Positions 1 through 64,000 of a DNA stretch of 64,000 nt are shown here, piece by piece. Made by a program: the position numbers and the translations under genes. Source of the DNA: Thermoplasmatota archaeon (GTDB lineage: Archaea > Thermoplasmatota > Penumbrarchaeia > Penumbrarchaeales > Penumbrarchaeaceae); assembly GCA_965234725.1 (NCBI GenBank), contig CBDDUX010000004.1, positions 1-64,000 on the forward strand, given 5' to 3'. The notes under the pieces were generated by a model. The model was given only the letters and a program-made list of their open reading frames with translations, had not been told where the DNA came from and made no database searches. The first letter of the stretch is position 1; each line of letters begins with the position of its first letter.

Positions 1-1
1 G

Positions 2-75
2 CGGGCCTGAGGGGATTCGAACCCCTGTACAAAGCTCCGGAGGCTCCGATGATATCCAGGCTACATCACAGGCCC
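2..75 (-). tRNA. tRNA-Arg(CCG), intronless
   Basis: The reverse complement folds into a cloverleaf: acceptor GGGCCTG/CAGGCCC, anticodon arm GGAGC-CTCCGGA-GCTTT (anticodon CCG), T arm AGGGG-TTCGAAT-CCCCT, discriminator G. Base 1 could be the first C of CCA. Confidence 0.95.
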
Positions 76-251
76 ATGAACATCAGACCGATCATGCCTG
101 ATTAATTGGTTCTATCAACAGGACCCTTTTCAGGGGACCGGTACTTGATTATCCATCCGGATGAAGATGGCCGAGCCTATAAATGCTTCGAAAGGTTATC
201 ACTGGTCCAACAGAACTGGAACAGATGAGAATCCGGTTCAGGTGATTTGGA

Positions 252-560
252 TCAATGATCGATCTTCGTTCCAGTGAGGTCCGAACCCTCAAGGTTAGCT
301 CCGACCAGTAAAGCAAGAACCCGGGTCCGCTTTTTTAAGAATAGAATCTCTTAGGTCCGCTTTTGTGAGATCGGAAAAGATGAAACTTGCCCCCTCCAGA
401 TTCGCATTCCGGAACCTAGCTCCCTTTGCTTTTGTTTTTCCAAGGTTCGATCTCAATATCCACGCATCATCAAAGTCTGCTCCCTCGATCACCGCATCCC
501 AAAGATTGCAATCTATCATAGTTGCTCGATCAAGGATGGCAATTTTTATTGAGATGTATA
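252..560 (-). pseudogene. Pentapeptide-repeat protein gene with a +1 frameshift near 320
   Basis: ORF 295..597 carries A(D/N)LXX repeats (ADFDD, ARFRN, ANLEG, ADLRD). After KKAD the repeats continue in the shifted frame as VL-ALLVG-ANLEG-SDLTG-TKIDH* (stop at 252-254). The 5' end is uncertain. Confidence 0.65.
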
Positions 561-684
561 TCATTAAAGTAATTCTGATTAATATGGAATAATACATTAT
601 AATTCAAATAATAAATTGGAGAACACCAAATGGTATAAGATACAAACCTTTATTCGGTCGATCTCAATAACATCATCAGGTACA

Positions 685-1518
685 ATGGAATGGCTTGCAG
701 TATCGGACCTCCACGGAAGACCAGAACGCTATAGGAGTCTTTTCAGGGAAGTTTCCCTCAGAAATCCCCCAGCAGTTCTGATGGGTGGAGACCTTTTCCC
801 AAGGAAAGGATCAACAAAGGAATTTCTGGAAGAATACCTCTTCAATCCTATTAAGAAACTGAGGAGAGAGTGTGTCCTAACAAGGTTCATGGTCATTCTT
901 GGGAATGATGATCCGAAAGTGAATGAACCTCTTCTGACAGATGCTGATGGGCTGGGCATTATCGATTATATACCCATGAAGGCCGTGACCATCGAAGGGA
1001 TTCCAGTTGTTGGATATCCGTATATTCACCCCTCGCCGTTCCGCTTGAAGGATTGGGAGCTTTTCGATGTGTCACGGTATATCGATCCCGGATGTATCTC
1101 CCCTCTCGAAGGGATACATACAACCGATGTTGATCTATCGGAATTGAAATACAGGACCATCAAGGATGACCTGAAAAACATTTCCATTCTGAGTGATCCA
1201 AAAAGTACGGTTTTTCTCTTCCATTCACCACCATACGATACGGTCCTGGATCAAGCAGCACTTGGAGGACAGATGGTGGACAATGTTCCATTGGATCCTC
1301 ACATCGGCTCCATCGCTGTTAAGAGGTTTATAGAACAGCATCAACCACTTGTAACCCTCCACGGCCATGTTCACGAATCATTCCAACTCTCTGGTGAATT
1401 CTTCCAACGGATCGGTAGAACTATTTCCATTTCAACATGCGGTATCGAGGAAGGCCTCACATTGATAAGCTTCGATCCATTAGGAATGAAAGAACCGAAA
1501 AGAGAGGTCCTGGACTAG
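685..1518 (+). CDS. Calcineurin-like metallophosphoesterase (Icc-related)
   Basis: Motifs SDLHG, GGD, GNDD, FHSPP and HGHVHE. Start placed at ATG 685, just before the first metal-binding motif. Confidence 0.85.
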   Translation: MEWLAVSDLHGRPERYRSLFREVSLRNPPAVLMGGDLFPRKGSTKEFLEEYLFNPIKKLRRECVLTRFMVILGNDDPKVNEPLLTDADGLGIIDYIPMKAVTIEGIPVVGYPYIHPSPFRLKDWELFDVSRYIDPGCISPLEGIHTTDVDLSELKYRTIKDDLKNISILSDPKSTVFLFHSPPYDTVLDQAALGGQMVDNVPLDPHIGSIAVKRFIEQHQPLVTLHGHVHESFQLSGEFFQRIGRTISISTCGIEEGLTLISFDPLGMKEPKREVLD

Positions 1519-4500
1519 TTCTTTTTATCCGGATACCTGGTTAAGTCCAGTTTCTCGGCATTCCCGTAGAGTGCATCCAGATGGACTGCCCAGGAGGATC
1601 TATCTAGAATATCCTGGTCGGTAATCAGATGGATGTCAAGAAGTCCTCCGGTGGTTATTCCGGTCCTTTCCAGATTCTCCTGGTCCAGTTTTTTACTCCA
1701 TTCATTGAACCAGGCGATCAGGTCTTCCTTTTGCTCCGGTGTTCCCCTGAAATGTATGATCAGATCGATATCGGAAGCTGGTCCAGCGCAACATTCCTTC
1801 ACAGATCCAGTCAAATAGATATCAACTATGCCAAACCTGCCAGAATCAAGTGAGGAAAGCACCTGAATGATCCTATCATACCTCCACTTCGAATGGTCTG
1901 GAGGGGTGATATACGCCACAGCTTCATTCTTATCGCCGTCCATGTAGACCGAGAGGGTCCCTCCCTTGGAGATATCCGGTATGTGGACCAACCTGACCAC
2001 CTCACTCAGTCCCCTTGTTGATTCCACTTGGGATTCAAGGTAGTTCTCCTGGCCCATGATCAGATCCCTGTTCAGGACCGAACCTCCCTCATCCGGGTAT
2101 AGAGGAAGGTACATGATGTTCGCCTCAACCAGATCCTGGAAGAAATGGGTCCCGAACGAGAGTTCTGGCAGGTATCCTCCCTTTCTCCTGGCCACCTCAA
2201 CGAGAAGGCATGTGTTATTGATGTCCTGATACTGGACAGGAACTCCGAGCTTGATATCTCCCCTGCTTCCCCATCTTCCGGGCCCTACAAGTATGAACTT
2301 CCTCCTTGGAAGTTCCTCATTCAGTTCCCCGACCAACCTGGCCACATTGAGCATATCTTCCCTTGAGGAGAGGTTCTCATATCCTTCCGCATCAACATAT
2401 ACAACGAATTCCAGGTTTTTGAGTACCGATGATGTAACATATCTGCTGGCTGTGAACAATATCATCTCGGATGGTATGTCATGAGGAAGAGGGGTCGTCT
2501 CCAGCTTTCCGGACTCCGCCTGAGGTCTGCACTGCAGGATTATCAGGTCCGTTCCATCAGAAGCGAATTCAATGTCAACCGGATATCCCAGCTCTATCTT
2601 CAGGAGTTCCATAATGGAATTAAGGCTCCTGAGATGCGGATGATTCTCATCGAAGCCGTTGAAGGTCACGATAAGATCTTCGGAGTTTTCTATGAGAGAT
2701 GTTGCAGGTGACATCAGGCTACCATCCTTGAAGATGGAGAATATTGACCTGACAAGGGGATATTTTTCGCCATATTCATTCATTATCCGATCCACCGGGA
2801 CCGTTTCCAACCTGTTCTCCTCCAGATTGATCACATCCATGAACCTCTGGGAGTATTGAACTGCCTCATCAACCAGAGTGTTAGCTCTGAGCTGGGGTCT
2901 TTTTGGAGAAATCAAAGTCGGATAATCGTTGGAGATCCTGTCAACGGCCCGGGTTCCCAGACCCACTACCAGCCTGAGTATGCCATCCTCCCTCCTGATC
3001 CTTGGTGACCATCTGAATTCATTGTTGGAAAGAGCCACTCCGGCATATGCCGGCAGATAGAAAGGACCGATCCGCATCCCAACCACCTCCTGTATGATCA
3101 CTCCCATATACTCGAGAAGGTCCAGCATCCCCCTCTCCTTCCTGTATTGAATGGCATTTGGATTGAAAGTGGATGCCCAAACCTCTGCGATCGCATCCTC
3201 CAATGCTCTGAGCTTTTCTTCTAATGTTCCCTTGTTTGTTATAAAAAGGCTCTTATATTTTCCAGAGAAGGCCGCTCCGAAGGAATCCTCCAGATGACTG
3301 GATGATCTGATGATGAGTGGGTTCTCATTTGCCTCCCTTATGACATCCTTGAGACCGTTAACGATCTCCTGGGGGAAAACACCGTTCTTGAACATTTGCT
3401 CCAGGAAGGGTTGTTCGTTCCTTATTTCAGCGGGTTCAAGGTACTTGATATGAGCAACCTCTTCTAAGGTGTTGTAATTGATGAAATCCCTCATGGTATC
3501 GGAACTTACATACCAGGACCTGGCGAAACCTATGTTCTTAATATTGCCATTTGTCTCCATTCCCTTTCTTATTATCCTCTCTGCGAGAATTAAACCCGAG
3601 GCTTTTCCACCAAGGGTCCCGACACCTTGTGAGGGGCCAATAATGGACCCCATTAACTCCGCGAAATCCTGAACCCTGAAATATTTCTTTGCAACATTCA
3701 AGTATTCAAGTCTCGATGTTAAGAACCTTCTGATCAGGTTCGTTCTGATCGTCATCCCATCCTCGAAGGAGAGGAACCTCTCATTAATTGGAACGGACAG
3801 ATACTGATTGAGTATATCAGAGATCTCCGACTTGGATATATTCGGTTTCTCCGAAGAGAAAAGGAGTGGTCTTGTCTTCGATTGCCTGAGCCAAAGTGTG
3901 ATCAATTCAAGGATCTCTCCTGATTGGAGCGTTTGCTTTGCCAGGTCAAATACTGACTCCTCGACCCTTTCAAGAGCGGCAATATCACTTTTAGGATTGG
4001 GGATATTTATTCCGCACCAGGCGGAATCCCTGGAATCGATTGGGCAAAGACCGATCATGATCCCCTCGAAGGATACCTCCTTGTAATGTGATAGATAGTA
4101 GATCATCTTCCTTGTTATCATGAAAAGGGTGGAAGGATCGGTCTTCAGGAGAACATTAAGGATGATCCGCCACTCCTCCTCAATGGAACCGGACCCATCC
4201 TTCGATGTTGCGCTTCTGGCAGATATCTCGTTTAACATCTCCCTATACCTTTTCAACTCGATATCAGCCTGGGTCCTTTCCAGGAACCTTCCCAATCTCT
4301 GGGTGATCGAATCAAGGAGTTTCTTCTCTTCTTTCAGGAACGGGCCATGGTCCTTCTTAGGTTTTTCCCTGATATAAAAGACCTCTATCGATCCGATTAT
4401 CTTTTCTTTGACCTTGATCTCCGAGATCAGATACCATGGAGTGGAAATGAACTTCTTTGTCCTGAAGTCTTTGGCCATGTATCTCATTCTTGCACATGTG

Positions 4501-4691
4501 ATGTCAGGAAACTGGAAGGCGTCAGGGAGTACATCCGTTATCTGCTGGAATATGGAATCCAGGGAGAGAACCGGATCAGAGATTATATCCGCGACCTTGT
4601 ATAGACAATCCAGTTCTTTCATCCTCTCCTTGAGCTCAAGGACCTCATCCGTTTCTCCATTTTTCATATCCTTTTTCCGTGGCATATCCAT
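1515..4691 (-). CDS. PEP synthase/PPDK N-terminal (ATP-grasp) domain protein with N-terminal sensor-like module and C-terminal nucleotidyltransferase domain
   Basis: PPDK_N motifs LGGKASGL, IRSSSHLED..FSGKYKS, GLGTRAV and DIEFA..LQCRP. These are followed by a GPGRWGS...SFGTHFFQ domain and a Pol-beta-type GSV......SDIDL motif. SD-like GGAGGG lies upstream. Confidence 0.85.
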   Translation of the reverse strand: MDMPRKKDMKNGETDEVLELKERMKELDCLYKVADIISDPVLSLDSIFQQITDVLPDAFQFPDITCARMRYMAKDFRTKKFISTPWYLISEIKVKEKIIGSIEVFYIREKPKKDHGPFLKEEKKLLDSITQRLGRFLERTQADIELKRYREMLNEISARSATSKDGSGSIEEEWRIILNVLLKTDPSTLFMITRKMIYYLSHYKEVSFEGIMIGLCPIDSRDSAWCGINIPNPKSDIAALERVEESVFDLAKQTLQSGEILELITLWLRQSKTRPLLFSSEKPNISKSEISDILNQYLSVPINERFLSFEDGMTIRTNLIRRFLTSRLEYLNVAKKYFRVQDFAELMGSIIGPSQGVGTLGGKASGLILAERIIRKGMETNGNIKNIGFARSWYVSSDTMRDFINYNTLEEVAHIKYLEPAEIRNEQPFLEQMFKNGVFPQEIVNGLKDVIREANENPLIIRSSSHLEDSFGAAFSGKYKSLFITNKGTLEEKLRALEDAIAEVWASTFNPNAIQYRKERGMLDLLEYMGVIIQEVVGMRIGPFYLPAYAGVALSNNEFRWSPRIRREDGILRLVVGLGTRAVDRISNDYPTLISPKRPQLRANTLVDEAVQYSQRFMDVINLEENRLETVPVDRIMNEYGEKYPLVRSIFSIFKDGSLMSPATSLIENSEDLIVTFNGFDENHPHLRSLNSIMELLKIELGYPVDIEFASDGTDLIILQCRPQAESGKLETTPLPHDIPSEMILFTASRYVTSSVLKNLEFVVYVDAEGYENLSSREDMLNVARLVGELNEELPRRKFILVGPGRWGSRGDIKLGVPVQYQDINNTCLLVEVARRKGGYLPELSFGTHFFQDLVEANIMYLPLYPDEGGSVLNRDLIMGQENYLESQVESTRGLSEVVRLVHIPDISKGGTLSVYMDGDKNEAVAYITPPDHSKWRYDRIIQVLSSLDSGRFGIVDIYLTGSVKECCAGPASDIDLIIHFRGTPEQKEDLIAWFNEWSKKLDQENLERTGITTGGLLDIHLITDQDILDRSSWAVHLDALYGNAEKLDLTRYPDKKN

Positions 4692-4699
4692 CCCCCCTC

Positions 4700-7657
4700 C
4701 TATTTGTCAGTTGACCTCTGACCAATAGATATAGTCCCCTTTCCATGTTTGCCGTCGATCCTGGTTTTCAAGGGTCGATCAAGCTCAACATGGGTAAGGA
4801 ACCTGCCTTCCAAAAGCTTTCCACTATTTTTTATCAGGTCACGGTTCATGTCTTCGCTTTCTGCAACGGAAAGGGTGAAGTAGCTTCTACGCAGGGAGCT
4901 CAGGTTCTGGAAGAAATGCGATCCCTGGGAGGGATCTATCATCCTTCCTCCAACAGGTGTCTCGACTATCGTTTGGGCCCCGGATACATCAGACCAGTTC
5001 ACAGGAATCCCCATCCAGGGATCAGAGGATCCCCATCTTCCAGGCCCTACAAGTATATAGGGTCGTTTGGAATCGATCATCAGGGTATTCATCCGGGAGA
5101 CCTCTCGTGACACCTCATTTGAACTGGAGAGGTCCAGGTCCGGATCAGTAACGAAGATCAGATCACGGCAATCACTGGATATACCATGTCCAAGGACCTT
5201 GCTGGATCTCATGACCACGGTCTCGCCCTCCTCGGGTTCGATATCTATCTCTCCCGAGCCCCATCTTGCCACCATCGATCTGATCTGGAGGAGGTCTAAG
5301 GCCATCCTCCTATCCTTTTGATCGATATTTACGGTGAACTCGATCTCGACCGGACCACCAAGAGCTTTCTTGCCAATTTCCAGCAAGCATTTGACAACCT
5401 GAGGAAGGGGTAATGTCCTTTCCTTGAGGATGGGGGAAAAATCCATCACCTTCGGCCCCTCCCTAAAGGGGCCCGGATAGAACCGATCAGAAGAAGCATC
5501 GAAAGTAGAGACCAGAAGGTCGGCGGTTCCATCATTAAGGGCGGTCTCCAGGCCTTCGATCCGCAATGTTGATGTCTCCTTTGGATGAGTGCCAGGCACC
5601 CTTGATCCTAAGAAGATTCCGTAGAACTTCCTCTGAGTGGAATCCATTAATTCCTTGGCATCATTGAACAGGGAAATTGCCGGTCTGGAAGGACAGAATT
5701 TCCAACCGCCCATACCGTCCACTATCACCTTTCCGAGGCCAAGGGCGATGGAGACCGTTCCCTCCTCCCTTCCGCAACCTGGAAGGGGCCAGTAATCCTC
5801 CGATCTCGCAACACCTGAAATTGTGGGATAAAAGAGATCCCCATACTTCCTTCCTGAGACCGACTGGATAATTACCCCCATCCTCTCCTCCTCTATCCTG
5901 TTGCTGGTTGTCCTGATATAATCCCTTGCCTCCTTGAAATAGGTGGAGGCGTAGATGTATTTCACTGCTCGTGCAAGCTCGTTGAACCTCGCATCCTCCG
6001 AAGAATCGGTATTTGGGACCATCAAGGATGCGTAAACCCCTGCGAAGGGTTGAAATATTGCATCCTCAAGCAGGGAGGATGATCTGATAGAGAGGGGGCC
6101 CCTCATTGATCTGATAACGCTTCTCAAGTCTCCGGAGAGAGTGGATGGGAGGTCAGCTGAAAGGAACTTCTCTGCGATCCTTTCATCGGACATATCGATC
6201 AGTGCATCATCCAGAAGCTTGTTCTCATCCATGAATCTAGCAAAAAGGTCTGTACAGATGATGACCATTGAGGGGATACGGACCTCTATGCCATTGAAGT
6301 CCGCATCATCGGAAGAACAGATGAAACGATCCATGAAAGCAAGACCTCTGGCCTTTCCACCCATGGGACCCTTTCCGATCCGCATCACGCTAACATCTGC
6401 CGGCACCTTGTCCCGAGTATAATCCAGGATAGAACCCTTCCTGTCAAAGGACCGGACCTCCTTAATCATGTCGAGGAAGGGCCCGGCTTTGATCTCCCCA
6501 CCCCCTGAGGAATGCCTGGATAACCAGGATGCCATCTCGAACTCGCAAATAGAGTGAAGCCATGTTACAAGGTCCGATCCCTTGAAAAGACCAAGCACAT
6601 TATCCTCCTCCAGGGTGGCGATAATGTCCATCAGGGACCTCAGGTCCTTGATCGCATCTCCAGACCCATCACTCATTATTCTGGAAAGGTCTCCAGGCAG
6701 GACCAATACTGATATGAACTCATTTAATTCCCTGTCAATATTGTTCCTTCTCTTGGTCACGAACCTGATCCCATCATAGTCCACAAGGTCAAACTCATCA
6801 TCATCCGATATCATCAGGGAAGGAAAGGCCTTCAGTCGATCGAGGATACCTTGAGATGAACATTCATCCAAACCTGATATTTGTACAACTGTTCCAATTA
6901 TTCGTCTGTCTGGATCATTCAATACACGATCGATATCTTCAAACCGACGGATGATCACTGGACGGGGGAGTCTGCTGAAGATCCTCCGTCTTCTTTTTAG
7001 AGAAGGATCCGGTCCGAGGATCTGTAAAAATGCTTCATGTATCGATCCGTATATCTGCTCAACCATGCTTGATATGGCACCGATGTCATCTCCAATAACC
7101 AAGATTTCCGCAGGATTGAGGAGCGGATCAGCCAGTCTATTTCTTGATAGATCCTCCACCAATCTTACAATGGTCTCGAGAATTGTCCCGTCCCCGCTCC
7201 AGGTCATTACCATATCGAGCATGTCGCCATCCATATTTTGCATGATCCTTCTGATCTCCGGGGTGTTACTGGCAAGGAGTGCCACATTGGTACCCGGTGA
7301 TAGATCCTTGATGGTGGAAGTAAATTCCTCCAGATCCATATCCCAAGGCGGATTGAAGGGAACAACGATGTCATAACTCCTCTTCTCGATCATCTCCAAT
7401 GCCTCTCGGCCGGAGGCAGCATGTTCGATGAGGGGAATGAATCTTGACCCGGACTCTATGTATCTCTCCCTGAAATGGTCCGTCAACCTGCCCTCTTCTT
7501 CAAGAAGAAAGAGATCATAAGGTGTGGAAACCAATAAGATGTTTCTGATACTCGAATATCGGGCACAGTCCTCCGATCGAAAGGGGTGCGGAGGTGATGG
7601 ATCGATCATTGCACTTCCGTACCCCTTCCTATCGGATTCATATCCGTGGCCCTTCAT
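4700..7657 (-). CDS. Receiver-like domain fused to PEP synthase/PPDK N-terminal domain
   Basis: N-terminal REC-like fold (ILLVS...AASGREALEMI..YDIVV). PPDK_N motifs MGGKARGL, IRSSSLLED..FAGVY, GLGK and EIEF..LQIR, followed by GPGRWGS...SQGSHFFQ. Confidence 0.85.
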   Translation of the reverse strand: MKGHGYESDRKGYGSAMIDPSPPHPFRSEDCARYSSIRNILLVSTPYDLFLLEEEGRLTDHFRERYIESGSRFIPLIEHAASGREALEMIEKRSYDIVVPFNPPWDMDLEEFTSTIKDLSPGTNVALLASNTPEIRRIMQNMDGDMLDMVMTWSGDGTILETIVRLVEDLSRNRLADPLLNPAEILVIGDDIGAISSMVEQIYGSIHEAFLQILGPDPSLKRRRRIFSRLPRPVIIRRFEDIDRVLNDPDRRIIGTVVQISGLDECSSQGILDRLKAFPSLMISDDDEFDLVDYDGIRFVTKRRNNIDRELNEFISVLVLPGDLSRIMSDGSGDAIKDLRSLMDIIATLEEDNVLGLFKGSDLVTWLHSICEFEMASWLSRHSSGGGEIKAGPFLDMIKEVRSFDRKGSILDYTRDKVPADVSVMRIGKGPMGGKARGLAFMDRFICSSDDADFNGIEVRIPSMVIICTDLFARFMDENKLLDDALIDMSDERIAEKFLSADLPSTLSGDLRSVIRSMRGPLSIRSSSLLEDAIFQPFAGVYASLMVPNTDSSEDARFNELARAVKYIYASTYFKEARDYIRTTSNRIEEERMGVIIQSVSGRKYGDLFYPTISGVARSEDYWPLPGCGREEGTVSIALGLGKVIVDGMGGWKFCPSRPAISLFNDAKELMDSTQRKFYGIFLGSRVPGTHPKETSTLRIEGLETALNDGTADLLVSTFDASSDRFYPGPFREGPKVMDFSPILKERTLPLPQVVKCLLEIGKKALGGPVEIEFTVNIDQKDRRMALDLLQIRSMVARWGSGEIDIEPEEGETVVMRSSKVLGHGISSDCRDLIFVTDPDLDLSSSNEVSREVSRMNTLMIDSKRPYILVGPGRWGSSDPWMGIPVNWSDVSGAQTIVETPVGGRMIDPSQGSHFFQNLSSLRRSYFTLSVAESEDMNRDLIKNSGKLLEGRFLTHVELDRPLKTRIDGKHGKGTISIGQRSTDK

Positions 7658-7685
7658 CTTGGATTTCTCCCTCTACAGGGTATAT

Positions 7686-8972
7686 CTATATCCATCCTCT
7701 AATCTTTGCCGCCTCTGCTACCCTTGAAATTGCTATCATATAGGCCGCATCCCTCAGAGGGATATTTCTCTTCTTTGAAAGGTCCAGGACAGCATGGAAA
7801 GCTCTGGTCATTTTATCATCCAACTTCCCCAGTACCTCGTCTCTTGACCAGTAGTAGTTCATATTGCATTGCACCTGTTCAAAGTAGGAACAGGTTACAC
7901 CTCCTGCATTTGCAAGGAAGTCCGGAATGACCATCACTTTCTTTTCCCTGAGGAACAGGTCAGCTTCTGGTGTTGTAGGACCGTTGGCACCCTCAACCAT
8001 GATCTTGACCCTGTCAGATATGAACTTGACAGTCTCTCCGTTCACCTGGTTCTCAAGTGCAGCCGGGATGAGGATATCGACATTCTGTTTGATCCAGTCA
8101 TCACCCGGGAGCTTCTTGTATCCCTTCTCCTCCGCCTTGACAGGGTCCACAGTACCGAACCGGTCGGTTATCGATCTCAGTTCATCCAGATCCACACCAC
8201 TCTCCCTTAGATATGTGTAGGAGGTCCTGTCCTTCTGATCCCAGCAGGAGACGCAGATTACCTTCCCACCCATCTGGGTATAAAGCTCGATAGCATACTG
8301 AGCAACGTTACCAAAACCCTGCACAGCTGCCATGGTCCGGGATGGATCCACTTCAAGGTCCTTCAGGGCTTCTCTCAGATGGTATATCACACCGTATCCT
8401 GTTGCTTCGGTCCTTCCTAAGGATCCACCGCTGCCAACTGGTTTTCCCGTGATGAAACCGGGAAACTTACCCCCTGTGATCTTTTCGTACTCGTCGAGCA
8501 TCCAGAGCATATGCTGACCGGTTGTCATGACATCCGGAGCAGGAACATCCTGAAATGGACCCACATTCTTGACTACCTGTCTGATCCAACCTCTGCAAAT
8601 GGCCTCCTGCTCCCTCATTGACAGATCATGGGGATCACAGATGACGCCGCCCTTTCCCCCACCAAGAGGAATGTCGGCTACCGCACATTTCCATGTCATC
8701 CACATTGCAAGTGCTCTGACGGTGTCTGCTGTCTCCTGAGGGTGGAATCTAATTCCACCCTTACAAGGGCCCCTTGCATCATTGTGTTGAACGCGGAATC
8801 CTCTGAATACCTTGTAACTTCCATCGTCCATCCTTACTGGGATGTTGAAATGATATTCCCTCATTGGCTCCCTGAGAAGGGCTCTCGTCGCCTCGTCCAG
8901 TCCAAGAGAGTCAGCAATTTTATCGAACTGCTCCTGTGCCATCTTATAAGCGTTAAAAGCTTCTTTTGCCAT
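7686..8972 (-). CDS. gdhA: Glu/Leu/Phe/Val dehydrogenase (glutamate dehydrogenase)
   Basis: Motifs GPCKGGIRFHP, MTWKCA, GGGKGG, DVPAPD, GRTEATGYG, QGFGNVA and EGANGPT. Start at ATG 8972 with GAGGAG upstream. Confidence 0.93.
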   Translation of the reverse strand: MAKEAFNAYKMAQEQFDKIADSLGLDEATRALLREPMREYHFNIPVRMDDGSYKVFRGFRVQHNDARGPCKGGIRFHPQETADTVRALAMWMTWKCAVADIPLGGGKGGVICDPHDLSMREQEAICRGWIRQVVKNVGPFQDVPAPDVMTTGQHMLWMLDEYEKITGGKFPGFITGKPVGSGGSLGRTEATGYGVIYHLREALKDLEVDPSRTMAAVQGFGNVAQYAIELYTQMGGKVICVSCWDQKDRTSYTYLRESGVDLDELRSITDRFGTVDPVKAEEKGYKKLPGDDWIKQNVDILIPAALENQVNGETVKFISDRVKIMVEGANGPTTPEADLFLREKKVMVIPDFLANAGGVTCSYFEQVQCNMNYYWSRDEVLGKLDDKMTRAFHAVLDLSKKRNIPLRDAAYMIAISRVAEAAKIRGWI

Positions 8973-9426
8973 GTAAACTCCTCGATTTATCGACCCGTTG
9001 ATGGGGCCGGGATACTCCAGATATTTCGGATATATAATCGTTGTGATGATTTCAACAATTTGTACCGGATAAGAAAACATTTCATGTCAATTTGTAACAT
9101 GGATAGTATAAGACTTGCTCTCACTTTTACCCTTTAACACAAGAACTGGTCAATTCTTTGAAAAGTGCCAAATATGGATTTGACAAATGGTGTTTTTCCA
9201 TGGAATATCGAGTTATTTGTCCCAGTATTGGTCGATATAATGGCTCAAAATACTCCAGATCTCCTCCGAAATTTTGAAAGTCACATGGAATTTGAATCCA
9301 TTTGGAGGATATGGATGGTGGATGTCAATTTCATAATGATGGCAGAAAGGAAAAGGAATCCTCATCTATCGGGATTGCTGGATTTTGTACCAACTCTTGG
9401 AAGAACAGGGAATCCTGAAAACAATA

Positions 9427-9726
9427 TCACTCGGCAAGGGTGAAAAGCTGATCGTCCTCATCGACATCGAACAATCCCATCCGGGCCCCGGCATCCAACC
9501 AACCATGGGCATAGTTGACTGCACCATAAGCCAGGACATAGTTGCCGTCACCTGCAAATGCTTTTGCATCCATGAAGTATGACATGGCCATGGCCAGGAA
9601 GTCATCAGCAAGCTTTTTAAGATGGCTTCTCGGGGGTGGGGCTATCTTGACCTTCTCTATTGCCTTCTGGGTCGTGTTGATGTACTTCCTCATTCGTTCT
9701 TCTGTTATCACGGTGGTCTTATCCAT
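9427..9726 (-). CDS. DUF357 family protein
   Basis: MA.SY..DA..F...G....AYGAVNYAHGWLDAG.R.G is the archaeal DUF357 pattern. Confidence 0.85.
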   Translation of the reverse strand: MDKTTVITEERMRKYINTTQKAIEKVKIAPPPRSHLKKLADDFLAMAMSYFMDAKAFAGDGNYVLAYGAVNYAHGWLDAGARMGLFDVDEDDQLFTLAE

Positions 9727-9788
9727 GACCTTGCCCCATCTTTGAATCGTTGGGGTTGTACATAACCTTTGTTAAACAAATCTCAGCT

Positions 9789-11333
9789 TCATTCATTTTC
9801 GGGATCCATCAGATCTCCCATGATATCCACTGCCGCACCACCGTGGCGGGTCATCCTTGTACGGACCTCGACCAGGACCGGTTCATTGAGGTTCCCCCCC
9901 ACAACAATTGCAACAGCGACAGGAAGCCTCTGCACCTCCTCTGCCATTCTTGTTGTCAATCCCTCCACCGAGGATATGACAGCTTTGAGATCATTGGGAT
10001 TCGTAACCTTCAATATAATCTGGGTGCCGCACTGTGAAAGGACGTTCTTATCGACCTTTGCAGGTCTCTGGGAAACGATGATCAACCCCATCCCGAACTT
10101 CCTGCCCTCCGAAGCTATGGTCCTGAGGACCTTCGAGGTGATTGCAGGACCTGATTGCGGACAGAAATTATGTGCTTCCTCCACGACCAGCATGAAGGGT
10201 GGAATGATCCCTTCCTTCCTGGCCTTGAAAAGCTGCATCAAGAGGGCAGCAGCTCCTACCTGCTGCAGGTCCAGGGAAGCATTTGTCATCTCGACCACGG
10301 ATACCTGGCCCTTTGATACGATCTCCTGAATAGGTGTCGGAGAGTTGGAGAATATTCGCATCCTCATGAGATGTTCGAGCCCGTTGACTATGTTCCATTT
10401 GGCTGGATTGGGATCCGTCTGCACTGCAGCAAGGATATCGTTCAGTTCAATTTCGTCCCCTAGAATTTCAATTGCTTTCTGAAAAGCATTGTAGAGGATG
10501 GATGAACCAGCTCCCAGATTCCTGAGACCCATCAGGTCAAGGAGGTCCTCAGCTGATAGTCTCTTTATATCTATCCCCAGTGGGGTCACCTCGTCCTCAC
10601 CATATTCGGGAGCAGCCATCCCGAATTCCCTGATTGATGTTCCCAGGCCTTTTGGGGATGTTCCGAACCTTGTCATCTGACCATATTCAACCCGGTCAAG
10701 ATTGGGAGAGATCATGGACCTGTACTCCCCGTGGAGGTCAAGTATCACGACCGGTATACCATGCCGGTTGAGTTCTTCGGTCAGGACCCCGCAGGCATAA
10801 GATTTTCCTGACCCGCTCTTGGCAATGATGGAAACGTGGTTCTGGACCAGTTTCGATGGTTGGAGGACCACATCCAGATCGGTATGGAGGAGCTTGCCGA
10901 TATAGGCTCCATGCCTCCTATCGACTTCCAGTCCCAGGACCGAACAGATGCTTTCTTTGTGGGGGGTGTAGATGTTGGAGGAGGGAAGAATGGGGGTAAG
11001 TGGCCTACTCAACCGACCTTCTCGGTCTCTACTTCCTATCATCTTGACTGTCGCGATCCTTCGGTAAGAGACCTTTCCGTTCTTCCCTGCAAGTCTCATG
11101 GCAGCTTCCTCATGCCCGACATCGGACCTCAGTTCAACCTCATCAACGAGTCCGAGGACCCACCCCTCTGAGGGATGATGGACCTCCACGTAGTCCATCT
11201 CCCTGAGTCCCGGGTCCGTGATTATGCACTTGAAGCAATTCGAGGAGACATTGCCGTAAACTGCTCCGATAGGTCCTCCCGGATGCCCGGGGTCAGTTGG
11301 TCCTTCCACTGTCTCCTTCTTGCAAATAGACAA
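9789..11333 (-). CDS. HerA-like ATPase (HAS barrel + DUF87)
   Basis: Walker A AKSGSGKS, ILDLHGEY, Walker B LVVEEAHNF, EGRKFG and SQRPAKVDKNVLSQC. The start codon is uncertain. Confidence 0.88.
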   Translation of the reverse strand: MSICKKETVEGPTDPGHPGGPIGAVYGNVSSNCFKCIITDPGLREMDYVEVHHPSEGWVLGLVDEVELRSDVGHEEAAMRLAGKNGKVSYRRIATVKMIGSRDREGRLSRPLTPILPSSNIYTPHKESICSVLGLEVDRRHGAYIGKLLHTDLDVVLQPSKLVQNHVSIIAKSGSGKSYACGVLTEELNRHGIPVVILDLHGEYRSMISPNLDRVEYGQMTRFGTSPKGLGTSIREFGMAAPEYGEDEVTPLGIDIKRLSAEDLLDLMGLRNLGAGSSILYNAFQKAIEILGDEIELNDILAAVQTDPNPAKWNIVNGLEHLMRMRIFSNSPTPIQEIVSKGQVSVVEMTNASLDLQQVGAAALLMQLFKARKEGIIPPFMLVVEEAHNFCPQSGPAITSKVLRTIASEGRKFGMGLIIVSQRPAKVDKNVLSQCGTQIILKVTNPNDLKAVISSVEGLTTRMAEEVQRLPVAVAIVVGGNLNEPVLVEVRTRMTRHGGAAVDIMGDLMDPENE

Positions 11334-11440
11334 TCTGTATTCCTCGAAGGTCCTTTGACGGGAAGGTAGATAAATGTTGCTTGGGGGGTGGAAGAATGTG
11401 CAACAACAAAGGGAAATAGTCGCCTATCCATCTCGCGTAT

Positions 11441-12085
11441 ATGGGAACCAATAGGATCCTGAATTCGAATGGAAAGATATATACCCTTGACAGAGAGGGT
11501 GGACAACCGGTCTACGGGGAAGAGATCATCGAAGTGAATGGAGAGAAGTATCGGGAATGGATCCCATGGAGGTCCAAGCTGGGTGCCCTATTAAAGAAAA
11601 GGGATTTTTCAATTCCGGATGTGGACGTTCTGTATCTGGGAGCAGCACAGGGGACAACAGTTTCCCATCTTTCCGATATTTTGGAAGAAGGGAGGATATT
11701 CGCTGTTGAATTCTCTCCAGTGGCATTTAGAAAACTGGTTCATCTCTCCCGCAGAAGGGACAATATCATTCCGATACTTGCGGATGCCTTCCATCCTGAA
11801 AGATACCGATCGATGGTACCAACCGTCGGCATGCTCTATCAGGACGTATCTCAGAAGGACCAGACGGGGATGTTCGTCATGAACGGGGGGATGTTCCTCG
11901 AAAAGAACGGTTTGGGACTCCTGATGTTAAAGGCAAGGTCAGTGGATGTGACGGCCAGACCGGAGGATGTTTATGGAAATTCCGCAAGGGAACTCCGGGA
12001 CAGTGGTTGTGATGTGATCTCTATTGAGGACCTCTCGCCTTTTCAAAAGGACCATGCGGCTATCGAGACCAGATTCAGGTCCTGA
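11441..12085 (+). CDS. flpA: Fibrillarin-like rRNA/tRNA 2'-O-methyltransferase
   Basis: Motifs VYGE, YREW.P.RSKL, VLYLGAA.GTTVSHLSD, AVEFS, YQDVSQ, KARSVDVT and LSPFQKDH. Confidence 0.95.
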   Translation: MGTNRILNSNGKIYTLDREGGQPVYGEEIIEVNGEKYREWIPWRSKLGALLKKRDFSIPDVDVLYLGAAQGTTVSHLSDILEEGRIFAVEFSPVAFRKLVHLSRRRDNIIPILADAFHPERYRSMVPTVGMLYQDVSQKDQTGMFVMNGGMFLEKNGLGLLMLKARSVDVTARPEDVYGNSARELRDSGCDVISIEDLSPFQKDHAAIETRFRS

Positions 12086-12096
12086 CGTTTCTTTCT

Positions 12097-12110
12097 AGAA
12101 AGTTTAAAAG
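12097..12110 (+). promoter_or_regulatory. BRE/TATA promoter of the DUF1015-serC operon (probably leaderless)
   Basis: AGAAAG-TTTAAAAG ends 23 nt upstream of ATG 12134, and no SD precedes that ATG. Confidence 0.55.
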
Positions 12111-12133
12111 GACCTTCTCACATACCGCCACCC

Positions 12134-13462
12134 ATGGTCACAGTCGTCCCTTTCAAAGCATATAGATACAATAAGGAAGCTATAACGGATCTCTCAAAGG
12201 TAGTGGCTCCTCCCTATGATGTTATCAAGGGGAAGAAACTGGACGCGGTCCAGGCACTTTCTCCATACAATATCTCATGGATCACCAAGAACAAACCCCG
12301 GGAAGGGGACACAACCGATGATAACCAGTATACAAGGGCTAGAGACCTTCTCAATGATTGGATATCAAAAGGGATCCTTGAACAGGATGGGGAGGATTCC
12401 TTCTATGTCTACTCACAGGATTTCGAGGTTATGGGAAGGACACTCACAAGGTTCGGTTTCATCGGCCTTCTTGAATTGGAAGAGTTCGCCAAGGAAGCTC
12501 CGAAGGAAGGTCCTTTTGCAGGAGTTCTCCAGCATGAGGAGACCCTTCCGAAGGATATCGAGGATAGACTGAACCTCTCCCGGAACACTATGGCTCAGTT
12601 CGGACAGATCTTCGTCATCTATCCCGACCAGGAAGGAAGTGTGGATTCAATACTTATCAAGAACATGGAAAAGGACCCATCGATGGATGTTGTGGATAAC
12701 GAAGGTATCCGACACAGATTGTGGAAAGTGGACTCCCCCGAGGATACGGGAGCGATCACCCAGCTGATGGGGAACAAGTTCGTGATAATCGCTGATGGCC
12801 ACCATAGGTACAAGACGGCCCTTGCTTTGAAAAAGGAGCAACCGGAATTGGAAAGTGCAAGGTTCAGGATGTTGACATTTGTGAATATGTCGAATCCGGG
12901 ACTTGTGATCCTTCCCACACACCGATTGGTTCAGAACCTGGAAGATTTCGATATACCTTCACTCATCCAGAAGATGGAGATGTATTTCACCATCAAGAAG
13001 CATGTTTCAAAGGATGAGATGTTCCTGGAGATGGATGGTTCTTTCCAGGAAGGAAAGCATTCATTCGGTGTATATCTCAACAACGGGGATTTCTATTCCA
13101 TGGAACTCAAGGATGTCTCGCCCATGACTGGACTCCGGAAGGATGCCTCACATGAGCTCAGGCAATTGGATGTTGCCATCCTTCACTCAATGATACTGGA
13201 TAATATCTTGGGCATAGACAAGGAGAAGCTTCTCCATGGAACCATGACCGGAGGCGGTTATGTTGTCTATATCAAGGGAATTGGCGATGCGGTGGATGAA
13301 TCCATTCAATCCGTCAATGATGGAGCCCAGTGTGTCTTCTTCATGAACCCCACAAGGATAGAAGAGGTCGAATCGGTCTCAAAGAACTTCGAATGCATGC
13401 CCCAGAAATCCACCTTCTTCCATCCGAAGGTCTGGACTGGATTCACGATCAATAAGCTTTAA
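12134..13462 (+). CDS. DUF1015 family protein (ParB/Srx-like fold)
   Basis: Motifs APPYDVI, HEETL, IADGHHRY, ILPTHR and MPQKSTFFHPK. Confidence 0.88.
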   Translation: MVTVVPFKAYRYNKEAITDLSKVVAPPYDVIKGKKLDAVQALSPYNISWITKNKPREGDTTDDNQYTRARDLLNDWISKGILEQDGEDSFYVYSQDFEVMGRTLTRFGFIGLLELEEFAKEAPKEGPFAGVLQHEETLPKDIEDRLNLSRNTMAQFGQIFVIYPDQEGSVDSILIKNMEKDPSMDVVDNEGIRHRLWKVDSPEDTGAITQLMGNKFVIIADGHHRYKTALALKKEQPELESARFRMLTFVNMSNPGLVILPTHRLVQNLEDFDIPSLIQKMEMYFTIKKHVSKDEMFLEMDGSFQEGKHSFGVYLNNGDFYSMELKDVSPMTGLRKDASHELRQLDVAILHSMILDNILGIDKEKLLHGTMTGGGYVVYIKGIGDAVDESIQSVNDGAQCVFFMNPTRIEEVESVSKNFECMPQKSTFFHPKVWTGFTINKL

Positions 13463-13476
13463 ACGAGGTGAATTGG

Positions 13477-14565
13477 ATGACAAAAAGGGTAAACAACTTC
13501 TATGCAGGCCCTGCCACACTACCATTACCGGTGCTTGAAAGGGCAAGGGATGAGTTCCTGGACTTCGCCGGGACTGGTATGTCCGTAATGGAGATATCGC
13601 ACAGGTCAAAGGAATACGACAAGGTCCATCAGGAATCAATGCAGCTCGTTAAGGAGCTTATGGGCCTGAAGGATGACAGGAAGGTCATGTGGCTCCAGGG
13701 AGGGGCCTCGACCCAGTTCTACATGGTCCCGTTGAACCTCCAGCTGCCCGGAAAGAAGATGCAGTACGTCAATACCGGAGCCTGGTCGAAAAAGGCCATC
13801 AAGGAGGCTGGGTTCTACGGTGATGTTGAGGTCGTCGCATCTTCAGAGGATACCAAATTCTCCTACATTCCCAAAGGTGTCCAGTTCTCGGAGGATGCCG
13901 CCTTTGCCCATATTACCGGCAATAACACCATTTACGGGACAGAATGGCATTACATGCCCAAGGTTCCTGATGAGGTCCCCCTCGTCAGTGACATGTCATC
14001 CCATCTCATGGACAGGGTCATGGATTACAACGCCTTCGATGTGATCTATGCTGGAGCTCAGAAGAACCTCGGCCCTGCTGGTGTTACACTGGTTGTTGTC
14101 AGGGAGGATCTTCTTGAGAGGGTCCCTCAGAATACTCCGACCATGCAGAAGTGGTCCACTCAAGCTGCAAAGGATTCGCTATTCAACACAGGACCTGTCT
14201 TCCCGATATATATCTGCAAATTATCCATGGATCACATGAAAGAGATGGGCGGGATCGCTGCCATCGAGAAGATCAATCGGGAGAAGGCAAAGGTGGTCTA
14301 TGATGTCATCGATGGTTCAGGAGGCTTCTACAAAGGGCACGTGACCGATAAGGACTCGAGGTCCCTTATGAACGTCACCTTCAATCTGGCAACACCCGAG
14401 CTCGAAGCAAAATGTGTCGAAGAGGGCAAGGCAAGGGACCTCATTGGTCTCAAGGGACACAGGTCCGTTGGAGGAATGAGAGCTTCCATCTACAATGCCA
14501 TGCCTCTCGAAGGCGTAAAGGTCCTTGCGGAATTCCTGAAGGAATTCCAGTCAAAGAACCAATGA
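13477..14565 (+). CDS. serC: Phosphoserine aminotransferase
   Basis: Motifs NFYAGPA.LP, SVMEISHRS, QGGAS.QF, DMSS, YAGAQKNLGPAG (PLP lysine) and GHRSVGGMRASIYNA. GAGGTG precedes ATG 13477. Confidence 0.95.
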   Translation: MTKRVNNFYAGPATLPLPVLERARDEFLDFAGTGMSVMEISHRSKEYDKVHQESMQLVKELMGLKDDRKVMWLQGGASTQFYMVPLNLQLPGKKMQYVNTGAWSKKAIKEAGFYGDVEVVASSEDTKFSYIPKGVQFSEDAAFAHITGNNTIYGTEWHYMPKVPDEVPLVSDMSSHLMDRVMDYNAFDVIYAGAQKNLGPAGVTLVVVREDLLERVPQNTPTMQKWSTQAAKDSLFNTGPVFPIYICKLSMDHMKEMGGIAAIEKINREKAKVVYDVIDGSGGFYKGHVTDKDSRSLMNVTFNLATPELEAKCVEEGKARDLIGLKGHRSVGGMRASIYNAMPLEGVKVLAEFLKEFQSKNQ

Positions 14566-14588
14566 GATAAGGGAGATATTCGGATAGC

Positions 14589-14626
14589 ACCCCCGTCCAC
14601 AAGAAAACGGGGGTCCTCTTATTTTG
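14589..14626 (+). terminator. Hairpin after serC, possible terminator
   Basis: An 8-bp perfect stem ACCCCCGT/ACGGGGGT with a 10-nt loop, followed by pyrimidine-rich CCTCTTATTTT. Confidence 0.5.
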
Positions 14627-14720
14627 ACGAAGTAAAACGTGTCAATATTGATATCCATGGGGGACCTCCCTTGAAATCCTTTTTAAAGATATTCTCTCTT
14701 ACACCAAAGGGTAGGAGCCG

Positions 14721-16076
14721 ATGCCGAAGGGGACTTCAGACATTTACAACAGGCCCAATCAGCCTCTGAAGGAAAGGCTCAGGGGGGCGGACCCTGTCAT
14801 GCTGGTGATCTATGGTTATCTAGCCTACATCGGTATAGGTACACTTTTTTTGGCCCTCCCCTACGCCCAGTCCAATACCGTTAATTTCCTGGACTCGGTC
14901 TTTGTTTCAGCATCTGCTGTATCAACAACAGGACTCAGCCCCGTTGACATTCACACGGATTACAACACTTTCGGCCATATAGTCATCCTCATTCTCATAC
15001 AGTTGGGAGGGATAGGCTACATGACCTTCTCATCCTTCGTACTTCTCTCCAAGAAGGATGAACTCTCGGACAGGAGGAAGAAGGTTTGCACGACGGTGTT
15101 CTCGATCCCGAAGGATTTCATTATCGAGAAGTTCCTGTTCAAGGTGATCATATTCACCGGTTTCATTGAAGGATTGGGAACACTTGCACTTTACTTCATC
15201 TTCAAGGCAGAAGGAGTGAAATATCCTCTCTGGCAGGCGGTATTCACCTCGATATCGGCCTTCTGTACCGCAGGTTTCTCTCTCTTTGCCGGAAACCTTG
15301 AACAATTCTCAGGCAACTTCTGGTTGAATTTTGTTGTTGCAGTACTCTCGATCTCAGGTGCTATCGGTTTTATTGTATTCGTGGATGGGTTTAACTATAT
15401 CACAAGAAAGACCCCGCACCTTTCCTTCACTTCCAGGATCATAGTCAGGACCACTGCCTATATCCTGATCGCCGGGACCCTTATCATACTGATATCGGAA
15501 GGATCCATCAGGGACCTTCCCAACTATGAGAAGGTTCTTGCAGCTTTCTTTCAGACAATGTCATCAATGACGACTGTAGGCTTCAATACGGTCCCAATAG
15601 CTCCTTTTTCAAAGAGCGTTCTTTTTCTTATGGTGCTTATAATGATCATTGGAGCTTCCCCTGCAGGAACCGGAGGAGGTCTTAAATCCACCACGTTCAC
15701 CTCGATCATAGGAGAGATCAGGTCAGTACTCCTTGACAAGAGAGATGTCACCTTCTGGAAGCAGAGGATCCCTTCAGACAGACTGAAGCAGGCAAATGCC
15801 ACCCTTGGAATGTATCTTGCCGCACTGTTTGTGGGGGTCTATCTTCTGACTCTGACCGAGGATGCTGGTCTGATGGATATCTTCTTCGAAGCCGCCTCTG
15901 CCCTGGGAACGGTGGGTCTTTCAACGAACTTCACATCAGATCTAACAGCCCTTGGTAAGATATGGATAATGCTCCTGATGTTCGTTGGGAGGGTAGGGCC
16001 TTTGGGATTTGGTATGGCCATTTTCGTGAAGAACAAACTTATCTGGGATAACAGGAAAACGGATCTGGCGATCTGA
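14721..16076 (+). CDS. trkH: TrkH/KtrB-type potassium uptake membrane protein
   Basis: Four pore-loop motifs (SAVSTTGL, SAFCTAGF, SSMTTVGF, SALGTVGL), plus GASPAGTGGGLK and MFVGRVG. Confidence 0.9.
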   Translation: MPKGTSDIYNRPNQPLKERLRGADPVMLVIYGYLAYIGIGTLFLALPYAQSNTVNFLDSVFVSASAVSTTGLSPVDIHTDYNTFGHIVILILIQLGGIGYMTFSSFVLLSKKDELSDRRKKVCTTVFSIPKDFIIEKFLFKVIIFTGFIEGLGTLALYFIFKAEGVKYPLWQAVFTSISAFCTAGFSLFAGNLEQFSGNFWLNFVVAVLSISGAIGFIVFVDGFNYITRKTPHLSFTSRIIVRTTAYILIAGTLIILISEGSIRDLPNYEKVLAAFFQTMSSMTTVGFNTVPIAPFSKSVLFLMVLIMIIGASPAGTGGGLKSTTFTSIIGEIRSVLLDKRDVTFWKQRIPSDRLKQANATLGMYLAALFVGVYLLTLTEDAGLMDIFFEAASALGTVGLSTNFTSDLTALGKIWIMLLMFVGRVGPLGFGMAIFVKNKLIWDNRKTDLAI

Positions 16077-16342
16077 AACTCCCCTTGGATCTTAGCTTTT
16101 CTCACATGTGTATATGTAGTGATATTTTGACATTCGAAATTATAACTATAATGGATTTTGCCGGAAAATCTTTAAATAATCCCTTGAGAGATAATATTTG
16201 TAAGAGGATTCAATCAGTCGGATGAAGAATTCAAATTTTATTAATGTTTATTAAAAGTTGATAAAATCAATATAATTTGATAAAGTCACATGTGATTGGG
16301 GTTTATAAATATTCATTGATCTGATAGCTATTTGGTGTTATA

Positions 16343-19300
16343 ATGATTGAGAGAAACAGGGCTTTTGTGATGGTGGCGATCGTTCTTCTCTCTATTGGGA
16401 CCTTGCCTATGATCCTTTCCGAAACATCAGGTGGGGAAGTAATTGAAGATATGATTGATAAAGAGTCCTTTGAAAAAGTGGTTCAATTCGATATAACATA
16501 TTCAATTGAGAGAACCCTGAGAGGAGGTAAATATTTCATGAGGCCAATTCTGAATGAGGGAGGGGTCCAGAGCGGTCAGGATGGAGAGGAGATTCCCTTT
16601 GTCAGATTTGTAATGAGTTCACCTTCCAAGATCAGTTCCTATTCTTTTTCCTTCAATAACCCTCGATTTTTTTCCATGGATGTCGTTCCATCAATGTCAT
16701 CGGCTGTTCTTGGTGAGGGGTCTTTGGTCGATCCCAGATGGAATGGGAATGTAGAACATGAACTATCAACCGACCATTCACTTGACCTGATATCCGACGG
16801 AGAAGCCAGGCTCGTCTACCGGCTGAGAATAAATCCGGTATCCATCTCAGGATCCGTTTCATTGGTCTATACCAGAGTTACTCTGAAGATGTACATGGAG
16901 CTCCCAACGAAGGATCTTCAATATCCTGACCAGGGCCACAAACCCACGGGAGATATCGATTACCTCGTTATAACCTCTAAAGACCTTGTGGATTCTATCA
17001 GACCCCTGGCGGAATGGAAAACAGAAAAAGGTGAGTTCGCTGTGATAATTACTGTTGAAGAGATCGAAGGTATGTATTCCTCCGGGGATCTCGCATATAG
17101 GATGAGGAAATATGTTCAGGGAATGGAGGAGAGATTCGATATCGATAATCTCCTTCTTGCAGGGGATTACAGCGAGGTCCCTACAAGGAACTCATATAGT
17201 GATTATCCGGCTACAATGTACGGAGAACCCTCAAATTTTGCATCCGACGGATATTTCGCCTGCGTGAGCACGGGTACGAGTTGGAACTCGGATTCAGACG
17301 GTAGGATCGCTGAGGGCAACGAGATCGATGACCCTTATCCGGATATGGCAGTCGGGCGGCTTGCGATCAGCAATAAGAGTATAATGAAGGAAAAGGTCCT
17401 GGAGCTCCTCTCCAGGGAGAAATCATTGCACTATGATGAAAACCTTGATAGGACTGTGCTGATAGCTGGAGATAACGGGCAGGTACCTGGTGAATCCACG
17501 GATGTGATGGACCATTTCTGGGATGAGTATGCATCATCAACTTTCGATGGCAGGGAAACGGTCTACCATGACGGCTCGGGTACTTATCCATACAAAACCT
17601 CGTCAATGGTCGGATTAATGAATGAAGGGCACAACATCTACGGGTATTTTTCCCACGGGGAATATGATGGTCTACCTGCACTATTCCACAATAGTGATGT
17701 AGCGTTGTTGAACGCCAATGGCTCGGAAGGATTGATGTTTGCCATGGCTTGCGTGACCGGATGGTTCGACAAACCCATCGGTGGTATGTTGACCAAATCT
17801 GGTGATTGCTTTGCAGAAGCTCTGACCGAGACCCCGAACAAAGGGTTAGTGGGATACATCGGAGCTTCCAGATTGGCAATGGGTGATTCAGATACAGTGT
17901 ACAGCGGGGACGCACCGGGATTGGAGGAGGATTTCTACAGAGCCGTGAACAAGGTCTACAATGATGAGATCGGGAGGACGATAGGGGATGTCTATCTTGA
18001 TGCTGTCACATCCTTCTCGTCTTCATTCTATCCATTCCCGAACAATCAGAACGATGCATCAAAAAGGACCTTCCTCGAATACAATCTGCTTGGAGAACCG
18101 GATGCCCCATTGATCATCAATGAACCTACAACGCTATTGCTGGATTATGAATTGGACCTCTCAACAAAAGAAGTTGCCGTAAAAGTTACCGATGACGAAG
18201 GCAACCCTGTGAAGGATGCGACTGTTTCGGTGACAAGATTCGGAGAGCTCGGAGTGAAGGAGAAGACCGATGAAAATGGGGGATCTCTCCTCAAGATACC
18301 TCCATCTAACGGAGGGAATGTGACGATCTGTGCATTCAAGGAAGGATGCATCCATGATAATGATACTTTCAACCTGCCTGATGATCTCTCTCCGGAGACA
18401 ATGTGCTCCATCTTCCCCGCATCTCCAGATGGTAATAATGGATACTATATCACCCATCCCAGGATAGTACTTTGGGGAGACGAACCCGTTGAGGTTGAAT
18501 ACAGGTGGGATCAGGGAGTAACAGAGACTGCTCAGATTCCCCCGGTAATCATTGCCCCGGAAGGGAATAACACATTATATTTCAGGGTAAAGGACGAAGT
18601 CGGGCATTTATCCGACTGGGCTGATCTGAACCTCAAGATCGATACTGTCTCACCTGATCTGAAGATCAAAACAGATCCTGCGATCGTTGAAGGCCAGATA
18701 TTCACATCCTCTCCTCTTATCTCCATAGGATCGGACGAGGATCTGGATTATTGCCACTACAGGATCGATAACGGTCAGTCAAGGACATACAACGGTCCTT
18801 TCGAGGTGGAAGAGGGAGAGCATACAATCATGTTCAAAGCCTCGGACCTCGCTGGAAACGAGGCCGAGGTTTCCATGGAATTTATCGTAGACATGACAGC
18901 CTCAGTCAGCCAGCTGGATATCTCTCATGAACCGGATGGCAAGAATGGGTATTATTGGACAATTCCAACGATCAGGATACTGTCTCACTCATCGGACATT
19001 GGGGGTTTGGAATACAGATGGGATGATGAGGATTGGACAGAATATACAGTAGAGATCCATCCAACCGATGGGGTCCATGTACTCTCATACAGATCAATCG
19101 ATATGGCCGGGAATATCGAGACCGAGAGGACCTGGACCTTTAAAATGGATCAGACCCTGCCCGAGATGGCAATCGAAGTGGACCCCCCTCTTCCGGATGG
19201 GGATAATAATTACTACAGGTCCATACCAGAAATCACTGTCGCTTCAAATGACAATGTAAGGTATATCCTTCTACCTGAAGACGGAAGAATGATGGATTGG

Positions 19301-20356
19301 AAGAATGCTGTTGATCTGACCGGACCAATTTCGATCGAAGATGGCGAATGGGAACTGATCTTTAAAGCCGAGGATGAAGCGGGAAATGAACGAACCTCGG
19401 AACCATACCACTTCAAGGTGGACACCGAAGCCCCCGAGCTTCTCTGGACTATGACACCCCCCACCCCTCTAGGAAAGAATGGATTCTTTACCACACCCGT
19501 AAGGGTCTCGGTGTCCACCTCATCAATTGATGATGTCATCCAATTCGATATGGGACACGGGTGGATGGAATACTCTCAGGATCTGGAACTTTCAGAGGGG
19601 ACCTCAACTTTGAGATTGCGTGCTTTCGATACCGCTGGAAATGTGGTGATTGAAGACATCGGTGAAATGAAGATCGATACCACTCTGCCAGTGTTGGATA
19701 TGTTGGAACCGCAACACGATGGGATCTACGGAAAGGGTGACATTCGTATTGTATGGGAAGGTAAAGATGACACATCGGATGTCTTATATCGATTGAGATT
19801 GGACGATGGATCCCTAATCGAAACAGGGGATTCCACCGAGTTCCTTTTCAAGGATCCATCCAACGGCCACCATTCAATACTTGTGGAGGCGGAGGATGAA
19901 GCCGGGAATATAGTCTCCAAGAGGATCGATTTCAGAGTGGATTCCATTACCCCCCGTGTGAAGGGAATATCTCCAAATGGAGACGAGGTCCCACTGAACG
20001 CCAGAATAAGAATTGAATTCTCCAAATCAATGGATCTGGAAAGCGTATCCGTTCTGATCAATGGTGAGAATGCAAATCTCAAATGGGATGGTTCGATCCT
20101 TGAAGCCACACCTCCATGGGAATTGGAGTATGGGACCGTCTATGATGTCCAGGTCCGGGGATCCGATGATCATGGGAACATTCTGGAACCATTCGAGCAT
20201 TCGTTCAAAACCTTCCCGATAGTGATCGAGGAAGTCGAAGAAGAACGAGTGGAAGATCATTCCTATTCCATACTGATAGCTGGCTCCATGATCTCCATTG
20301 CCTTGATGATCGGTATCGGAACAGCAATGTTCATGATAAGGAAAGGAAGAAAGTGA
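16343..20356 (+). CDS. Secreted C25 (gingipain-like) cysteine peptidase with multiple Ig-like repeats and C-terminal membrane anchor
   Basis: Signal peptide; YLVIT..LAEWK..KG, LLLAGD, SDGYF and VGRL; catalytic SHG and ACVTG; YNLLGEP. Then repeated G.HT..F.A.D.AGN Ig-like modules and a C-terminal TM segment ending RKGRK. Confidence 0.88.
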   Translation: MIERNRAFVMVAIVLLSIGTLPMILSETSGGEVIEDMIDKESFEKVVQFDITYSIERTLRGGKYFMRPILNEGGVQSGQDGEEIPFVRFVMSSPSKISSYSFSFNNPRFFSMDVVPSMSSAVLGEGSLVDPRWNGNVEHELSTDHSLDLISDGEARLVYRLRINPVSISGSVSLVYTRVTLKMYMELPTKDLQYPDQGHKPTGDIDYLVITSKDLVDSIRPLAEWKTEKGEFAVIITVEEIEGMYSSGDLAYRMRKYVQGMEERFDIDNLLLAGDYSEVPTRNSYSDYPATMYGEPSNFASDGYFACVSTGTSWNSDSDGRIAEGNEIDDPYPDMAVGRLAISNKSIMKEKVLELLSREKSLHYDENLDRTVLIAGDNGQVPGESTDVMDHFWDEYASSTFDGRETVYHDGSGTYPYKTSSMVGLMNEGHNIYGYFSHGEYDGLPALFHNSDVALLNANGSEGLMFAMACVTGWFDKPIGGMLTKSGDCFAEALTETPNKGLVGYIGASRLAMGDSDTVYSGDAPGLEEDFYRAVNKVYNDEIGRTIGDVYLDAVTSFSSSFYPFPNNQNDASKRTFLEYNLLGEPDAPLIINEPTTLLLDYELDLSTKEVAVKVTDDEGNPVKDATVSVTRFGELGVKEKTDENGGSLLKIPPSNGGNVTICAFKEGCIHDNDTFNLPDDLSPETMCSIFPASPDGNNGYYITHPRIVLWGDEPVEVEYRWDQGVTETAQIPPVIIAPEGNNTLYFRVKDEVGHLSDWADLNLKIDTVSPDLKIKTDPAIVEGQIFTSSPLISIGSDEDLDYCHYRIDNGQSRTYNGPFEVEEGEHTIMFKASDLAGNEAEVSMEFIVDMTASVSQLDISHEPDGKNGYYWTIPTIRILSHSSDIGGLEYRWDDEDWTEYTVEIHPTDGVHVLSYRSIDMAGNIETERTWTFKMDQTLPEMAIEVDPPLPDGDNNYYRSIPEITVASNDNVRYILLPEDGRMMDWKNAVDLTGPISIEDGEWELIFKAEDEAGNERTSEPYHFKVDTEAPELLWTMTPPTPLGKNGFFTTPVRVSVSTSSIDDVIQFDMGHGWMEYSQDLELSEGTSTLRLRAFDTAGNVVIEDIGEMKIDTTLPVLDMLEPQHDGIYGKGDIRIVWEGKDDTSDVLYRLRLDDGSLIETGDSTEFLFKDPSNGHHSILVEAEDEAGNIVSKRIDFRVDSITPRVKGISPNGDEVPLNARIRIEFSKSMDLESVSVLINGENANLKWDGSILEATPPWELEYGTVYDVQVRGSDDHGNILEPFEHSFKTFPIVIEEVEEERVEDHSYSILIAGSMISIALMIGIGTAMFMIRKGRK

Positions 20357-20377
20357 TCGGACCATTCAGTATACTGC

Positions 20378-21658
20378 CTACTTCCTCATCCTGAGAGTCT
20401 TCCACTGGATCTCGTGATAGATCACGTACCTCTTCCCAATGAAATAACCGGCAATGGCCCCCAAGATAGAGGGGAGGAACACCGGCAATCCGAAGAGCTC
20501 CATACAGATGACCGCAGCTGCAACAGGTACATTCAAGGTCGTGGATATTGCCGCTGCCATACCAACAGCTGCAAAGATAAGGGGATCATTATCCGAGAAA
20601 TAAGAAGCGATGGCCACACCTGAAATGGCCCCGAAGGCCATGATCGGCATCATCAGACCACCGCTGTTGCCTGATGATGCAATGATCGTTGAAGTGAGGA
20701 TCAGGACCAGGGCAGCCAGGGCCAATCTGGAAATATTCAGTTCCTCCAAGTCCACGAGACTCCCTGAGAAACCTGCGATATATCCAAGATCCATCAGGAG
20801 GGGGTAGGCGGGGATGATCAGCAAACCAGCGAGAAGAAAACCGAAAGCAGGTTTCAACCAGCCGTATCCTTTCCAGTTCATCCTTATGAACCTGTCATGG
20901 AACCATTGGTAAAGGAGGATGCACCCAACGCATAGTATGGTCACGGTAAGTCCTATCAGGAACATGGTAAGGAAATCGACAACAGTAAGTGCAGGCACCT
21001 CTCCCGGTATTCTCAAGAGAGGTTTTCTGGGAAGTAGGACCTTTGACATAAGAAAGGCAGTTGTGCTCGATGCCAGGCAGTAGAAGAACCTTCGATACAA
21101 TATCTTGTTCCTGTATCCAACCTCAACGGCGAATATGGCTGCCCCCATAGGTGTCTCCAATAGTGCGGAAATTGCAGCCGCCATGCCGCAGAGGGCTATC
21201 GTCTTTATCTTTCCTTTATCCAGGCCGAGCCTGTAGGCAAATGAACTTCCGAATGAATATCCGATCAGAGCAGAGGGGCTTATGATACCAGTTGTTGCAC
21301 CCGCTCCCAGGGTAATGATCGTGGACAGGTATTTGAAGGGCATCGATCTGGCCCTGAGCCTGGTCTCTTCCGTACCGAAGGCAGCCGCTGCGACCTGAAT
21401 ACCAGGTCCTTCCACTTCGGGAGCGATCTTCCTTGTTAGTAAACCTATGATCAGACCTGCTATGATCATGGGTAGTATCATCCAGATATATCCTCCCGGA
21501 AGTGATTCTAAGTTCCTGACCAGGTTAAAGACGAATTTGATCACAGGAGGGATCGAAAGGACCACCGGAGCAATAATGGCCCCGACAAGAATTGAGATCA
21601 ACAGGGTTCCTAACTCATCTCTGTTCAGAGATTTTACCCTGTCAAGATCCCACTTCAT
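20378..21658 (-). CDS. CLC family chloride channel/transporter with divergent gating motifs
   Basis: Multi-TM protein with APEVEGPGI, CGMAAAISALLETPMGAAIFAVEV, GNSGGLMMP, MAA...NVPVAA...ELFG and the C-terminal IY. Confidence 0.85.
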   Translation of the reverse strand: MKWDLDRVKSLNRDELGTLLISILVGAIIAPVVLSIPPVIKFVFNLVRNLESLPGGYIWMILPMIIAGLIIGLLTRKIAPEVEGPGIQVAAAAFGTEETRLRARSMPFKYLSTIITLGAGATTGIISPSALIGYSFGSSFAYRLGLDKGKIKTIALCGMAAAISALLETPMGAAIFAVEVGYRNKILYRRFFYCLASSTTAFLMSKVLLPRKPLLRIPGEVPALTVVDFLTMFLIGLTVTILCVGCILLYQWFHDRFIRMNWKGYGWLKPAFGFLLAGLLIIPAYPLLMDLGYIAGFSGSLVDLEELNISRLALAALVLILTSTIIASSGNSGGLMMPIMAFGAISGVAIASYFSDNDPLIFAAVGMAAAISTTLNVPVAAAVICMELFGLPVFLPSILGAIAGYFIGKRYVIYHEIQWKTLRMRK

Positions 21659-21691
21659 TGTTTGCTCATTGTGTCTTCATGTAGATATTGG

Positions 21692-22108
21692 TTATGATGC
21701 CTGAACTGATCGGGAGATGATCCTTCCTATCCGGATCCTCCAGTATGTCCAGAGTCCGTTGAAAGCGACAAAGGTGATTAGGAATCCCCAGAGTATGACC
21801 GGTCTTCCATTTCCGCCATCGATCAAGGACCATGCAAGTCCGATGATTGCCGCAAGGGACCATATGATCTTCAATTCCAGCATGTTCTTGAATGCGGATG
21901 GATCGGAGTTCCTACCAAGAAGCGACTCGATCCCTATGGCGAAGAATGCTGCGGCGACGATCCTTGAAAGTATCGGGTCCACGGACTCCCATCCAAGGAA
22001 TTCCAGTGAAGCGTTTGGAAAAAACATGAGCGGTACCGCCACGATCATGTCGATGATAAAATGGACAACGAACCAATATTTTAGCGCTTTCGGGACCTTA
22101 TCTTTCAT
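21692..22108 (-). CDS. Hypothetical membrane protein (about 4 TM)
   Basis: Hydrophobic ORF with a GGGGAG SD, lying in series with neighbouring minus-strand genes. Confidence 0.7.
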   Translation of the reverse strand: MKDKVPKALKYWFVVHFIIDMIVAVPLMFFPNASLEFLGWESVDPILSRIVAAAFFAIGIESLLGRNSDPSAFKNMLELKIIWSLAAIIGLAWSLIDGGNGRPVILWGFLITFVAFNGLWTYWRIRIGRIISRSVQAS

Positions 22109-22197
22109 GTTTTCTCCCCATTACACCAGAAAAGGAAGAGGGTATAATCAAAATCCCTAAAAGAGCTCATTAATCAAAACGGTAAGCAGGAGCATCA

Positions 22198-22497
22198 TTA
22201 CTTCGATGATCGGTATCTCCTATCATCTTTAGGCCCGCCGCCTCTCTTGTATATCAATGCGGTTCCGCCCTTGATCTCGATAAGCTGTGCAGAAACTGAT
22301 GACACCATCTTCTCCAGATCCTCTCTCCAAACAGATGAGGGGCCCATCGATTGAAGTACCTTTAACTTCACCAATCCCTTCTTCTCCAGCTGTGAACGGA
22401 GCTCGTCCTCGATACTTTTACTGAACCCGGTCTTACCAACCTGGATCGTTGGCTTGAGGACCGTTCCTCTCTTTTTCAGATCATTCTTCGTTATCAT
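22198..22497 (-). CDS. yhbY: YhbY/CRM-domain RNA-binding protein
   Basis: LKPTIQVGK.G...EL..QL....LVKLKVL...IKG.T.LIY. Overlaps rnp4, the usual archaeal arrangement. Confidence 0.88.
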   Translation of the reverse strand: MITKNDLKKRGTVLKPTIQVGKTGFSKSIEDELRSQLEKKGLVKLKVLQSMGPSSVWREDLEKMVSSVSAQLIEIKGGTALIYKRGGGPKDDRRYRSSK

Positions 22498-22819
22498 GGG
22501 AGATGCTCCTGCCGTATCTCTTGATCCTGCCGCATTCAATGCAGGTTATCACGGTATTGCCGTTTCTCTGTCTGAACCTACCAGTGATCCCGGGTAGAAG
22601 CGGCGTCATGCAACCTTTACACGTTATCATCTTGAGGTCTTGGGGTATCCTGACCGTATATCTCATACCTATTCTTCTCGCAAGCTCAAGGTATCTCCTT
22701 GCCAGCTTCAGGTCACCTTTTTGGGCCATTTCCAAGGAGAGCTTATAGAGGGTTGAGATCCTTCTCCTTGCAGCCTCTCTTATTAGAGGCCTGTTTTTAC
22801 CTCTGCCCCGCCTCTGCAT
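22481..22819 (-). CDS. rnp4: Ribonuclease P protein component 4 (Rpp21)
   Basis: A..RI..L...LARRY.ELARRIGMR, with zinc ribbon CKGC..PLLPG and CIECG..KRY. Confidence 0.92.
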   Translation of the reverse strand: MQRRGRGKNRPLIREAARRRISTLYKLSLEMAQKGDLKLARRYLELARRIGMRYTVRIPQDLKMITCKGCMTPLLPGITGRFRQRNGNTVITCIECGRIKRYGRSISHDNEE

Positions 22820-22874
22820 CGGCGCACCATTCTGTTATTCTTATTTAAACCCTGAGAGTAGATGGTTGCAATGA

Positions 22875-25800
22875 TCATTCCTCGGCGGACTCTTGAGGCA
22901 GGTCCCCCTGGCTGACATCTCCGTCCTCTTTAGGTTCCTCTGCGGAAGGTATGGCGATCTCCACGACATTCGATCCCCTCCTTCTCATCTCACCTTCGGA
23001 AATATGCAGACCAGAGTATGCATCCTCGGCAGGTTTCATACCATGACCTCCCTGGGCAATGACACCTTCCGGATCATAATCGAGGGAGATCGGTTTATCG
23101 GTCTCATCCTCTTCTTCCTCTGGCTCCTCCTCCTTCTTCCTTGATCTGACAACAAGGAATGCCACAATGCCTGCAACAAGTATCAGGAGGATCACGATAA
23201 GTATGATTATCCATACCGGGAATCCTTCATCGTCTTCCTTTACAACTTCCTTTTCAGCCGGTGTCACCTTGACAGTGATATCGGTCATCACGGTCCTGCC
23301 GTACTCATCAGTGGTATTGAGTTTTAGCAGATATGTTGCCGGATCCTTTGCCGATGTCCCGAGAGCTATGACCATGTCCTTTGACTCTCCAGGGAGCATA
23401 GCCTGCTCGCTTCCTGCTTCCAGGGTGAATCCCTTTATGTCCAGGAAGTTGAATGTAATATTGGCTGTAACTCCCAGCGGATTGGTAACGGTCACGGTAA
23501 CAGCCGCTTCCGATCCCTTGATAGCCTCCGGCTTCCCCTTTAATACCACTGTAAACAGTGGCGCATTGTAGGTGAAGGTCCTCTTGTCCGTCTGGCTCGT
23601 CAATCCCTCTGCCTTTGAAACGATCCACCAGGTGTAAGTGCCTGGATAGGAGGGTTTGAACTTGTAATTGTCCGCAGAGGTTGTATATGTTAATTCATTG
23701 CCCTTTGGGTCCTCTATATGGACCTCGAAGGTAAGTTCGTCCGGTTCTATATAGCCCCCATCCCATTCGAGGGTCACATCTCCTTCGATGATCGCTCCGT
23801 TATCCGGTCCTCCTAAATCTGCCTGGGGTGTCGCAAGAGTGGGATCATAGAAGACACCGAACTTCGTTGATTCCCTGTAGCTGTTCCCAGCCAGGTCCGT
23901 GGCCCTTACACCAACGACATTCTTCAATCCCGGAACCAGGTCCACCGTCAATGAGAATGTTACATTATTGATATCGGCCGCGGTGATATCCAGGTCCATC
24001 CAATCGGACAGGGACCTATCAGGTAAGGACTGCTGATACTGTATAGAGGATAGGTTCACTCCAGATAGATCATCCTGGATCGTTACCGTAAAGGTGAAAG
24101 TCCCGACCGTGGTATTGATCTGTTGTGTGGGGTCTGGTGTGATAGATGTGTATCTGATGAAGTGTGTGTCCTCTATGAGAGGAGCTTCCACAACCGGGCC
24201 TGCCCTTCCGGTCTTATCCATTGCCCAAACATAGAACGTGTGAACACCCTCTTCTCTGATCAGGACCTCCGGGAACTCGTTGGTGAGGTTCGTTTCCAAA
24301 GGCCATAGGTTCAGGTCCATGGAGTAGCAAATACCCTTGAGGCCGGACCCATTCTCAATTACAGGCCCCCATGTAAGGTAGACCTTGTTGTCATTGTCGT
24401 ATCCTACCTTGTAATCAAGGAAGGATCGGGCCCTGACCTTCACCCATTCGGGAGCTGTTGGAGTGTCCAGGTCCAAGATGAATGAGAACGAATTGGACTG
24501 GAGGACCTCTCCTGACTCTAGGGTCAGGTTGAGCCATACCTTGAAGACATCATTGTCATCTCCATTGATGGGAACTGTGATCAACCCTTCCTGACCTGGA
24601 ATATATGTCCAGTATGAACTGTCTCCCTTGGATGTCTCCATGACTATGCTGAAATCCCCTTCCAAGGGATAGACGGTGGTATCATCGAGGAATGACACAG
24701 AGAAGTTGGAAACCGTAAGATCGGTCCTTCCATAGAGCCAATCCCCATTTGATATACTTGATTGGAGAGGTGTCGAGAACCTGTATCCCGCTACCTTTAG
24801 ATCGGAAAGGACCCTGAAGGCTTTCAATCTGAGTCCTGATTCAGGGCGACCGGTATCGGTCAAGGGCATCATTCTGATGTCGAAATCGGCACCGTTGGGT
24901 GCCTCATATTCGACCTCGAACGGGATCTTGAATTCCCAGGCCTCCTGTCCTGTCCAGGTCAGTTGAGGTGTGTCCATATCGAACCATGTATCATTCCCGA
25001 AGAAATTGACCACACCACCGCTCACCATCCAGTCGAATTCCAGGTAATCGCCCTGTGTGCTGATATTGACATGGAATCCTAAAAGATCACCCTGGGGAAG
25101 GTCCGTCAGACCATTGGCCAGAATTGCATAAGCTCCAGTCGATGGGAATACCTTGTAAACCCCGGATGATGGAACAAGGTCTGTCCCGTCCGTATCAAGG
25201 ATCTTCACCCGCACCGCTTTTGTCCTTAAGATCGGATTGTACTCCCAGACCTCGGTCCCGTCATGTGCCCATACATAATGCTTCTTGGTAATTGATGAGT
25301 AGGCCTGTCCTTGGCCGGACCATTCACCTGGTTTGTTGGGAGGTTTCTCATTGACCCATTCGAACCATTCCTCTCTCCAGAGGTACATATCGTCATCTTC
25401 ATTGTTAACGTCACCATACAGGAGGAGCTCCTTCGTATCGGTGTCAAATGAAAGCCCTGCCGAGTACTGGATGCCTGGTTTATCTCCGCCATCGGGGAGC
25501 CTTTCCCATTTCTCCGAGTCCGTATGGAAGAACCAGAGATCATCGAGGGAAGCTGATGATGTGCCGTTCCTCCTTCCACCGAACATGAAGAATCCCTTTT
25601 CTTCCTTATCGAAGACCACAGAGGACTGTCTTCTTGGCTGGGGCTCGACCTGGAAATTGTAATTGGACCATATATTGGCCGCAATGTTGTATCTCCAAAG
25701 AGAGTTCGTGTCTCCGAATTCTATCTGTCCACCGAAAAGATAGAGGTATCCATTCTCAGGATCGGAGACCATGGAGGCCCTCCCTCTCTCTCCGGGAGGT

Positions 25801-27260
25801 CCGTTCTCATTGATCATTGTCCACTCACCGGTGTCGCAGTCCAGCTTGTAAAAATCATCATAATGTGTATACCTGTAATGTCCCTGTCCGAGGTTCTCGA
25901 TGAGGACACCACCGTAGAGATAGAAGATATTGTTGAGATGGTCATATGCAAATGCCATACCATCATCGTATGTTGGTGCATTTTCGGTGGATATATCCAC
26001 GCTGATCCATCTCATTGTCGAAAGGGAGTAGTAACCAAGCTGCCAGAAAGATCCTCCGATATAGTTCAGGATCATCAGTTTCCCACCATCCTCAGGGTCA
26101 TATCCCGTAAAGGCCGATCCGCCTTCCCAGACAAGGTTCCCGGGCATCATTCCAGTTGAAAGAGTGGATGTATCAAGGGACCAGATATCCTTCCTCCCAC
26201 TGTTATCTCCGAAGATAACAACTGTCTTTCCGTCGGTTTTTAGGTCCCAAGCTTGGAAGCGCTTAGGTGGCATTCCACCAGTAAGATTGACCTCCTGGAC
26301 TGAGCCGTTATAGGGATCTAAAAGATATGTTTCTTCAAGGATATCATTGCCGTTGTATCCCATTGAAAGGATCAGATCATCAGTTGCATCCCTGTAGAGA
26401 AAGAGTGCACCCGCCTGAGTTGGTATTCCCAGGTCATTGGAGACCTCGATCCAGGTGCTATTGGATGTGAAAAATGTCCAGAGATCGTTTTCGTAATAGG
26501 AGCTATAGCCTTGTGTCCTGTATCTGCCGAGTGATAAGAAGAGAGCACTTCCGTTGGGTGTTATGGTGAGCATTGAACGATCCCTTCCAGAGGGCTGTTC
26601 GATGGGTGTTGGATGGTTCCATCCGTAAGTGAAATTGTACTGGAACAATCCTGCCTGGAAGACCCTGCTTGCATCCCTGCCTCCGAAGATCCACACTGAA
26701 TCGGTCGCCCTATCGTAGGTTATCCCGGAATCATATCTGCCTCCCAAAGAGGATGGGGCCTCGATCTGGACCCAGGTCTTATTCTCATAGAAGAAGATAT
26801 CCATTATATCCAAGGTATAGGTGGTATAACCGCTAGAGCGGTAGCCTCCATAAAAGAAAGCAATGGTATTGTTCTCATTTGAAGTGAATGCCCTGTTGGA
26901 GTATCTTTCATCTGGCAATTGACCGCTGGTATTCCATTTCAACCAGGTGTTGTTCACCTCGAAATAGGACCAGACCTCGAAGTAATTGGTCCATCCAACC
27001 GAATATCGATTGAAGACAACAAGTTCCTTTTCAGCCTCCCGGTACATTATATTCGCACCGGATGTGTCGATCTCTGACGGCCAGCTCCCGCTTGGAAGCT
27101 GGGTCCAGTTTCCCATTTCACCGGATCTGGTAGGGGCCTCACTTGCTTCTGGAGTGTATGCTCCATCTGTAGGTATTAACCCTGAAAACCCCGATATGAT
27201 CAGGATGGTAAGTATAAGGAAAGCTAACTTTGGTCGGTGTGATAACCTGGTATCTGGCAT
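22875..27260 (-). CDS. Large surface protein: Kelch beta-propeller(s), Ig/FN3-like domains, TM anchor, acidic tail
   Basis: Signal peptide; repeated Kelch motifs (FFYGG, WIFGG, YLYGG, YLFGG, FMFGG..DLW.F...W); TM WIIILIVILLILVAGIVAFLVV followed by RSRKK. Start placed at ATG 27260. Confidence 0.82.
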   Translation of the reverse strand: MPDTRLSHRPKLAFLILTILIISGFSGLIPTDGAYTPEASEAPTRSGEMGNWTQLPSGSWPSEIDTSGANIMYREAEKELVVFNRYSVGWTNYFEVWSYFEVNNTWLKWNTSGQLPDERYSNRAFTSNENNTIAFFYGGYRSSGYTTYTLDIMDIFFYENKTWVQIEAPSSLGGRYDSGITYDRATDSVWIFGGRDASRVFQAGLFQYNFTYGWNHPTPIEQPSGRDRSMLTITPNGSALFLSLGRYRTQGYSSYYENDLWTFFTSNSTWIEVSNDLGIPTQAGALFLYRDATDDLILSMGYNGNDILEETYLLDPYNGSVQEVNLTGGMPPKRFQAWDLKTDGKTVVIFGDNSGRKDIWSLDTSTLSTGMMPGNLVWEGGSAFTGYDPEDGGKLMILNYIGGSFWQLGYYSLSTMRWISVDISTENAPTYDDGMAFAYDHLNNIFYLYGGVLIENLGQGHYRYTHYDDFYKLDCDTGEWTMINENGPPGERGRASMVSDPENGYLYLFGGQIEFGDTNSLWRYNIAANIWSNYNFQVEPQPRRQSSVVFDKEEKGFFMFGGRRNGTSSASLDDLWFFHTDSEKWERLPDGGDKPGIQYSAGLSFDTDTKELLLYGDVNNEDDDMYLWREEWFEWVNEKPPNKPGEWSGQGQAYSSITKKHYVWAHDGTEVWEYNPILRTKAVRVKILDTDGTDLVPSSGVYKVFPSTGAYAILANGLTDLPQGDLLGFHVNISTQGDYLEFDWMVSGGVVNFFGNDTWFDMDTPQLTWTGQEAWEFKIPFEVEYEAPNGADFDIRMMPLTDTGRPESGLRLKAFRVLSDLKVAGYRFSTPLQSSISNGDWLYGRTDLTVSNFSVSFLDDTTVYPLEGDFSIVMETSKGDSSYWTYIPGQEGLITVPINGDDNDVFKVWLNLTLESGEVLQSNSFSFILDLDTPTAPEWVKVRARSFLDYKVGYDNDNKVYLTWGPVIENGSGLKGICYSMDLNLWPLETNLTNEFPEVLIREEGVHTFYVWAMDKTGRAGPVVEAPLIEDTHFIRYTSITPDPTQQINTTVGTFTFTVTIQDDLSGVNLSSIQYQQSLPDRSLSDWMDLDITAADINNVTFSLTVDLVPGLKNVVGVRATDLAGNSYRESTKFGVFYDPTLATPQADLGGPDNGAIIEGDVTLEWDGGYIEPDELTFEVHIEDPKGNELTYTTSADNYKFKPSYPGTYTWWIVSKAEGLTSQTDKRTFTYNAPLFTVVLKGKPEAIKGSEAAVTVTVTNPLGVTANITFNFLDIKGFTLEAGSEQAMLPGESKDMVIALGTSAKDPATYLLKLNTTDEYGRTVMTDITVKVTPAEKEVVKEDDEGFPVWIIILIVILLILVAGIVAFLVVRSRKKEEEPEEEEDETDKPISLDYDPEGVIAQGGHGMKPAEDAYSGLHISEGEMRRRGSNVVEIAIPSAEEPKEDGDVSQGDLPQESAEE

Positions 27261-27494
27261 GGTGACATCGCCCCGTAATGCTGATGGATCGTCCATACCC
27301 GCAGGTATGTCCAACCCAACGTGCATTGGAATAGCTTTATTTTAACTTGTTGAGAAATCGAGGGTGTTTCTACATATCGGCCACTCACTTCGACACTTTT
27401 ATAGGGGATGACTGGAAATTTGACTTCAGAGAGACCCGAGTGTGTGGAATTATTTCCTCAAACTGGGATCTGATGAGTGCGGGAGTGTACGTTA

Positions 27495-29189
27495 ATGTCG
27501 GCACCGAAAGGGCCGGACAGGTCCAGTGGAGGGTTCTGGGACCTTGTCCGAAAGGTCTCTGATTCAACTGTCAGAAAAAGACCCCCGTTCACTGGGGCCT
27601 GGCTAAGAGATATCGATCTTGGGAAACCCCGTGCTTCCATCGAGAACATCTATGCAAAGATAGAGCTCCACTCAAGCATGGGTGGGTCCGAAAGATGCTA
27701 TGCGGTATCTCCTGTAGAGTTCAGAATGTCCATTGACGCTATCAAAAGGCTGACAGGCTCCATGAATAGGCTGGAGCAAGACCCTCCCCCATCATCCGTG
27801 ATGGAGGATGAGGTCCGTCTGAGGAGATATGTCGAAAGAAGGGCAATGAGGGACCTGACAGGAAAGGACACAGGGAAGAAGGGCCCTAATGCCAATGTCT
27901 CCGCCAGGATCTGTGGACAGTATACCGTCGGATTGGGGATACTGGAGCATCTATTGAGGGATGAAAGGGTACAGGATATCTATATCGATCCCCCGCTTAC
28001 TAACAATTCGGTCCATGTCACTCTCGGAGGAATGACCGACCCGGACCTCGAAGGGTCCTATCCCACGAATATACTCCTTACCGAAGAGGAGGTTGGAAGG
28101 ATAGTATCGATCCTGAGGTATACTTCGGGAAGGCCTTTTTCCGAGGCTAACCCCGTCCTTGAATGTGATATGCCCATGTTCAATGCCAGGGTCACCGCTG
28201 TCTCTCCACCTTTATCTCCGGGAGGAGTATCCCTGGCGATAAGGAAGCATTCCCATGATCCCTGGACACTTCTAAGGCTAATATCCTCGGGTTCCATTAC
28301 TCCTGAAGCAGCTGCTTTCCTGGATCTGTGTATTGACGGCAGGTCCACCATGCTGATAGCAGGTCCCAGAGGAGCGGGAAAGAGCTCACTTCTTGGTGCT
28401 CTTCTTTTCAATGTGGACCGATCGAGAAGGATCATTACAATTGAAGACACACCGGAGCTGCCTGTTAAGCATCTGACCGGGGAGGGTTTCAACGTCCTTG
28501 GTCTGACGGTGAAAGGTGATGGGAAGCAGAGCACCGACAAGGCCCTTAGGACCGCTCTCCGTCTCGGGGAGTCGGTACTTGTAATGGGGGAAGTGAGAGG
28601 ACCGGAGACCAGGACCCTGTATGAGGCAATGTCAGCAGGAACTGCTGGCTCCGCCGTTCTGGGGACCTTCCATGGAGATTCCGCAAGATCCGTTTACAAG
28701 AGGACAGTTGAGGATCTGGGTGTTAGTCCCGGATCATTTTCGTCAACGGACCTTGTGGTCGTGTGTGGTCTTGTCCAGCCAAAAGGCAGGAGGGCCAGAT
28801 ACCGGAAAGTGGTCCAGATCTCCGAATATATCAAAAAAGGGGAGCCTGGAAGGTTTCGCGATCTTTTCCGTTTCGATCCCGAGGCGAATTCCCTGGTGAT
28901 GGATGAGGACATCCTTTCTTCCGATACCTTCCGAAGGATCGGTTCCATCTGGGGAATGAGCAGAGAGGAGGTGCGTTCCGAGGTCGGGGTAAGGACCGCT
29001 GTCATGGAACAGGCAGGGGAATTGTTACGACCAGGAGAGATCGAAAGACCCGCTTCCATGGTGAAGGTCCTTGATGCTTTGAGGGATGTAAGAGAAGCCC
29101 TATCCGTGAAAAGGTCCTCACCCTCGAAGAAAAGCCTCCTCAATGGATGGAGGAAGAAGATGATCTCAGGGGAGGACCTTGATCCATGA
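27495..29189 (+). CDS. Type II/IV secretion (TadA/CpaF/ArlI-like) ATPase
   Basis: Walker A GPRGAGKS, Asp box TIEDTPEL, LRTALRLG, Walker B VMGEVRGPE and His box TFHG. Confidence 0.9.
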   Translation: MSAPKGPDRSSGGFWDLVRKVSDSTVRKRPPFTGAWLRDIDLGKPRASIENIYAKIELHSSMGGSERCYAVSPVEFRMSIDAIKRLTGSMNRLEQDPPPSSVMEDEVRLRRYVERRAMRDLTGKDTGKKGPNANVSARICGQYTVGLGILEHLLRDERVQDIYIDPPLTNNSVHVTLGGMTDPDLEGSYPTNILLTEEEVGRIVSILRYTSGRPFSEANPVLECDMPMFNARVTAVSPPLSPGGVSLAIRKHSHDPWTLLRLISSGSITPEAAAFLDLCIDGRSTMLIAGPRGAGKSSLLGALLFNVDRSRRIITIEDTPELPVKHLTGEGFNVLGLTVKGDGKQSTDKALRTALRLGESVLVMGEVRGPETRTLYEAMSAGTAGSAVLGTFHGDSARSVYKRTVEDLGVSPGSFSSTDLVVVCGLVQPKGRRARYRKVVQISEYIKKGEPGRFRDLFRFDPEANSLVMDEDILSSDTFRRIGSIWGMSREEVRSEVGVRTAVMEQAGELLRPGEIERPASMVKVLDALRDVREALSVKRSSPSKKSLLNGWRKKMISGEDLDP

Positions 29190-30931
29190 TAGAAACACCC
29201 CTGAAGGGATCCATCGGTGTTTTCCTATTAGGAGCCCTGATCATAATCATACTGGCTGTGCCCGATATACTCGGATCAAGGGATATTGACGGGGATGGAA
29301 TATCAGATACCTTCCAGAATGTGGAGGATCGGACCGATCTTGTCCTTACACCGTCTGGAGAATGGAAGGAGGTGAATATTGGATACCGATCCGAAACAGA
29401 TCTGCCATTCACTGCCTTTATCGGCACTGGCCTTCTTGTCGTCTTACCCTTGGCGGTCTATTACTTGATGTGGGAGGCCCCCATAAAGAAGAAGGAACTT
29501 GGAAAGAGGGTATCGGCATTTGCAATGCATGACAATGTGAGAAGGATGGCATCCTTCCTATCCACAAACCCTTCCCTTCCCAACTCTGCAAGGCTTTCTC
29601 ATGTAAGCCAGGTGGGTGAAGGTGAGAAGGTCCTTGGGCAGGTTCTCTGGAGTTCCCGGACCACTGGAAGCTCACTGGAGGGGGTCCTGCTTGAAAAGGC
29701 AAGGATGCTGGATGATAAGGTCCTTGAAAGCTCCGTGGAAGGTCTGATCTCCGCAGAAAGGGAATCCACCATCGAGGATGTGGGAAGGTCCTGCCGATCC
29801 GTAGTACAGAGGCTGGGTGAAGATCTCAAGGAAAGGATGACATCCTATTCATCATCGCTCAAGGGTCCTTCCACAGCCCTTTTTGGTCTCGGAGTCCTTC
29901 TTCCCGTCCTTCTGGCGACGATGATACCGATCGCAGGATTCTCGAACAGGACCGTCCTGATGATCGGGGTTCTGCTCTGGGTCGTGGTTCCTGTTCTGAT
30001 TCTAAGGACAGGAAGGAATCTGGTATTGAAACGGCCCATGGTTAAGGAAGGAGAAGGGTACGGGGGTATTTCCTATCGGAAAGATATTTTCACCCTTCTA
30101 GGACCGTTAGTAGGAGGACTGGTCAGTATAGCATCTTTGGTGATCTTGACAGACTCGATAGCCCCTCCTATCATTTTGGATGGCCCCTTCCCTGATCCGC
30201 CCTCATCTGCAGTTCTTGCCCTTTTTATCGGTTCCTCTGCAGTATTCTCATCTTTGATCCGAGGTCTGATCCACGAGGGATCATTAAAAAGGAGTATCAT
30301 AAAGGATGAAGCCGAGAAGGTTCCCGATCTTCTTTCGGAGATAGGTTCAAGGCTTCAAGAGGGAAGGTCATTCGAAAGGGCTCTGGAGAGCGGGTATCGG
30401 ATGATAAGTTCAAAACCACCACTAAGAGGATCCATTCCAGAAGGTGGCGGGGAATTTGCTTCCTCAATAAGGGTGGCACGTGAATATTCCAGGGCTGGTG
30501 GAAGGACGGGGGGCAGCTCGATCAAGGCTCTCTCAAGTCATCTCAGGGAGATGGGACGGCTGGAACGCTCCTTGAAGGAGATGATCAGGTCCAGTATAGG
30601 TCAGATGGAGGTCACATCTTCCATATTCGCCCCGATTATGATAGGGATCTCGGTTGGGATCTTCGAACTGATGGGAAGGTCATCGGACCCATTGAAAGGA
30701 GGTGAACTGGTTGGGACATCGATCTCGGGGGGAGAACTTACCGTTACCGGTTTCATCCTTCTATCCGGTGTATACCTTCTCATTCTATCGGTTTCAACGA
30801 CCCTTACCATGAGGAGATTGGAGGAAGGAACACCCAGGGGAGGGTGGGAGAGGGTCCCACGCAATCTGATGCTTTCGTCATTGACATTCACAGCAGGAGT
30901 GGTTGCTTCCGCTCTGATATTAGGAGGTTGA
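29186..30931 (+). CDS. TadB/TadC (T2SSF-like) pilus platform membrane protein
   Basis: Overlaps the ATPase stop (ATGA). Two helical cytoplasmic repeats are each followed by TM segments (LFGLGVLLPVLLATMIP; IFAPIMIGI). Confidence 0.75.
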   Translation: MIETPLKGSIGVFLLGALIIIILAVPDILGSRDIDGDGISDTFQNVEDRTDLVLTPSGEWKEVNIGYRSETDLPFTAFIGTGLLVVLPLAVYYLMWEAPIKKKELGKRVSAFAMHDNVRRMASFLSTNPSLPNSARLSHVSQVGEGEKVLGQVLWSSRTTGSSLEGVLLEKARMLDDKVLESSVEGLISAERESTIEDVGRSCRSVVQRLGEDLKERMTSYSSSLKGPSTALFGLGVLLPVLLATMIPIAGFSNRTVLMIGVLLWVVVPVLILRTGRNLVLKRPMVKEGEGYGGISYRKDIFTLLGPLVGGLVSIASLVILTDSIAPPIILDGPFPDPPSSAVLALFIGSSAVFSSLIRGLIHEGSLKRSIIKDEAEKVPDLLSEIGSRLQEGRSFERALESGYRMISSKPPLRGSIPEGGGEFASSIRVAREYSRAGGRTGGSSIKALSSHLREMGRLERSLKEMIRSSIGQMEVTSSIFAPIMIGISVGIFELMGRSSDPLKGGELVGTSISGGELTVTGFILLSGVYLLILSVSTTLTMRRLEEGTPRGGWERVPRNLMLSSLTFTAGVVASALILGG

Positions 30932-30935
30932 AATC

Positions 30936-31373
30936 ATGAAAAGGAAAATGTTCTCAGAGGAAGGAGGAATGGAGGGGATCCCCCTCCAGCTGATAATCGT
31001 AGTTGTTGTGGGAATGGCCGCTCTGGGCATTCTCATCGGATGGCTGGCCCTTGCTGGTGATACGGACCCGACCCTTAGGAGAGTGGCCACAGAACCCGAG
31101 ACCATAAAGGTAGAAGGAGAGGGTAGAGCTGTCCTTGAGGTCGATGTTCTGATCTATATCTATGATTCGGAAGGAGATGAGGTTGACGGTGCTGTCGTAA
31201 CCTTTTCCGGGGCTGTGGATGAGAAGATAGTGGAAAAGGTCGATTCGGGAGACATGGTAAAGGTGAAAGCAGCTCTAGCACCCGGATCCGACACAGGAAC
31301 GATCGAGATCAAGGCGGAAAAGGGAGGGGGAATGGGGTCCTGCTCTACAACAGTGATCGTAATGCGAGACTGA
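30936..31373 (+). CDS. Archaeal pilin-like protein with class III signal peptide
   Basis: Short charged leader MKRKMFSEEGG, then MEGIPLQLIIVVVVGMAALGILIGWL. GGAGGT SD; third gene of the pilus operon. Confidence 0.75.
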   Translation: MKRKMFSEEGGMEGIPLQLIIVVVVGMAALGILIGWLALAGDTDPTLRRVATEPETIKVEGEGRAVLEVDVLIYIYDSEGDEVDGAVVTFSGAVDEKIVEKVDSGDMVKVKAALAPGSDTGTIEIKAEKGGGMGSCSTTVIVMRD

Positions 31374-31447
31374 TGTTAGATCCCACTTCACCCATTCCCA
31401 CCTGAAAACATAAATAATGCCCTGTGAATGGATGGACGGGATGCCCC

Positions 31448-31930
31448 ATGAGAACAAAGATGCTTGGAGGAGTATTACTGCTGGTACTTACAGCAGGATT
31501 GATAGCGGGATGTTTGGAAGAGGTCGAGGAGACAGTGGACCCTGATCTGGACCTTAAGGTGATCGAGATCGTGGCAAAGGATAAGAGCCCTGCTCCCAAC
31601 GCAGTGAACGCGTCGGCCGGAAAGGAATTCCTCTATGTGAAGATCAACATCACGAATCAGAATGATAAAGCGGACCATACCGTCTGGAATGCTGACAGGT
31701 TCAGTGTGGATGACAACAACGCTACAGAGATCGAGGGATCATTCCTTTCCAATGTGGACATGAGGGAGATCGATACTCTGATAATCGATGTCGATACAGG
31801 CAAGACCTTCTATGTTGTCTTTGAGGTTCCAAACGATATCAAGATGGTCTATTTCAGATACAATGCAGGTCTGGATGAACCTCTGGACACCGAACTAACT
31901 GAATATGATCACTTTGAAGGAAAGATCTGA
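31448..31930 (+). CDS. DUF4352-like lipoprotein
   Basis: Lipobox LIAGC, followed by Ig-like G.EFLYV.INITN...F.V.D and VVFEVP. Confidence 0.7.
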   Translation: MRTKMLGGVLLLVLTAGLIAGCLEEVEETVDPDLDLKVIEIVAKDKSPAPNAVNASAGKEFLYVKINITNQNDKADHTVWNADRFSVDDNNATEIEGSFLSNVDMREIDTLIIDVDTGKTFYVVFEVPNDIKMVYFRYNAGLDEPLDTELTEYDHFEGKI

Positions 31931-31931
31931 A

Positions 31932-32771
31932 TCAGGTCCTTCGCCTTCTTGTAATATAAGTGATAAGAACAACTGCCATAAGTATGAAGATAGGCTCGGG
32001 ACCCGGGATCTTCTTTCCTGATGAGTCCTTCTGGAGTAGGTCATCATCCAAGGTACCATTCTCCCAGACACCGTCTTCCACAGATACTGATGTCATGGTG
32101 ATATCATCTACAGGATGGTCCTTCAGCAGCGGCCTTCTGTTTCCATAAGTGTCGCAGGCCGCGATCTCCTTCGCGATATCCAGTCCTTCGATCACCACTC
32201 CGAAGACAGCATATCCGTTCCCATCCCTTTCCCAGTCGTCCAGTCCATGCTGGGGTCCGTCGCATATATAGAACTGTGAGGAAGCCGAGTCCGGTTCCGT
32301 GGACCTTGCCATCCCTACCGCACCATCGATGTGTGAGGCATTCCTGCAGATCTCAAGCGGAATGGTGGTCCCGGACCCTCCCGAACCATCATCGTACAGG
32401 ATGTTGTTCTTGGTGTTCGGGTCACCCGTCTGAGCTACGAAATCATCAATGCACCTGTGGAACTTGATTCCATCATAGAATCCGGTTGAAGCAAGATCAA
32501 CGAAATTTTGGGTAGTGATCGGGGTCATATTATCGTAAAGCTCGAATTTGATCGTACCGTAACCAGCAACCTCGATCACTGCGATCCTGTTAGGTCTGCC
32601 GATGTCCTGAGGTTCTGTGTAGATGACCCCGTTATCATATAAGTCATCCATTTTCGAGTTTGTTCCCTTCTCATTCTCGACCGTATCAGCAACTGTGAGA
32701 TCAGGCAGAGCCAGCAATAGAAGTACCACGGAGATGGTCGCCAGGATAAGGGCGGGCTTTCCACAGACCAT
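31932..32771 (-). CDS. Secreted cyclophilin-type peptidyl-prolyl isomerase with C-terminal sorting-like signal
   Basis: Cyclophilin motifs P.T..NF..L..GFYDG..FHR.I..FVAQTGDP, GAVGMAR, SASSQFYI and YAVFG.V..G. N-terminal signal peptide; C-terminal IPGPE + TM + RRRR. Confidence 0.9.
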   Translation of the reverse strand: MVCGKPALILATISVVLLLLALPDLTVADTVENEKGTNSKMDDLYDNGVIYTEPQDIGRPNRIAVIEVAGYGTIKFELYDNMTPITTQNFVDLASTGFYDGIKFHRCIDDFVAQTGDPNTKNNILYDDGSGGSGTTIPLEICRNASHIDGAVGMARSTEPDSASSQFYICDGPQHGLDDWERDGNGYAVFGVVIEGLDIAKEIAACDTYGNRRPLLKDHPVDDITMTSVSVEDGVWENGTLDDDLLQKDSSGKKIPGPEPIFILMAVVLITYITRRRRT

Positions 32772-32811
32772 GACGTCATATCGGTATGGTCATGTAAATA
32801 TCTTTTGAAAT

Positions 32812-33216
32812 TCAGCTTCCATTATCTTGGGGTTGTCCCTTCCTCTCCAATTCCAATTTCCGAAAGTGCTCCCTCTCCTCCAATAGGTCCTTGATCAGGA
32901 CCGATAACTTCCATCCGATATTGTTCTCTGTTGGGGTGCAGAAGATCGGCCTCTTCCCTTGAAGTTTGGGGAAATTGTCCATTGAGGCGTGTATCTTGGG
33001 GCCATCGAAACCAAGGAACATGATGACCTTTGGATCTTCCTTGCTTTCAAAGATGTCGTAACCTTCGTCCTCCAGGATATCACCCAAAAGATCATCTTCT
33101 CTTCCGCTTCCGGATATAAGAATGACCTCCTCTCCGTTGATATCCTCAAGAGCTTTCTTGATGGAGGATGCCTCATCCTTCGAGAATCCATAGACCATCA
33201 TCCCTATCTCTGCCAT
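32812..33216 (-). CDS. DUF3783-like protein
   Basis: VIMF.GF....I...M......RPIFC.PT.NNI.W....LI.DL.EERE. Confidence 0.7.
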   Translation of the reverse strand: MAEIGMMVYGFSKDEASSIKKALEDINGEEVILISGSGREDDLLGDILEDEGYDIFESKEDPKVIMFLGFDGPKIHASMDNFPKLQGKRPIFCTPTENNIGWKLSVLIKDLLEEREHFRKLELERKGQPQDNGS

Positions 33217-33270
33217 GAGAGGTGAAAGGTAATGATGATGAAAACCCTTGCTCCTTCGGTTTACTCGATA

Positions 33271-33627
33271 CTATTCTATGTTACCATGTTTACTCATTAT
33301 ATATTCGTTGAAAGTCTTTAGGAAGCTTTCCCTTTCCAGTTCATTAGAAAACACATCTCTCGAGAATTCAATATATTCAGGAGGGAGGTCATCCATTTCA
33401 TAGATGTTTTGAATCATATCGTAGAATCTGTCCCACTCTTCTTCCGACCATGACCTCCAATCTCTGAGGAGATAATTGTAGTAACCTTCTCCCGTGGAAA
33501 AGGAGCCGACATTGGAGAAAATTCCGGCTCCGCTCAACATGATCACAGGAACAAGCATGGAGACAATCAGTAAGTAATCGGGTATCCCCTTGATTATTCT
33601 GCCCTTTTTTAACGATGAGAACAACAA
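33271..33627 (-). CDS. Hypothetical protein, one TM
   Basis: ORF with AGGTGA SD directly after the upstream stop. No family recognised. Confidence 0.5.
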   Translation of the reverse strand: MLFSSLKKGRIIKGIPDYLLIVSMLVPVIMLSGAGIFSNVGSFSTGEGYYNYLLRDWRSWSEEEWDRFYDMIQNIYEMDDLPPEYIEFSRDVFSNELERESFLKTFNEYIMSKHGNIE

Positions 33628-33640
33628 AACTCACCTGCCG

Positions 33641-33994
33641 TTAAATAGCCAGTCCTGTTCCAATGAGCATCAATCCTGCTAAAAATAACATTCCGAATCT
33701 GACAGCGGGATCAAGTTCCTTCATAAGCACTCCACCTATGATCATTATCCCGGAAAGAACAGCTGCTCCCAACCAGAATATTATTCTACCGGTAAAATCA
33801 AGCCATGATGCTGTCTTAATGTCTCCGGCATCCTCGGCTTCATTATTGAGAGGACTCTGCAGGAACATGAATATTCCTCCGGAAAACATCAGTAGAACAG
33901 ATATTATTACCATCACAACAACAATACCCTTCATTGCTGATGTGGTTTCGTTCCTTCTCTGTGACCTATTATCCTTTTCCCAATCATCATACAA
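33641..33994 (-). CDS. Hypothetical membrane protein (3 TM)
   Basis: Three hydrophobic segments. TTG at 33994 is preceded by GAGGTG. Confidence 0.6.
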   Translation of the reverse strand: MYDDWEKDNRSQRRNETTSAMKGIVVVMVIISVLLMFSGGIFMFLQSPLNNEAEDAGDIKTASWLDFTGRIIFWLGAAVLSGIMIIGGVLMKELDPAVRFGMLFLAGLMLIGTGLAI

Positions 33995-34158
33995 ATTATA
34001 CACCTCAAGTTCCCATTTCCAATTGCATAATGATTTCCTCCGATTTAAAACAATAGACTTGTTAATGCTCATTCATTAATGAGTTTAACTATACTTATGT
34101 CCATAACTTCATTCAAGGAACGGTTTCAAATAAATACAGCGAATGATATGGTCTCTCT

Positions 34159-35109
34159 ATGTCTCCCTCTTCCGATGGGATGGTAATTCAGATGAGGTCC
34201 CTCACCAAATACTATGGTAAAGCCAGGGGGATAATCGAGGTGGACCTTTCCGTGAAGAAAGGAGAGGTATTTGGATTTCTGGGACCCAACGGTGCAGGGA
34301 AATCCACAACGATCAGGACCATTCTGGATTACATCAGACCAACCTCAGGATCTGCCATGGTCAACGGAATGGACCCTCAAATGGATGGGGCAAAGGTCCG
34401 CAGGTCTGTGGGATACCTACCTTCTGATTTCGGTACATATCACAACATGACAGCAAAGGATTATCTCAATACACTTCTCGAAATGATGGGCCACAAGGGA
34501 CCGAACAGGATCAAGGAGCTTGCTGGCAGGCTCCAACTGGACCTTAAAAGGAGGATCAAGGATTACTCCAGAGGCAACAGGCAGAAGGTCGGCCTTGTGT
34601 CGGCTTTCATGCATTCCCCGGATCTCATCATCCTGGATGAACCCTCATCCGGGCTTGACCCCCTGATGCAACAGGAGTTCTACAAGATCATACTGGAAGA
34701 GAAGGCAGCCGGGAGGACCGTGTTCCTTTCATCCCATATACTTGCCGAGGTAGAGGCCATCTGCGATAGAGTCGGTATTATCAAAGAAGGACGGTTGATA
34801 GTCGTTGAGGATATCAGAAAGTTCAAGGAGAAGACCGGAAAGATAATGCAGGTAAGGTTTTCCGGAGAGGTATCCCCCTCTGAATTCGCATCGATACATG
34901 GTGTCGCCCATGTGGAGGTCGTAAGCGGGAACAGGTTGAAGATTACTATAACCGGAAACGTGGACCCTGTTATCAAGGTGTTATCAAAACATACGGTCCT
35001 TGATCTTGATTACGAAGATATGTCCCTTGAGAGCCTATTCCTGAAATACTATGAGAAGGAAGGTGTTGTGGACCGCAGAGGAAAGACCATCAAGGGGGTG
35101 GAAGCATGA
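34159..35109 (+). CDS. ABC exporter ATP-binding protein (ABC-2/DrrA-like)
   Basis: Walker A GPNGAGKST, signature YSRGNRQK, Walker B IILDEP and SSH switch. Confidence 0.93.
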   Translation: MSPSSDGMVIQMRSLTKYYGKARGIIEVDLSVKKGEVFGFLGPNGAGKSTTIRTILDYIRPTSGSAMVNGMDPQMDGAKVRRSVGYLPSDFGTYHNMTAKDYLNTLLEMMGHKGPNRIKELAGRLQLDLKRRIKDYSRGNRQKVGLVSAFMHSPDLIILDEPSSGLDPLMQQEFYKIILEEKAAGRTVFLSSHILAEVEAICDRVGIIKEGRLIVVEDIRKFKEKTGKIMQVRFSGEVSPSEFASIHGVAHVEVVSGNRLKITITGNVDPVIKVLSKHTVLDLDYEDMSLESLFLKYYEKEGVVDRRGKTIKGVEA

Positions 35110-36380
35110 AACTGCCTCTGTTCAGAGCAGCTCTCTGGGATTCAAAGATATCTACTATCATCTACTGCGTGGTTCTGGTCCTTTATGGTTTGATGATAAT
35201 GTCTGCTTTCTCTTCTGTTGGAGATACCTTCAGCGATCCCTTCGCAGAGAATAACGGAGTGAAGATCACTGAAACAGGAGATAAGGTCGAAAAAGTGAGT
35301 GTCTACAATCTCACATGGGATACACAGGCTGCCGTTCTTTCGCATGTCGCGGTGGGTATGGATTCCGAATGGGCAATGAACAGCCAGGTCATCGATGTAT
35401 TGAACGGGACCATTCCAGAAGAGATATCGGACCTGGGATTGGACTGGTTCCAGATCCTTGAGATGTCCGATATGGTCCCTGGATTGAAGGAGAAGCTTTC
35501 GGACCAAGGTGGAATGGAACCCAAATCTCCATATCAGATAGATGAGAATGGGACCACACTCCTCTATTTGGGAGAGGGAACATATGTCAATTTCGTCAAC
35601 ACCTATGAAAATGATATGTTCATTGTCATCCTCATCCCGAATGACGGCAATATCAGCAATGCAACGATCAAAGGTCCTGCCATGCTAGGGAACCTGGATA
35701 CGATGAGTGATTTTGACAAATACCTGGAGGACAATCCCTTTGTCGAGGGTTTCTTGGGTGATGTTAGTGTTGATTTCTCAACAATAGAGGGTTATCTCGC
35801 TTTGGAATACTTCAGCCTCTGGCCTCTTCTATTCATTATATTCCTTGCCGTGAAAACATCCGGGGTCATTTCAAAGCATGTAGAGGACAGGTCCCTGGAC
35901 ATACTGCTAGCAACAGGGTATTCCAGGTTCCGTTTCATGAACGAGAAGGTTCTATTGCTCATTTTGAACTTTTTATTGATCATATTCTCTGCTTGGTTGG
36001 GGCTGGTGTTGGGCACCATAATGCTTGGTGAATCCATTCCATTTTCGGGTTTGACCTTCACCTTCATCGATTCCATACCAATGGCACTGGCATTTGTCGG
36101 TATCGCGATGCTCATATCGGTACTGGTGGATGAGGGTGGAAAATCCATAGGTATTGTGATGGGGGTCGTATTGGGAGAGTACATGCTAAATGTCGTTGCC
36201 AATCTTGCCAATTGGGGTGACAGCGTCAAATATCTGAGCCTCTTCACATACTGGAACAGCAACGATGCGATGCTTCATGGTGTGATACACCCCATCAACG
36301 TGATAGTCCCTCTGGCTGTCGCAGGGATAACGATATTCCTTTCCTACTACCTGTTCCAGAAGAAGGAAATTAGGGCCTGA
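35106..36380 (+). CDS. ABC-2 type exporter permease with large extracellular loop
   Basis: ATGA overlap with the ATPase. One TM, then a long soluble loop, then about 5 TM, with an EDRSLDILLATGYSR motif and C-terminal F.KKEI. Confidence 0.85.
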   Translation: MKLPLFRAALWDSKISTIIYCVVLVLYGLMIMSAFSSVGDTFSDPFAENNGVKITETGDKVEKVSVYNLTWDTQAAVLSHVAVGMDSEWAMNSQVIDVLNGTIPEEISDLGLDWFQILEMSDMVPGLKEKLSDQGGMEPKSPYQIDENGTTLLYLGEGTYVNFVNTYENDMFIVILIPNDGNISNATIKGPAMLGNLDTMSDFDKYLEDNPFVEGFLGDVSVDFSTIEGYLALEYFSLWPLLFIIFLAVKTSGVISKHVEDRSLDILLATGYSRFRFMNEKVLLLILNFLLIIFSAWLGLVLGTIMLGESIPFSGLTFTFIDSIPMALAFVGIAMLISVLVDEGGKSIGIVMGVVLGEYMLNVVANLANWGDSVKYLSLFTYWNSNDAMLHGVIHPINVIVPLAVAGITIFLSYYLFQKKEIRA

Positions 36381-36433
36381 AGGTCGACATGTAGAAGTTC
36401 CATTGAAATATCAACAAGCCATTATTGTATGAT

Positions 36434-36841
36434 ATGGAAGAGAAGCTTAAGGCGATTGGGAACAGACTTGATCTGACAGAAGTTGATGTCAGGTCCATTC
36501 GCAAGAGGAGGTTGAAGGACATAATGATCCTTGCGATTATCGGGACCCTCACATCATTCTTCTCGTTCATCGTCGGGTTCAGTATTGGGAATACAGAGAA
36601 ATATGGAATGGCCTACTATCCTTATGCAATAGTACCCCTGGCCACTATCAGGAATTACAGGGGAAGATGGGCCATAGTGGGGATCGGAGCCCTTCTGATG
36701 ATCATCTCTGGTATCTTCTTCTATCTTCAAGGGTTCGAGGCTGGCAAAATATTCTACTCCAATTCCATTCTTTACGGTGTCTATCAAAGGACAAAATCAA
36801 GGCCGCTTCTCGGTGAATTTGAAATATCATCCAATCGATAA
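36434..36841 (+). CDS. Small membrane protein, paralogue P1 (candidate precursor; YPYA and YGVY motifs)
   Basis: MEEKLKAIGNRLDLTEVDVRSIRKRR + TM + YYPYA + TM + SILYGVY. TTGAAATA lies about 23 nt upstream. Confidence 0.8.
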   Translation: MEEKLKAIGNRLDLTEVDVRSIRKRRLKDIMILAIIGTLTSFFSFIVGFSIGNTEKYGMAYYPYAIVPLATIRNYRGRWAIVGIGALLMIISGIFFYLQGFEAGKIFYSNSILYGVYQRTKSRPLLGEFEISSNR

Positions 36842-36847
36842 TAGATC

Positions 36848-37216
36848 ATGGCCAAGGACCTGGAAGAGCTTGGATCCAGATTGGATATCGATGATGAGGA
36901 CATGGAAAGGATAAGGAGAAAGAAAAGAAAGGAATTGATACTTGGTCCAGTGATAGGGATTTCCATCACAGTTTTATCAACCATGTTGGGTTATTTTATT
37001 GGAAAGAACGATCCGGTCTATGATAAGGTCCTGACCTACCCTTATGCTGGCCCCTTCATTTTTGCAATGACAGCAGGGGTGAGGAGGAAAAGATTCTGGA
37101 TCTCAGTTGCGATAATAACGTTAATTGCTTCAATTATTGGATTCATCATCGCACACGAGACCGCTCAACCTCATGAATACGGACTTGCCATCGAGTATGG
37201 TGTATACAACAAGTGA
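36848..37216 (+). CDS. Small membrane protein, paralogue P2
   Basis: MAKDLEELGSRLDIDDEDMERIRRKKRK + TM + TYPYA + TM + EYGLAIEYGVYNK*. Confidence 0.82.
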   Translation: MAKDLEELGSRLDIDDEDMERIRRKKRKELILGPVIGISITVLSTMLGYFIGKNDPVYDKVLTYPYAGPFIFAMTAGVRRKRFWISVAIITLIASIIGFIIAHETAQPHEYGLAIEYGVYNK

Positions 37217-37226
37217 GGGAGATCGA

Positions 37227-38513
37227 ATGAAACTCAATCTGGGATGCGGAAAGGTTTACAAACCCGGATACATCAATATCGATTCAGGCGACAGGTCCGT
37301 TGCCGATGAGTTCTGGAATATCATGGACCTCCCTCTAAAGGACGCTTCGGTGGACCTGGTCGAGGCAGACCAGGTGATCGAACATTTCGATTGGGTGAAC
37401 GTCAGGTATCTTCTTGCCGAATGCTGGCGTGTTTTGAAACCCAATGGAAGATTGATACTGGAGACACCGGACCTCCTGGGGACAATGAAGAAACTGAAAA
37501 GGACCCAGGGGGAAGAATTCCTCATAGGATCACAATGGCTTTTTGGAATTGGGACCAAGGGTCAAAGGCACGGGATGGTCTTCAAAGAAAAGGAACTCCA
37601 GGGAATGCTGATATCCTCCGGATTCGAGGATGTTGAGTTCTCTCCGCAGAGGACACATCTCTACGAACCTGGATTACATCTTGAATGTCATAAGGGAAAG
37701 GGCGAGGGGAGGAGAAAAGTAGAGACCCTGTTCCGCAAAAGGGTCAGAGCTGTATTCAAAGGGGATTCCTATCTCCTTATACCCATCGAGGACCACATGA
37801 ACGAACTCTTTTTCTCACTTACTGTGGACGGTGAACCAAGGGAACCGATCTTCACGGAGAACATTTTCAGAGCAGCCCTTGCCGACCCTGAGATACCCGG
37901 TCAGCTGATCCTTTCCATGAAAGCCTACAGGAAAGGTATGGAGATGGCCGACGAGCTCATGGAAGCAATGAGGTTCATCCATGATGAACAGATAAAAGGA
38001 AGGGCCTTTTCACTCTGGATGAAAAGGAAGAAAGGAGCTGATGTAAGGAAATCCTTCGAAGATTTCATCATTGATCTCTCCGATAAATTGAGAGATGCCA
38101 TTCTCCGATCCCAGGATCCTAAGAAGGAACTTGTCTATCTACTTTCATTGCAGCCGGAGGACATCAGATTATTGGATTTCAGGATGATCTCTGACAAAGC
38201 AAGGGAATGGTCCAATCAGGGAATTAAGGCCTTCAATAAAGGGGAGATGGATGAAGCAATGACCAATTTGGAGAGATCGATAAATGTGATACCCAACAAT
38301 CCGATAACCCATTGGAACATTGCCAGGCTCCTCTATCGTAAAGGATCGAGGTCCGAGGCACTAAAAAGATTTGACAAGATAAACAAACTATTGACCGACA
38401 AGGACCTCTTAAGGGAGACAAAGAAGGAACAGGATCTGATGAGGAAGGGGGCCATCGACCCGGAAACAATAGGTCCGAGATCCGAGGTCCATGTCGGAAA
38501 TATGTTCCAATAA
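37227..38513 (+). CDS. Class I SAM-dependent methyltransferase fused to helical/TPR domain
   Basis: KLNLGCG..GYINID, LP..DASVD.V...VIEH and ECWRVLKPNGRLILETPD. C-terminal TPR (G..AF..G.MDEA...LE.SI...PNN...HWNIA). GAGGGAG precedes ATG 37227. Confidence 0.85.
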   Translation: MKLNLGCGKVYKPGYINIDSGDRSVADEFWNIMDLPLKDASVDLVEADQVIEHFDWVNVRYLLAECWRVLKPNGRLILETPDLLGTMKKLKRTQGEEFLIGSQWLFGIGTKGQRHGMVFKEKELQGMLISSGFEDVEFSPQRTHLYEPGLHLECHKGKGEGRRKVETLFRKRVRAVFKGDSYLLIPIEDHMNELFFSLTVDGEPREPIFTENIFRAALADPEIPGQLILSMKAYRKGMEMADELMEAMRFIHDEQIKGRAFSLWMKRKKGADVRKSFEDFIIDLSDKLRDAILRSQDPKKELVYLLSLQPEDIRLLDFRMISDKAREWSNQGIKAFNKGEMDEAMTNLERSINVIPNNPITHWNIARLLYRKGSRSEALKRFDKINKLLTDKDLLRETKKEQDLMRKGAIDPETIGPRSEVHVGNMFQ

Positions 38514-38544
38514 ATTATTTAAAGGGTTCAACCAATTGAATCTT

Positions 38545-38916
38545 ATGAAGGAGAGGCTCGAAGAAATCGGGAAGAGACTTGGCCTTTCGAAGAATGATAT
38601 CAAGGAGGTCAGGAGGGAGGGTAGGAAATACAGGACCTTATTTTTCTTAGGAGGAGCGATCCTTGCATTGATCGCCTTCATCCTTGGTCTTCTTTTCGGA
38701 TGGTTCACCAAGAAGGAGACGGGCGGAAACGGATCAGGGAATCCTGATCCGGGTGGTGGATATCCCTACGCGGGGGTTGCCGTGGTGGTTGGAGGGTTGA
38801 AGTATTCAAGACCATCAAGAATGGCATTGATCCTTGCTACAGCCGTTGCTTTCCTTGCAGGCTTATCCGCTCCTGTGTTTGGACAGAGCATAGATTACGG
38901 TGTTTATTGTAAGTGA
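38545..38916 (+). CDS. Small membrane protein, paralogue P3
   Basis: MKERLEEIGKRLGLSKNDIKEVRREGRK + TM + GGYPYA + TM + PVFGQSIDYGVYCK*. TTATTTAAAG lies about 21 nt upstream. Confidence 0.82.
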   Translation: MKERLEEIGKRLGLSKNDIKEVRREGRKYRTLFFLGGAILALIAFILGLLFGWFTKKETGGNGSGNPDPGGGYPYAGVAVVVGGLKYSRPSRMALILATAVAFLAGLSAPVFGQSIDYGVYCK

Positions 38917-38928
38917 GGAGCTGATTTC

Positions 38929-39309
38929 CTGGATCGACTGAAGGAGATCGCCGATAGATTAGGCCTATCAGAGGATGATGTAAGCGAGATAAGAAAGGAA
39001 AGGAGGAAATTGAGGTGGATGATCGCCATTGGAGGTCTTATTGCGGCATTACTGATGTTCCTGATGGGTTTCTTAATTGGGTTCTTCATATCCAATGGTG
39101 ATCCCAGTGGTGACCCTTTTAGTGAACCCTCCGGTGATGGATATCCTTTTGCCACCTCTGCTTTTGGCATTGCGAGCACTCAAGGAAGAAAATGGAAAAG
39201 AATTCTGATGCCAGCCCTTTTCATTCTTGGGTTTCTGACCGGATTGTCCAGGCCTGTATTTGGGAACAGCGTCCGATATGGTGTATTCAGGAGAGGCGAG
39301 GTCAGATGA
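38929..39309 (+). CDS. Small membrane protein, paralogue P4 (probable CTG start)
   Basis: In-frame extension of ORF 39010..39309 gives LDRLKEIADRLGLSEDDVSEIRKERRK + TM + DGYPFA + TM + PVFGNSVRYGVF. GAGGAG ends 8 nt before CTG 38929. Confidence 0.75.
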   Translation: MDRLKEIADRLGLSEDDVSEIRKERRKLRWMIAIGGLIAALLMFLMGFLIGFFISNGDPSGDPFSEPSGDGYPFATSAFGIASTQGRKWKRILMPALFILGFLTGLSRPVFGNSVRYGVFRRGEVR

Positions 39310-40319
39310 AATTAAAACCGGAAGTAGCTGTGTGGGAGACCACGCTCAGATGTAATCTCAGATGTTCTCATTGCGGATCCGTCGCCGGGGATGCAAGAAC
39401 AGATGAACTTTCAACTCAGGAATGCTTCTCACTTATCGAACAGTTGGCAGATCTGGGTTGCAAGGATGTGTCCTTGATGGGCGGGGAGTTCCTTATCCGG
39501 GATGACTGGCATGCTCTTGGTGGATGTGTGAAGGATCTGGGAATGGACCTCTGCATGGTCTCGAACGGTATTATGGTCCCGAAGTTCATCAATGAAATAT
39601 CGAGACTGCAACCAAAGGTAGTGGGTATATCCGTTGACGGATTGAAGGAAGCTCACGAGAAGATCAGGGGGAAGGGGACCTTCGATCCGACAATGAAAGC
39701 CGTTGACATGCTGCTTGATAGAGATATTCAGACGACCCTGATAACCACTATCAGCAAGATCAATTTCAAGGACCTTCCAAAGATGGCGGAGATGATAAAG
39801 GGAAGGGGATGCAATTGGCAGATCCAGACAGCGATGCCCTTCGGAAATTTCAGCAGGGATCTGCTAATCTCCGAAGAGGACTACTACGCCTCGGCCATGT
39901 TCATTGCGAAACAGAGGATAAACAACAAGTTCGAGGACCTTCCTCTAATTGGAGCCCACTGTTATGGATACCATTCAAAGGTCCTTCCCGGGTGCAAATG
40001 GGGCGGGTGTACGGCTGGTTTAAGATCGATCGGAATAACATCGAACGGTGGAATAGTCGGGTGCCTTTCAATGGGAAATGAGAGGTTCATCGAGGGGAAT
40101 ATCAGGGAGAGGACCTTGAGAGAGATCTGGGAGGATCCCAGAGCTTTTACCTACAACCGGAAATTCAGTAAAGAGGAACTTGGACCGAATTGCAAAGGTT
40201 GTAGATATGGGAAGAAGTGCAAGGGTGGCTGCAATTCAGTGTCCATTTCTTTGACAAATCGTTTTCATAATGATCCCTACTGCTTCCGCAGGATTGAAAG
40301 GGATGTAATTGGAATTTGA
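39306..40319 (+). CDS. Radical SAM/SPASM peptide/protein maturase, splicease (PlpX)-like
   Basis: AVWETTLRCNLRCSHCGS (CxxxCxxC), ELST.E, GGE, ISVDG and WQIQ..MP.GN. SPASM domain W.GCTAG..IGI...G...GCLS, GNIRE, CKGC.....CKGGC and DPYC. ATGA overlap with P4. Confidence 0.88.
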   Translation: MKLKPEVAVWETTLRCNLRCSHCGSVAGDARTDELSTQECFSLIEQLADLGCKDVSLMGGEFLIRDDWHALGGCVKDLGMDLCMVSNGIMVPKFINEISRLQPKVVGISVDGLKEAHEKIRGKGTFDPTMKAVDMLLDRDIQTTLITTISKINFKDLPKMAEMIKGRGCNWQIQTAMPFGNFSRDLLISEEDYYASAMFIAKQRINNKFEDLPLIGAHCYGYHSKVLPGCKWGGCTAGLRSIGITSNGGIVGCLSMGNERFIEGNIRERTLREIWEDPRAFTYNRKFSKEELGPNCKGCRYGKKCKGGCNSVSISLTNRFHNDPYCFRRIERDVIGI

Positions 40320-40346
40320 GGGAGGATCTTAAATAAATTCATTCGC

Positions 40347-40898
40347 TCACTTTAATCGTTCCTTGATCCTCTTGAAGAGGTCCTCATCGATCTTGCCTGT
40401 GAGAAGGTCCTCCGCCGCTCTTTTCAGGATCTCTTTGACCAAGGTGTCCTGGTCGATGTATTCGAACCTTGTGGACCTTCCGTCCTTCCATTTTCTTACC
40501 AATCCCAGGGAGAGAAGGGTTCTGATATTGTAATCGAACGTGAACCTGGAGCATCTTACCAATGAGCATATCTCCTTCTGGTTCGATCCGGGATTGCTCT
40601 TTATTCGATGAAGGATCTTCTGCTGAAGGTCAGATAACGGAACGCCGATCAGATTTCCTTCGGGATCTATCTGATTGGATTGTTTCGTATCTGATGGAAA
40701 GTAACACCTCTTCCCATTCAGGATCTTGGCCAGTATGATCCTCTTCCTTTCCAGATATTGAAGGTGATACCTTAGTGTCCCGTCAGGCATCTGGTAAATA
40801 TTTCTTAATGTAACGAAGGAGACCCCGGGATAGGTCGCAATATGGTTGAAGATCGATCTTCTTGTATGATGATCGATCACTCGACCTTCCGCATCCAT
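40347..40898 (-). CDS. Tandem winged helix-turn-helix transcriptional regulator (archaeal ArsR-like)
   Basis: Two wHTH units: R..IF.HI..YPG.SF..L......GTLRYHL..LE and Q.IL..I..NPG.NQ.EI.....F.YNI..L...G.V. Confidence 0.82.
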   Translation of the reverse strand: MDAEGRVIDHHTRRSIFNHIATYPGVSFVTLRNIYQMPDGTLRYHLQYLERKRIILAKILNGKRCYFPSDTKQSNQIDPEGNLIGVPLSDLQQKILHRIKSNPGSNQKEICSLVRCSRFTFDYNIRTLLSLGLVRKWKDGRSTRFEYIDQDTLVKEILKRAAEDLLTGKIDEDLFKRIKERLK

Positions 40899-40934
40899 CA
40901 GACACCCTCGCAATGTACATCTCGATCCAGTACA

Positions 40935-42830
40935 TCAATCGAGTATCTCTTGTATGGATCTGTAAGTGCTTTCACTGATACGACCATCGAATTTACTGTC
41001 CTCAAGAAGGACCCGGATACTGTCCGAATCAACTTCGATCTCTCCTTTGTCCCCGGACCGGGTAATATCTCTGATATATTCCCTAATCCTTTCCTCCTCC
41101 TTTGTCAGATCACCGGATCTCTTACCAATTGACCTAATGACTATGAAGGTGGCAAGGAAAAAAAGTATTGCGCATATAAATATGATTACCGGTACGAGGA
41201 TGTATCCATCAATCCGGTATCTATCGGGGTCCTTATCCCTTTGATCTCTGGGATCGTTCAGATATCTATCAATTTCCAGTCCGGTGGTCGAGTCGTTCTG
41301 GTCCATCCCAGGATTCCATTCATCTGGATATCCATCCATGTCTTCATCTACCGATGCGGCGGGATCATAGGGAAATTTATCCTTGTCATCTGTTATATTA
41401 TCCCCATCCGTGTCCTTTGTTTCATTGGTTTGATTATTATCCGGATCACTGCCCTCTTCCTCCTTCCATCTTGAAGGGTCCAGGGGGTAGAAATCAGAAT
41501 TGTCTCCAACCTTGTCACCGTCTGAATCCATCCATTCCGATGGATCCTCAGGGAATGCATCTGTATTGTTTCCTACTCCATCACCATCTGTGTCGATCCA
41601 TTCATTGGGATCATTTGGAAATGCATCGGAGTTGTCGCCGAAGGTATCGTTATCGGAATCCTTCCATTCATTCGGATCGTTGGGAAAGACATCCGAATTA
41701 TCCCCCACCGTATCATTATCGGTGTCATTCCATTCGTTGGGATCTTCAGGGAACCTGTCGATTGGATCCGTGTATCCATCACCATCGCTGTCTTTTTTAG
41801 TGGGTGTATAATGGATATTTAGTATACCAACCTCTACCCTGGAGCCACTGCAGGTCGAGATGAACTCGTTGTTTGAAGAGATCTCGATATCCTTGATCCA
41901 AGGGAATTTATTCACCACATCCAGGTCGATCCTATCATCGATATGCATAATGCAGAGTTGGGAAACGTTCGAATAGAAGAAGAATTTGCCTTCCTTGTCC
42001 AAAGCTCCTGTTGAAATTGCAGGAAGGTTCTCGATAAGGGCCTCGAATTCTTTAGTATTGGCATCTGCCAGATACATCGTCTCATTTCCAAACACCATGT
42101 TGGAACTGTGGGGTCTCCATTCCAGATACGTTGCGATCACCGGAAAGGGACCGATGGTGCTATACAGTTCGATATCATCGTTAGAGGAGAGATATACTAT
42201 CTCGACAATTCCCCTGAAGGGTCTCCCATCCATCCCAATGAATTGATAACTTGATACAGCAAGATGTCCAATATCCGAATAGTCGATGGCAACAACAGAA
42301 CCATAAGGATTGTAATTATCTATCACGGTCCAATCAGTCGTATTGAGTATGTCCACATTACCGTAATGAGGTCCGCTCACTGCCAATCTTGTATGTGAAG
42401 TATCAGATGAAAGACATGAGATCCATTCATTGAAATAGGTATCTTCCAACAAATTCATATCCGGGACAGTATAGATCCTCAGTCCTCCTTGGTATGTATT
42501 GTGCTGTGATCCCATTCCCACTGCAAGAACAAGATCTCCGTCACTATAGGTCCACTCAAGATCCCTGATGGTATGGTTTTCCTTGATGGTCCAATCGATA
42601 CCATGTGTTGTATGATTGAACCCAATAACGGTCCCGTTCTGGTAACCGATAGCTACGGTGTTTCCATCTGGTGAGAATTTGATAACGTTCGGACTCCCCT
42701 CAACGATGGTGGCCCAGGAGTCCGGGAATATATCTTCCTCTGCTCCTGCTACCATGAAAGTAGAAGTGAACAGGGTTAGAAGAATTATCGAAATTCCTGG
42801 GGTAAGGAGGTTTCTGACGAATGAACTCAC
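40935..42830 (-). CDS. Surface protein: WD40-like propeller + thrombospondin type 3-like Ca-binding repeats + TM
   Basis: Signal peptide from GTG 42830 (TATATATA about 21 nt upstream); WD40-like FSPDG..VAIG; 22-aa repeats; TM ILVPVIIFICAILFFLATFIVI. Confidence 0.8.
   Translation of the reverse strand: MSSFVRNLLTPGISIILLTLFTSTFMVAGAEEDIFPDSWATIVEGSPNVIKFSPDGNTVAIGYQNGTVIGFNHTTHGIDWTIKENHTIRDLEWTYSDGDLVLAVGMGSQHNTYQGGLRIYTVPDMNLLEDTYFNEWISCLSSDTSHTRLAVSGPHYGNVDILNTTDWTVIDNYNPYGSVVAIDYSDIGHLAVSSYQFIGMDGRPFRGIVEIVYLSSNDDIELYSTIGPFPVIATYLEWRPHSSNMVFGNETMYLADANTKEFEALIENLPAISTGALDKEGKFFFYSNVSQLCIMHIDDRIDLDVVNKFPWIKDIEISSNNEFISTCSGSRVEVGILNIHYTPTKKDSDGDGYTDPIDRFPEDPNEWNDTDNDTVGDNSDVFPNDPNEWKDSDNDTFGDNSDAFPNDPNEWIDTDGDGVGNNTDAFPEDPSEWMDSDGDKVGDNSDFYPLDPSRWKEEEGSDPDNNQTNETKDTDGDNITDDKDKFPYDPAASVDEDMDGYPDEWNPGMDQNDSTTGLEIDRYLNDPRDQRDKDPDRYRIDGYILVPVIIFICAILFFLATFIVIRSIGKRSGDLTKEEERIREYIRDITRSGDKGEIEVDSDSIRVLLEDSKFDGRISESTYRSIQEILD
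41463..41792 (-). repeat. Five 66-bp (22-aa) tandem TSP3-like repeats
   Basis: DSDGDGYTDPIDRFPEDPNEWN / DTDNDTVGDNSDVFPNDPNEWK / DSDNDTFGDNSDAFPNDPNEWI / DTDGDGVGNNTDAFPEDPSEWM / DSDGDKVGDNSDFYPLDPSRWK. Confidence 0.9.
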
Positions 42831-43067
42831 ATTAGCGTTATGAGATCCCGTATATATATCAAGTTCAACGATAATTTGAAACATATCTGGCCCTTTGATC
42901 CTATATAATTTTTGTGACAATCTTATCCAACATATCAGGAGAATATTTGAAGAATACATGAAATGTTGACGGATAATGCCGTAATATTTTAATAGGTAGG
43001 TTTGAGCCAGATATGTGAGAACAATATTGTGATATCCTCCTTATAATCCCAAAAGAATATCTTATCC

Positions 43068-46000
43068 ATGGGAAGGGAAGAGTTCTCTCTTAAGATCCCA
43101 CAAGGGAATAGGTCTAGACCATCCGTATTACCATTTGCATTGATGTTCATTTTCATTGTAATGATAATTATCGGGTCCTATCAGGGATCATTCTCTGGTT
43201 TAAAGGAAGATGAGGGTCCATTGATATTCAATAATGTGACCAATATGGATTTCAGTAATGATACTTTATTCCTTGCTTCTCCAGATAATGATCTGAAGGT
43301 TTGTGTATGGACAACTGAATTGGGTGATGAGAAGGGGTGTCCGGTATACAGTATTCTATACAATGGGGATCCTGTTGTTCAAAGGTCCAGATTGGGGTTG
43401 AATATTGAAGGAATGGAGGAGAAATTATCTTCTGGTCTGATGTTAGATGGAAATGAAAGAAGTTCGGTGAACAGTTCGATCGAACTAGTTGCCTCCGATG
43501 TTGATGTTATTCCGGAGAGATACAACCAGATGATCGTTTCTTACAGTAGTACGGAAGAAGAGGAAATCGGGATGGATATCATTTTCAGAGCATACGATGA
43601 AGGCATATCTTTCTCATATTATGTGGATAAGCTTGATGGAAAGAAGACCTGTAGGATAAAAGATGAAATTACCAGTTTCAATGTAACAGAGGATTCTATT
43701 TGTTTTGCTGAATATGGTGTAGAGGCGGCATACAATAAAGTAAAGGTCTCGGAGATCAAGAAGGACTGTGAACTGCCTCTGCTAATAGAAGATGCGGATT
43801 CGGAGTGTTGGATGACCATTTCGGAAGCAGGTCTTCAAGATTACTCAAGGGCATTCCTTGGTCCCGGTAGCAAGATGAATGGGACCATAGACACATCCAT
43901 TTATTCCAGTGTTGGAAAGAATGTTCCATTTACCACTCCATGGAGGATGGTCCTGATCGGAGATCATCCTTTCGAGATGATCGAAAAGGGCCGGATATGT
44001 TATTCAATGTGCTCTGACAATGTTATAGGTGATACGAGCTGGATAATGCCAGGTAAGGCATTCAGGGATTGTTCTTTGACCACCAAAGGGTCGAAAGGCA
44101 TCATCGACTACTGTTCATATCATGGAATGGAATATGTTCATCTGGACGCAGGCTGGTATGGAAAGGAAAGTGAATCAAGTTCGGATGCATCTACCGTTTC
44201 AGCGAAGAACCTGAACCTTACAGAGGTAATCTCCTATGCAAAGAGCAAGGATATCGGTGTGATCCTATACGTTAACAACAAGGCTCTTACCAGACAGTAC
44301 AAGGATATCTTCCCTCTTTACAAGAAGTGGGGTATCGCTGGAGTGAAGTTCGGTTTCGTCGACGGAAGGTCCCAGGCTGGAATAAACTTCGTTCATAAAG
44401 CGGTTCAGGAAGCGGCAAAGAACGAATTGATCGTTGATGTTCACGATTATTACAGACCTACAGGGATGAGCAGGACATATCCCAATTTGCTGACACAGGA
44501 GGGAGTCAGGGGAAACGAGCAATTCCCCTCTGCTCGGGATAACACGATACTCCCATTCACACGGTGTGTTGCCGGTCCGACCGATTATACGCCGATATTT
44601 GCAACGAAGGGGACGACCACGACAATGGCCCATCAACTTGCCCTTCCTATCGTAATATTCAGCCCTCTTCAATACATTTACTGGTATGGCACGCCGGAAA
44701 AGGCCGGGAATTCTTCCATCAATACACTGTGGGATAATATTCCCACCGTGTGGAATGAATCGATATTCATAGAAGGAAATCCCGGGAGCCATGCGGTTTA
44801 CGCCAGGAGATCGGACAAAGACTGGTATCTTGGTGCGATCAACGGTCCGAAAGATAGGACCTTAAAGATCAGATTGGATTTCCTTGATCAGGGCGATCAA
44901 TATTCTGCTCGTTTGTACACTGACCCGGGCAATGGTTCGGTGGAGATCAGGGACTTCACTGTCAACTCTGAAACAGAGATCATTGAAAATGTCCCTCAAA
45001 GAAGTGGATTATCCATGAAGATAAAGGAGGTCCAGGAAGATCCTCCCCCGGATGACGACAAGTATCCACCCCGACTTGTTGATATCGGAAAATGGGAGAT
45101 CTTCGAGGATACGGTTCAGAAGGTGACTCTGCTTTCCCCCAATGGCTGGGATGGGCTTACCATCAAACATGATCCGCTTCCAGGATTCCTTCATCTTCTG
45201 GAGGGGGATAAGGCACTATTGGCTGAACCAGGAAATGATGATGTCGGAGATCATTCCGTTGTGTTCGAACTGTTTTCGGGAGAAGAACTCCTAGACAGCA
45301 TTGAAATGGTAATTGAGGTCCAAAATGTCAATGACCCTCCGGAGATGACCATTCCCGAATATGTAATGATGGATACGGGAACCCGTTATGTCATACCTTT
45401 GAAAGCAACCGATATCGATCCAACAGAGGATGATCTGATATGGGAGATAAATACCAATGCTGATTTCTTCGATCTGGATGAAGAAAATGATACTTTGAAT
45501 GCATATCCTACACTCCTTGACGGAGGGATGCATACAATATATCTCAATGTAAGTGACGGTAATGGGGGTTCTGTTGAAGGAAAGATGTATGCCCTCGTCA
45601 CCCAACCGAACGGTTCCGTTTTCCTTCTGCCATCCAACGGGTCCCTTGAACTCCGGGAAGGACAATACTTCACATATAGGTTCCAGGCGATCTCAGAGGG
45701 AAAGAATGTTGAGAATTTGATATGGAAGCTGAAGAACGCTCCCTCCTTCCTTTCGATAGATGAAGACTCTGGGATCCTATCGGGGAGATCCGGGAATAAG
45801 GATGCTGGTGTTTACATGTTCGATGTCACCTTGGAGGAAGGAGGCGTTGAAACGGCAAGTGCAACCTTTACGGTTTTTGTGCATAGGGTAAATGATCCCC
45901 CCATGATCACAACATCCCCCACGCTTATTGAAGTTGATGCTGGGAGTACTCTTCAAGTGGAGCTTGATGCCATAGATGAGGATCTCATCTCAGGATCCTT

Positions 46001-46427
46001 GAAATGGAGCATGGTAGAATCCCCCGATTTTGCGATCGTTGAGACCGAAACGGGAAAGCTCCTGATATCTCCTGGTGAAGATGAAAGGGGATTCCATGAG
46101 GTCCTGGTCCGGGTGGAAGATCCTGAGGGAGCATTTGACGATCTGGTGCTAGCGGTCCTCGTAAATGGAGATGAATCGGGCAAGGATATCGAGGAATGGG
46201 AATACAATGGAAGTAAGGTTCGGGTCATCCCCGTTGAAATAACTTCCGATGTTTGGAATGAGTACCCCTATTATGTGGTGGATGGATCATCCATCATCAT
46301 CTATTATCCTTTCATGGAAGAAAGTATCGAGGATCCGGGAGATGGTTCGGATATTGGTTATATTGCATTATTTGTGATCCTGGTCTCTGTTATCACAATA
46401 TTCATCCATATGTTCATCAAGAGATAG
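43068..46427 (+). CDS. Glycoside hydrolase family 97 with cadherin-like/Ig repeats and C-terminal TM
   Basis: GH97 motifs LASPD.DL.V, FRAYDEG, TPWR, DTSWI.PGK, DAGWY, RPTG.SRTYPN..T.EGVRGNE, LPFTR..AGP.DYTP, T.AHQLA and PTVW. VNDPP linkers mark cadherin-like modules. Confidence 0.88.
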   Translation: MGREEFSLKIPQGNRSRPSVLPFALMFIFIVMIIIGSYQGSFSGLKEDEGPLIFNNVTNMDFSNDTLFLASPDNDLKVCVWTTELGDEKGCPVYSILYNGDPVVQRSRLGLNIEGMEEKLSSGLMLDGNERSSVNSSIELVASDVDVIPERYNQMIVSYSSTEEEEIGMDIIFRAYDEGISFSYYVDKLDGKKTCRIKDEITSFNVTEDSICFAEYGVEAAYNKVKVSEIKKDCELPLLIEDADSECWMTISEAGLQDYSRAFLGPGSKMNGTIDTSIYSSVGKNVPFTTPWRMVLIGDHPFEMIEKGRICYSMCSDNVIGDTSWIMPGKAFRDCSLTTKGSKGIIDYCSYHGMEYVHLDAGWYGKESESSSDASTVSAKNLNLTEVISYAKSKDIGVILYVNNKALTRQYKDIFPLYKKWGIAGVKFGFVDGRSQAGINFVHKAVQEAAKNELIVDVHDYYRPTGMSRTYPNLLTQEGVRGNEQFPSARDNTILPFTRCVAGPTDYTPIFATKGTTTTMAHQLALPIVIFSPLQYIYWYGTPEKAGNSSINTLWDNIPTVWNESIFIEGNPGSHAVYARRSDKDWYLGAINGPKDRTLKIRLDFLDQGDQYSARLYTDPGNGSVEIRDFTVNSETEIIENVPQRSGLSMKIKEVQEDPPPDDDKYPPRLVDIGKWEIFEDTVQKVTLLSPNGWDGLTIKHDPLPGFLHLLEGDKALLAEPGNDDVGDHSVVFELFSGEELLDSIEMVIEVQNVNDPPEMTIPEYVMMDTGTRYVIPLKATDIDPTEDDLIWEINTNADFFDLDEENDTLNAYPTLLDGGMHTIYLNVSDGNGGSVEGKMYALVTQPNGSVFLLPSNGSLELREGQYFTYRFQAISEGKNVENLIWKLKNAPSFLSIDEDSGILSGRSGNKDAGVYMFDVTLEEGGVETASATFTVFVHRVNDPPMITTSPTLIEVDAGSTLQVELDAIDEDLISGSLKWSMVESPDFAIVETETGKLLISPGEDERGFHEVLVRVEDPEGAFDDLVLAVLVNGDESGKDIEEWEYNGSKVRVIPVEITSDVWNEYPYYVVDGSSIIIYYPFMEESIEDPGDGSDIGYIALFVILVSVITIFIHMFIKR

Positions 46428-46665
46428 TGGAATAAGGACCTGATAGAGAAATTATAGGTTATTCCTCCTCCTTCTTCCTATCAGGAAGAAAATAAAGATC
46501 AATACCATGATCAGTAGGATGACCCCGATGATACTGATGTAGATCAGAATTCCCAATATCGACAAGATCCTGGGTCTGATCATCTGCCTTCCGGTTCTGC
46601 TCCTGATCGTTACCATCGTAGTGATCGTGATCATCATAAGGAATAATAAGAAGAAGTCCAAGGGT

Positions 46666-46715
46666 TACGATTCACAATCGTAGAAAACTGAAGTGGGATA
46701 CGATTGCTAATCGTA
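46666..46715. promoter_or_regulatory. Two copies of palindromic operator TACGATT-N3-AATCGTA next to a TATA box
   Basis: 46666-46682 TACGATTcacAATCGTA and 46699-46715 TACGATTgctAATCGTA. TATTTAAA follows at 46719. Confidence 0.7.
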
Positions 46716-46747
46716 ACCTATTTAAAGGTAAATATATATTGCTTTTT

Positions 46748-47962
46748 ATGGTGAAGGACCTTCTATCGAAATACAACCCCTGGTGGGAAGAAGATTATAA
46801 GCTTCCCGGAATCGCCCGGGAATTCCATCTCAATTACCTCGAGGACCTTCTTGAAAACAGGAGAATGGTACTGGTATACGGTCTAAGAAGATGCGGCAAG
46901 ACTACATTGATGAAGCAATTAGCCTTCAGAAAGATGAGTGATGTTGATCCGGACCATATTTTTTATGTCTCCCTCGACCATCCGGAATTCGAGGAGCTTT
47001 CCATATCGGATATCATCGATACCTACAGGTCCATGTTCAGGTTGGGAAGGAAGGAGAAATGCTACATACTCTTAGATGAGGTTCAGGTACTGAAAGATTT
47101 CGAAAAGGAGCTCAAGGCAATATTCGATCTCGAAGAGAACCTGTTCATAGTATGTTCGGGATCCAATTCCCTTCTGATAAAGCATAGAAGCGGGGCGCTG
47201 ACCGGGCGTCACGGAAGAATGAATCTTACACCAATTGGTTTCAAAGAATTCCTGAAATTCAAAGGTGTAACGATCAAACCTTCCGAGAGTTACATGGTTG
47301 ATGGTTATCTCGATGAATACATCGAAACCGGCGGGATACCCAAATACGTCCTATCTCGGGATCCGCAATACATTAATGACCTCGTGGAGGATATCATCTA
47401 CAAGGATATCGTCCCGAGGTACAATGTTAGGAATCCCAGATTGCTGATGGATCTCTTTTGTTTACTCTGTCAGAGGGCAGGCCAGAGGATGACAGCGACC
47501 AAATTGGGGAGGGTGCTCAAGATATCCCATGATACGGTGTCGAATTACATATCATACCTTCAGGAGACATTCCTGGTGGCCCTCGTTGAAAGGCAGGGGA
47601 CTCCGAATGAAAGGATGTACTCACCGAAGAAGGTTTACATTGCCGATCAGGGAATCCTTTCTATATTTGCCTCCACGATACCGACAGGTTCCATGGTGGA
47701 GAACCTGGCATACCTGGAACTTTCCAGGAAGGAAGGCGATATCACTTACCTGCAGGGTGATGAAGGCGAGGTTGATTTCCTTCGTGATGGTGTCGCCTAC
47801 GAGATCAAGTACAAGGATTCCCTGGATGAGACGGACCTCGATAACATCAAGGACCTCGGATCAAAAGAGATAAAGGAAAGGGTGATGATCACCAAGAATC
47901 GGGAGGACCTGGGAGATATCAAGTCAATGAGATTGCTGGACCTGGTGATGGATGGAGGTTAA
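46748..47962 (+). CDS. AAA_14/DUF4143 ATPase with C-terminal PD-(D/E)xK-like domain
   Basis: YNPWW, Walker A GLRRCGKT, LLDEVQ, SGS, LTGR, GGIP, KKVYIAD.G, EN and EVDF....YEIK. Confidence 0.9.
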   Translation: MVKDLLSKYNPWWEEDYKLPGIAREFHLNYLEDLLENRRMVLVYGLRRCGKTTLMKQLAFRKMSDVDPDHIFYVSLDHPEFEELSISDIIDTYRSMFRLGRKEKCYILLDEVQVLKDFEKELKAIFDLEENLFIVCSGSNSLLIKHRSGALTGRHGRMNLTPIGFKEFLKFKGVTIKPSESYMVDGYLDEYIETGGIPKYVLSRDPQYINDLVEDIIYKDIVPRYNVRNPRLLMDLFCLLCQRAGQRMTATKLGRVLKISHDTVSNYISYLQETFLVALVERQGTPNERMYSPKKVYIADQGILSIFASTIPTGSMVENLAYLELSRKEGDITYLQGDEGEVDFLRDGVAYEIKYKDSLDETDLDNIKDLGSKEIKERVMITKNREDLGDIKSMRLLDLVMDGG

Positions 47963-48078
47963 GGTCCTTTTCGATCATTGGATCGGATGGGATGCCCGGT
48001 GAATATGGATGAGAACGAATCAAAGTCTTTGCACTCCATATCCTTGTTCAAAGGTTCTTTTTAGAAATTGACACATTC

Positions 48079-49725
48079 CTATACGATCCTCTCTTCCATG
48101 AAGGATCCTACAACGTGGATATTGTTCTCCTTCACAACGTATTCCACCCAGTCCCTCGTAAGGATATTCTGAGAGAATCCCTTCATCCTGCACATGTTCT
48201 TCATGTCCCGTTCCCTGAACTCGATTATCCCATCCATCAGATATTCCACTGAATTGACCATTGATTCCGTATGGACCCCTGCCGCCATGTCCAGTAAATT
48301 GGTGAACCTGTAGCTCTTGGATCGTGCTATCAGGACCTGCAGGAACTTCATCAGGTCCTGCTGGTCGACCTGTGAGATCAATGGTGAAAGAGAGTTTATG
48401 ATCAGGACCCCTCCATGGTAGATCTTGACCAGTTCCTCGAGAACGAAAACAAGATCACCCTGGAACCTCTGGAAATCCTCTCTATCATCTATGTTGAATA
48501 TCCTATGCCCCTCTTTGAGAACAAGGTCGTCCTTGAACTTGGAGAAGAGGTCATACATCCGTATGAGTCCCTGATGATTGTATTGTTTGAAGTTGGGGAC
48601 CCTCCTGATGATACTCCTCATGACCTCCTTCATAGCCCTATTGGTGGAGACATAGATGACCGGAATTCCCTTGTTCAATGCAGATGCCATGAACTGCTCG
48701 AGCAGTACCTCCTTCCCACAGAATGGAGGCCCCTCTACCAGTACGGTGTCCCCCATCTTGATACCACCGCTAAGGAGCTGGTCCACCCTTATCGATGAAG
48801 TATCCAGATAACTTATGTTCCTTGCATCCTTTGTTGAGGTATTAACAGAAGTTGTCTTGACCCTCATCTTCTGTATGAAGAAATGAGCTTCCTTGTTACT
48901 TGGATCTTCCTGGAGTATTCCATTATAGAGTTCCTCTGCAGCCTCAAGGTCTCCTTTTTTATATGACTGTTTAGCCAGGTCCAGCAACTTCCGGAGTCCC
49001 GAAGAACTATCTTCATCCTCTTCAGAAACTTTTTTTCCACAGACTGGGCAGGACATCTTACCATGTTCAGGGTCAAGTCTTATCAGTGATCTGCAGTGGG
49101 GGCATCTTCTGGTTATCCTTGAAGATCTTTCAGCAGAGGCTTCCTGCTTGGACAGATCGAAGGCATGGTCAAGTGGTCTTGATTCTCCCCTCACGGAATG
49201 CCTGAGGGTGATCATCTCCGGAGCTTTTGGCGGGGGAGGCATATCCTGCATTGGAGCCTGAACCGTCCTGGATGCCAGGTCTGCTTCTTCTTTTCTGTAA
49301 TACTGCATTGTATCGGGCAGGACTTCCCCTTGGATGATCTCCTCATCCTCTTCTTCTTCATCCATCTTTTCTATTTCCATCAGTTCATCTTTGCTCTTAT
49401 CAACGAGCTCCAATGCCTCTTCCATGTCTTCCGGTTTTCTCTCGTTTATTATCCAATCGAATGTGTCATCATCGATTTTCAATTTACTCTTTAATACATT
49501 GAGGATCGCCATCTCATCGCTGGATATCGTACCGTCTTCCCATGCCTGGTCCACAGCATCTTTCAGAATATCGGAAAGAATATCCTTATCGAATACCGCT
49601 TCGGAATCCATTGGTCCGATCTCGCCCCATTCCACGGCCTCCCAGACCTCTTCATGGTCCACGAACTCATCATCATCTTCTATGACGACAACTTTACTTC
49701 CTTTCTTCTTCTTAGGTCCAGTCAA
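48079..49725 (-). CDS. RAD55/KaiC-like ATPase-fold protein with acidic N-terminus, Zn ribbon and TPR
   Basis: CPHC..CPVC; TPR (A..SY..GD.EAA..LY..IL..DP.N..A); DQLLSGGI..G.TVLVEGPPFCGKE; EYLMDGIIEF. The TTG start is uncertain. Confidence 0.78.
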   Translation of the reverse strand: MTGPKKKKGSKVVVIEDDDEFVDHEEVWEAVEWGEIGPMDSEAVFDKDILSDILKDAVDQAWEDGTISSDEMAILNVLKSKLKIDDDTFDWIINERKPEDMEEALELVDKSKDELMEIEKMDEEEEDEEIIQGEVLPDTMQYYRKEEADLASRTVQAPMQDMPPPPKAPEMITLRHSVRGESRPLDHAFDLSKQEASAERSSRITRRCPHCRSLIRLDPEHGKMSCPVCGKKVSEEDEDSSSGLRKLLDLAKQSYKKGDLEAAEELYNGILQEDPSNKEAHFFIQKMRVKTTSVNTSTKDARNISYLDTSSIRVDQLLSGGIKMGDTVLVEGPPFCGKEVLLEQFMASALNKGIPVIYVSTNRAMKEVMRSIIRRVPNFKQYNHQGLIRMYDLFSKFKDDLVLKEGHRIFNIDDREDFQRFQGDLVFVLEELVKIYHGGVLIINSLSPLISQVDQQDLMKFLQVLIARSKSYRFTNLLDMAAGVHTESMVNSVEYLMDGIIEFRERDMKNMCRMKGFSQNILTRDWVEYVVKENNIHVVGSFMEERIV

Positions 49726-49779
49726 TCAAGGTCACATCCGTCTTGGCTCAAAATCAATCCTTTCAAGAATGATTCTCGG

Positions 49780-51933
49780 TCATTTCAGATAAACTTTGCC
49801 TTCAAAGAATCGGGAAAGTTCAGTAAGATGGTCGGTTGCCACTTTCATGTCAGGAAGCTCTGGTGAGAAATGTTTTGCCCTCTTATCAAGGATGATGGCG
49901 AAACCCCTTTCATCCTCAGACCGGATCATCCTTCCAACGGCCTGCATCAGTCTCCTCGCAGCAGGAGCGTGGACCGTGTATTCCCAACCCTTTCCGAACT
50001 TGATATCATAGAACGCTGAAAGAGCCCTCTGCCTGGCATTTGGCTTGGGATATGGTATGCCGATTATCACAACCACCTCCAGGCTCTTTCCGGGGAAGTC
50101 CATACCCTCTGACAGTCTGCCTCCGAGAACGGAGACAAGAACACCTCCGGAACTGGTCTTGAAGGATGAGGCAAGTTCCATTACATCTGCCTGGGGGGAT
50201 CCTCTTCTCTCTATGAAGAATTCCCTTCCTGTGTCCATATGGGCCGGAAGAGTGGACCCATCCTCCAGCTCCTGATTGCCGAGGATCTCTCCCATCAGAT
50301 CGAATGAGGGAAAGAATACTGCGGTATTCCTGTCCTTTGTCATGGACAGGATCTGGTCCAATCTCTCCCTGAACCGCAGTTTCATCTCAGGATCGTTCGA
50401 AAGCACTTCATAGTTCGTTGTAAGGTCCTGATCGAAGACCATCCTCCTGTTCTCGGGTGGAAAGGGTGGAGGCAGCTTGATAAGAGGTGCATCATCGGGC
50501 AGACCTATGGTGTCCCTGTATTCATCAAGAGGGGATAGGGTCCCGGAGAGGTGCACAGAAGCATGAGTATTCATAAGGTCAGAAGTGATGATCGAGGGGT
50601 CCATTGCATGGGCCTCTAAGGAGAGGTCCATTGACCTTCTTCCCTTGTTGATCAATGGTGAGAAGGATTCGAACTCCAGCTCCTGCCAGGTCTTGTAGAA
50701 TAGAGCTACTTTATGGATATACGACCTGGGTAGTTTTCCCATGGCCTTTTTCTGGTCCTGAATAGCCTGTCCATGGTGGAGCATCTCGGATGCCATGGAA
50801 TCTATTCGGGATGAGTTGGTCTTGAAAAGCATCATCATCGCTTCGGAAAGAGCTGAAGGAGGAACAAGTCCGTCCTCATCGATCAGATACTCCTCAGCGA
50901 TATCGATCAAGGCCTGAAGACACATCTCTAAGAAGTTCCTGATGGTGAATGGTTTTCCGATCCGGTGATCTCCCATGGATTCCACTTCAGCCAAGGCCAG
51001 TCTGAGAGAGTTGGTTGATAGGCTTATTGAGGAAAGCTCTCTGGCGAACTGAGCGAGGTTATGTGCCTCATCAATGATCACGATCAGATCATCCTTGGAG
51101 CAGTCCATCCACTCCAGGAGCCTCCTCTGGATGAAGGGAGAAAGAAAATAGATATAAGGAGCCGTGACCAGGACGGCCTGAGGAAGGACCGCCTTTGTCA
51201 CTTCATAGGGGCAAATGCCCATGTTAAGGCACTCCGACCTGAGTTCCTCTGCGGTCGGACAAACCTCCATCATCCATTTTCGTGCTTCCATGCCGTCATC
51301 CAGAAGATAGGCTGAAAAGAACCTGCATTCGGAGCCTCCTGTGGGTTTCCCCATCATCTTTGATGTGGTGTTCTTCTTCCTCTCCGAACACATCTTGGAA
51401 AGCTCTTCAGGAGTGCCTGTGATAAATTCAGCTTCCTCGTCAGTCAAGGGGCAAAGGTTGTTCCTTCCCTGGATGGCAACACATACCCCATTAGAAGGAC
51501 CTCCCTCCCAGATCCCGCCGGTATTAAATTCCAAATCCCCATTTTCCTCTTCCTCACCCCTCAGCTCCCTGTTCAGTTCCCCCATCACGTCCTCTACCAT
51601 GTCCACGGTTTTGGTACAGGTAACTTTGACATCTTCAGGAGGTGATCTGTTCAGGTCCCTGATCCTTTTGAACTCCTCTACTACCTGTTTCTGCTGGGAG
51701 TTAGTTCTTGTAAGGTAGAGCACCCTCTTTCCGTTTCTGTATGCGTATGATAGTGCTGGTGCAAGAGCGGAAACGGTCTTACCTGAACCGGTCCCTGCTT
51801 CTATGATAATATGATCCCCGGCCATTAGTGCCCTATCGATGGCATTGACGATCCTCTCCTGAATGGGTCTCATCTTGTATGGAAAAAGATCCAAGGGCCC
51901 GTCTGCCATGGAGGCTTTTGAACCTCTTTTCAT
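49780..51933 (-). CDS. xpd: XPD/Rad3/DinG family Fe-S DNA helicase
   Basis: Q motif FPY.MRP.Q, EAGTGSGKT, four Fe-S Cys (LCP, MC, ECRF, CPYE), DEAH, SGTLSP, FFPSF, SEGMDF and QAVGRMIR. Confidence 0.9.
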   Translation of the reverse strand: MKRGSKASMADGPLDLFPYKMRPIQERIVNAIDRALMAGDHIIIEAGTGSGKTVSALAPALSYAYRNGKRVLYLTRTNSQQKQVVEEFKRIRDLNRSPPEDVKVTCTKTVDMVEDVMGELNRELRGEEEENGDLEFNTGGIWEGGPSNGVCVAIQGRNNLCPLTDEEAEFITGTPEELSKMCSERKKNTTSKMMGKPTGGSECRFFSAYLLDDGMEARKWMMEVCPTAEELRSECLNMGICPYEVTKAVLPQAVLVTAPYIYFLSPFIQRRLLEWMDCSKDDLIVIIDEAHNLAQFARELSSISLSTNSLRLALAEVESMGDHRIGKPFTIRNFLEMCLQALIDIAEEYLIDEDGLVPPSALSEAMMMLFKTNSSRIDSMASEMLHHGQAIQDQKKAMGKLPRSYIHKVALFYKTWQELEFESFSPLINKGRRSMDLSLEAHAMDPSIITSDLMNTHASVHLSGTLSPLDEYRDTIGLPDDAPLIKLPPPFPPENRRMVFDQDLTTNYEVLSNDPEMKLRFRERLDQILSMTKDRNTAVFFPSFDLMGEILGNQELEDGSTLPAHMDTGREFFIERRGSPQADVMELASSFKTSSGGVLVSVLGGRLSEGMDFPGKSLEVVVIIGIPYPKPNARQRALSAFYDIKFGKGWEYTVHAPAARRLMQAVGRMIRSEDERGFAIILDKRAKHFSPELPDMKVATDHLTELSRFFEGKVYLK

Positions 51934-52022
51934 ATAATATTTGGGAGGAGAGAGAGTAGGGTGAAAGATTCATTCAAAGGTTTCATAAACGAGGATCAAT
52001 AATCGGGAGTGGAGGCCCCCAT

Positions 52023-52394
52023 ATGAGAATGAAAGTTATCTGTGGTGATCCGGACTGCAGGGAGGAGTTCTTCGTTGACAGCAAAGATAGTGTGTGGGTA
52101 TGCACAAACTGCACACGGGAAATAGAGAACAAGAATTATCCATTTCTCACGGCCAAGCTGATGCAGGCAAGGATAGAAGGGGACTCCGCGGATTGGAAAA
52201 AACGTCTTGAAGAGATGATCGGAGAGGCCAGGAAGGAGATATCTGAGAGGTCCCGGGGAAAGGAGCTGGACCAGTCCTTCATTGATCTGATAGAATCAAG
52301 ATCGAAGGAGGAACTTTCAAATAAGGAATACAGGGAGCTTCATGATGATCTGTTAAAGAGGGCTAGAGAACTGGTCTTGAAGCTTGATGGTTGA
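52023..52394 (+). CDS. Hypothetical protein with N-terminal zinc ribbon
   Basis: CGDPDC and CTNC pairs followed by a helical region; GGAGG SD. Confidence 0.7.
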   Translation: MRMKVICGDPDCREEFFVDSKDSVWVCTNCTREIENKNYPFLTAKLMQARIEGDSADWKKRLEEMIGEARKEISERSRGKELDQSFIDLIESRSKEELSNKEYRELHDDLLKRARELVLKLDG

Positions 52395-52398
52395 TCAC

Positions 52399-52653
52399 TC
52401 AGGTGCTTTTGATCCTTTTCTCGGCCTCAGGTGTTATGAGGCTGGAGCCTCCCATGGCCCCGCCTTTTGATAATGATGAAGGTTGTTCCACAGATGGAAG
52501 TGAGGTCGGAATTGCACCTTCATCGGTATAAGTGATATACTCCTGGATCTCTCTTTCGAACTCACCGATCTCTTCATCGATGAGCTCCATCTGGTGAACC
52601 TTCTGTTCCTCTTTGGAACTTCGTACGAACAACTTCTTCAAGGAATCGAACAC
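52399..52653 (-). CDS. Hypothetical protein
   Basis: Fills the gap between neighbours; GTG start with AAGGGGG upstream. Confidence 0.55.
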   Translation of the reverse strand: MFDSLKKLFVRSSKEEQKVHQMELIDEEIGEFEREIQEYITYTDEGAIPTSLPSVEQPSSLSKGGAMGGSSLITPEAEKRIKST

Positions 52654-52745
52654 TTATAAGCCCCCTTTTAAGTGAAGGGTACATTCCTCTGGATACTATT
52701 TATTCCTTTTTAACAATGGATCGTTCTGGAGGTATAAATCCGTAA

Positions 52746-53903
52746 TCAGGTCACGATCTCGGAGAGCCTTTCCTCTTGGATAGCCCTCCTAACCTCCATT
52801 GCAAGTCTCCTTCCTGTAGAGACAGGTTTCCTCCAAAGAGCGTTACCGTATGGATGACCGACCCACATATGGACATTGGTCCCTCCTCCGATCCTTGGGG
52901 CCACATCATAGATGAAGAAGTTCAGGTCCTTGTCAACACAGGTCTGGAGACAGAAGGGTCCGATCATACCGGGATCATAATGCTTCTTTGATGCCTCGAC
53001 TAATCTCTCGGCCATGGCGAATACCTTCTCCAGAAGAGACTCTCGCAGGGTCGCGGAGTTATGACCGCATACAGTGTATTCAGGCATGATCTGGTCTGGA
53101 TTTAGGCTCATCTGCTGAGGTGCTGGAAGCCTGACATGGCCGTCCAGGGATGTCTCGAACCTCCAGTCAACTCCCAGGAGTTCCACGTTAGCCATCTCTT
53201 CTTCCAGAGGTGAACAGAAGAAATCGAAATTGAAGACAGGACCTATGACGTATTTCTCGATCCTTGCCGTCTTCAAAGTATCCTCATCTATGACATCCTG
53301 TTTCAGGAGTTTTTCCGACTTATCAAGATACTCCTCGTAGGATGAGCATGAAAAGAAGCCCCTTTCAAGCTTCTTCTGCTTATGGTGAAGTTTGACGATC
53401 GCCAGCTGATCTATCTTGGTCGGATCGGTTATCCTCTCGGGGAACGGAAGACCGGCCTTCTCGAGGAGCCAGTAATAACTTTGTTGTTCTTCCCTCTCCT
53501 CGCTTCTGAGCATGTTCCTCGATCCCACCATGGGAACCCTGAAATCCTCCTCTATCCTGCCGATCTCGACATAGGATGTGAAGGACCTGTTCGGAACGAA
53601 AATGACAGATCTATCCCTGAGCCATGACTGCCATTTCTCCTCCATGACCTCCTTGAACCTGTCCACAACCACAGGTTCGTCCACCATTCCTCGGACCAAG
53701 GTTCCATTTTCATCCCTTTTAGCCTTGAAATAATGGGAGTAGGTCTTTTCCCTACCTTTCTGGCAGAAAGCAACGGTATTGAATCCTTCCTCCACTGCAC
53801 CGTCGCATGTATCCAGGGCTGAGTGAGAAGCCACGAGTCCCAGTTTCACTTCCTTCGGTCTATAGTCATTTACTATGTCTTGAACGATCTTCCTGTCGAT
53901 CAT
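52746..53903 (-). CDS. purP: PurP-like ATP-grasp protein (formate--AICAR ligase family, DUF1246/DUF1297)
   Basis: ASHSALD..DGA.EEGF, FVPNRSF..Y, ERGFF, GH..ATLRESLLE, GPFCLQ, DVAPRIGGGTN and STGRRLAMEV. Start at ATG 53903. Confidence 0.88.
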   Translation of the reverse strand: MIDRKIVQDIVNDYRPKEVKLGLVASHSALDTCDGAVEEGFNTVAFCQKGREKTYSHYFKAKRDENGTLVRGMVDEPVVVDRFKEVMEEKWQSWLRDRSVIFVPNRSFTSYVEIGRIEEDFRVPMVGSRNMLRSEEREEQQSYYWLLEKAGLPFPERITDPTKIDQLAIVKLHHKQKKLERGFFSCSSYEEYLDKSEKLLKQDVIDEDTLKTARIEKYVIGPVFNFDFFCSPLEEEMANVELLGVDWRFETSLDGHVRLPAPQQMSLNPDQIMPEYTVCGHNSATLRESLLEKVFAMAERLVEASKKHYDPGMIGPFCLQTCVDKDLNFFIYDVAPRIGGGTNVHMWVGHPYGNALWRKPVSTGRRLAMEVRRAIQEERLSEIVT

Positions 53904-54067
53904 AGAGGGCCCCCGACCTCCACATCGAAGGATGCGATTTAACCTTTTTGCCCCTATACCGTACAGGAAACGATATATATTGTTCAGGAGTGAAAACATA
54001 TAGTTGCTTTGAGTTAGTATGCCAGGATAGGAAAAGTCTGTTACGACCATATTAAGGAGGTATCCGT

Positions 54068-57000
54068 TTGAGGTTTGGTACGATCTACAGGACAATCGCC
54101 GTTGTTCTGGTCATTGTGATAATCTTCTCAAACCTCGTAAGGTTCACCGATGATGGTGGAATGTTCACAAGGAACCTTGGGGATAGCGGGTCAGATGAGG
54201 TCCCTGGAATAGACTCGGACGGGGATGGTCTGAGGGATACCGATGAGGATCTCAACAGGAATGGAAGGATAGATGAAGGCGAATCCTCTCCAACAGACCC
54301 TTACAATAAAGATACTGACGGTGACGGATTGGAGGATGGAGAGGAGTATGATATGTTCAAGGACCGATCTGTGAACTCTTCATCGACAACGAGCTGGATA
54401 TCCAGATTTGGATCGGAGGAAGCGATCATCCTATCGATGATCTCCTCCCTTTCCCCTACCGGTGATATCGATAAGGATGGTCTCCCAAACATATTGGACC
54501 CCGATTCAGATGGTGATATGATCACAGATGGGGAGGAAGTGGAGATGGGCCTTGATCCCCTGGACCCTGACACGGATGGTGATACCATCCCTGACCTCTT
54601 GGATCCCAATACCGGTTTTACTGTTGATTCGGATGGAGACGGATTAGACGATGTATGGGAGGAATATCATTCCACCTTCGATCCGGCAGGTGATCCGGAT
54701 GGTGATGGTATGACCAATCTATTGGAATTTACGGGAAGGACCGACCCCAATCACATGGATGATCATCCCGGACATATCGGATCTTACACCGCTTCAGGAT
54801 TGTTGAGGTACCCGGACCCTAACAGGATCCATTTCACAGTTGAAGGATTGGGCCCATCCTATCTTAGAGTTTCATCCTTCGATGACTTTGACGGATCCGA
54901 TTGGGTCAGGGGACCTTACATACTCCCTGAGATACTTGGAGATGAACAGACATCCAGTGCCACCATAAACCTGAACGGGGCCTGGTGGGGATACCTGCCT
55001 ACCCCCTTTGGGACCTCGGATGCTGTTAACTCGACCCCTTATGCAACCTTCCCGCATAGGGAATTGGAGGTCCCACAGTTCAGGGGAGATGTTCTCTATT
55101 CCCCGGTCCCTGTGATCGACTATTCCATTTCCATACGAAGCATGGATATTGACCTGAATAGTCTGGAAAGGGCGAATGCCTCAGCTCCGACAACCCCTGG
55201 ATTATTGGATATAGATCCCTCGATCCCATCCGAGGTCTGGGACCTGGCTGGAAAATGGGACAGGTCCGATATTAGCGATTTCAAGAAGGCTGGCCTGATC
55301 ATATCCCGGCTTTCGGAAATTTGCCAGTATTCCGAAGATCCCATTATTGGGAGGGACACTGAGGACCCGTTATATGATTTCCTTTTCATAACCCGAAGGG
55401 GTAATGCTCTGGACTTCTCAACTGCCTTCACGATCCTCATGAGGATGTATGACATACCATCCAGAGTTGTTGTTGGATATGCGGTGGGGCAGGGAAACGG
55501 TAGTGGCCGGACCTATAGGGAGGGACATCTTCATGCCTGGTCCGAGATATTACTAAAGGACCTTGGCTGGGTCCAGTTCGAGGTCACAAGGCATTCCCAT
55601 GGGAGGGAGGGAGGTTCAGGAATTTCCGGTGACGGTGTGGATCCCAACATCTACGGATCTATAGGAGGAGATGGGGGAGGGACACTAAAGGGAGATATCG
55701 GGGGCCCTCTTGATCCGTTGGGAAACAATGATGGGGACAATCTGACCAACGGTTTCGAGCAGTTGCTGGGGACGGATCCCAATTTAACGGACACCGACCA
55801 TGATGGTCTGGACGATCACATCGAATATTACATATACAAGACCGATCCAACCTTGAGGGATACAGACAATGACACTTTGTCGGATGGAGAGGAGGTCAAT
55901 AAATACAGAACGAACCCCCTCGAACCCGATACGGACCTGGGGGGCCTGAACGATGGGATCGAGGTCCATTACAGACCCTATCCCCTGGACCCTCTGAACC
56001 GATCTGATGACTACCGACTGACAGATGTGGATATGGATGGTCTGAACGCCTCCCTCGAAAAGAAATACGGTACAAGCGAGTACGACAACGATACCGACAG
56101 AGACGGGCTCCTTGACGGGCATGAGGTGTTCTCTTACAAGACCGATCCTTTGGACCCGGATTCCGATGATGATACTCTATCAGACCTGGATGAGGTCAAT
56201 TTTTACCACACCGATCCGCTCCTGCCTGATACGGATGGTGACGGTCTATCCGATAGGGAAGAGATAGAGAACGGAACGGACCCACGATCAAAGGACACGG
56301 ACCGTGACGGTGCAGAGGATGGGAGAGAGTTATTAGAGGGGACCGATCCGCTGGACCCGGATTCCGATGATGATGGTCTTCTGGATGGTTACGAATTTGA
56401 CAGAGGGACGGATCCGCTCGATATTGATACTGATGGTGACGGTATCCTCGACTCCCTGGAGGAATGGTATGGTTTGAATCCGCTAACGGACCAGGGTCTT
56501 GATCCTCCTCCTGATATGGACCATGACGGAATTCCGGATGATGCCGAGGCGGAATCGAACACCCTGGCATCCAACAATGATACCGACGGCGATGGGATGA
56601 CAGACGGGATGGAGCTTTACATGGTTCACTCCAACCCGGTGCTGGAGGATTCAGACGGAGACGGTCTGGATGATTGGTGGGAGGTGATGGTGGAACATAC
56701 TGATCCACTCAGGAACGATTCGGACGGGGACCATCTTCAGGACCGTTTCGAGGCAGGAGCATCCATATCTCCAGTCCATCCGGATACTGACGGTGATGGA
56801 TTATTCGATGGAAGGGAACTGATCCTTGGAACTGATCCCATGGATCCGGATTCCGATAATGGCGGGCTTAGGGACGGTTTGGAGGTCCTTCTTGGAAAGG
56901 ACCCTACCGACCCTTCGGATGATCTTCCCTTCCTGTATGATCAGGATGGGGACGGCCTCCTCGATCTGATAGAAACAGATCTGGGAACTGACCCCTTGGA

Positions 57001-60000
57001 TCCGGATTCCGATGGTGACGGTCTTCCGGACGGGGATGAGGTGATCTTCCATTTGACAGATCCATTGGTGGAGGATACGGACCATGATGGGTTGGATGAC
57101 GGAAGGGAGGTTTTGGTAACAGGGACAGATCCTTTGTTGGAGGATACGGACAATGACGGTCTTTGGGATGGGGAGGAGCTTGAAGATTGGGGTACCGAGC
57201 CTTTGAAGAACGACACTGATGGTGACGGCCTGATGGATGGTGAGGAGGTCCAAAAATATCTGACAGATCCGAACGATCCGGATACTGACAGGGACGGTCT
57301 TTCCGATGGTAGGGAAGTGTTCCACGATCTCAATGACGAAATGCCTGGTATCCAGGGTACGGACCCAACATTGTGGGATACGGATGAAGGCGGAGCCCCG
57401 GATGGTGTCGAATTGGACCGGGGTGGAGATCCGCTCGATGGATCCGATGATGGAAGTTATATAGATTCTGACGGAGACGGACTCCTCGATGTGGAGGAGG
57501 ACAAGGACGGTGATGGAACCTTAGATGCAAATGAGACCGATCCGTATGATCGTGACACGGATGATGATGACCTCATAGACGGCTACGAGATCAATGGAAT
57601 ATTGGGGCCGGCAACAGATCCAAGGGACCCGGATACGGACCATGACAACATCACTGACGGCGAGGAGGTCCTCCCGGGTGAGGATACATATATCACGAAT
57701 CCTACCTTGAAAGATACGGACAATGATACCATTGAGGACGATCATGAGGTTCTGGGAACATACGGTTTTCCAAGTGATCCCTCCTCGCCTGATGGGGATG
57801 ATGACGGTCTGAAGGACCAGGTGGAGGTGTTCATCTCATTTACGGACCCCCTTAACCCTGATACTGATGGAGATGGCCTGCCGGATGGATGGATAGACGG
57901 ATGGAGGAACCTCCCTAAAAATGGGAAAAAGGACAAAGGTGAGTTCGAGGACAGGGACCTTGACGGTCTGGTGGATGGAGGGGTGTGGGGGAACGGAATA
58001 GGTCCTGGTGAGACGGACCCTCTGGACCCTGATACTGATGATGGAGGGGTGACCGACGGTCAGGAACTGTTCTACAAGGGGAGTTCGGATCCATTGGTTC
58101 CCTTTGACGATGAGATCATCAAGGATACGGACGGTGACGGGCTTTCCGATCTGTTGGAGAACGGGACAAGCTACCTTACGAGATGGGATGATCCTGATAC
58201 AGATAGCGACGGCCTGGCTGACGGATATGATACGATCGTGATCGATGAAGTGATAATGAAGGGAGAGCTTACGGGTCATAATGGTTTCGCCCCTTCCGAT
58301 CCGATAAATCCCGATACTGACAACGATGGAATGATGGATGGAGCCGAGGTCGAACAAAGGACCGATCCTCATGATCAGGATACAGATGGAGATGGACTAT
58401 GGGACGGATACGATGAGTTCGACGGAATCCGATTCCATCTGGGAGAGTTGACAGGCCATAACGGTTTCCTTCCTACGGACCCGTTGAACTTCGATACTGA
58501 TGGGGACGGCCTTCATGATGGTAGGAGCATCGACCTACCATCCGGGGACAAGGATTATGGAGAATATTTCTACGAGACGGATCCAAATGACCAGGATACG
58601 GACAGGGACGGTCTGGACGATAAATATGAGATCAGTACATTTTACAAGGAAGGTATCTTTAAATTCCTGGGTCAGCTAAGAACCGACCCTACTGATCATG
58701 ATTCAGATCATGGTGGTATGCCGGACGGACTGGAGGTCAATCTTTCATTGAACCCTCTAAATGACGGTGATGATAGGTACATGATCGATGATGATGGAGA
58801 TGGTTTGACAAATGGTCAGGAGATGTTCGAGATATACTACAATCCCAACGACCCCAGGAATGATAATGTGGACTGGAACGATGACGGCGTCCCGGATGGA
58901 TACACTGATCCTGAAGACGCTGACACGGATGGAGACGGCCTTGATGACGGAGAGGAGTACTATGGATTCGGTTCCAACCCTCTTTCCAAGGATAGTGATG
59001 GTGACGGTCTGGATGATTGGCAGGAGGTGGAGGTCTACGGGACGGACCCAACATCTCCTGACACCGATAATGATGATCTTCCTGATGGTTTTGAGGTTGT
59101 AACAACTTATACGGTCTCCTATGTGGATTGGACAGGCGACGGGATAATTGACTACAAGACCAACCCTAATAACCGGGATACGGACCTTGATTCCATAACA
59201 GATGGAAACGAGATCCTTGATGAAACACCCACAAATCCCCTGGACAGCGGTGATCCCGGGATCGAGCTCCTTCCTGAGGAGGTACCCTTCATCTTCATTG
59301 AAAACGCACCTGCCAAGATACAAAAGGATTCGGACCTACTGAAAGGTGCGTTTAGGGTTTCCGGTATCGTAAGGAATGTGGATGGAAACCCTGTTCCCGG
59401 GATCGGTGTTTCAATAATGGTCCTTGGAAGAGGTGCAAAGAGAAGTGACGCAGTTCTCCTCGAGGGTTCTCCAGCATTCCGGGTTGGAAGCACAGATGCA
59501 ACATCAAGGGACGGAAGGTATGCCATAACATGCACACCGAATCCAGGAACCCCCTTCGGCGAAGTATCGATATTCGCCGTGACCCGGGATGGCATATCAG
59601 AAAGCAGAAGGTTCGGATCCGCTGCATCCGATCCATTCCAATCCGTGGTTGAAACTACCACCCGGATAGTCCCGGAGAGATCGAGATATGTCAGGTCCCA
59701 GGGAGCAATTGTCCTTGTTCAAGGCCAGCTTGTGGATTCGGGGGACGTTCCTGTTCCGGAGGCTGAGATCATCTTGACATCTCCTTTTACATCTCCAGCC
59801 ATATCCGACACCGACATCAAAGGATATTTCAGCTTCACGATCCGGGTTCCAAGTACGACAGGAAGCTGGAACCTGAACATCTCCTATGCCGGGGAGATGT
59901 ATCTTGGTCCCGCCTTCGAGACGCTGGAGATCGTATCCTTCGAAGGACCTTCGATCTCCCTGGATCCCATCGGCCCGACCTATGTTTCGGGTGATGTGAT

Positions 60001-61711
60001 ATTCATAAACGGAACAATAGGCGGAGGTCCAGAGGTTCCTCAGGGAGATATAAATATCTCGTTCCTTCAGCTAGAAGGACTTCGTTCGATCACGGTTGTT
60101 CAAGGTCAGATCAGGTCCGGTGGTTTTTCCGTACCAGTTACACTTGAAGGAGGAACATTCCCTTCCGGGGGCTACGTAGTGTCTGTATCGTACGAGATAC
60201 CCGGTGTAGGGGTCTCAGATAATTCCTCCCTTTCCTTCCAGCTCCTTGGAAGGACGGTCCTTTTCGTTCCGGAACCTCAGGTGGAGCGCGGTCTTGATCC
60301 CTTCCTTTTCATTCAACTCTTCCAGGAAAGCGGAGATCCTATCTCCGGTGGAACCATCAAGGTCATCTTCCCGGAGCTGCCCTGGTTGGACCCCAGACCT
60401 CAGAGGACGAACACAACCGGCTGGGCGGTCTTTGAAATTGACCTCCAGGGCGATGTCCCATTGGGATATACACCAATGAGAGTGGAACATGTGGCCGGAA
60501 GTGGTGATATCGTTCCTGCAATATGGACTGGCCTATTGAGCATCAGAGCCCCTGTTTCATTGGAGATACTCTCAGCATCCGAAGAGCTCATCATCCTGGA
60601 CAGCGTGGTTGTCGCTGGCAGACTGATCGACGATGCAGGGAGAGGTATAGTTGGAGAGGGCGTCCTTGAGCTTATCCTCAATGGTGAATCAATTGGGTCC
60701 TACTCAACATCCGATGGAGGATGGTTCGACATCAGAGGATTAGTACCCCAATACTCCAGATTGGGGGAAGGTCTCATGATCCTGAGGTTCGCAGGGCTCC
60801 AGGACAACAGGTCCGATTGGTATTCTATCGAACAGGTGGGGATCAAGGTAACTGTGGTATCCAGAACGTACATCGAAGTTAAGGAACGGTTCTTCGATCT
60901 GAATTCGACGATCGAGTTGATCATAAGGAACGAGAGAGGGGAAGGCGTACCCAATGCTCCCTTGAGACTTGAGATCGGTTACAGCCTGACCACTTATCTC
61001 ACAGGTCCGGGTGGGAATGTGACGGTTGACCTTGGAACCATCTCTCCAGGGGATTCGCTGACAGTCACTTTTCCAGGAGATCAGGGAAGATCGCTTCTCA
61101 CCTCGAACATGACCGTAAACGTACCAGACAAGGTAGTGGAGGATAGGACACCAGAGCTGACAATTATAATACTGATAACTGTTCTGGTCTTAGCCCTGGT
61201 CCTTGCTGTTTATGTCACCTTGAGGCTGCTCAAGGTAAGGAAAGATGCGACCACCAAGAAGGCAATAGAAAAGAGGTCCATGGCAAGATATCCATATCTC
61301 CCAAGGTCAACTTCCGAGAAGATGATAGTTGAAACATATCGGGATGTCCTCCATGATCTCAGGGTCAAAGGGTTGGACAAACCTCCAGGTATGACACCCG
61401 AGGAGTTCGAAAGGGCCGTCCTTGATTCTTCAGGTGGGTTCGAGGGAATGGAGCCATTGACCAGACTTTTCGAGGAGGCCAGATACTCGGACCATGATAT
61501 ATCCTCCCATCTTATAGGAAAGGCAAAGGAGATGAAGCATTCTATAGAGCGGTTCCTTCAAACCACTGATACCGGTAAACTTGAAAGCGATTTCAAGAGT
61601 TCCATCGAGGGGTCGGTCCAGAAGGTCCATACCGACCTTGTTTGGAGGATGAGAATGGACCCAACCGGAGACCTGAAGAAGCTTCTGGGTGAGAAAGGGG
61701 TGGATAAATGA
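54068..61711 (+). CDS. 2547-aa membrane protein: DxDxDG Ca-binding repeats, transglutaminase-like domain, Ig-like domains, TM, DUF4129
   Basis: N-terminal TM; YLR..FD.FDG..W; DFLF....GNA.DF.TAF..L.R...[20 protein letters not shown]; dozens of DTD.DGL.DG.E...TDP repeats; TM followed by TPEEF...[10 protein letters not shown]. Confidence 0.88.
55721..59250 (+). repeat. Long array of degenerate D(T/S)DxDG(L)xDxxE...(G)TDP repeats
   Basis: Dozens of about 21-23-aa units in the translation. A smaller block lies at about 54212-54750. Confidence 0.85.
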
Positions 61712-62934
61712 GGGTCCCTCAAGCATCCAGGATATGGATGGTTTTTGGATCCATAATGCTGATACTACTTGCACTTTCGGAAGTCTATCTGTTAGTTTCC
61801 ATGGGTAATGATGACATCCTTTCTACCTCGGAAGATGGTTGGACAGGAGCCTCGATATTCCGGGATGAACTGGAGAAAAGGGGTTATGATGTGGTTCAAT
61901 TGCTGACAACCCCTTCGCTAATCCACGAGGAGGATTCACCTTCCTCGACACTTTTCATATCACTAGGCCCCCAAAGAGGTTACACACTTTCAGAGGTACA
62001 TGCACTGAAGAAATTCCACGATCGGGGTGGAAGGATCATTCTTGCAGATGACAATGTCAGATCAAATGAGCTTGCATCCAGGTTCGATACTAATTTTGTA
62101 AAGGGACAGTTGTATGATCAGAACTTCGTCTCCAATCCAGATCTGGTAAAGATCAAGGTTTCTGTTCCGTTCTTTGACGGTTTTATTTTGATGAACAGGC
62201 CCGCTTCCTTGACATTCTCATCGGGACAGGCCTTGATCGCCTCCACATCATCGGCATGGGTAGATAGGAACGGGAATGGTATCAACGACAATGTTACTAC
62301 CAATCAAGGTGAGGCACAAGGCGTTCGGTATCTGGCGGTCATTTCCGAACCTGATTTCGAGGAAATGGATACGGGAACATGTCTGATGATATCGGATCCT
62401 TCAATATTCATGAATGGAATGATCGAAAGAGAAGGGAACATGGACCTTGCTTTGGCCATGGTCGACCTATTGCTCCCGGATGGTGGAAAGATCGTTTTCG
62501 ACGATTCGGTCCATGCTATCTCCGGGGGTCTGGGGGCCATGCAGCGCGGCATCATTGGTGTTGCCTTCATTACCACAGATGTGAACCTGAAGATCATTTT
62601 TGGGTCCATTGCCGTATTGGCCATTTTCGCGGTGGGTTATATCTACGAGTCTCCAAGAAGACCAAAACATGAGACCATACTTGAAAGGACAGGTGTTGCC
62701 GAGCTCGTTGAACCGGATCTTCTTGAGAGTGATCTGGACGAACTGAAGATCACGGTTTTGGACCGGATCAGGGTATCCTATGAGATGTCTGTTGAGGATT
62801 TCTCAAAGTTGACCTGGGAAGAGGTCGGTGAGAAGATCGGGAATGATAATATCTTACGTTTCGTCAGGGAGGGGAAGTTCAAGGGAGGTGTTGAGGGATT
62901 GCTCCTGGAGGTGATGGAATGGGAAAAGAAGTGA
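61708..62934 (+). CDS. DUF4350 domain membrane protein
   Basis: TM, then S....GW.GAS.F, F...[19 protein letters not shown]....N and IVFDDSVH, then a second TM. ATGA overlap with the giant gene. Confidence 0.8.
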
Positions 62935-64000
62935 GCAGGTTCACCCTACGAGCGATGGGTTATACTTCCGTGGCTTTTGCCTCGTTCATAGTAGCATTGA
63001 TCCTGTCCTCCGAACTATTCCTTGCCGCGTCCCTTATCTCGGCCACACTGGTCCTCCTGTCCCTTTCCATGTATCCTCCCGGCGTTAAAGTGGCAAGGGA
63101 AATGGAAAAAAATACAGTTTTCGAAGGAGAGGAGATCGACGTAACCATCAAGGTAAGGGGAAAAGGACAGCTCGGCAACGTGGAGATATTCGACAAGGTA
63201 TCTCCGCTTCTGGAGATATCTCAAGGATCCAACCTGGCATTACTGCCGCCCGGGGCGGGGGACTATTCCTACAAGATCAAAGCCTCTCTGAGGGGTTTTC
63301 ACAAGATCGGGTCAACCCATGTCAGAAGATGGGACCCGCTCTGGATCTGGTTTAGAGAGGGGGATTTCGAGAACATAGAACAGTTAACGATTTTTCCTAA
63401 GGTCTCTCATTCAAGGTCCGGTGAACTACTGATAAAGGATACCAAACAGCGTCCAGGGGATATGAGATTGAAAAGAGTTGGTATGGGAAAGGAGTTCCAC
63501 TCCATAAGGGACTACACAACCACGGACCCGTTCAACACGATAAACTGGAAAGCGACAGCAAGAAGAGGCAAGCTCCTTGTTAATCAGTTCGAAGCGGAAT
63601 CGGTAACAGATGTAATGTTCATCCTCGATTCCAGACTTGTATCAAGAGTGGGGAGGGTATCGGATAATCCCGCCGAGAGGAGCGTGGGATTCTGTGCGTC
63701 CCTTGCAACCGAACTTATTAGGAGGTCCAACAGGGTTGGCCTGATCATCTTCGGTCATTCCATGACCGTGATGAAACCACGCGGAGGAGCAGGAGGGTTG
63801 GATCAACTTTTCCATATGCTGACGGATTCAACACCTGCCGGACAGATAACCCTGGGTGCTGCTGTCACCTACTCCCTTTCCTATCTTCCTCCAAACTGTC
63901 CGGTCATTATACTCTCGGCTTTGAACGAGGACCCGACAGTGAGTATTGCAGTGAAACAATTGATCGGGAGAGGCCACAAGGTGACCATCGTCAGTCCGTC
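62919..64000 (+). CDS. DUF58 domain protein (runs off the window end)
   Basis: Not in the ORF track. Translates as [14 protein letters not shown] + TMs ... RG...IG...DP, G.G.EFHSIRDYTTTDPFNTINWKATARRGKLLVNQFEAE, FILD. GGAGGTG SD at 62907. Confidence 0.88.
   Translation, partial: MGKEVSRFTLRAMGYTSVAFASFIVALILSSELFLAASLISATLVLLSLSMYPPGVKVAREMEKNTVFEGEEIDVTIKVRGKGQLGNVEIFDKVSPLLEISQGSNLALLPPGAGDYSYKIKASLRGFHKIGSTHVRRWDPLWIWFREGDFENIEQLTIFPKVSHSRSGELLIKDTKQRPGDMRLKRVGMGKEFHSIRDYTTTDPFNTINWKATARRGKLLVNQFEAESVTDVMFILDSRLVSRVGRVSDNPAERSVGFCASLATELIRRSNRVGLIIFGHSMTVMKPRGGAGGLDQLFHMLTDSTPAGQITLGAAVTYSLSYLPPNCPVIILSALNEDPTVSIAVKQLIGRGHKVTIVSP

Follow-up and report, generated by a model that had tools for sequence, protein, structure and literature searches.

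By structure (Foldseek E 4e-14 to 2.6e-13) and by sequence (profile E 9e-12 to 9e-6), rifampin phosphotransferase (RPH-Lm; PDB 5hv1, 5hv3 and 5fbs) is the closest match to the core shared by A and B, two large proteins encoded beside a glutamate dehydrogenase (GDH) gene in the window analysed here, a stretch of 64,000 nucleotides from a Thermoplasmatota archaeon. RPH and A/B alike have the ATP-grasp domain first, a C-terminal swivelling His domain and no PEP/pyruvate barrel, and RPH chain residues 758-867 match the domain model of A with Z 6.3. In contrast to A/B, RPH possesses a domain devoted to rifampin binding, and its His domain is of the canonical PEP-utilizers kind, whereas A and B have no substrate domain, carry a His domain that PF00391 does not recognise, and bring in sensor/receiver modules, a nucleotidyltransferase module and linkage to gdh. 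PpsA and PPDK share with A/B the PPDK_N ATP-grasp domain with its catalytic motifs, and PPDK shares with A the phosphoryl-carrier fold (2fm4, Z 6.9, a value that the tool places within the range reachable by unrelated folds; maize PPDK residues 374-511, Z 5.9). However, A and B lack the PEP-utilizers_C barrel, their His-domain sequence has diverged past HMM detection, and none of 20 loci around canonical PPDK/PPS genes in relatives holds a GDH gene.

Enzymes of the HpeI/AcvAB type, which are aromatic ketone kinases, are split over two polypeptides. Their ATP-grasp subunit (PDB 9goj) matches the core fold (E 3e-11), but they differ from A/B in their small aromatic substrates, their catabolic operons, and the lack of both gdh linkage and sensor modules. 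At an ammonium-assimilating enzyme, the GlnE/GlnD system combines a Pol-beta-fold nucleotidyltransferase with hydrolytic removal and sensor domains; GlnE modifies glutamine synthetase and GlnD modifies PII, both by nucleotidylylation. The GDH module resembles this system by analogy in its nucleotidyltransferase, putative hydrolytic removal and sensors, but no homology was found beyond the nucleotidyltransferase fold; removal in the module would be by a metallophosphoesterase rather than by an HD domain or a second transferase domain, and GlnE/GlnD have no counterpart of the ATP-grasp/His core.

Among known proteins, VadK (Rv1127c) of Mycobacterium tuberculosis, likened to A/B by its description, comes functionally closest as an example of a dikinase that became a regulator. 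As described (PMC13400623), this PPDK derivative has lost the barrel and consists of just two domains, one that binds ATP and one with the phosphotransfer His. It is reported to autophosphorylate on His and to interact with metabolic enzymes and tune them, its partners being those of the methylcitrate cycle and not GDH. Unlike for the A/B module, the description mentions no sensor, nucleotidyltransferase or phosphoesterase partner. Full-text literature searches returned no published work on the GDH-A-B module.

Organization of the cluster

As the original prediction had stated, gdh and two genes encoding proteins of about 1,000 residues are co-oriented (Table 1), with gaps of 28 nt (7658-7685, gdh/A) and 8 nt (4692-4699, A/B) that were read directly and that both contain a GGAG-type ribosome-binding site. 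The long gdh ORF extends over 7686-9080; its start was placed at the ATG at 8972, again in agreement with the prediction, because a Shine-Dalgarno-like GAGGAG precedes it and homologues begin aligning at residues 33-37 of this longer frame. In a close strain, contigs from RNA libraries include gdh and portions of both A and B, one of them crossing the gdh/A junction (7327-8651); coming from one study, these contigs are weak evidence and do not prove a single transcript.

Table 1. Positions of the genes, domains and motifs of the cluster in the window
Feature	Position	Strand	Basis or description
Metallophosphoesterase gene, 300 aa	616..1518	+	Pfam Metallophos E 5e-10; convergent with B
Gene B, 1058 aa	1515..4691	-	Cys-containing sensor-like N-terminus 1-350, ATP-grasp, swivel-like domain, nucleotidyltransferase
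Pol-beta nucleotidyltransferase of B, C-terminal	residues 940-1003; nt 1683-1874	-	Pfam NTP_transf_2
His849 codon of B	2145-2147	-	family alignment
GPGRWGS of B	2265-2285	-	motif of swivel-like domain
PPDK_N ATP-grasp of B	residues 359-731; nt 2499-3617	-	Pfam E 3e-47
Gene A, 985 aa	4700..7657	-	receiver-like N-terminal region 1-424, PPDK_N ATP-grasp 432-795, divergent swivel domain 796-985
Swivel-like C-terminal domain of A	4703..5272	-	predicted structure, pLDDT 90.3
Invariant His914 codon of A	4916-4918	-	family alignment
GPGRWGS of A	5027-5047	-	sequence motif in swivel-like domain
gdh (GDH1 type), 428 aa	7686..8972	-	Pfam ELFV_dehydrog_N and ELFV_dehydrog
Likely promoter and leader of cluster	8978..9038	-	read from sequence; presumed function
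Shine-Dalgarno-like GAGGAG	8983-8978	-	precedes gdh ATG at 8972
TATA-like ATTATATAT	9038-9030	-	part of likely cluster promoter; predicted

Judged by its sequence, the gdh product belongs to the hexameric glutamate dehydrogenases of archaeal/Gram-positive type; its best solved relative is Thermococcus GDH (1euz, E 1e-118), and it scores 455 bits with the NCBIfam model GdhA_Arch, under the cut-off of 750. Alignment with 1euz reveals six inserted residues (CWDQKD...) that follow the second Rossmann strand and have no counterpart in the paralogues GDH2 and GDH3; the GGGKGG motif is kept.

The metallophosphoesterase gene, whose stop codon overlaps that of B in CTAG (1515-1518), belongs to the GDH-A-B module. 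Among 20 loci that contain B, 12 have an orthologue (40-48% identity) at the 3' end of that gene, convergent in 11, and the motifs that bind the metals (DxH, GD, GNDD, H and GHxH) do not vary among 12 orthologues.

The ATP-grasp core and the diverged His domain

The predicted domain order, a PPDK_N ATP-grasp followed by a GPGRWGS...HFFQ domain, was recovered in both proteins by Pfam (residues 432-795 of A, E 7e-30) and by motifs, the latter ending in SQGSHFFQ in A and SFGTHFFQ in B. Neither PEP-utilizers (PF00391) nor PEP-utilizers_C was called by Pfam in A or B, and the pyruvate-binding barrel is absent, as proposed. G..GR.G, S-x-G-x-H-F-F and the His itself (H914 in A, H849 in B) are invariant in 119 aligned family members, in agreement with the invariant His of the prediction, and the ATP-grasp motifs GGK, RSS..ED, E.EF and LQ.R vary little or not at all across A, B and a paralogue, C. 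Modelled with pLDDT 87.9, the core resembles rifampin phosphotransferase, HpeI, PEP synthase and PPDK in fold.

Structure prediction of the His domain, one of the checks originally suggested, gave for A a swivelling beta/beta/alpha fold, with the invariant His modelled at a helix N-terminus behind a lower-confidence loop. The PPDK phosphoryl-carrier domain 2fm4 was its best VIA-align match (rmsd 3.1 over 115 residues), and phosphohistidine domains took ranks 1 (PPDK), 3 (pyruvate kinase PEPut), 4 (Rph), 6 (PPDK), 10, 11 and 15 (Enzyme I) among 48,161 chains. The segments ILV..(S/T)xDPW, IVxT..GG...(S/T)H and IDGxxG follow one another as they do in PPS/PPDK proteins from relatives. At the sequence level, the Pfam PEP-utilizers model gave no match at E <= 0.001 to A, B or C in 41 genomes, and profile-profile comparison of the His domain with 26 PEP-utilizers domains was not significant (probability 1%, pairwise E 0.049). 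The true PPDK of the host genome (contig C62) carries all three domains, PPDK_N, PEP-utilizers and PEP-utilizers_C.

The N-terminal regions bear out the sensor modules of the original prediction in part. A begins with a receiver-like double module, the family profile of which matches response regulators (E 5e-4), and B with a conserved Cys-containing ER.KEL.CLY module, for which GAF (Atlas score 0.80-0.81) is the sole lead; Pfam calls neither. The acceptor position of the receiver is not Asp in the A of this archaeon, so that A itself may not be signal-gated here, and the label 'signal-responsive' is clear only for B and for relatives. At its C terminus, B carries a nucleotidyltransferase domain (NTP_transf_2, E 2.8e-5, over its cut-off) that in profile comparison weakly matches kanamycin nucleotidyltransferase (E 0.018). 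The motif GS..(x10)..SDIDL is kept in the B alignment, and GS..x10..DxD with a downstream acidic residue is kept in 12 of 14 aligned B sequences, the other two ending before the domain.

Conserved linkage to gdh

Among 40 relatives searched, 18 possess a GDH at least 70% identical to GDH1; in 16 of these, the orthologous GDH gene lies directly upstream of and co-oriented with the A orthologue, and in the remaining two, contig ends split the pair. At least 12 of these relatives also carry B behind A, on one contig and in one orientation. The neighbourhood survey that the original prediction had called for took in 80 family loci, drawn from Thermoplasmatota and numerous bacterial phyla. The host range given in the prediction, anaerobic bacteria, is too narrow, the present host being an archaeon. 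GDH was encoded within the fetched flank (about 10 kb) at 50 of the 80 loci, against none of the 20 control loci of canonical PPDK/PPS genes, and within 700 nt of the family gene at 43; the full GDH1-A-B order occurs at 17. Of the 30 loci without GDH, 19 have less than 8 kb of flank on at least one side, and 11 have no GDH nearby despite full flanks. The linkage to gdh is conserved, far above the control.

The gene set is kept where its order is shuffled, with B divergent from GDH1-A (L020, L022) or GDH1-B with A apart (L026, L028). Between archaeon and bacterial cassettes, GDH1 is 61-78% identical and the A core only 37-45%; GDH adjacency outlasts both gene-order shuffling and apparent transfer between domains. 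Neighbour-ORF clustering over the 80 loci found no other family recurring as often as GDH: the next ones occur at 12 loci at most, and the 12-locus family is the phosphoesterase. A and B are fused in P0012, P0024 and P0046 (about 1630 aa, with two PPDK_N stretches), and A-B fusion ORFs also occur at L033 and L046. Type II loci have one receiver-type family member beside a GDH of the NADP-GdhA type and neither the nucleotidyltransferase nor the phosphoesterase, which makes both inessential to whatever the core does. The B homologues at L034 and L021 likewise have no nucleotidyltransferase and keep the core and the GDH linkage.

Possible roles of the module

We tentatively favour, at somewhat less than an even chance, a signal-gated system of His-phosphotransfer and nucleotidyl transfer that puts a mark on GDH, which the phosphoesterase would erase. 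The make-up of the genes and their domains, the invariant motifs, the similarity in fold, the linkage and the A-B fusions were seen directly here; the chemical steps and the identity of the target are inferred, including the phosphotransfer by A/B and the action on GDH that the original prediction had proposed. gdh, A, B and the convergent phosphoesterase gene would form one functional module dedicated to the adjacent GDH, in which A and B would be dikinase-type phosphotransfer proteins that kept the ATP-grasp of PPDK/PEP synthase, lost the PEP/pyruvate barrel and each kept a strongly diverged swivelling phosphohistidine domain. The invariant His of each would be phosphorylated from ATP by its own ATP-grasp; A and B, having no substrate domain of their own, would pair up and hand their phosphoryl group on to GDH in trans. 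That the two may work together is suggested by the A-B fusion proteins. The C-terminal nucleotidyltransferase of B would add a nucleotidyl mark, or write one instead, the reaction would be gated by the Cys-rich N-terminal sensor of B and, in relatives, likewise by intact receivers on A-type proteins, and the metallophosphoesterase would take the mark off. The control system originally envisaged is partly supported, by the gdh linkage, the invariant His and the missing barrel, but it had left out the nucleotidyltransferase of B and the phosphoesterase; with these two parts, a cycle in which a modification is written and erased becomes the more natural interpretation.

Alternatively, the phosphohistidine of A/B might phosphorylate 2-oxoglutarate, glutamate or ammonia, possibly GDH-bound, ATP hydrolysis driving or redirecting the reaction with no mark on a protein. 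All characterised fold relatives (PEP synthase, PPDK, rifampin phosphotransferase and HpeI) have small-molecule substrates, 2-oxoglutarate is a 2-oxo acid as pyruvate is, type II loci present the minimal conserved pairing of just core and GDH, and the GDH1-specific insertion, lying in the Rossmann (nucleotide-binding) part, suggests that the enzyme itself is specialised. However, the core model has no substrate-binding domain beyond ATP-grasp and swivel, sensor/receiver modules, nucleotidyltransferase and phosphoesterase typify regulatory cycles, and we know of no phosphorylated metabolite of such a GDH reaction; we regard this explanation as rather unlikely. It is unlikely, too, that the nucleotidyltransferase is the writer, B adenylylating or uridylylating GDH and the metallophosphoesterase removing the nucleotide, while the ATP-grasp/His parts sense energy or metabolites or control the transferase by autophosphorylation. 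The well-kept transferase motif and above-cut-off Pfam match of B, the intact binuclear-metal motifs of the phosphoesterase, its specific linkage to the 3' end of B and the analogy with GlnE/GlnD nitrogen control all fit this scheme, but the transferase is missing from type II loci and from two B homologues in which core and GDH linkage remain, and the invariant catalytic motifs of the ATP-grasp, like the invariant His, speak for a core with a catalytic activity of its own.

GDH might also not be the target, the proteins acting instead elsewhere in carbon/nitrogen control, on a transcription factor, a PII-like protein or a 2-oxoglutarate enzyme, with gdh merely co-regulated. The 11 fully flanked loci without GDH agree with this, as does the finding that none of 54 longer GDH homologues carries PPDK_N, which leaves physical coupling unsupported by any GDH fusion. 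We nevertheless hold it to be quite improbable, given the tight adjacency at more than half of the loci, its survival of order shuffling and apparent inter-domain transfer, and the lack of any comparably frequent neighbour family. Database names such as 'PEP/pyruvate-binding domain-containing protein' and weak NCBIfam matches to PEP synthase models would make A/B ordinary PEP synthase or pyruvate phosphate dikinase paralogues; those matches are confined to the ATP-grasp and reach 46-47 bits against cut-offs of about 600-880, the barrel is absent and the genome already has a complete PPDK, so that this identity is extremely improbable; the original prediction, too, had rejected a PEP synthase.

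In summary, under the favoured reading of a signal-gated cycle that marks GDH, the module is probably an unstudied ATP-driven switch on glutamate dehydrogenase, a central enzyme of nitrogen metabolism.

Gene order and linkage to glutamate dehydrogenase

The glutamate dehydrogenase gene of the cluster (gdh, encoding GDH1 of 428 aa) is followed by genes A and B, which encode barrel-less dikinase-like proteins, and the open reading frames on the minus strand agree with the originally predicted arrangement of three co-oriented genes separated by 28 and 8 nt. The start of gdh is placed at the ATG at 8972, because alignments with homologues begin no earlier than residues 33-37 of the longer reading frame and because GAGGAG lies 6 nt upstream of this codon; from a reading of the sequence, a TATA-like element, ATTATATAT, lies about 60 nt upstream, and the gdh/A and A/B gaps each contain a GGAG-type ribosome-binding site. 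The stop codons of B and of the convergent metallophosphoesterase gene overlap in the palindrome CTAG (1515-1518), and genes for fibrillarin and HerA adjoin the cluster. The host is an archaeon, as these two neighbours and, among the matches listed, the closest homologues (67-70% identity, named Thermoplasmatota) show. In a closely related strain, gdh and portions of A and B are covered by contigs from RNA libraries, and one contig of 1325 nt spans the gdh/A junction, which lends weak support to expression and co-transcription; these data come from three runs of one sediment study, in which the assembled contigs hold 7-14% of the sampled words and uncovered stretches are uninformative.

Features of the gdh cluster, of its surroundings in the window and of the paralogous loci in the same genome
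Feature	Location	Strand	Remarks
tRNA-Arg(CCG)	1-75	-	at window edge
Pentapeptide-repeat protein	295-597	-	100 aa; just upstream of phosphoesterase gene, opposite strand
Metallophosphoesterase gene	616-1518	+	300 aa; convergent with B
Gene B	1515-4691	-	1058 aa
Gene A	4700-7657	-	985 aa
gdh ORF (long form)	7686-9080	-	from the ORF listing
DUF1015 protein, then class-V aminotransferase	12134-14565	+	5-nt gap
Giant probable surface protein	16343-20356	+	1337 aa; Peptidase_C25 (gingipain-like) domain and many Ig-like domains
Giant probable surface protein	22875-27326	-	1483 aa; Kelch repeats
GDH3 gene, NADP-GdhA-type	L001 (contig C105) 129-1463	-	at contig end
616-aa protein	L001 (contig C105) 1803-3653	-	C-terminal histone-deacetylase-family domain; between GDH2 and GDH3
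GDH2 gene	L001 (contig C105) 3637-4899	-	second GDH cluster
Transposase-like HTH gene	L002 (contig C18) 995-1495		beside paralogue C
Paralogue C gene	L002 (contig C18) 1695-4724	-	1009 aa; at contig start

Besides GDH1 the genome encodes two paralogous glutamate dehydrogenases, GDH2 and GDH3, and besides A and B a third barrel-less family member, paralogue C. GDH2, a gene for a histone-deacetylase-like protein and GDH3 lie head to tail at 129-4899 of contig C105; the deacetylase-like protein is matched by no NCBIfam model, and the presence of a deacylase between two dehydrogenase genes hints at acyl-lysine control of glutamate dehydrogenase. As C stands at the start of its contig by a transposase-like gene and GDH3 stands at a contig end, an insertion element may have split a GDH3/C pair in the assembly. 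One giant protein of the NosD/beta-helix type adjoins the GDH genes on C105, and another adjoins C on C18.

In 40 relatives searched with A and GDH1, a dehydrogenase at least 70% identical to GDH1 was found in 18, and in 16 of these its gene lies directly upstream of, and co-oriented with, the A orthologue; the remaining two, G005 and G022, have the genes apart, on different short contigs. In at least 12 relatives' genomes an orthologue of B comes next after A, on one contig and in the same orientation. Several relatives (G003, G006, G007, G008 and G013) hold GDH3, GDH1, A, B and C together within approximately 17-21 kb, and G003 has GDH2 in this cluster as well. GDH3 is convergent with C in at least seven relatives. 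A same-genus cluster with 94-95% identity (G004:C11:151903-158937) has in-frame stops in its GDH and B matches and an intact A, which could mean either that the module is decaying there or that the sequence contains errors.

The original prediction had called for a neighbourhood survey of proteins with the GPGRWGS motif, and linkage to gdh is borne out by it. A degenerate-pattern scan of genomes of 185,579 species matched at least 621 stretches, of which the best 80 loci were taken; these come from Thermoplasmatota, Bacteroidota, Ignavibacteriota, Acidobacteriota, Desulfobacterota, Planctomycetota, Gemmatimonadota, Chloroflexota and others, and the sampled loci include Bacteroides, Prevotella, Phocaeicola, Parabacteroides and sediment archaea. 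By tblastn, 50 of these best 80 loci have a glutamate dehydrogenase in the fetched flank, and 43 have one no more than 700 nt from a family gene; none is present at 20 control loci of canonical PPDK or PPS (approximately 20 kb each, from 19 relatives and the genome itself). The complete order GDH1-A-B is present at 17 of the 80. At 19 of the 30 loci with no dehydrogenase in the flank, one or both flanks fall short of 8 kb; the other 11 have flanks of full length.

When all 918 neighbouring open reading frames were clustered by all-against-all blastp, only three families recurred: the dikinase-like family itself (79 loci), glutamate dehydrogenase (two clusters, of 42 and 11 loci) and, at 12 loci, a protein of 289 aa orthologous to the metallophosphoesterase of the window (40-48% identity). 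This orthologue stands at the 3' end of B in 12 of 20 B-containing loci, 11 of the 12 being convergent, and the metallophosphoesterase is thus a steady partner of A and B. Two arrangements are seen. In the first, a GDH1 (61-78% identical to that of the window, bacteria included) is accompanied by A (often reduced to its 590-aa core), B and the phosphoesterase; in the second, found in Bacteroides, Prevotella, Ignavibacteria and Desulfobacterales, one receiver-type family member stands beside a NADP-GdhA-type dehydrogenase. The gene set is kept despite rearranged order in some phyla (L020, L022, L026 and L028), and A and B are fused in three database proteins of approximately 1630 aa with two PPDK_N stretches and two His motifs (P0012, P0024 and P0046), as well as in reading frames of two loci (L033 and L046). 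The module of gdh and A/B therefore stays together as a unit across domains of life, and its gene set appears to move between archaea and bacterial phyla.

Domain architecture of A and B

A and B are paralogous to each other and descend from the PEP-utilising dikinases, and a dikinase-like mode of working is predicted for them. Both score above the cut-off for PPDK_N (PF01326; E 7e-30 for A and 3e-47 for B), in a family that exceeds 7,999 proteins in a database search. A, B and C were aligned with 116 homologues of the A core from databases, 119 sequences in all, and in this alignment there is little or no variation in the ATP-grasp motifs GGK, RSS..ED, E.EF and LQ.R or in G.GR.G and S.G.HFF. 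Modelled with AlphaFold, the A core (561 aa, pLDDT 87.9, pTM 0.85) matches rifampin phosphotransferase (E 4e-14), HpeI, PEP synthase and PPDK. In this model the swivel domain is predicted to follow the ATP-grasp directly, with no substrate-binding domain between them, whereas rifampin phosphotransferase has such a domain at this position, one without a counterpart in A or B; the equivalog model RIF_Ptrans_rph gave 30.9 bits against a cut-off of 999. The C-terminal PEP/pyruvate-binding TIM barrel (PF02896) was matched in neither A nor B, although it was found, together with PPDK_N and PF00391, in the genome's own true PPDK on contig C62; an Rph-like protein on contig C108 carries PPDK_N and PF00391. 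As the barrel is absent, A and B fall outside the PEP-utilising dikinases proper, and they are without any domain able to hold a small substrate.

The domain that follows PPDK_N in both proteins (approximately 190 aa) carries GPGRWGS and G(S/T)HFFQ. Modelled alone, that of A (190 aa, pLDDT 90.3) had as its best VIA-align match, among 48,161 chains, the NMR structure of the PPDK phosphoryl-carrier domain (2fm4; Z 6.9, rmsd 3.1 over 115/128 residues), followed at Z 6.3 by both the PEPut domain of pyruvate kinase and residues 758-867 of rifampin phosphotransferase, its His domain, at Z 5.9 by maize PPDK 374-511, and at Z 5.1-5.4 by three N-terminal domains of Enzyme I. The other matches are likewise of the swivelling beta/beta/alpha type (for example the apical domains of GroEL, the thermosome and the transferrin receptor; aconitase domain 4). 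A swivelling phosphohistidine-type fold is thus likely from the model, with homology unproven, because these Z values lie in a range in which, as the tool warns, matches can be common arrangements. Foldseek with the isolated domain returned nothing from the PDB at E <= 0.001, its weak hits being chaperonin chains and PPDK, and the PF00391 model (GG.TSHAA motif) matched no A, B or C across 41 genomes. Comparison with 26 PEP-utilizers domains by hhalign reached no significance, whether run in default or in global mode; a greedy alignment placed H914, the swivel-domain His of A, on the catalytic His, also without significance (probability 1%, pairwise E 0.049), and the family profile aligned with the genome's own PPDK at the GGK motif alone.

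By motif reading, the order of motifs in the His domain is the same as in PPS/PPDK of relatives: YILVGPGRWGSSDPW corresponds to ILVT.MTDPDW / ILVR.ETSPED, TIVETPVGGRMIDPSQGSHFFQ to AIVTD.GGRTCHAAI, and RIDGKHGKG to TVDGS.G.V. The models place the His at the start of a helix, behind a loop predicted with lower confidence (block pLDDT 73 for the domain alone, 65 for the core), which would fit an exposed loop. In both A and B the ATP-grasp is intact and the swivel-fold domain carries an invariant His. Fold and motif order together argue for a carrier domain kept in diverged form, and we place the two proteins among the dikinase-derived phosphotransfer proteins. Of what had been predicted for these parts, the missing pyruvate-binding barrel and the conserved His hold, the latter across the 119 sequences; as for the structure of the His domain, the PPDK carrier is indeed its best fold match, but it has no significant sequence match.

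The sensor-type N-termini of the original prediction stand in part. A has a double receiver-like region and B a conserved Cys module, but A lacks the acceptor Asp and the B module has no Pfam hit. Relatives of A carry PF00072 and DUF5752 in this region, the family profile matches response regulators (E 5e-4), and receiver matches in relatives and in C range from weak to clear; Pfam calls no receiver in the N-terminus of A itself. The phospho-acceptor Asp at the end of beta3 is absent from both modules of A: in an alignment with PF00072-bearing relatives the second has VQI at the acceptor position where relatives have ITD, and the first has N or other residues there family-wide. The module of B, ER.KEL.CLY...PPGWQYPDIC...GPFLKEE, contains two conserved Cys; an Atlas search with it returned mostly the family itself, with GAF at 0.80-0.81, below the level that the tool treats as more than a lead.

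The dehydrogenase and the partner enzymes

GDH1 has the Pfam domains ELFV_dehydrog_N and ELFV_dehydrog, an invariant catalytic Lys motif (GGGKGG) and, as its closest match, the Thermococcus enzyme (1euz; E 1e-118). As its 455 bits for NCBIfam GdhA_Arch fall below the cut-off of 750, we assign it to a distinct subfamily, for which glutamate is the predicted substrate. An insertion of six residues, VSCWDQ.D..SY, follows the second Rossmann strand (residues 243-257 of 428); it is missing from GDH2, GDH3 and 1euz, and is a candidate recognition or modification site. Six glutamate dehydrogenase homologues of approximately 1100 aa are fused to phosphoglycerate kinase (PF00162; P0145-P0150), two of them named Candidatus Scalindua.

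Two components had not figured in the original prediction, the C-terminal Pol-beta nucleotidyltransferase of B and the convergent metallophosphoesterase gene. The former scores 24.8 bits for PF01909 (cut-off 21), and both hallmarks of the Pol-beta fold, G[SG]-x9-13-D-x-[DE] and a third carboxylate, are present in B; the motifs GS..x10..SDIDL and LLD.H are kept in 12 of 14 aligned B sequences. A single-sequence search of the PDB with the last 138 residues of B gave hits at E > 0.5 only. The phosphoesterase is calcineurin-like (PF00149; E 5e-10), with the DxH, GD, GNH[DE]-like, H and GHxH motifs all present and its metal-binding residues (D31/H33, G58/D59, G96/N97/D98/D99, H203 and G250/H251/H253) invariant in 12 orthologues. 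It had no hit in a single-sequence PDB search and no matching NCBIfam model, and its profile search returned aq_1956 (2yvt; E 6e-4) as the sole match. PADLOC matched A and B to no defence family and gave one weak match of the phosphoesterase, to PDC-S10 (E 1e-6), which we take to be general metallophosphoesterase similarity; a defence-system reading was dropped on these grounds.

A candidate switch for glutamate dehydrogenase

Glutamate dehydrogenase sits where carbon and nitrogen metabolism meet, and control of glutamine synthetase by the GlnE/GlnD/PII system is textbook knowledge; to our knowledge, dedicated post-translational control of glutamate dehydrogenase is not known in most prokaryotes. 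The gene set is kept across archaea and many bacterial phyla, and we found no description of the module in the full-text literature, a coverage that leaves out subscription journals and older papers; this makes the module a concrete candidate, and a testable one, for control of this kind, as had been proposed for gdh and its two neighbours. We tentatively favour a sensor-gated cycle of phosphotransfer and nucleotidyl transfer that marks glutamate dehydrogenase, a reading that as a whole seems to us quite possible. A and B would autophosphorylate their His from ATP in dikinase fashion and, since they lack the barrel, would hand the phosphoryl group in trans to the dehydrogenase; the nucleotidyltransferase of B would write a nucleotidyl mark, the metallophosphoesterase would erase the mark, and the cycle would be gated by the Cys-rich module of B or, in the receiver-type proteins beside NADP-GdhA, by true receivers. 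A precedent is VadK, a barrel-less PPDK derivative that autophosphorylates on His422 and, according to the abstract, interacts with methylcitrate-cycle enzymes (PMC13400623). A VadK-like regulatory dikinase would autophosphorylate in an ATP- and Mg-dependent manner on the swivel-domain His; what A and B show of this is the invariant His and the fold.

Against direct coupling to the dehydrogenase we count the absence of any PPDK_N fusion among 54 longer GDH homologues, which the tool rates as weak evidence when none is found, and the 11 loci with full flanks and no dehydrogenase. The same two observations speak for a target of A and B other than glutamate dehydrogenase, which we consider distinctly unlikely given that 43 of the best 80 loci have a dehydrogenase within 700 nt of the family gene. 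It is somewhat unlikely that A and B form a metabolite dikinase or an ATP-coupling device directed at 2-oxoglutarate, glutamate or ammonia, and unlikely that they belong to a cycle of the GlnE/GlnD kind, with the transferase of B as the writer and a regulatory role for the ATP-grasp/His part. That A and B are ordinary PEP synthases is hardly conceivable, in keeping with the original prediction, as they lack the barrel and the genome has a complete PPDK elsewhere.

Within the favoured reading of a cycle marking glutamate dehydrogenase, the module may, by analogy, be the counterpart for this enzyme of GlnE/GlnD control of glutamine synthetase, that is, a horizontally mobile covalent-modification switch shared between domains; we regard this broader proposal as possible but doubtful. 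In such a switch, A and B (sometimes fused) would form a sensor-gated His-phosphocarrier dikinase of two subunits, which together with its nucleotidyltransferase arm would write a phospho or nucleotidyl mark that the phosphoesterase would erase, and the receiver-type single-gene versions would act on NADP-GdhA in Bacteroidota, Ignavibacteriota and Desulfobacterota. The glutamate dehydrogenase of Bacteroides is reportedly inactivated reversibly in vivo, and these old reports could then be explained. If the reading is true, regulatory kinases derived from PPDK, such as VadK, would extend from one actinobacterial lineage to a family of more than 7,999 proteins, and thousands of entries named 'PEP/pyruvate-binding domain-containing protein' or 'phosphoenolpyruvate synthase' would need re-annotation. 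With members in Bacteroides, Prevotella, Phocaeicola, Parabacteroides and sediment archaea, the family would be relevant to gut and sediment microbes alike.

Follow-up and report, generated by a model that had tools for sequence, protein, structure and literature searches.

Divergent small membrane proteins encoded in tandem beside a radical SAM/SPASM enzyme and a methyltransferase: candidate substrates of a leader-guided modification in archaea and bacteria

Introduction

What is the function of small, divergent membrane proteins that are encoded in tandem next to a radical SAM/SPASM enzyme and a methyltransferase? This question is raised by a locus of a Thermoplasmatota archaeon located in a stretch of 64,000 nucleotides (contig CBDDUX010000004.1, positions 1 to 64,000; hereafter, the window), in which four small proteins, called P1 to P4, are encoded around the gene of a methyltransferase-TPR protein and upstream of that of a radical SAM/SPASM enzyme (rSAM). 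A first-pass annotation of this DNA proposed that the N-terminal region of the four proteins is a leader recognized by an enzyme and that a YG motif close to their C-terminus is the site of modification. The reading that we favour, and that sequence comparison makes fairly probable, is that P1-P4 are substrates of a leader-guided modification by the co-encoded rSAM and methyltransferase-TPR protein.

The four small proteins and their genes

The P1-P4 ORFs are all located on the + strand, between positions 36434 and 39309. P1 (36434..36841, 135 aa) carries the leader in residues 1-28, YPY at 36617-36625 and YGVY at 36773-36784; its C-tail after YGVY has 19 residues and is longer than in P2-P4. 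P2 (36848..37216, 122 aa; YPY at 37037-37045, YGVY at 37196-37207) shares the reading frame of P1, the spacer between both being TAA TAG ATC. P3 (38545..38916, 123 aa; YPY at 38761-38769, YGVY at 38896-38907) contains a variable loop rich in G, S, N and P (around 38700-38760). P4 (38929..39309, about 126 aa; YPF at 39142-39150, YGVF at 39277-39288) shows no canonical start, since an ORF scan of the P4 region found no ATG, GTG or TTG ahead of the leader; the first one is at 39010, and a start at that position would remove the leader. The P4 leader is in frame and directly 3' of the P3 TGA, and a GAGGAG Shine-Dalgarno-like box followed by CTG at 38929 constitutes a candidate start. In the family alignment, the near-invariant Gly of the leader is replaced by Ala in P4.

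The genes show an operon-like packing, with gaps of at most 53 nt and an overlap of the P4 stop with the rSAM start (ATGA). A scan for promoters and terminators gave results at the level of the shuffled control, the model employed being a sigma-70 one, ill-suited to an archaeon. Four sets of DNA contigs were compared and revealed strain divergence only, carrying no information on the P4 start. The contigs of related strains cease to match at 38717, within the loop of P3.

Pairwise identity to P1 is 26-35%, and 14 columns of the four-sequence alignment, among them those of Y-P and Y-G-V, are invariant. The existence of a four-member paralogous family sharing a leader, YP[YF] and Y-G-V-[YF], as initially described, is therefore confirmed. 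The tyrosine codons of YG are at 36773, 37196, 38896 and 39277 and correspond to residues 114, 117, 118 and 117 (P4 being counted from CTG 38929), in agreement with the range of 114-118 originally given, and the additional YG described in P1 (KYGM) and P2 (EYGL) are both present. With respect to selection, the comparison of P1-P3 with a congener gave dN/dS values of 0.13-0.23 at dS of 0.44-0.73, which indicates purifying selection and, hence, that these three genes are real; the values against the orthologue of genome G004 were 0.175 for P1 and 0.134 for P2.

A large family without a database model

A profile built from P1-P4 detected tandem arrays in nine further related genomes. Because profile searches recover the family elsewhere and P1-P3 are under purifying selection, the likeness among P1-P4 is beyond chance. 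With a profile of 40 members, 353 representative clusters were recovered at E<=1e-3 and 177 at <=1e-10. P1-P4 belong, thus, to a large unannotated family that is matched by no Pfam or NCBIfam model, and no Pfam family was matched by more than three of the 40 members. For instance, the S component of ECF transporters (PF12822, ECF_trnsprt) was rejected, since it was matched by one of the 40 members, P2 reaching 22.4 bits against a cut-off of 30.7. A sigma-70-like helix-turn-helix in P3 and P4 was also discarded, regions 3 and 4 appearing at E 0.025-0.066, under the Pfam cut-offs. Hence a known transporter or structural family, a possibility that the first-pass annotation had raised against its own reading, finds no match above cut-off in Pfam or NCBIfam. 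The family profile retrieved no meaningful match from the PDB, the best hit being a designed protein (E 0.0043), and a search of the ESM Atlas with P3 gave no usable match.

The leader comprises about 28 residues, with a basic patch after the consensus KLxEIGxKLxLSxxDIxxIR. Across 147 sequences, invariance is confined to Y-P and the Tyr of YGV, Val is conserved in at least 90%, and no Cys is conserved in the family. The YGV motif as defined is present in 130 of the 150 representatives scanned, the other 20 being devoid of the fourth aromatic position or of the motif. The number of residues that follow it in the 130 motif-bearing representatives varies from 1 to 32, commonly 2-10. Of these 130 representatives, 49 retain the Tyr of YG but have N, S, D or A in place of the G, so that the conserved site proposed as YG is reduced to its tyrosine.

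Membrane topology

The content of K+R per 100 residues is 25 at the N-terminus, 9.9 in loop 1, 31 in loop 2 and 11.4 in the C-tail. This charge bias favours three TM segments with the N-terminus inside and the C-terminus outside. The stretch after YPYA, initially regarded as a short hydrophobic stretch between two TM segments, is indeed present, but it reaches 17-26 residues in deeper-branching members and probably forms a short TM segment of its own, the third in the protein. The AF2 model of P3 (pLDDT 71) contains helices at residues 2-11, 16-58, 76-83 and 92-107.

The first-pass annotation had raised the point of whether leader and YG both face the cytoplasm. The charge bias places the leader inside but YG outside. 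Since the YP and YGV motifs would both be outside, the enzymes would need to act before insertion. Modification before insertion is an added assumption of the model in which P1-P4 are substrates.

The radical SAM/SPASM enzyme and the methyltransferase-TPR protein

The rSAM gene (39306..40319, + strand) codes for a protein of 337 aa in which CX3CX2C occupies residues 16-23 and the set of SPASM cysteines is complete (Pfam Radical_SAM 4e-23, SPASM 7e-10). Its best NCBIfam families are the peptide maturases TIGR04103 (2.7e-60) and TIGR03913 (5.7e-55), which are likewise the top curated families of the Geobacter rSAM. The nearest solved chains by sequence are PqqE 6c8v (E 4.3e-14, residues 9-326) and SkfB 6efn. 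The rSAM is presumed to be the maturase of P1-P4. Neither this enzyme, whose core begins at residue 11, nor the methyltransferase has a PqqD or RRE match in Pfam or NCBIfam. A cyclopropyl synthase of the TvgB/TigE type was also considered; according to the available text on these enzymes, a GYW motif ligates their Aux I cluster (PMC10878394), whereas the rSAM and six orthologues aligned with it read G-Y-[HFY] there, Trp being absent, and this assignment was rejected.

The methyltransferase-TPR protein (37227..38513, + strand) consists of a class I SAM methyltransferase domain (residues 1-156) and an all-alpha TPR-like solenoid (residues 162-406). Pfam detects Methyltransf_11 (2.2e-9) and TPR matches, the AF2 model has a pLDDT of 95.2 and a pTM of 0.90, and Foldseek searches with this model returned generic class I methyltransferases only. 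Because no RRE is detected in the rSAM, the solenoid is the likely docking surface of the leader: the methyltransferase-TPR protein is a candidate leader-binding subunit, whose 245-residue alpha-solenoid could stand in for the RRE. The complex predicted for rSAM, methyltransferase and P3 scored 0.58-0.61 and two partner-replaced controls 0.00 and 0.00, but the control in which the methyltransferase was replaced scored as high (0.64), so that the prediction speaks neither for binding nor against it.

The cassette and its distribution

In Thermoplasmatota and Asgard loci, the core cassette is composed of the methyltransferase-TPR gene, 1-9 tandem genes of the family and the gene of a radical SAM/SPASM enzyme in which no RRE is detected. 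The three components occur together in every informative related locus, with identities of 58-87% for the rSAM and 31-95% for the methyltransferase, and no further gene family is common to distant cassette loci. Among 61 related genomes, the family was found at E<1e-5 in 10, exactly those with an rSAM orthologue (E<=1e-83), and in none of the other 51. Two genomes have intact small genes but an rSAM reading frame interrupted by a frameshift or by stops; these cases may be due to assembly errors or to small proteins working without the enzyme.

Wider rSAM loci were gathered by a search with the rSAM alignment. Matches to the family HMM adjoin the rSAM in 32 of the 33 archaeal loci L040-L072, and in the remaining one (L043) a family copy broken by masked bases was identified by eye. 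In archaeal loci, methyltransferase orthologues are neighbours of the family; in bacteria, 29 of 41 loci have such an orthologue beside the rSAM. A description of the cassette was not found in the openly searchable literature.

Relatives of different architecture

The rSAM-methyltransferase pairs of Elusimicrobia and Geobacter have neighbouring small proteins that carry a leader like that of P1-P4. In these bacterial proteins the leader is followed by a Sec (AxA) or lipoprotein (lipobox) signal peptide and by a C-terminal ..YP..Y[YG]TVS..DF tag; the Geobacter version includes a Kunitz domain (1.6e-14). The presence of a signal peptide behind the leader implies that the tagged C-terminus is exported there too. 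At the archaeal locus L074, peptides of 57-69 aa devoid of TM segments bear the same leader and tag, sharing with the bacterial proteins the ending Y-[GY]-[TVA]-[VI]-S..DF. The spacing between YP and Tyr in bacteria is 5-6 residues, whereas in the archaeal family the TM2-TM3 hairpin intervenes.

Profile-profile alignment of the leader gave an hhalign probability of 92.5% (E 4.7e-7) with the bacterial N-termini and of 91.3% (E 9.6e-7) with the L074 peptides. The individual bacterial matches of a leader-only HMM are weak (E 0.07-10 among 9749 ORFs), and the case for homology is thus built on the profile-profile result and on gene context; on these comparisons, the leader is homologous between the archaeal and bacterial versions. 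The modules that persist across the three architectures, each of them beside orthologous rSAM/SPASM and methyltransferase genes, are the leader and the C-terminal Tyr motif. The persistence of these modules and their co-occurrence with the enzymes match what a leader-plus-Tyr-tag logic predicts and support it.

Alternative roles for the small proteins

An ABC ATPase (34159-35109, + strand) and an ABC-2 permease (35106-36380, + strand), both identified in Pfam and NCBIfam, are encoded directly upstream on the same strand, 53 nt separating the permease from P1. This arrangement suits an alternative that we consider unlikely, in which P1-P4 would be precursors of released peptides (bacteriocin- or archaeocin-like RiPPs) and a modified fragment, for example the C-tail or TM3 with the tail, would be cut off and exported by the ABC-2 transporter. 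Several divergent copies that share a conserved leader, together with an rSAM whose closest families are peptide maturases, are usual in RiPP clusters; these traits and the short peptides of L074 are also in line with such a release. However, the ABC pair (34159..36380) is syntenic only in three loci of the same genus, lies outside the conserved core and is absent from distant cassettes, and no protease, leader peptidase or dedicated exporter is conserved in the archaeal or bacterial cassettes. In addition, the signal peptides of the bacterial versions are of the general Sec or lipoprotein type, and a folded Kunitz domain may be present, which points to modified proteins rather than to excised peptides.

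It is also conceivable, although we find it more doubtful still, that the small proteins are membrane adaptors and not substrates, the leader bringing the rSAM and the methyltransferase, both soluble, to the membrane, where their target would be a lipid or some other membrane constituent. The leader is predicted to be cytoplasmic, the methyltransferase has a TPR-like docking domain, and SPASM rSAM enzymes are able to modify archaeal membrane lipids, as in the case of the H-GDGT bridge synthase Hbs, for which the accessible part of a preprint gives a length of at least 400 aa, about 100 of which form an extension at the N-terminus (COG4001) (bioRxiv 10.1101/2023.10.20.563219). However, the rSAM of the window has only 337 aa, its CX3CX2C is already at residues 16-23 and there is no extension of the kind described for Hbs in that part of the preprint, so that it was not assigned as Hbs; its matches to peptide maturases (1e-60) also exceed those to AhbD-like enzymes (1e-33). 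The TM-less L074 peptides, as well as the signal-peptide and lipoprotein versions, which would lose the leader on cleavage, cannot anchor the enzymes to the membrane, and an adaptor role leaves the invariant extracytoplasmic Tyr motifs and the 1-9 divergent copies unexplained.

A very improbable alternative is that the N-terminus is an extension of the n-region of an export signal, for which YSIRK-type signal peptides are a precedent, or a helix-turn-helix that binds DNA while tethered to the membrane, in which case the enzymes would be linked to it indirectly. In the 3-TM proteins of archaea and in the bacterial proteins, the motif always stands immediately ahead of a signal peptide or TM segment, and P3 and P4 show the weak sigma-70 likeness mentioned above, but the L074 peptides retain the leader without any hydrophobic segment, two helices of about 25 residues are too little for a complete helix-turn-helix domain, and the strict co-occurrence with rSAM and methyltransferase would have no explanation.

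A proposed maturation system

The reading of P1-P4 as substrates can be developed into a scheme in which we infer not only the role of P1-P4 but also the sequence of steps, the topology and the chemistry. The predicted substrate would be composed of a cytoplasmic helix-turn-helix-like leader (about 28 residues), TM1, a hypervariable outer loop, Y-P-[YF] opening a short TM2, a K/R-rich cytoplasmic turn, TM3, and a short outer C-tail with Y-[GNSD]-V-[YF]. The leader would dock the newly made protein onto the enzymes, presumably through the TPR-like solenoid of the methyltransferase. The rSAM would then perform radical chemistry at a bipartite YP...Y-x-V site, and methylation would be carried out by the methyltransferase; the most plausible type of reaction is a crosslink or an oxidation centred on Tyr or Val. 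All modification would take place in the cytoplasm, ahead of the insertion of the TM2-TM3 hairpin and the tail, and the modified motif would finish on the outer face of the membrane, where the hairpin would unite YP and YGV on the same side.

The roles originally assigned to leader and YG, as recognition sequence and modification site, gain support from the comparison across three architectures and from the co-occurrence in 61 genomes, with the exception of the non-conserved G of YG. With respect to YPYA, for which a second modification or a cleavage site had been suggested, it is more likely to be half of a bipartite site together with Y-G-V; cleavage is less likely, because YP and Tyr are 5-6 residues apart in bacteria and there is no conserved protease in the cassettes.

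More tentatively, the trio might represent an undescribed maturation system of archaea and bacteria in which the leader lies upstream of an export signal or anchor and a Tyr-derived crosslink or cofactor is built in the cytoplasm and displayed outside. Such a system could be a protein-tethered relative of PQQ and mycofactocin chemistry, with the halves of the archaeal site meeting only in the folded membrane protein.

Comparison with known systems

As in the PqqA/PqqE pair, a radical SAM/SPASM enzyme, whose nearest solved chain is PqqE itself, is found here beside a Tyr-containing ribosomal product with a predicted role as substrate. However, PqqA is a short soluble peptide that requires the RRE of PqqD, while the proteins described here are 3-TM or exported, no RRE is detected and a methyltransferase is the constant partner. 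Assignment to the PQQ system was rejected (81.5 bits against the TIGR02109 cut-off of 381.35). The MftA/MftC pair is similar in having a C-terminal G-V-Y-type motif beside an rSAM/SPASM enzyme, and TIGR03962 matches the rSAM with E 1e-31. MftA ends in GVY, so that Tyr is its C-terminal residue, and the RRE comes from MftB; here, in contrast, 1-32 residues follow the motif and it is the first Tyr, not the last aromatic residue, that is invariant. The rSAM scores 110.4 bits against a TIGR03962 cut-off of 265 and the Tyr is not the C-terminal residue, so mycofactocin was rejected too.

The families TIGR04103 (nif11-class peptide rSAM maturase 3) and TIGR03913 (GDL-motif peptide-associated) are also peptide maturases with SPASM, but the partner proteins described here have no nif11 leader or GDL motif and the scores are far under the cut-offs (204.1 bits against 725 and 186.6 bits against 591.75, respectively). 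The Y-x-V motif presumably fits the aromatic-X-X shape of cyclophane rSAM families. The crosslinking RiPP families StrB, WgkB, RrrB and others form three-residue cyclophanes, in which an aromatic side chain is joined to a nearby residue, according to the portion available of PMC11851443; the rSAM differs from WgkB in score (108 bits against a cut-off of 650).

In Methanococcus voltae, an archaeal rSAM/SPASM enzyme (CrpC, predicted to have an RRE) modifies a whole protein of its own cluster, the Cys-rich CrpA, which acquires thioether (ranthionine) links, as far as the available text describes (PMC13692751). On that description, both systems combine an archaeal rSAM/SPASM enzyme with a whole protein of the same cluster, modification being a prediction in the present case; unlike CrpA, the putative substrates of the window are membrane proteins in which Tyr and Val are conserved and Cys is not.

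If the substrate reading is correct, a widespread class, consisting of integral membrane or exported proteins and not of short soluble peptides, would be added to radical-SAM peptide and protein maturation, with 353 representative clusters and members in Thermoplasmatota, Asgard archaea, Elusimicrobia and Geobacter-type bacteria. Its unusual traits would be a leader ahead of a signal peptide or TM anchor, an rSAM with no detected RRE that is always paired with a methyltransferase, and a predicted Tyr-centred chemistry. The archaeal 3-TM forms pose the question of how a cytoplasmic enzyme would act on a site that is finally outside. Tractable candidate substrates for the reaction are the TM-less L074 peptides and, in Geobacter hydrogenophilus, which is available in culture, the protein with the Kunitz domain.

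Organization and distribution of the cassette

P1-P4, the four small paralogous membrane proteins of the window, belong to a large, uncurated and cross-domain system that is a candidate variant of leader-guided radical SAM maturation; no description of the cassette was found in the literature searched (subscription journals and supplements aside). The genes between 34159 and 40319 are all encoded on the + strand, and no gap between them exceeds 53 nt. The order is an ABC ATPase (34159-35109), an ABC-2 permease (35106-36380), P1 (36434-36841), P2 (36848-37216), a methyltransferase with a TPR-like tail (37227-38513), P3 (38545-38916), P4, whose leader stands directly behind the P3 TGA and which ends at 39309, and a radical SAM/SPASM enzyme (rSAM, 39306-40319). 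The P4 stop and the rSAM ATG overlap as ATGA, and a winged-helix regulator (40347-40913) is convergent to the cassette.

Only three gene families recur across distant loci: the small proteins, the methyltransferase-TPR and the rSAM. The synteny of the ABC transporter, the regulator and other neighbours is confined to the genus. A search with an rSAM alignment, taking one genome per species, gave 80 loci. Where the rSAM is 53-92% identical, the labels are Thermoplasmatota or Thermoplasmatales, Asgard phyla and, in a few cases, DPANN or mislabelled bins. The family HMM (P1-P4 and homologues) finds matches beside the rSAM in 32 of 33 archaeal loci (L040-L072), the family copy of the 33rd (L043) being broken by masked bases. 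Among 61 related genomes, family members (below 1e-5) occur in 10, and an rSAM orthologue (≤1e-83) in the same 10 and no others; one additional genome has only a weaker rSAM paralogue (2.6e-63) and no family member. This patchy spread across families of the phylum is as expected for an accessory cassette.

The small-protein family

The four-member paralogous family proposed in the first-pass annotation was borne out by an alignment with 26-35% identity and 14 invariant columns, and the YG tyrosine codons are present at the positions that it gave. The dN/dS values of P1-P3 against a congener are 0.13-0.23 (0.063 for the methyltransferase), and P1-P3 are under purifying selection.

A profile built from P1-P4, the search that had been suggested for archaeal genomes, recovered relatives from nine further genomes of the same phylum, where they form tandem arrays, each of 1 to 9 copies. 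With a profile of 40 members, 353 representative clusters were found at E≤1e-3 and 177 at ≤1e-10 among 1.84 billion proteins. The 150 representatives listed of these 353 range from 88 to 285 aa. No family model exists in Pfam or NCBIfam, Pfam matches to members are all weak (any one Pfam family matches at most 3 of the 40), a profile search of the PDB gave no relevant match, and none of the 12 matches of a word-indexed search has a Pfam domain or a meaningful name.

In an alignment of 147 sequences only the Y-P of YP[YF] and the Tyr of Y-G-V are invariant, while a Gly in TM1 and the Val of Y-G-V are conserved in at least 90%. YP is present in 150/150 listed representatives, and 130 of them carry Y-x-[VIAL]-[YFCWH] within the last 40 residues, the second position being G (81), N (30), S (10), D (8) or A (1), followed by a tail of 1-32, mostly 2-10, residues. 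In the remaining 20 the motif is altered (to YGVS, YGVR or YDTY, for example) or the sequence is truncated. Since Tyr and Val hold but Gly does not, the conservation of YG in wider homologues is only half sustained.

Related-strain contigs from other marine-sediment runs match at 95-99% and cease to match at 38717. This position falls within the G/S/N/P-rich loop (38700-38760) that links TM1 to YPY in P3; the loop is therefore hypervariable between strains. In a 242-aa member (L036:6629-7354, - strand) the sequence from the YP motif to the last TM segment is enlarged by a Ser/Pro-rich insert of about 110 residues.

Membrane topology

Hydropathy indicates TM1 and a final TM segment in all members. 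Deeper-branching members also have a clear hydrophobic segment of 17-26 residues starting at YP[YF], which is only 10-15 residues long in P1-P4. Counted over the 147 sequences, K+R per 100 residues amount to 25 at the N-terminus, 9.9 in the loop before YP, 31 in the 12 residues before the last TM segment (net charge +26.5) and 11.4 in the C-tail. By the positive-inside rule, which is a heuristic, this distribution favours three TM segments with the N-terminus inside and the C-terminus outside, a topology in which both invariant motifs would lie on the outer face. It had been asked whether leader and YG face the cytoplasm; the charge bias places the leader inside but YG outside. The AF2 model of P3 (pLDDT 71) starts with a helix (2-11) and a turn, after which comes a long helix (16-58) in which the second leader helix runs on into TM1; beyond a loop of low confidence lie a short helix (76-83) and a helix (92-107).

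The two enzymes

The rSAM (337 aa) contains CX3CX2C at residues 16-23 and a complete set of SPASM cysteines, unchanged across seven orthologues. It matches the peptide-maturase models TIGR04103 (2.7e-60) and TIGR03913 (5.7e-55), in both cases far under the cut-off, and rSAMs of heme and other cofactors at about 1e-33 to 1e-37; among solved chains, PqqE is nearest (4.3e-14), followed by SkfB (5.7e-14). Two identities were rejected: a cyclopropyl synthase, because the rSAM lacks the GYW motif described for those enzymes (PMC10878394), and an Hbs lipid enzyme, because it lacks the N-terminal extension described for Hbs (bioRxiv 10.1101/2023.10.20.563219).

The methyltransferase model (pLDDT 95.2) shows a compact class I fold (1-156) and then an all-alpha solenoid (162-406) that covers the TPR matches; Foldseek returned generic methyltransferases only. 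A Pfam scan found no N-terminal domain ahead of the rSAM core. Because neither Pfam nor NCBIfam gave a match to a RiPP recognition element (RRE) in the rSAM, the solenoid may be regarded as a candidate leader-binding surface.

Relatives in bacteria and relatives without TM segments

Bacterial loci were found in Elusimicrobia, Geobacter hydrogenophilus, other Desulfuromonadota-like bins and Nitrospirota bins, with rSAM identities of 36-46%. There the gene after the rSAM encodes a methyltransferase whose homology spans the catalytic domain, and a small protein is clustered with both in 27 of 41 loci. These small proteins have the same leader at the N-terminus (MKKLYELGAKTGLTxxEVNRV...), then a signal peptide, which has a lipobox Cys in the Elusimicrobia proteins and AxA in those of the Geobacter type, and end in CGPYPGYPCGT[RK]Y[YF]TVSxxDF or YPVSKYG[AG]VGxRDF; those of the Geobacter type also carry a Kunitz domain (1.6e-14). 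Locus L074 (Thermoplasmatota) encodes two rSAMs, one methyltransferase and, in tandem, five or more TM-less peptides of 57-69 aa that share the leader and have the C-terminus YKxxxxYGT[IV]SI[NHK]DF.

Profile-profile comparison of the archaeal family with the bacterial proteins (probability 92.5%, E 4.7e-7, over the leader and first hydrophobic segment) and with the L074 peptides (probability 91.3%, E 9.6e-7) confirms, at the level of sequence profiles, the homology of the leader across the three forms. Applied to individual bacterial sequences, an HMM of the leader alone gives weaker matches (E 0.07-10 among 9749 ORFs), though nearly all of its top matches are these rSAM-adjacent small proteins. 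The distance between YP and the invariant Tyr is 5-6 residues in bacteria, whereas in the archaeal family a TM2-TM3 hairpin lies in between. As leader and Tyr tag are common to all three forms, they are the conserved modules and the middle is free to vary.

In one Elusimicrobia locus, an RDD-family membrane protein (1.4e-24; L079:9154-10077) lies between the methyltransferase and a leader-bearing lipoprotein. In 14 bacterial loci the small protein is followed by a protein of about 320-350 aa with no family assigned.

Proposed maturation

The small proteins would be the substrates. Their cytoplasmic leader would dock them onto the enzyme pair, the bipartite YP...Y-x-V site would undergo radical chemistry by the rSAM and methylation by the methyltransferase, and the site would afterwards reach the outside, in archaea as the C-terminal hairpin inserts into the membrane and in bacteria through Sec export. 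Precedents exist among other SPASM enzymes with exported substrates: anaerobic sulfatase maturases and QhpD modify their proteins before export. A recent report describes an archaeal SPASM enzyme whose substrate is a whole protein (PMC13692751). By analogy, candidate reactions are a Tyr/Val crosslink, a cyclophane-like link or formation of a Tyr-derived cofactor. The earlier interpretation, of a leader for enzyme recognition and YG as the modified site, is supported in part: the leader and the Tyr modules persist across architectures, but the Gly of YG does not.

Start codons, reading frames and additional genes

P4 has no ATG, GTG or TTG upstream of codon 39010, and its well-kept leader is in frame right behind the P3 stop; a candidate start is CTG 38929, 8-9 nt after a GAGGAG box. 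A survey of 91 family genes found ATG at the expected start in 78, GTG or TTG only in 7, and none of these in 6. Four of the six, from two genomes of different families, have ACG right after the stop of the upstream sibling (GAT TGA/TAA ACG), where a sibling has ATG; in another, an AAGGAGG box precedes ATT or ATA, and the sixth is P4. Such starts in tandem arrays (window 38914-38940; L032:5753-6586, -; L036:5708-6625, -; L052:6219-6635) suggest near-cognate initiation or re-initiation. Adjacent family genes often share the reading frame with one stop codon between them (window 38914-38919; arrays of L031, L032, L033 and L036), so that stop read-through would yield fused proteins. The P1/P2 junction (36839-36850) consists of two stops and one codon in the same frame.

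Broken rSAM genes occur at L029:4871-5921 (-) and L037:7768-8888: one congener has two fragments, and another genome has three, with in-frame stops. This could reflect decay or assembly error; the small family genes of these genomes remain open. Family arrays also include a 465-aa EF-1alpha/EF-Tu-type GTPase (GTP_EFTU 2.1e-45, domains 2 and 3 also present) in two genomes of one genus (L034:7639-9036, L037:6072-7487) and, on the opposite strand, a secreted protein of the NosD/right-handed beta-helix type, about 260 aa long, in two genomes from a single family of the phylum (L035:4147-4932, NosD 1.5e-12; L038:5205-5993, -). Downstream of the cassette in the window, by eye, 40935-42959 (-) encodes a membrane-anchored protein of 674 aa, syntenic within the genus, whose Asp-rich repeats are of the DxDxDG type, and 43068-46427 (+) a protein of 1119 aa in which Ig/cadherin-like segments are repeated and a TM segment lies at the C-terminus.
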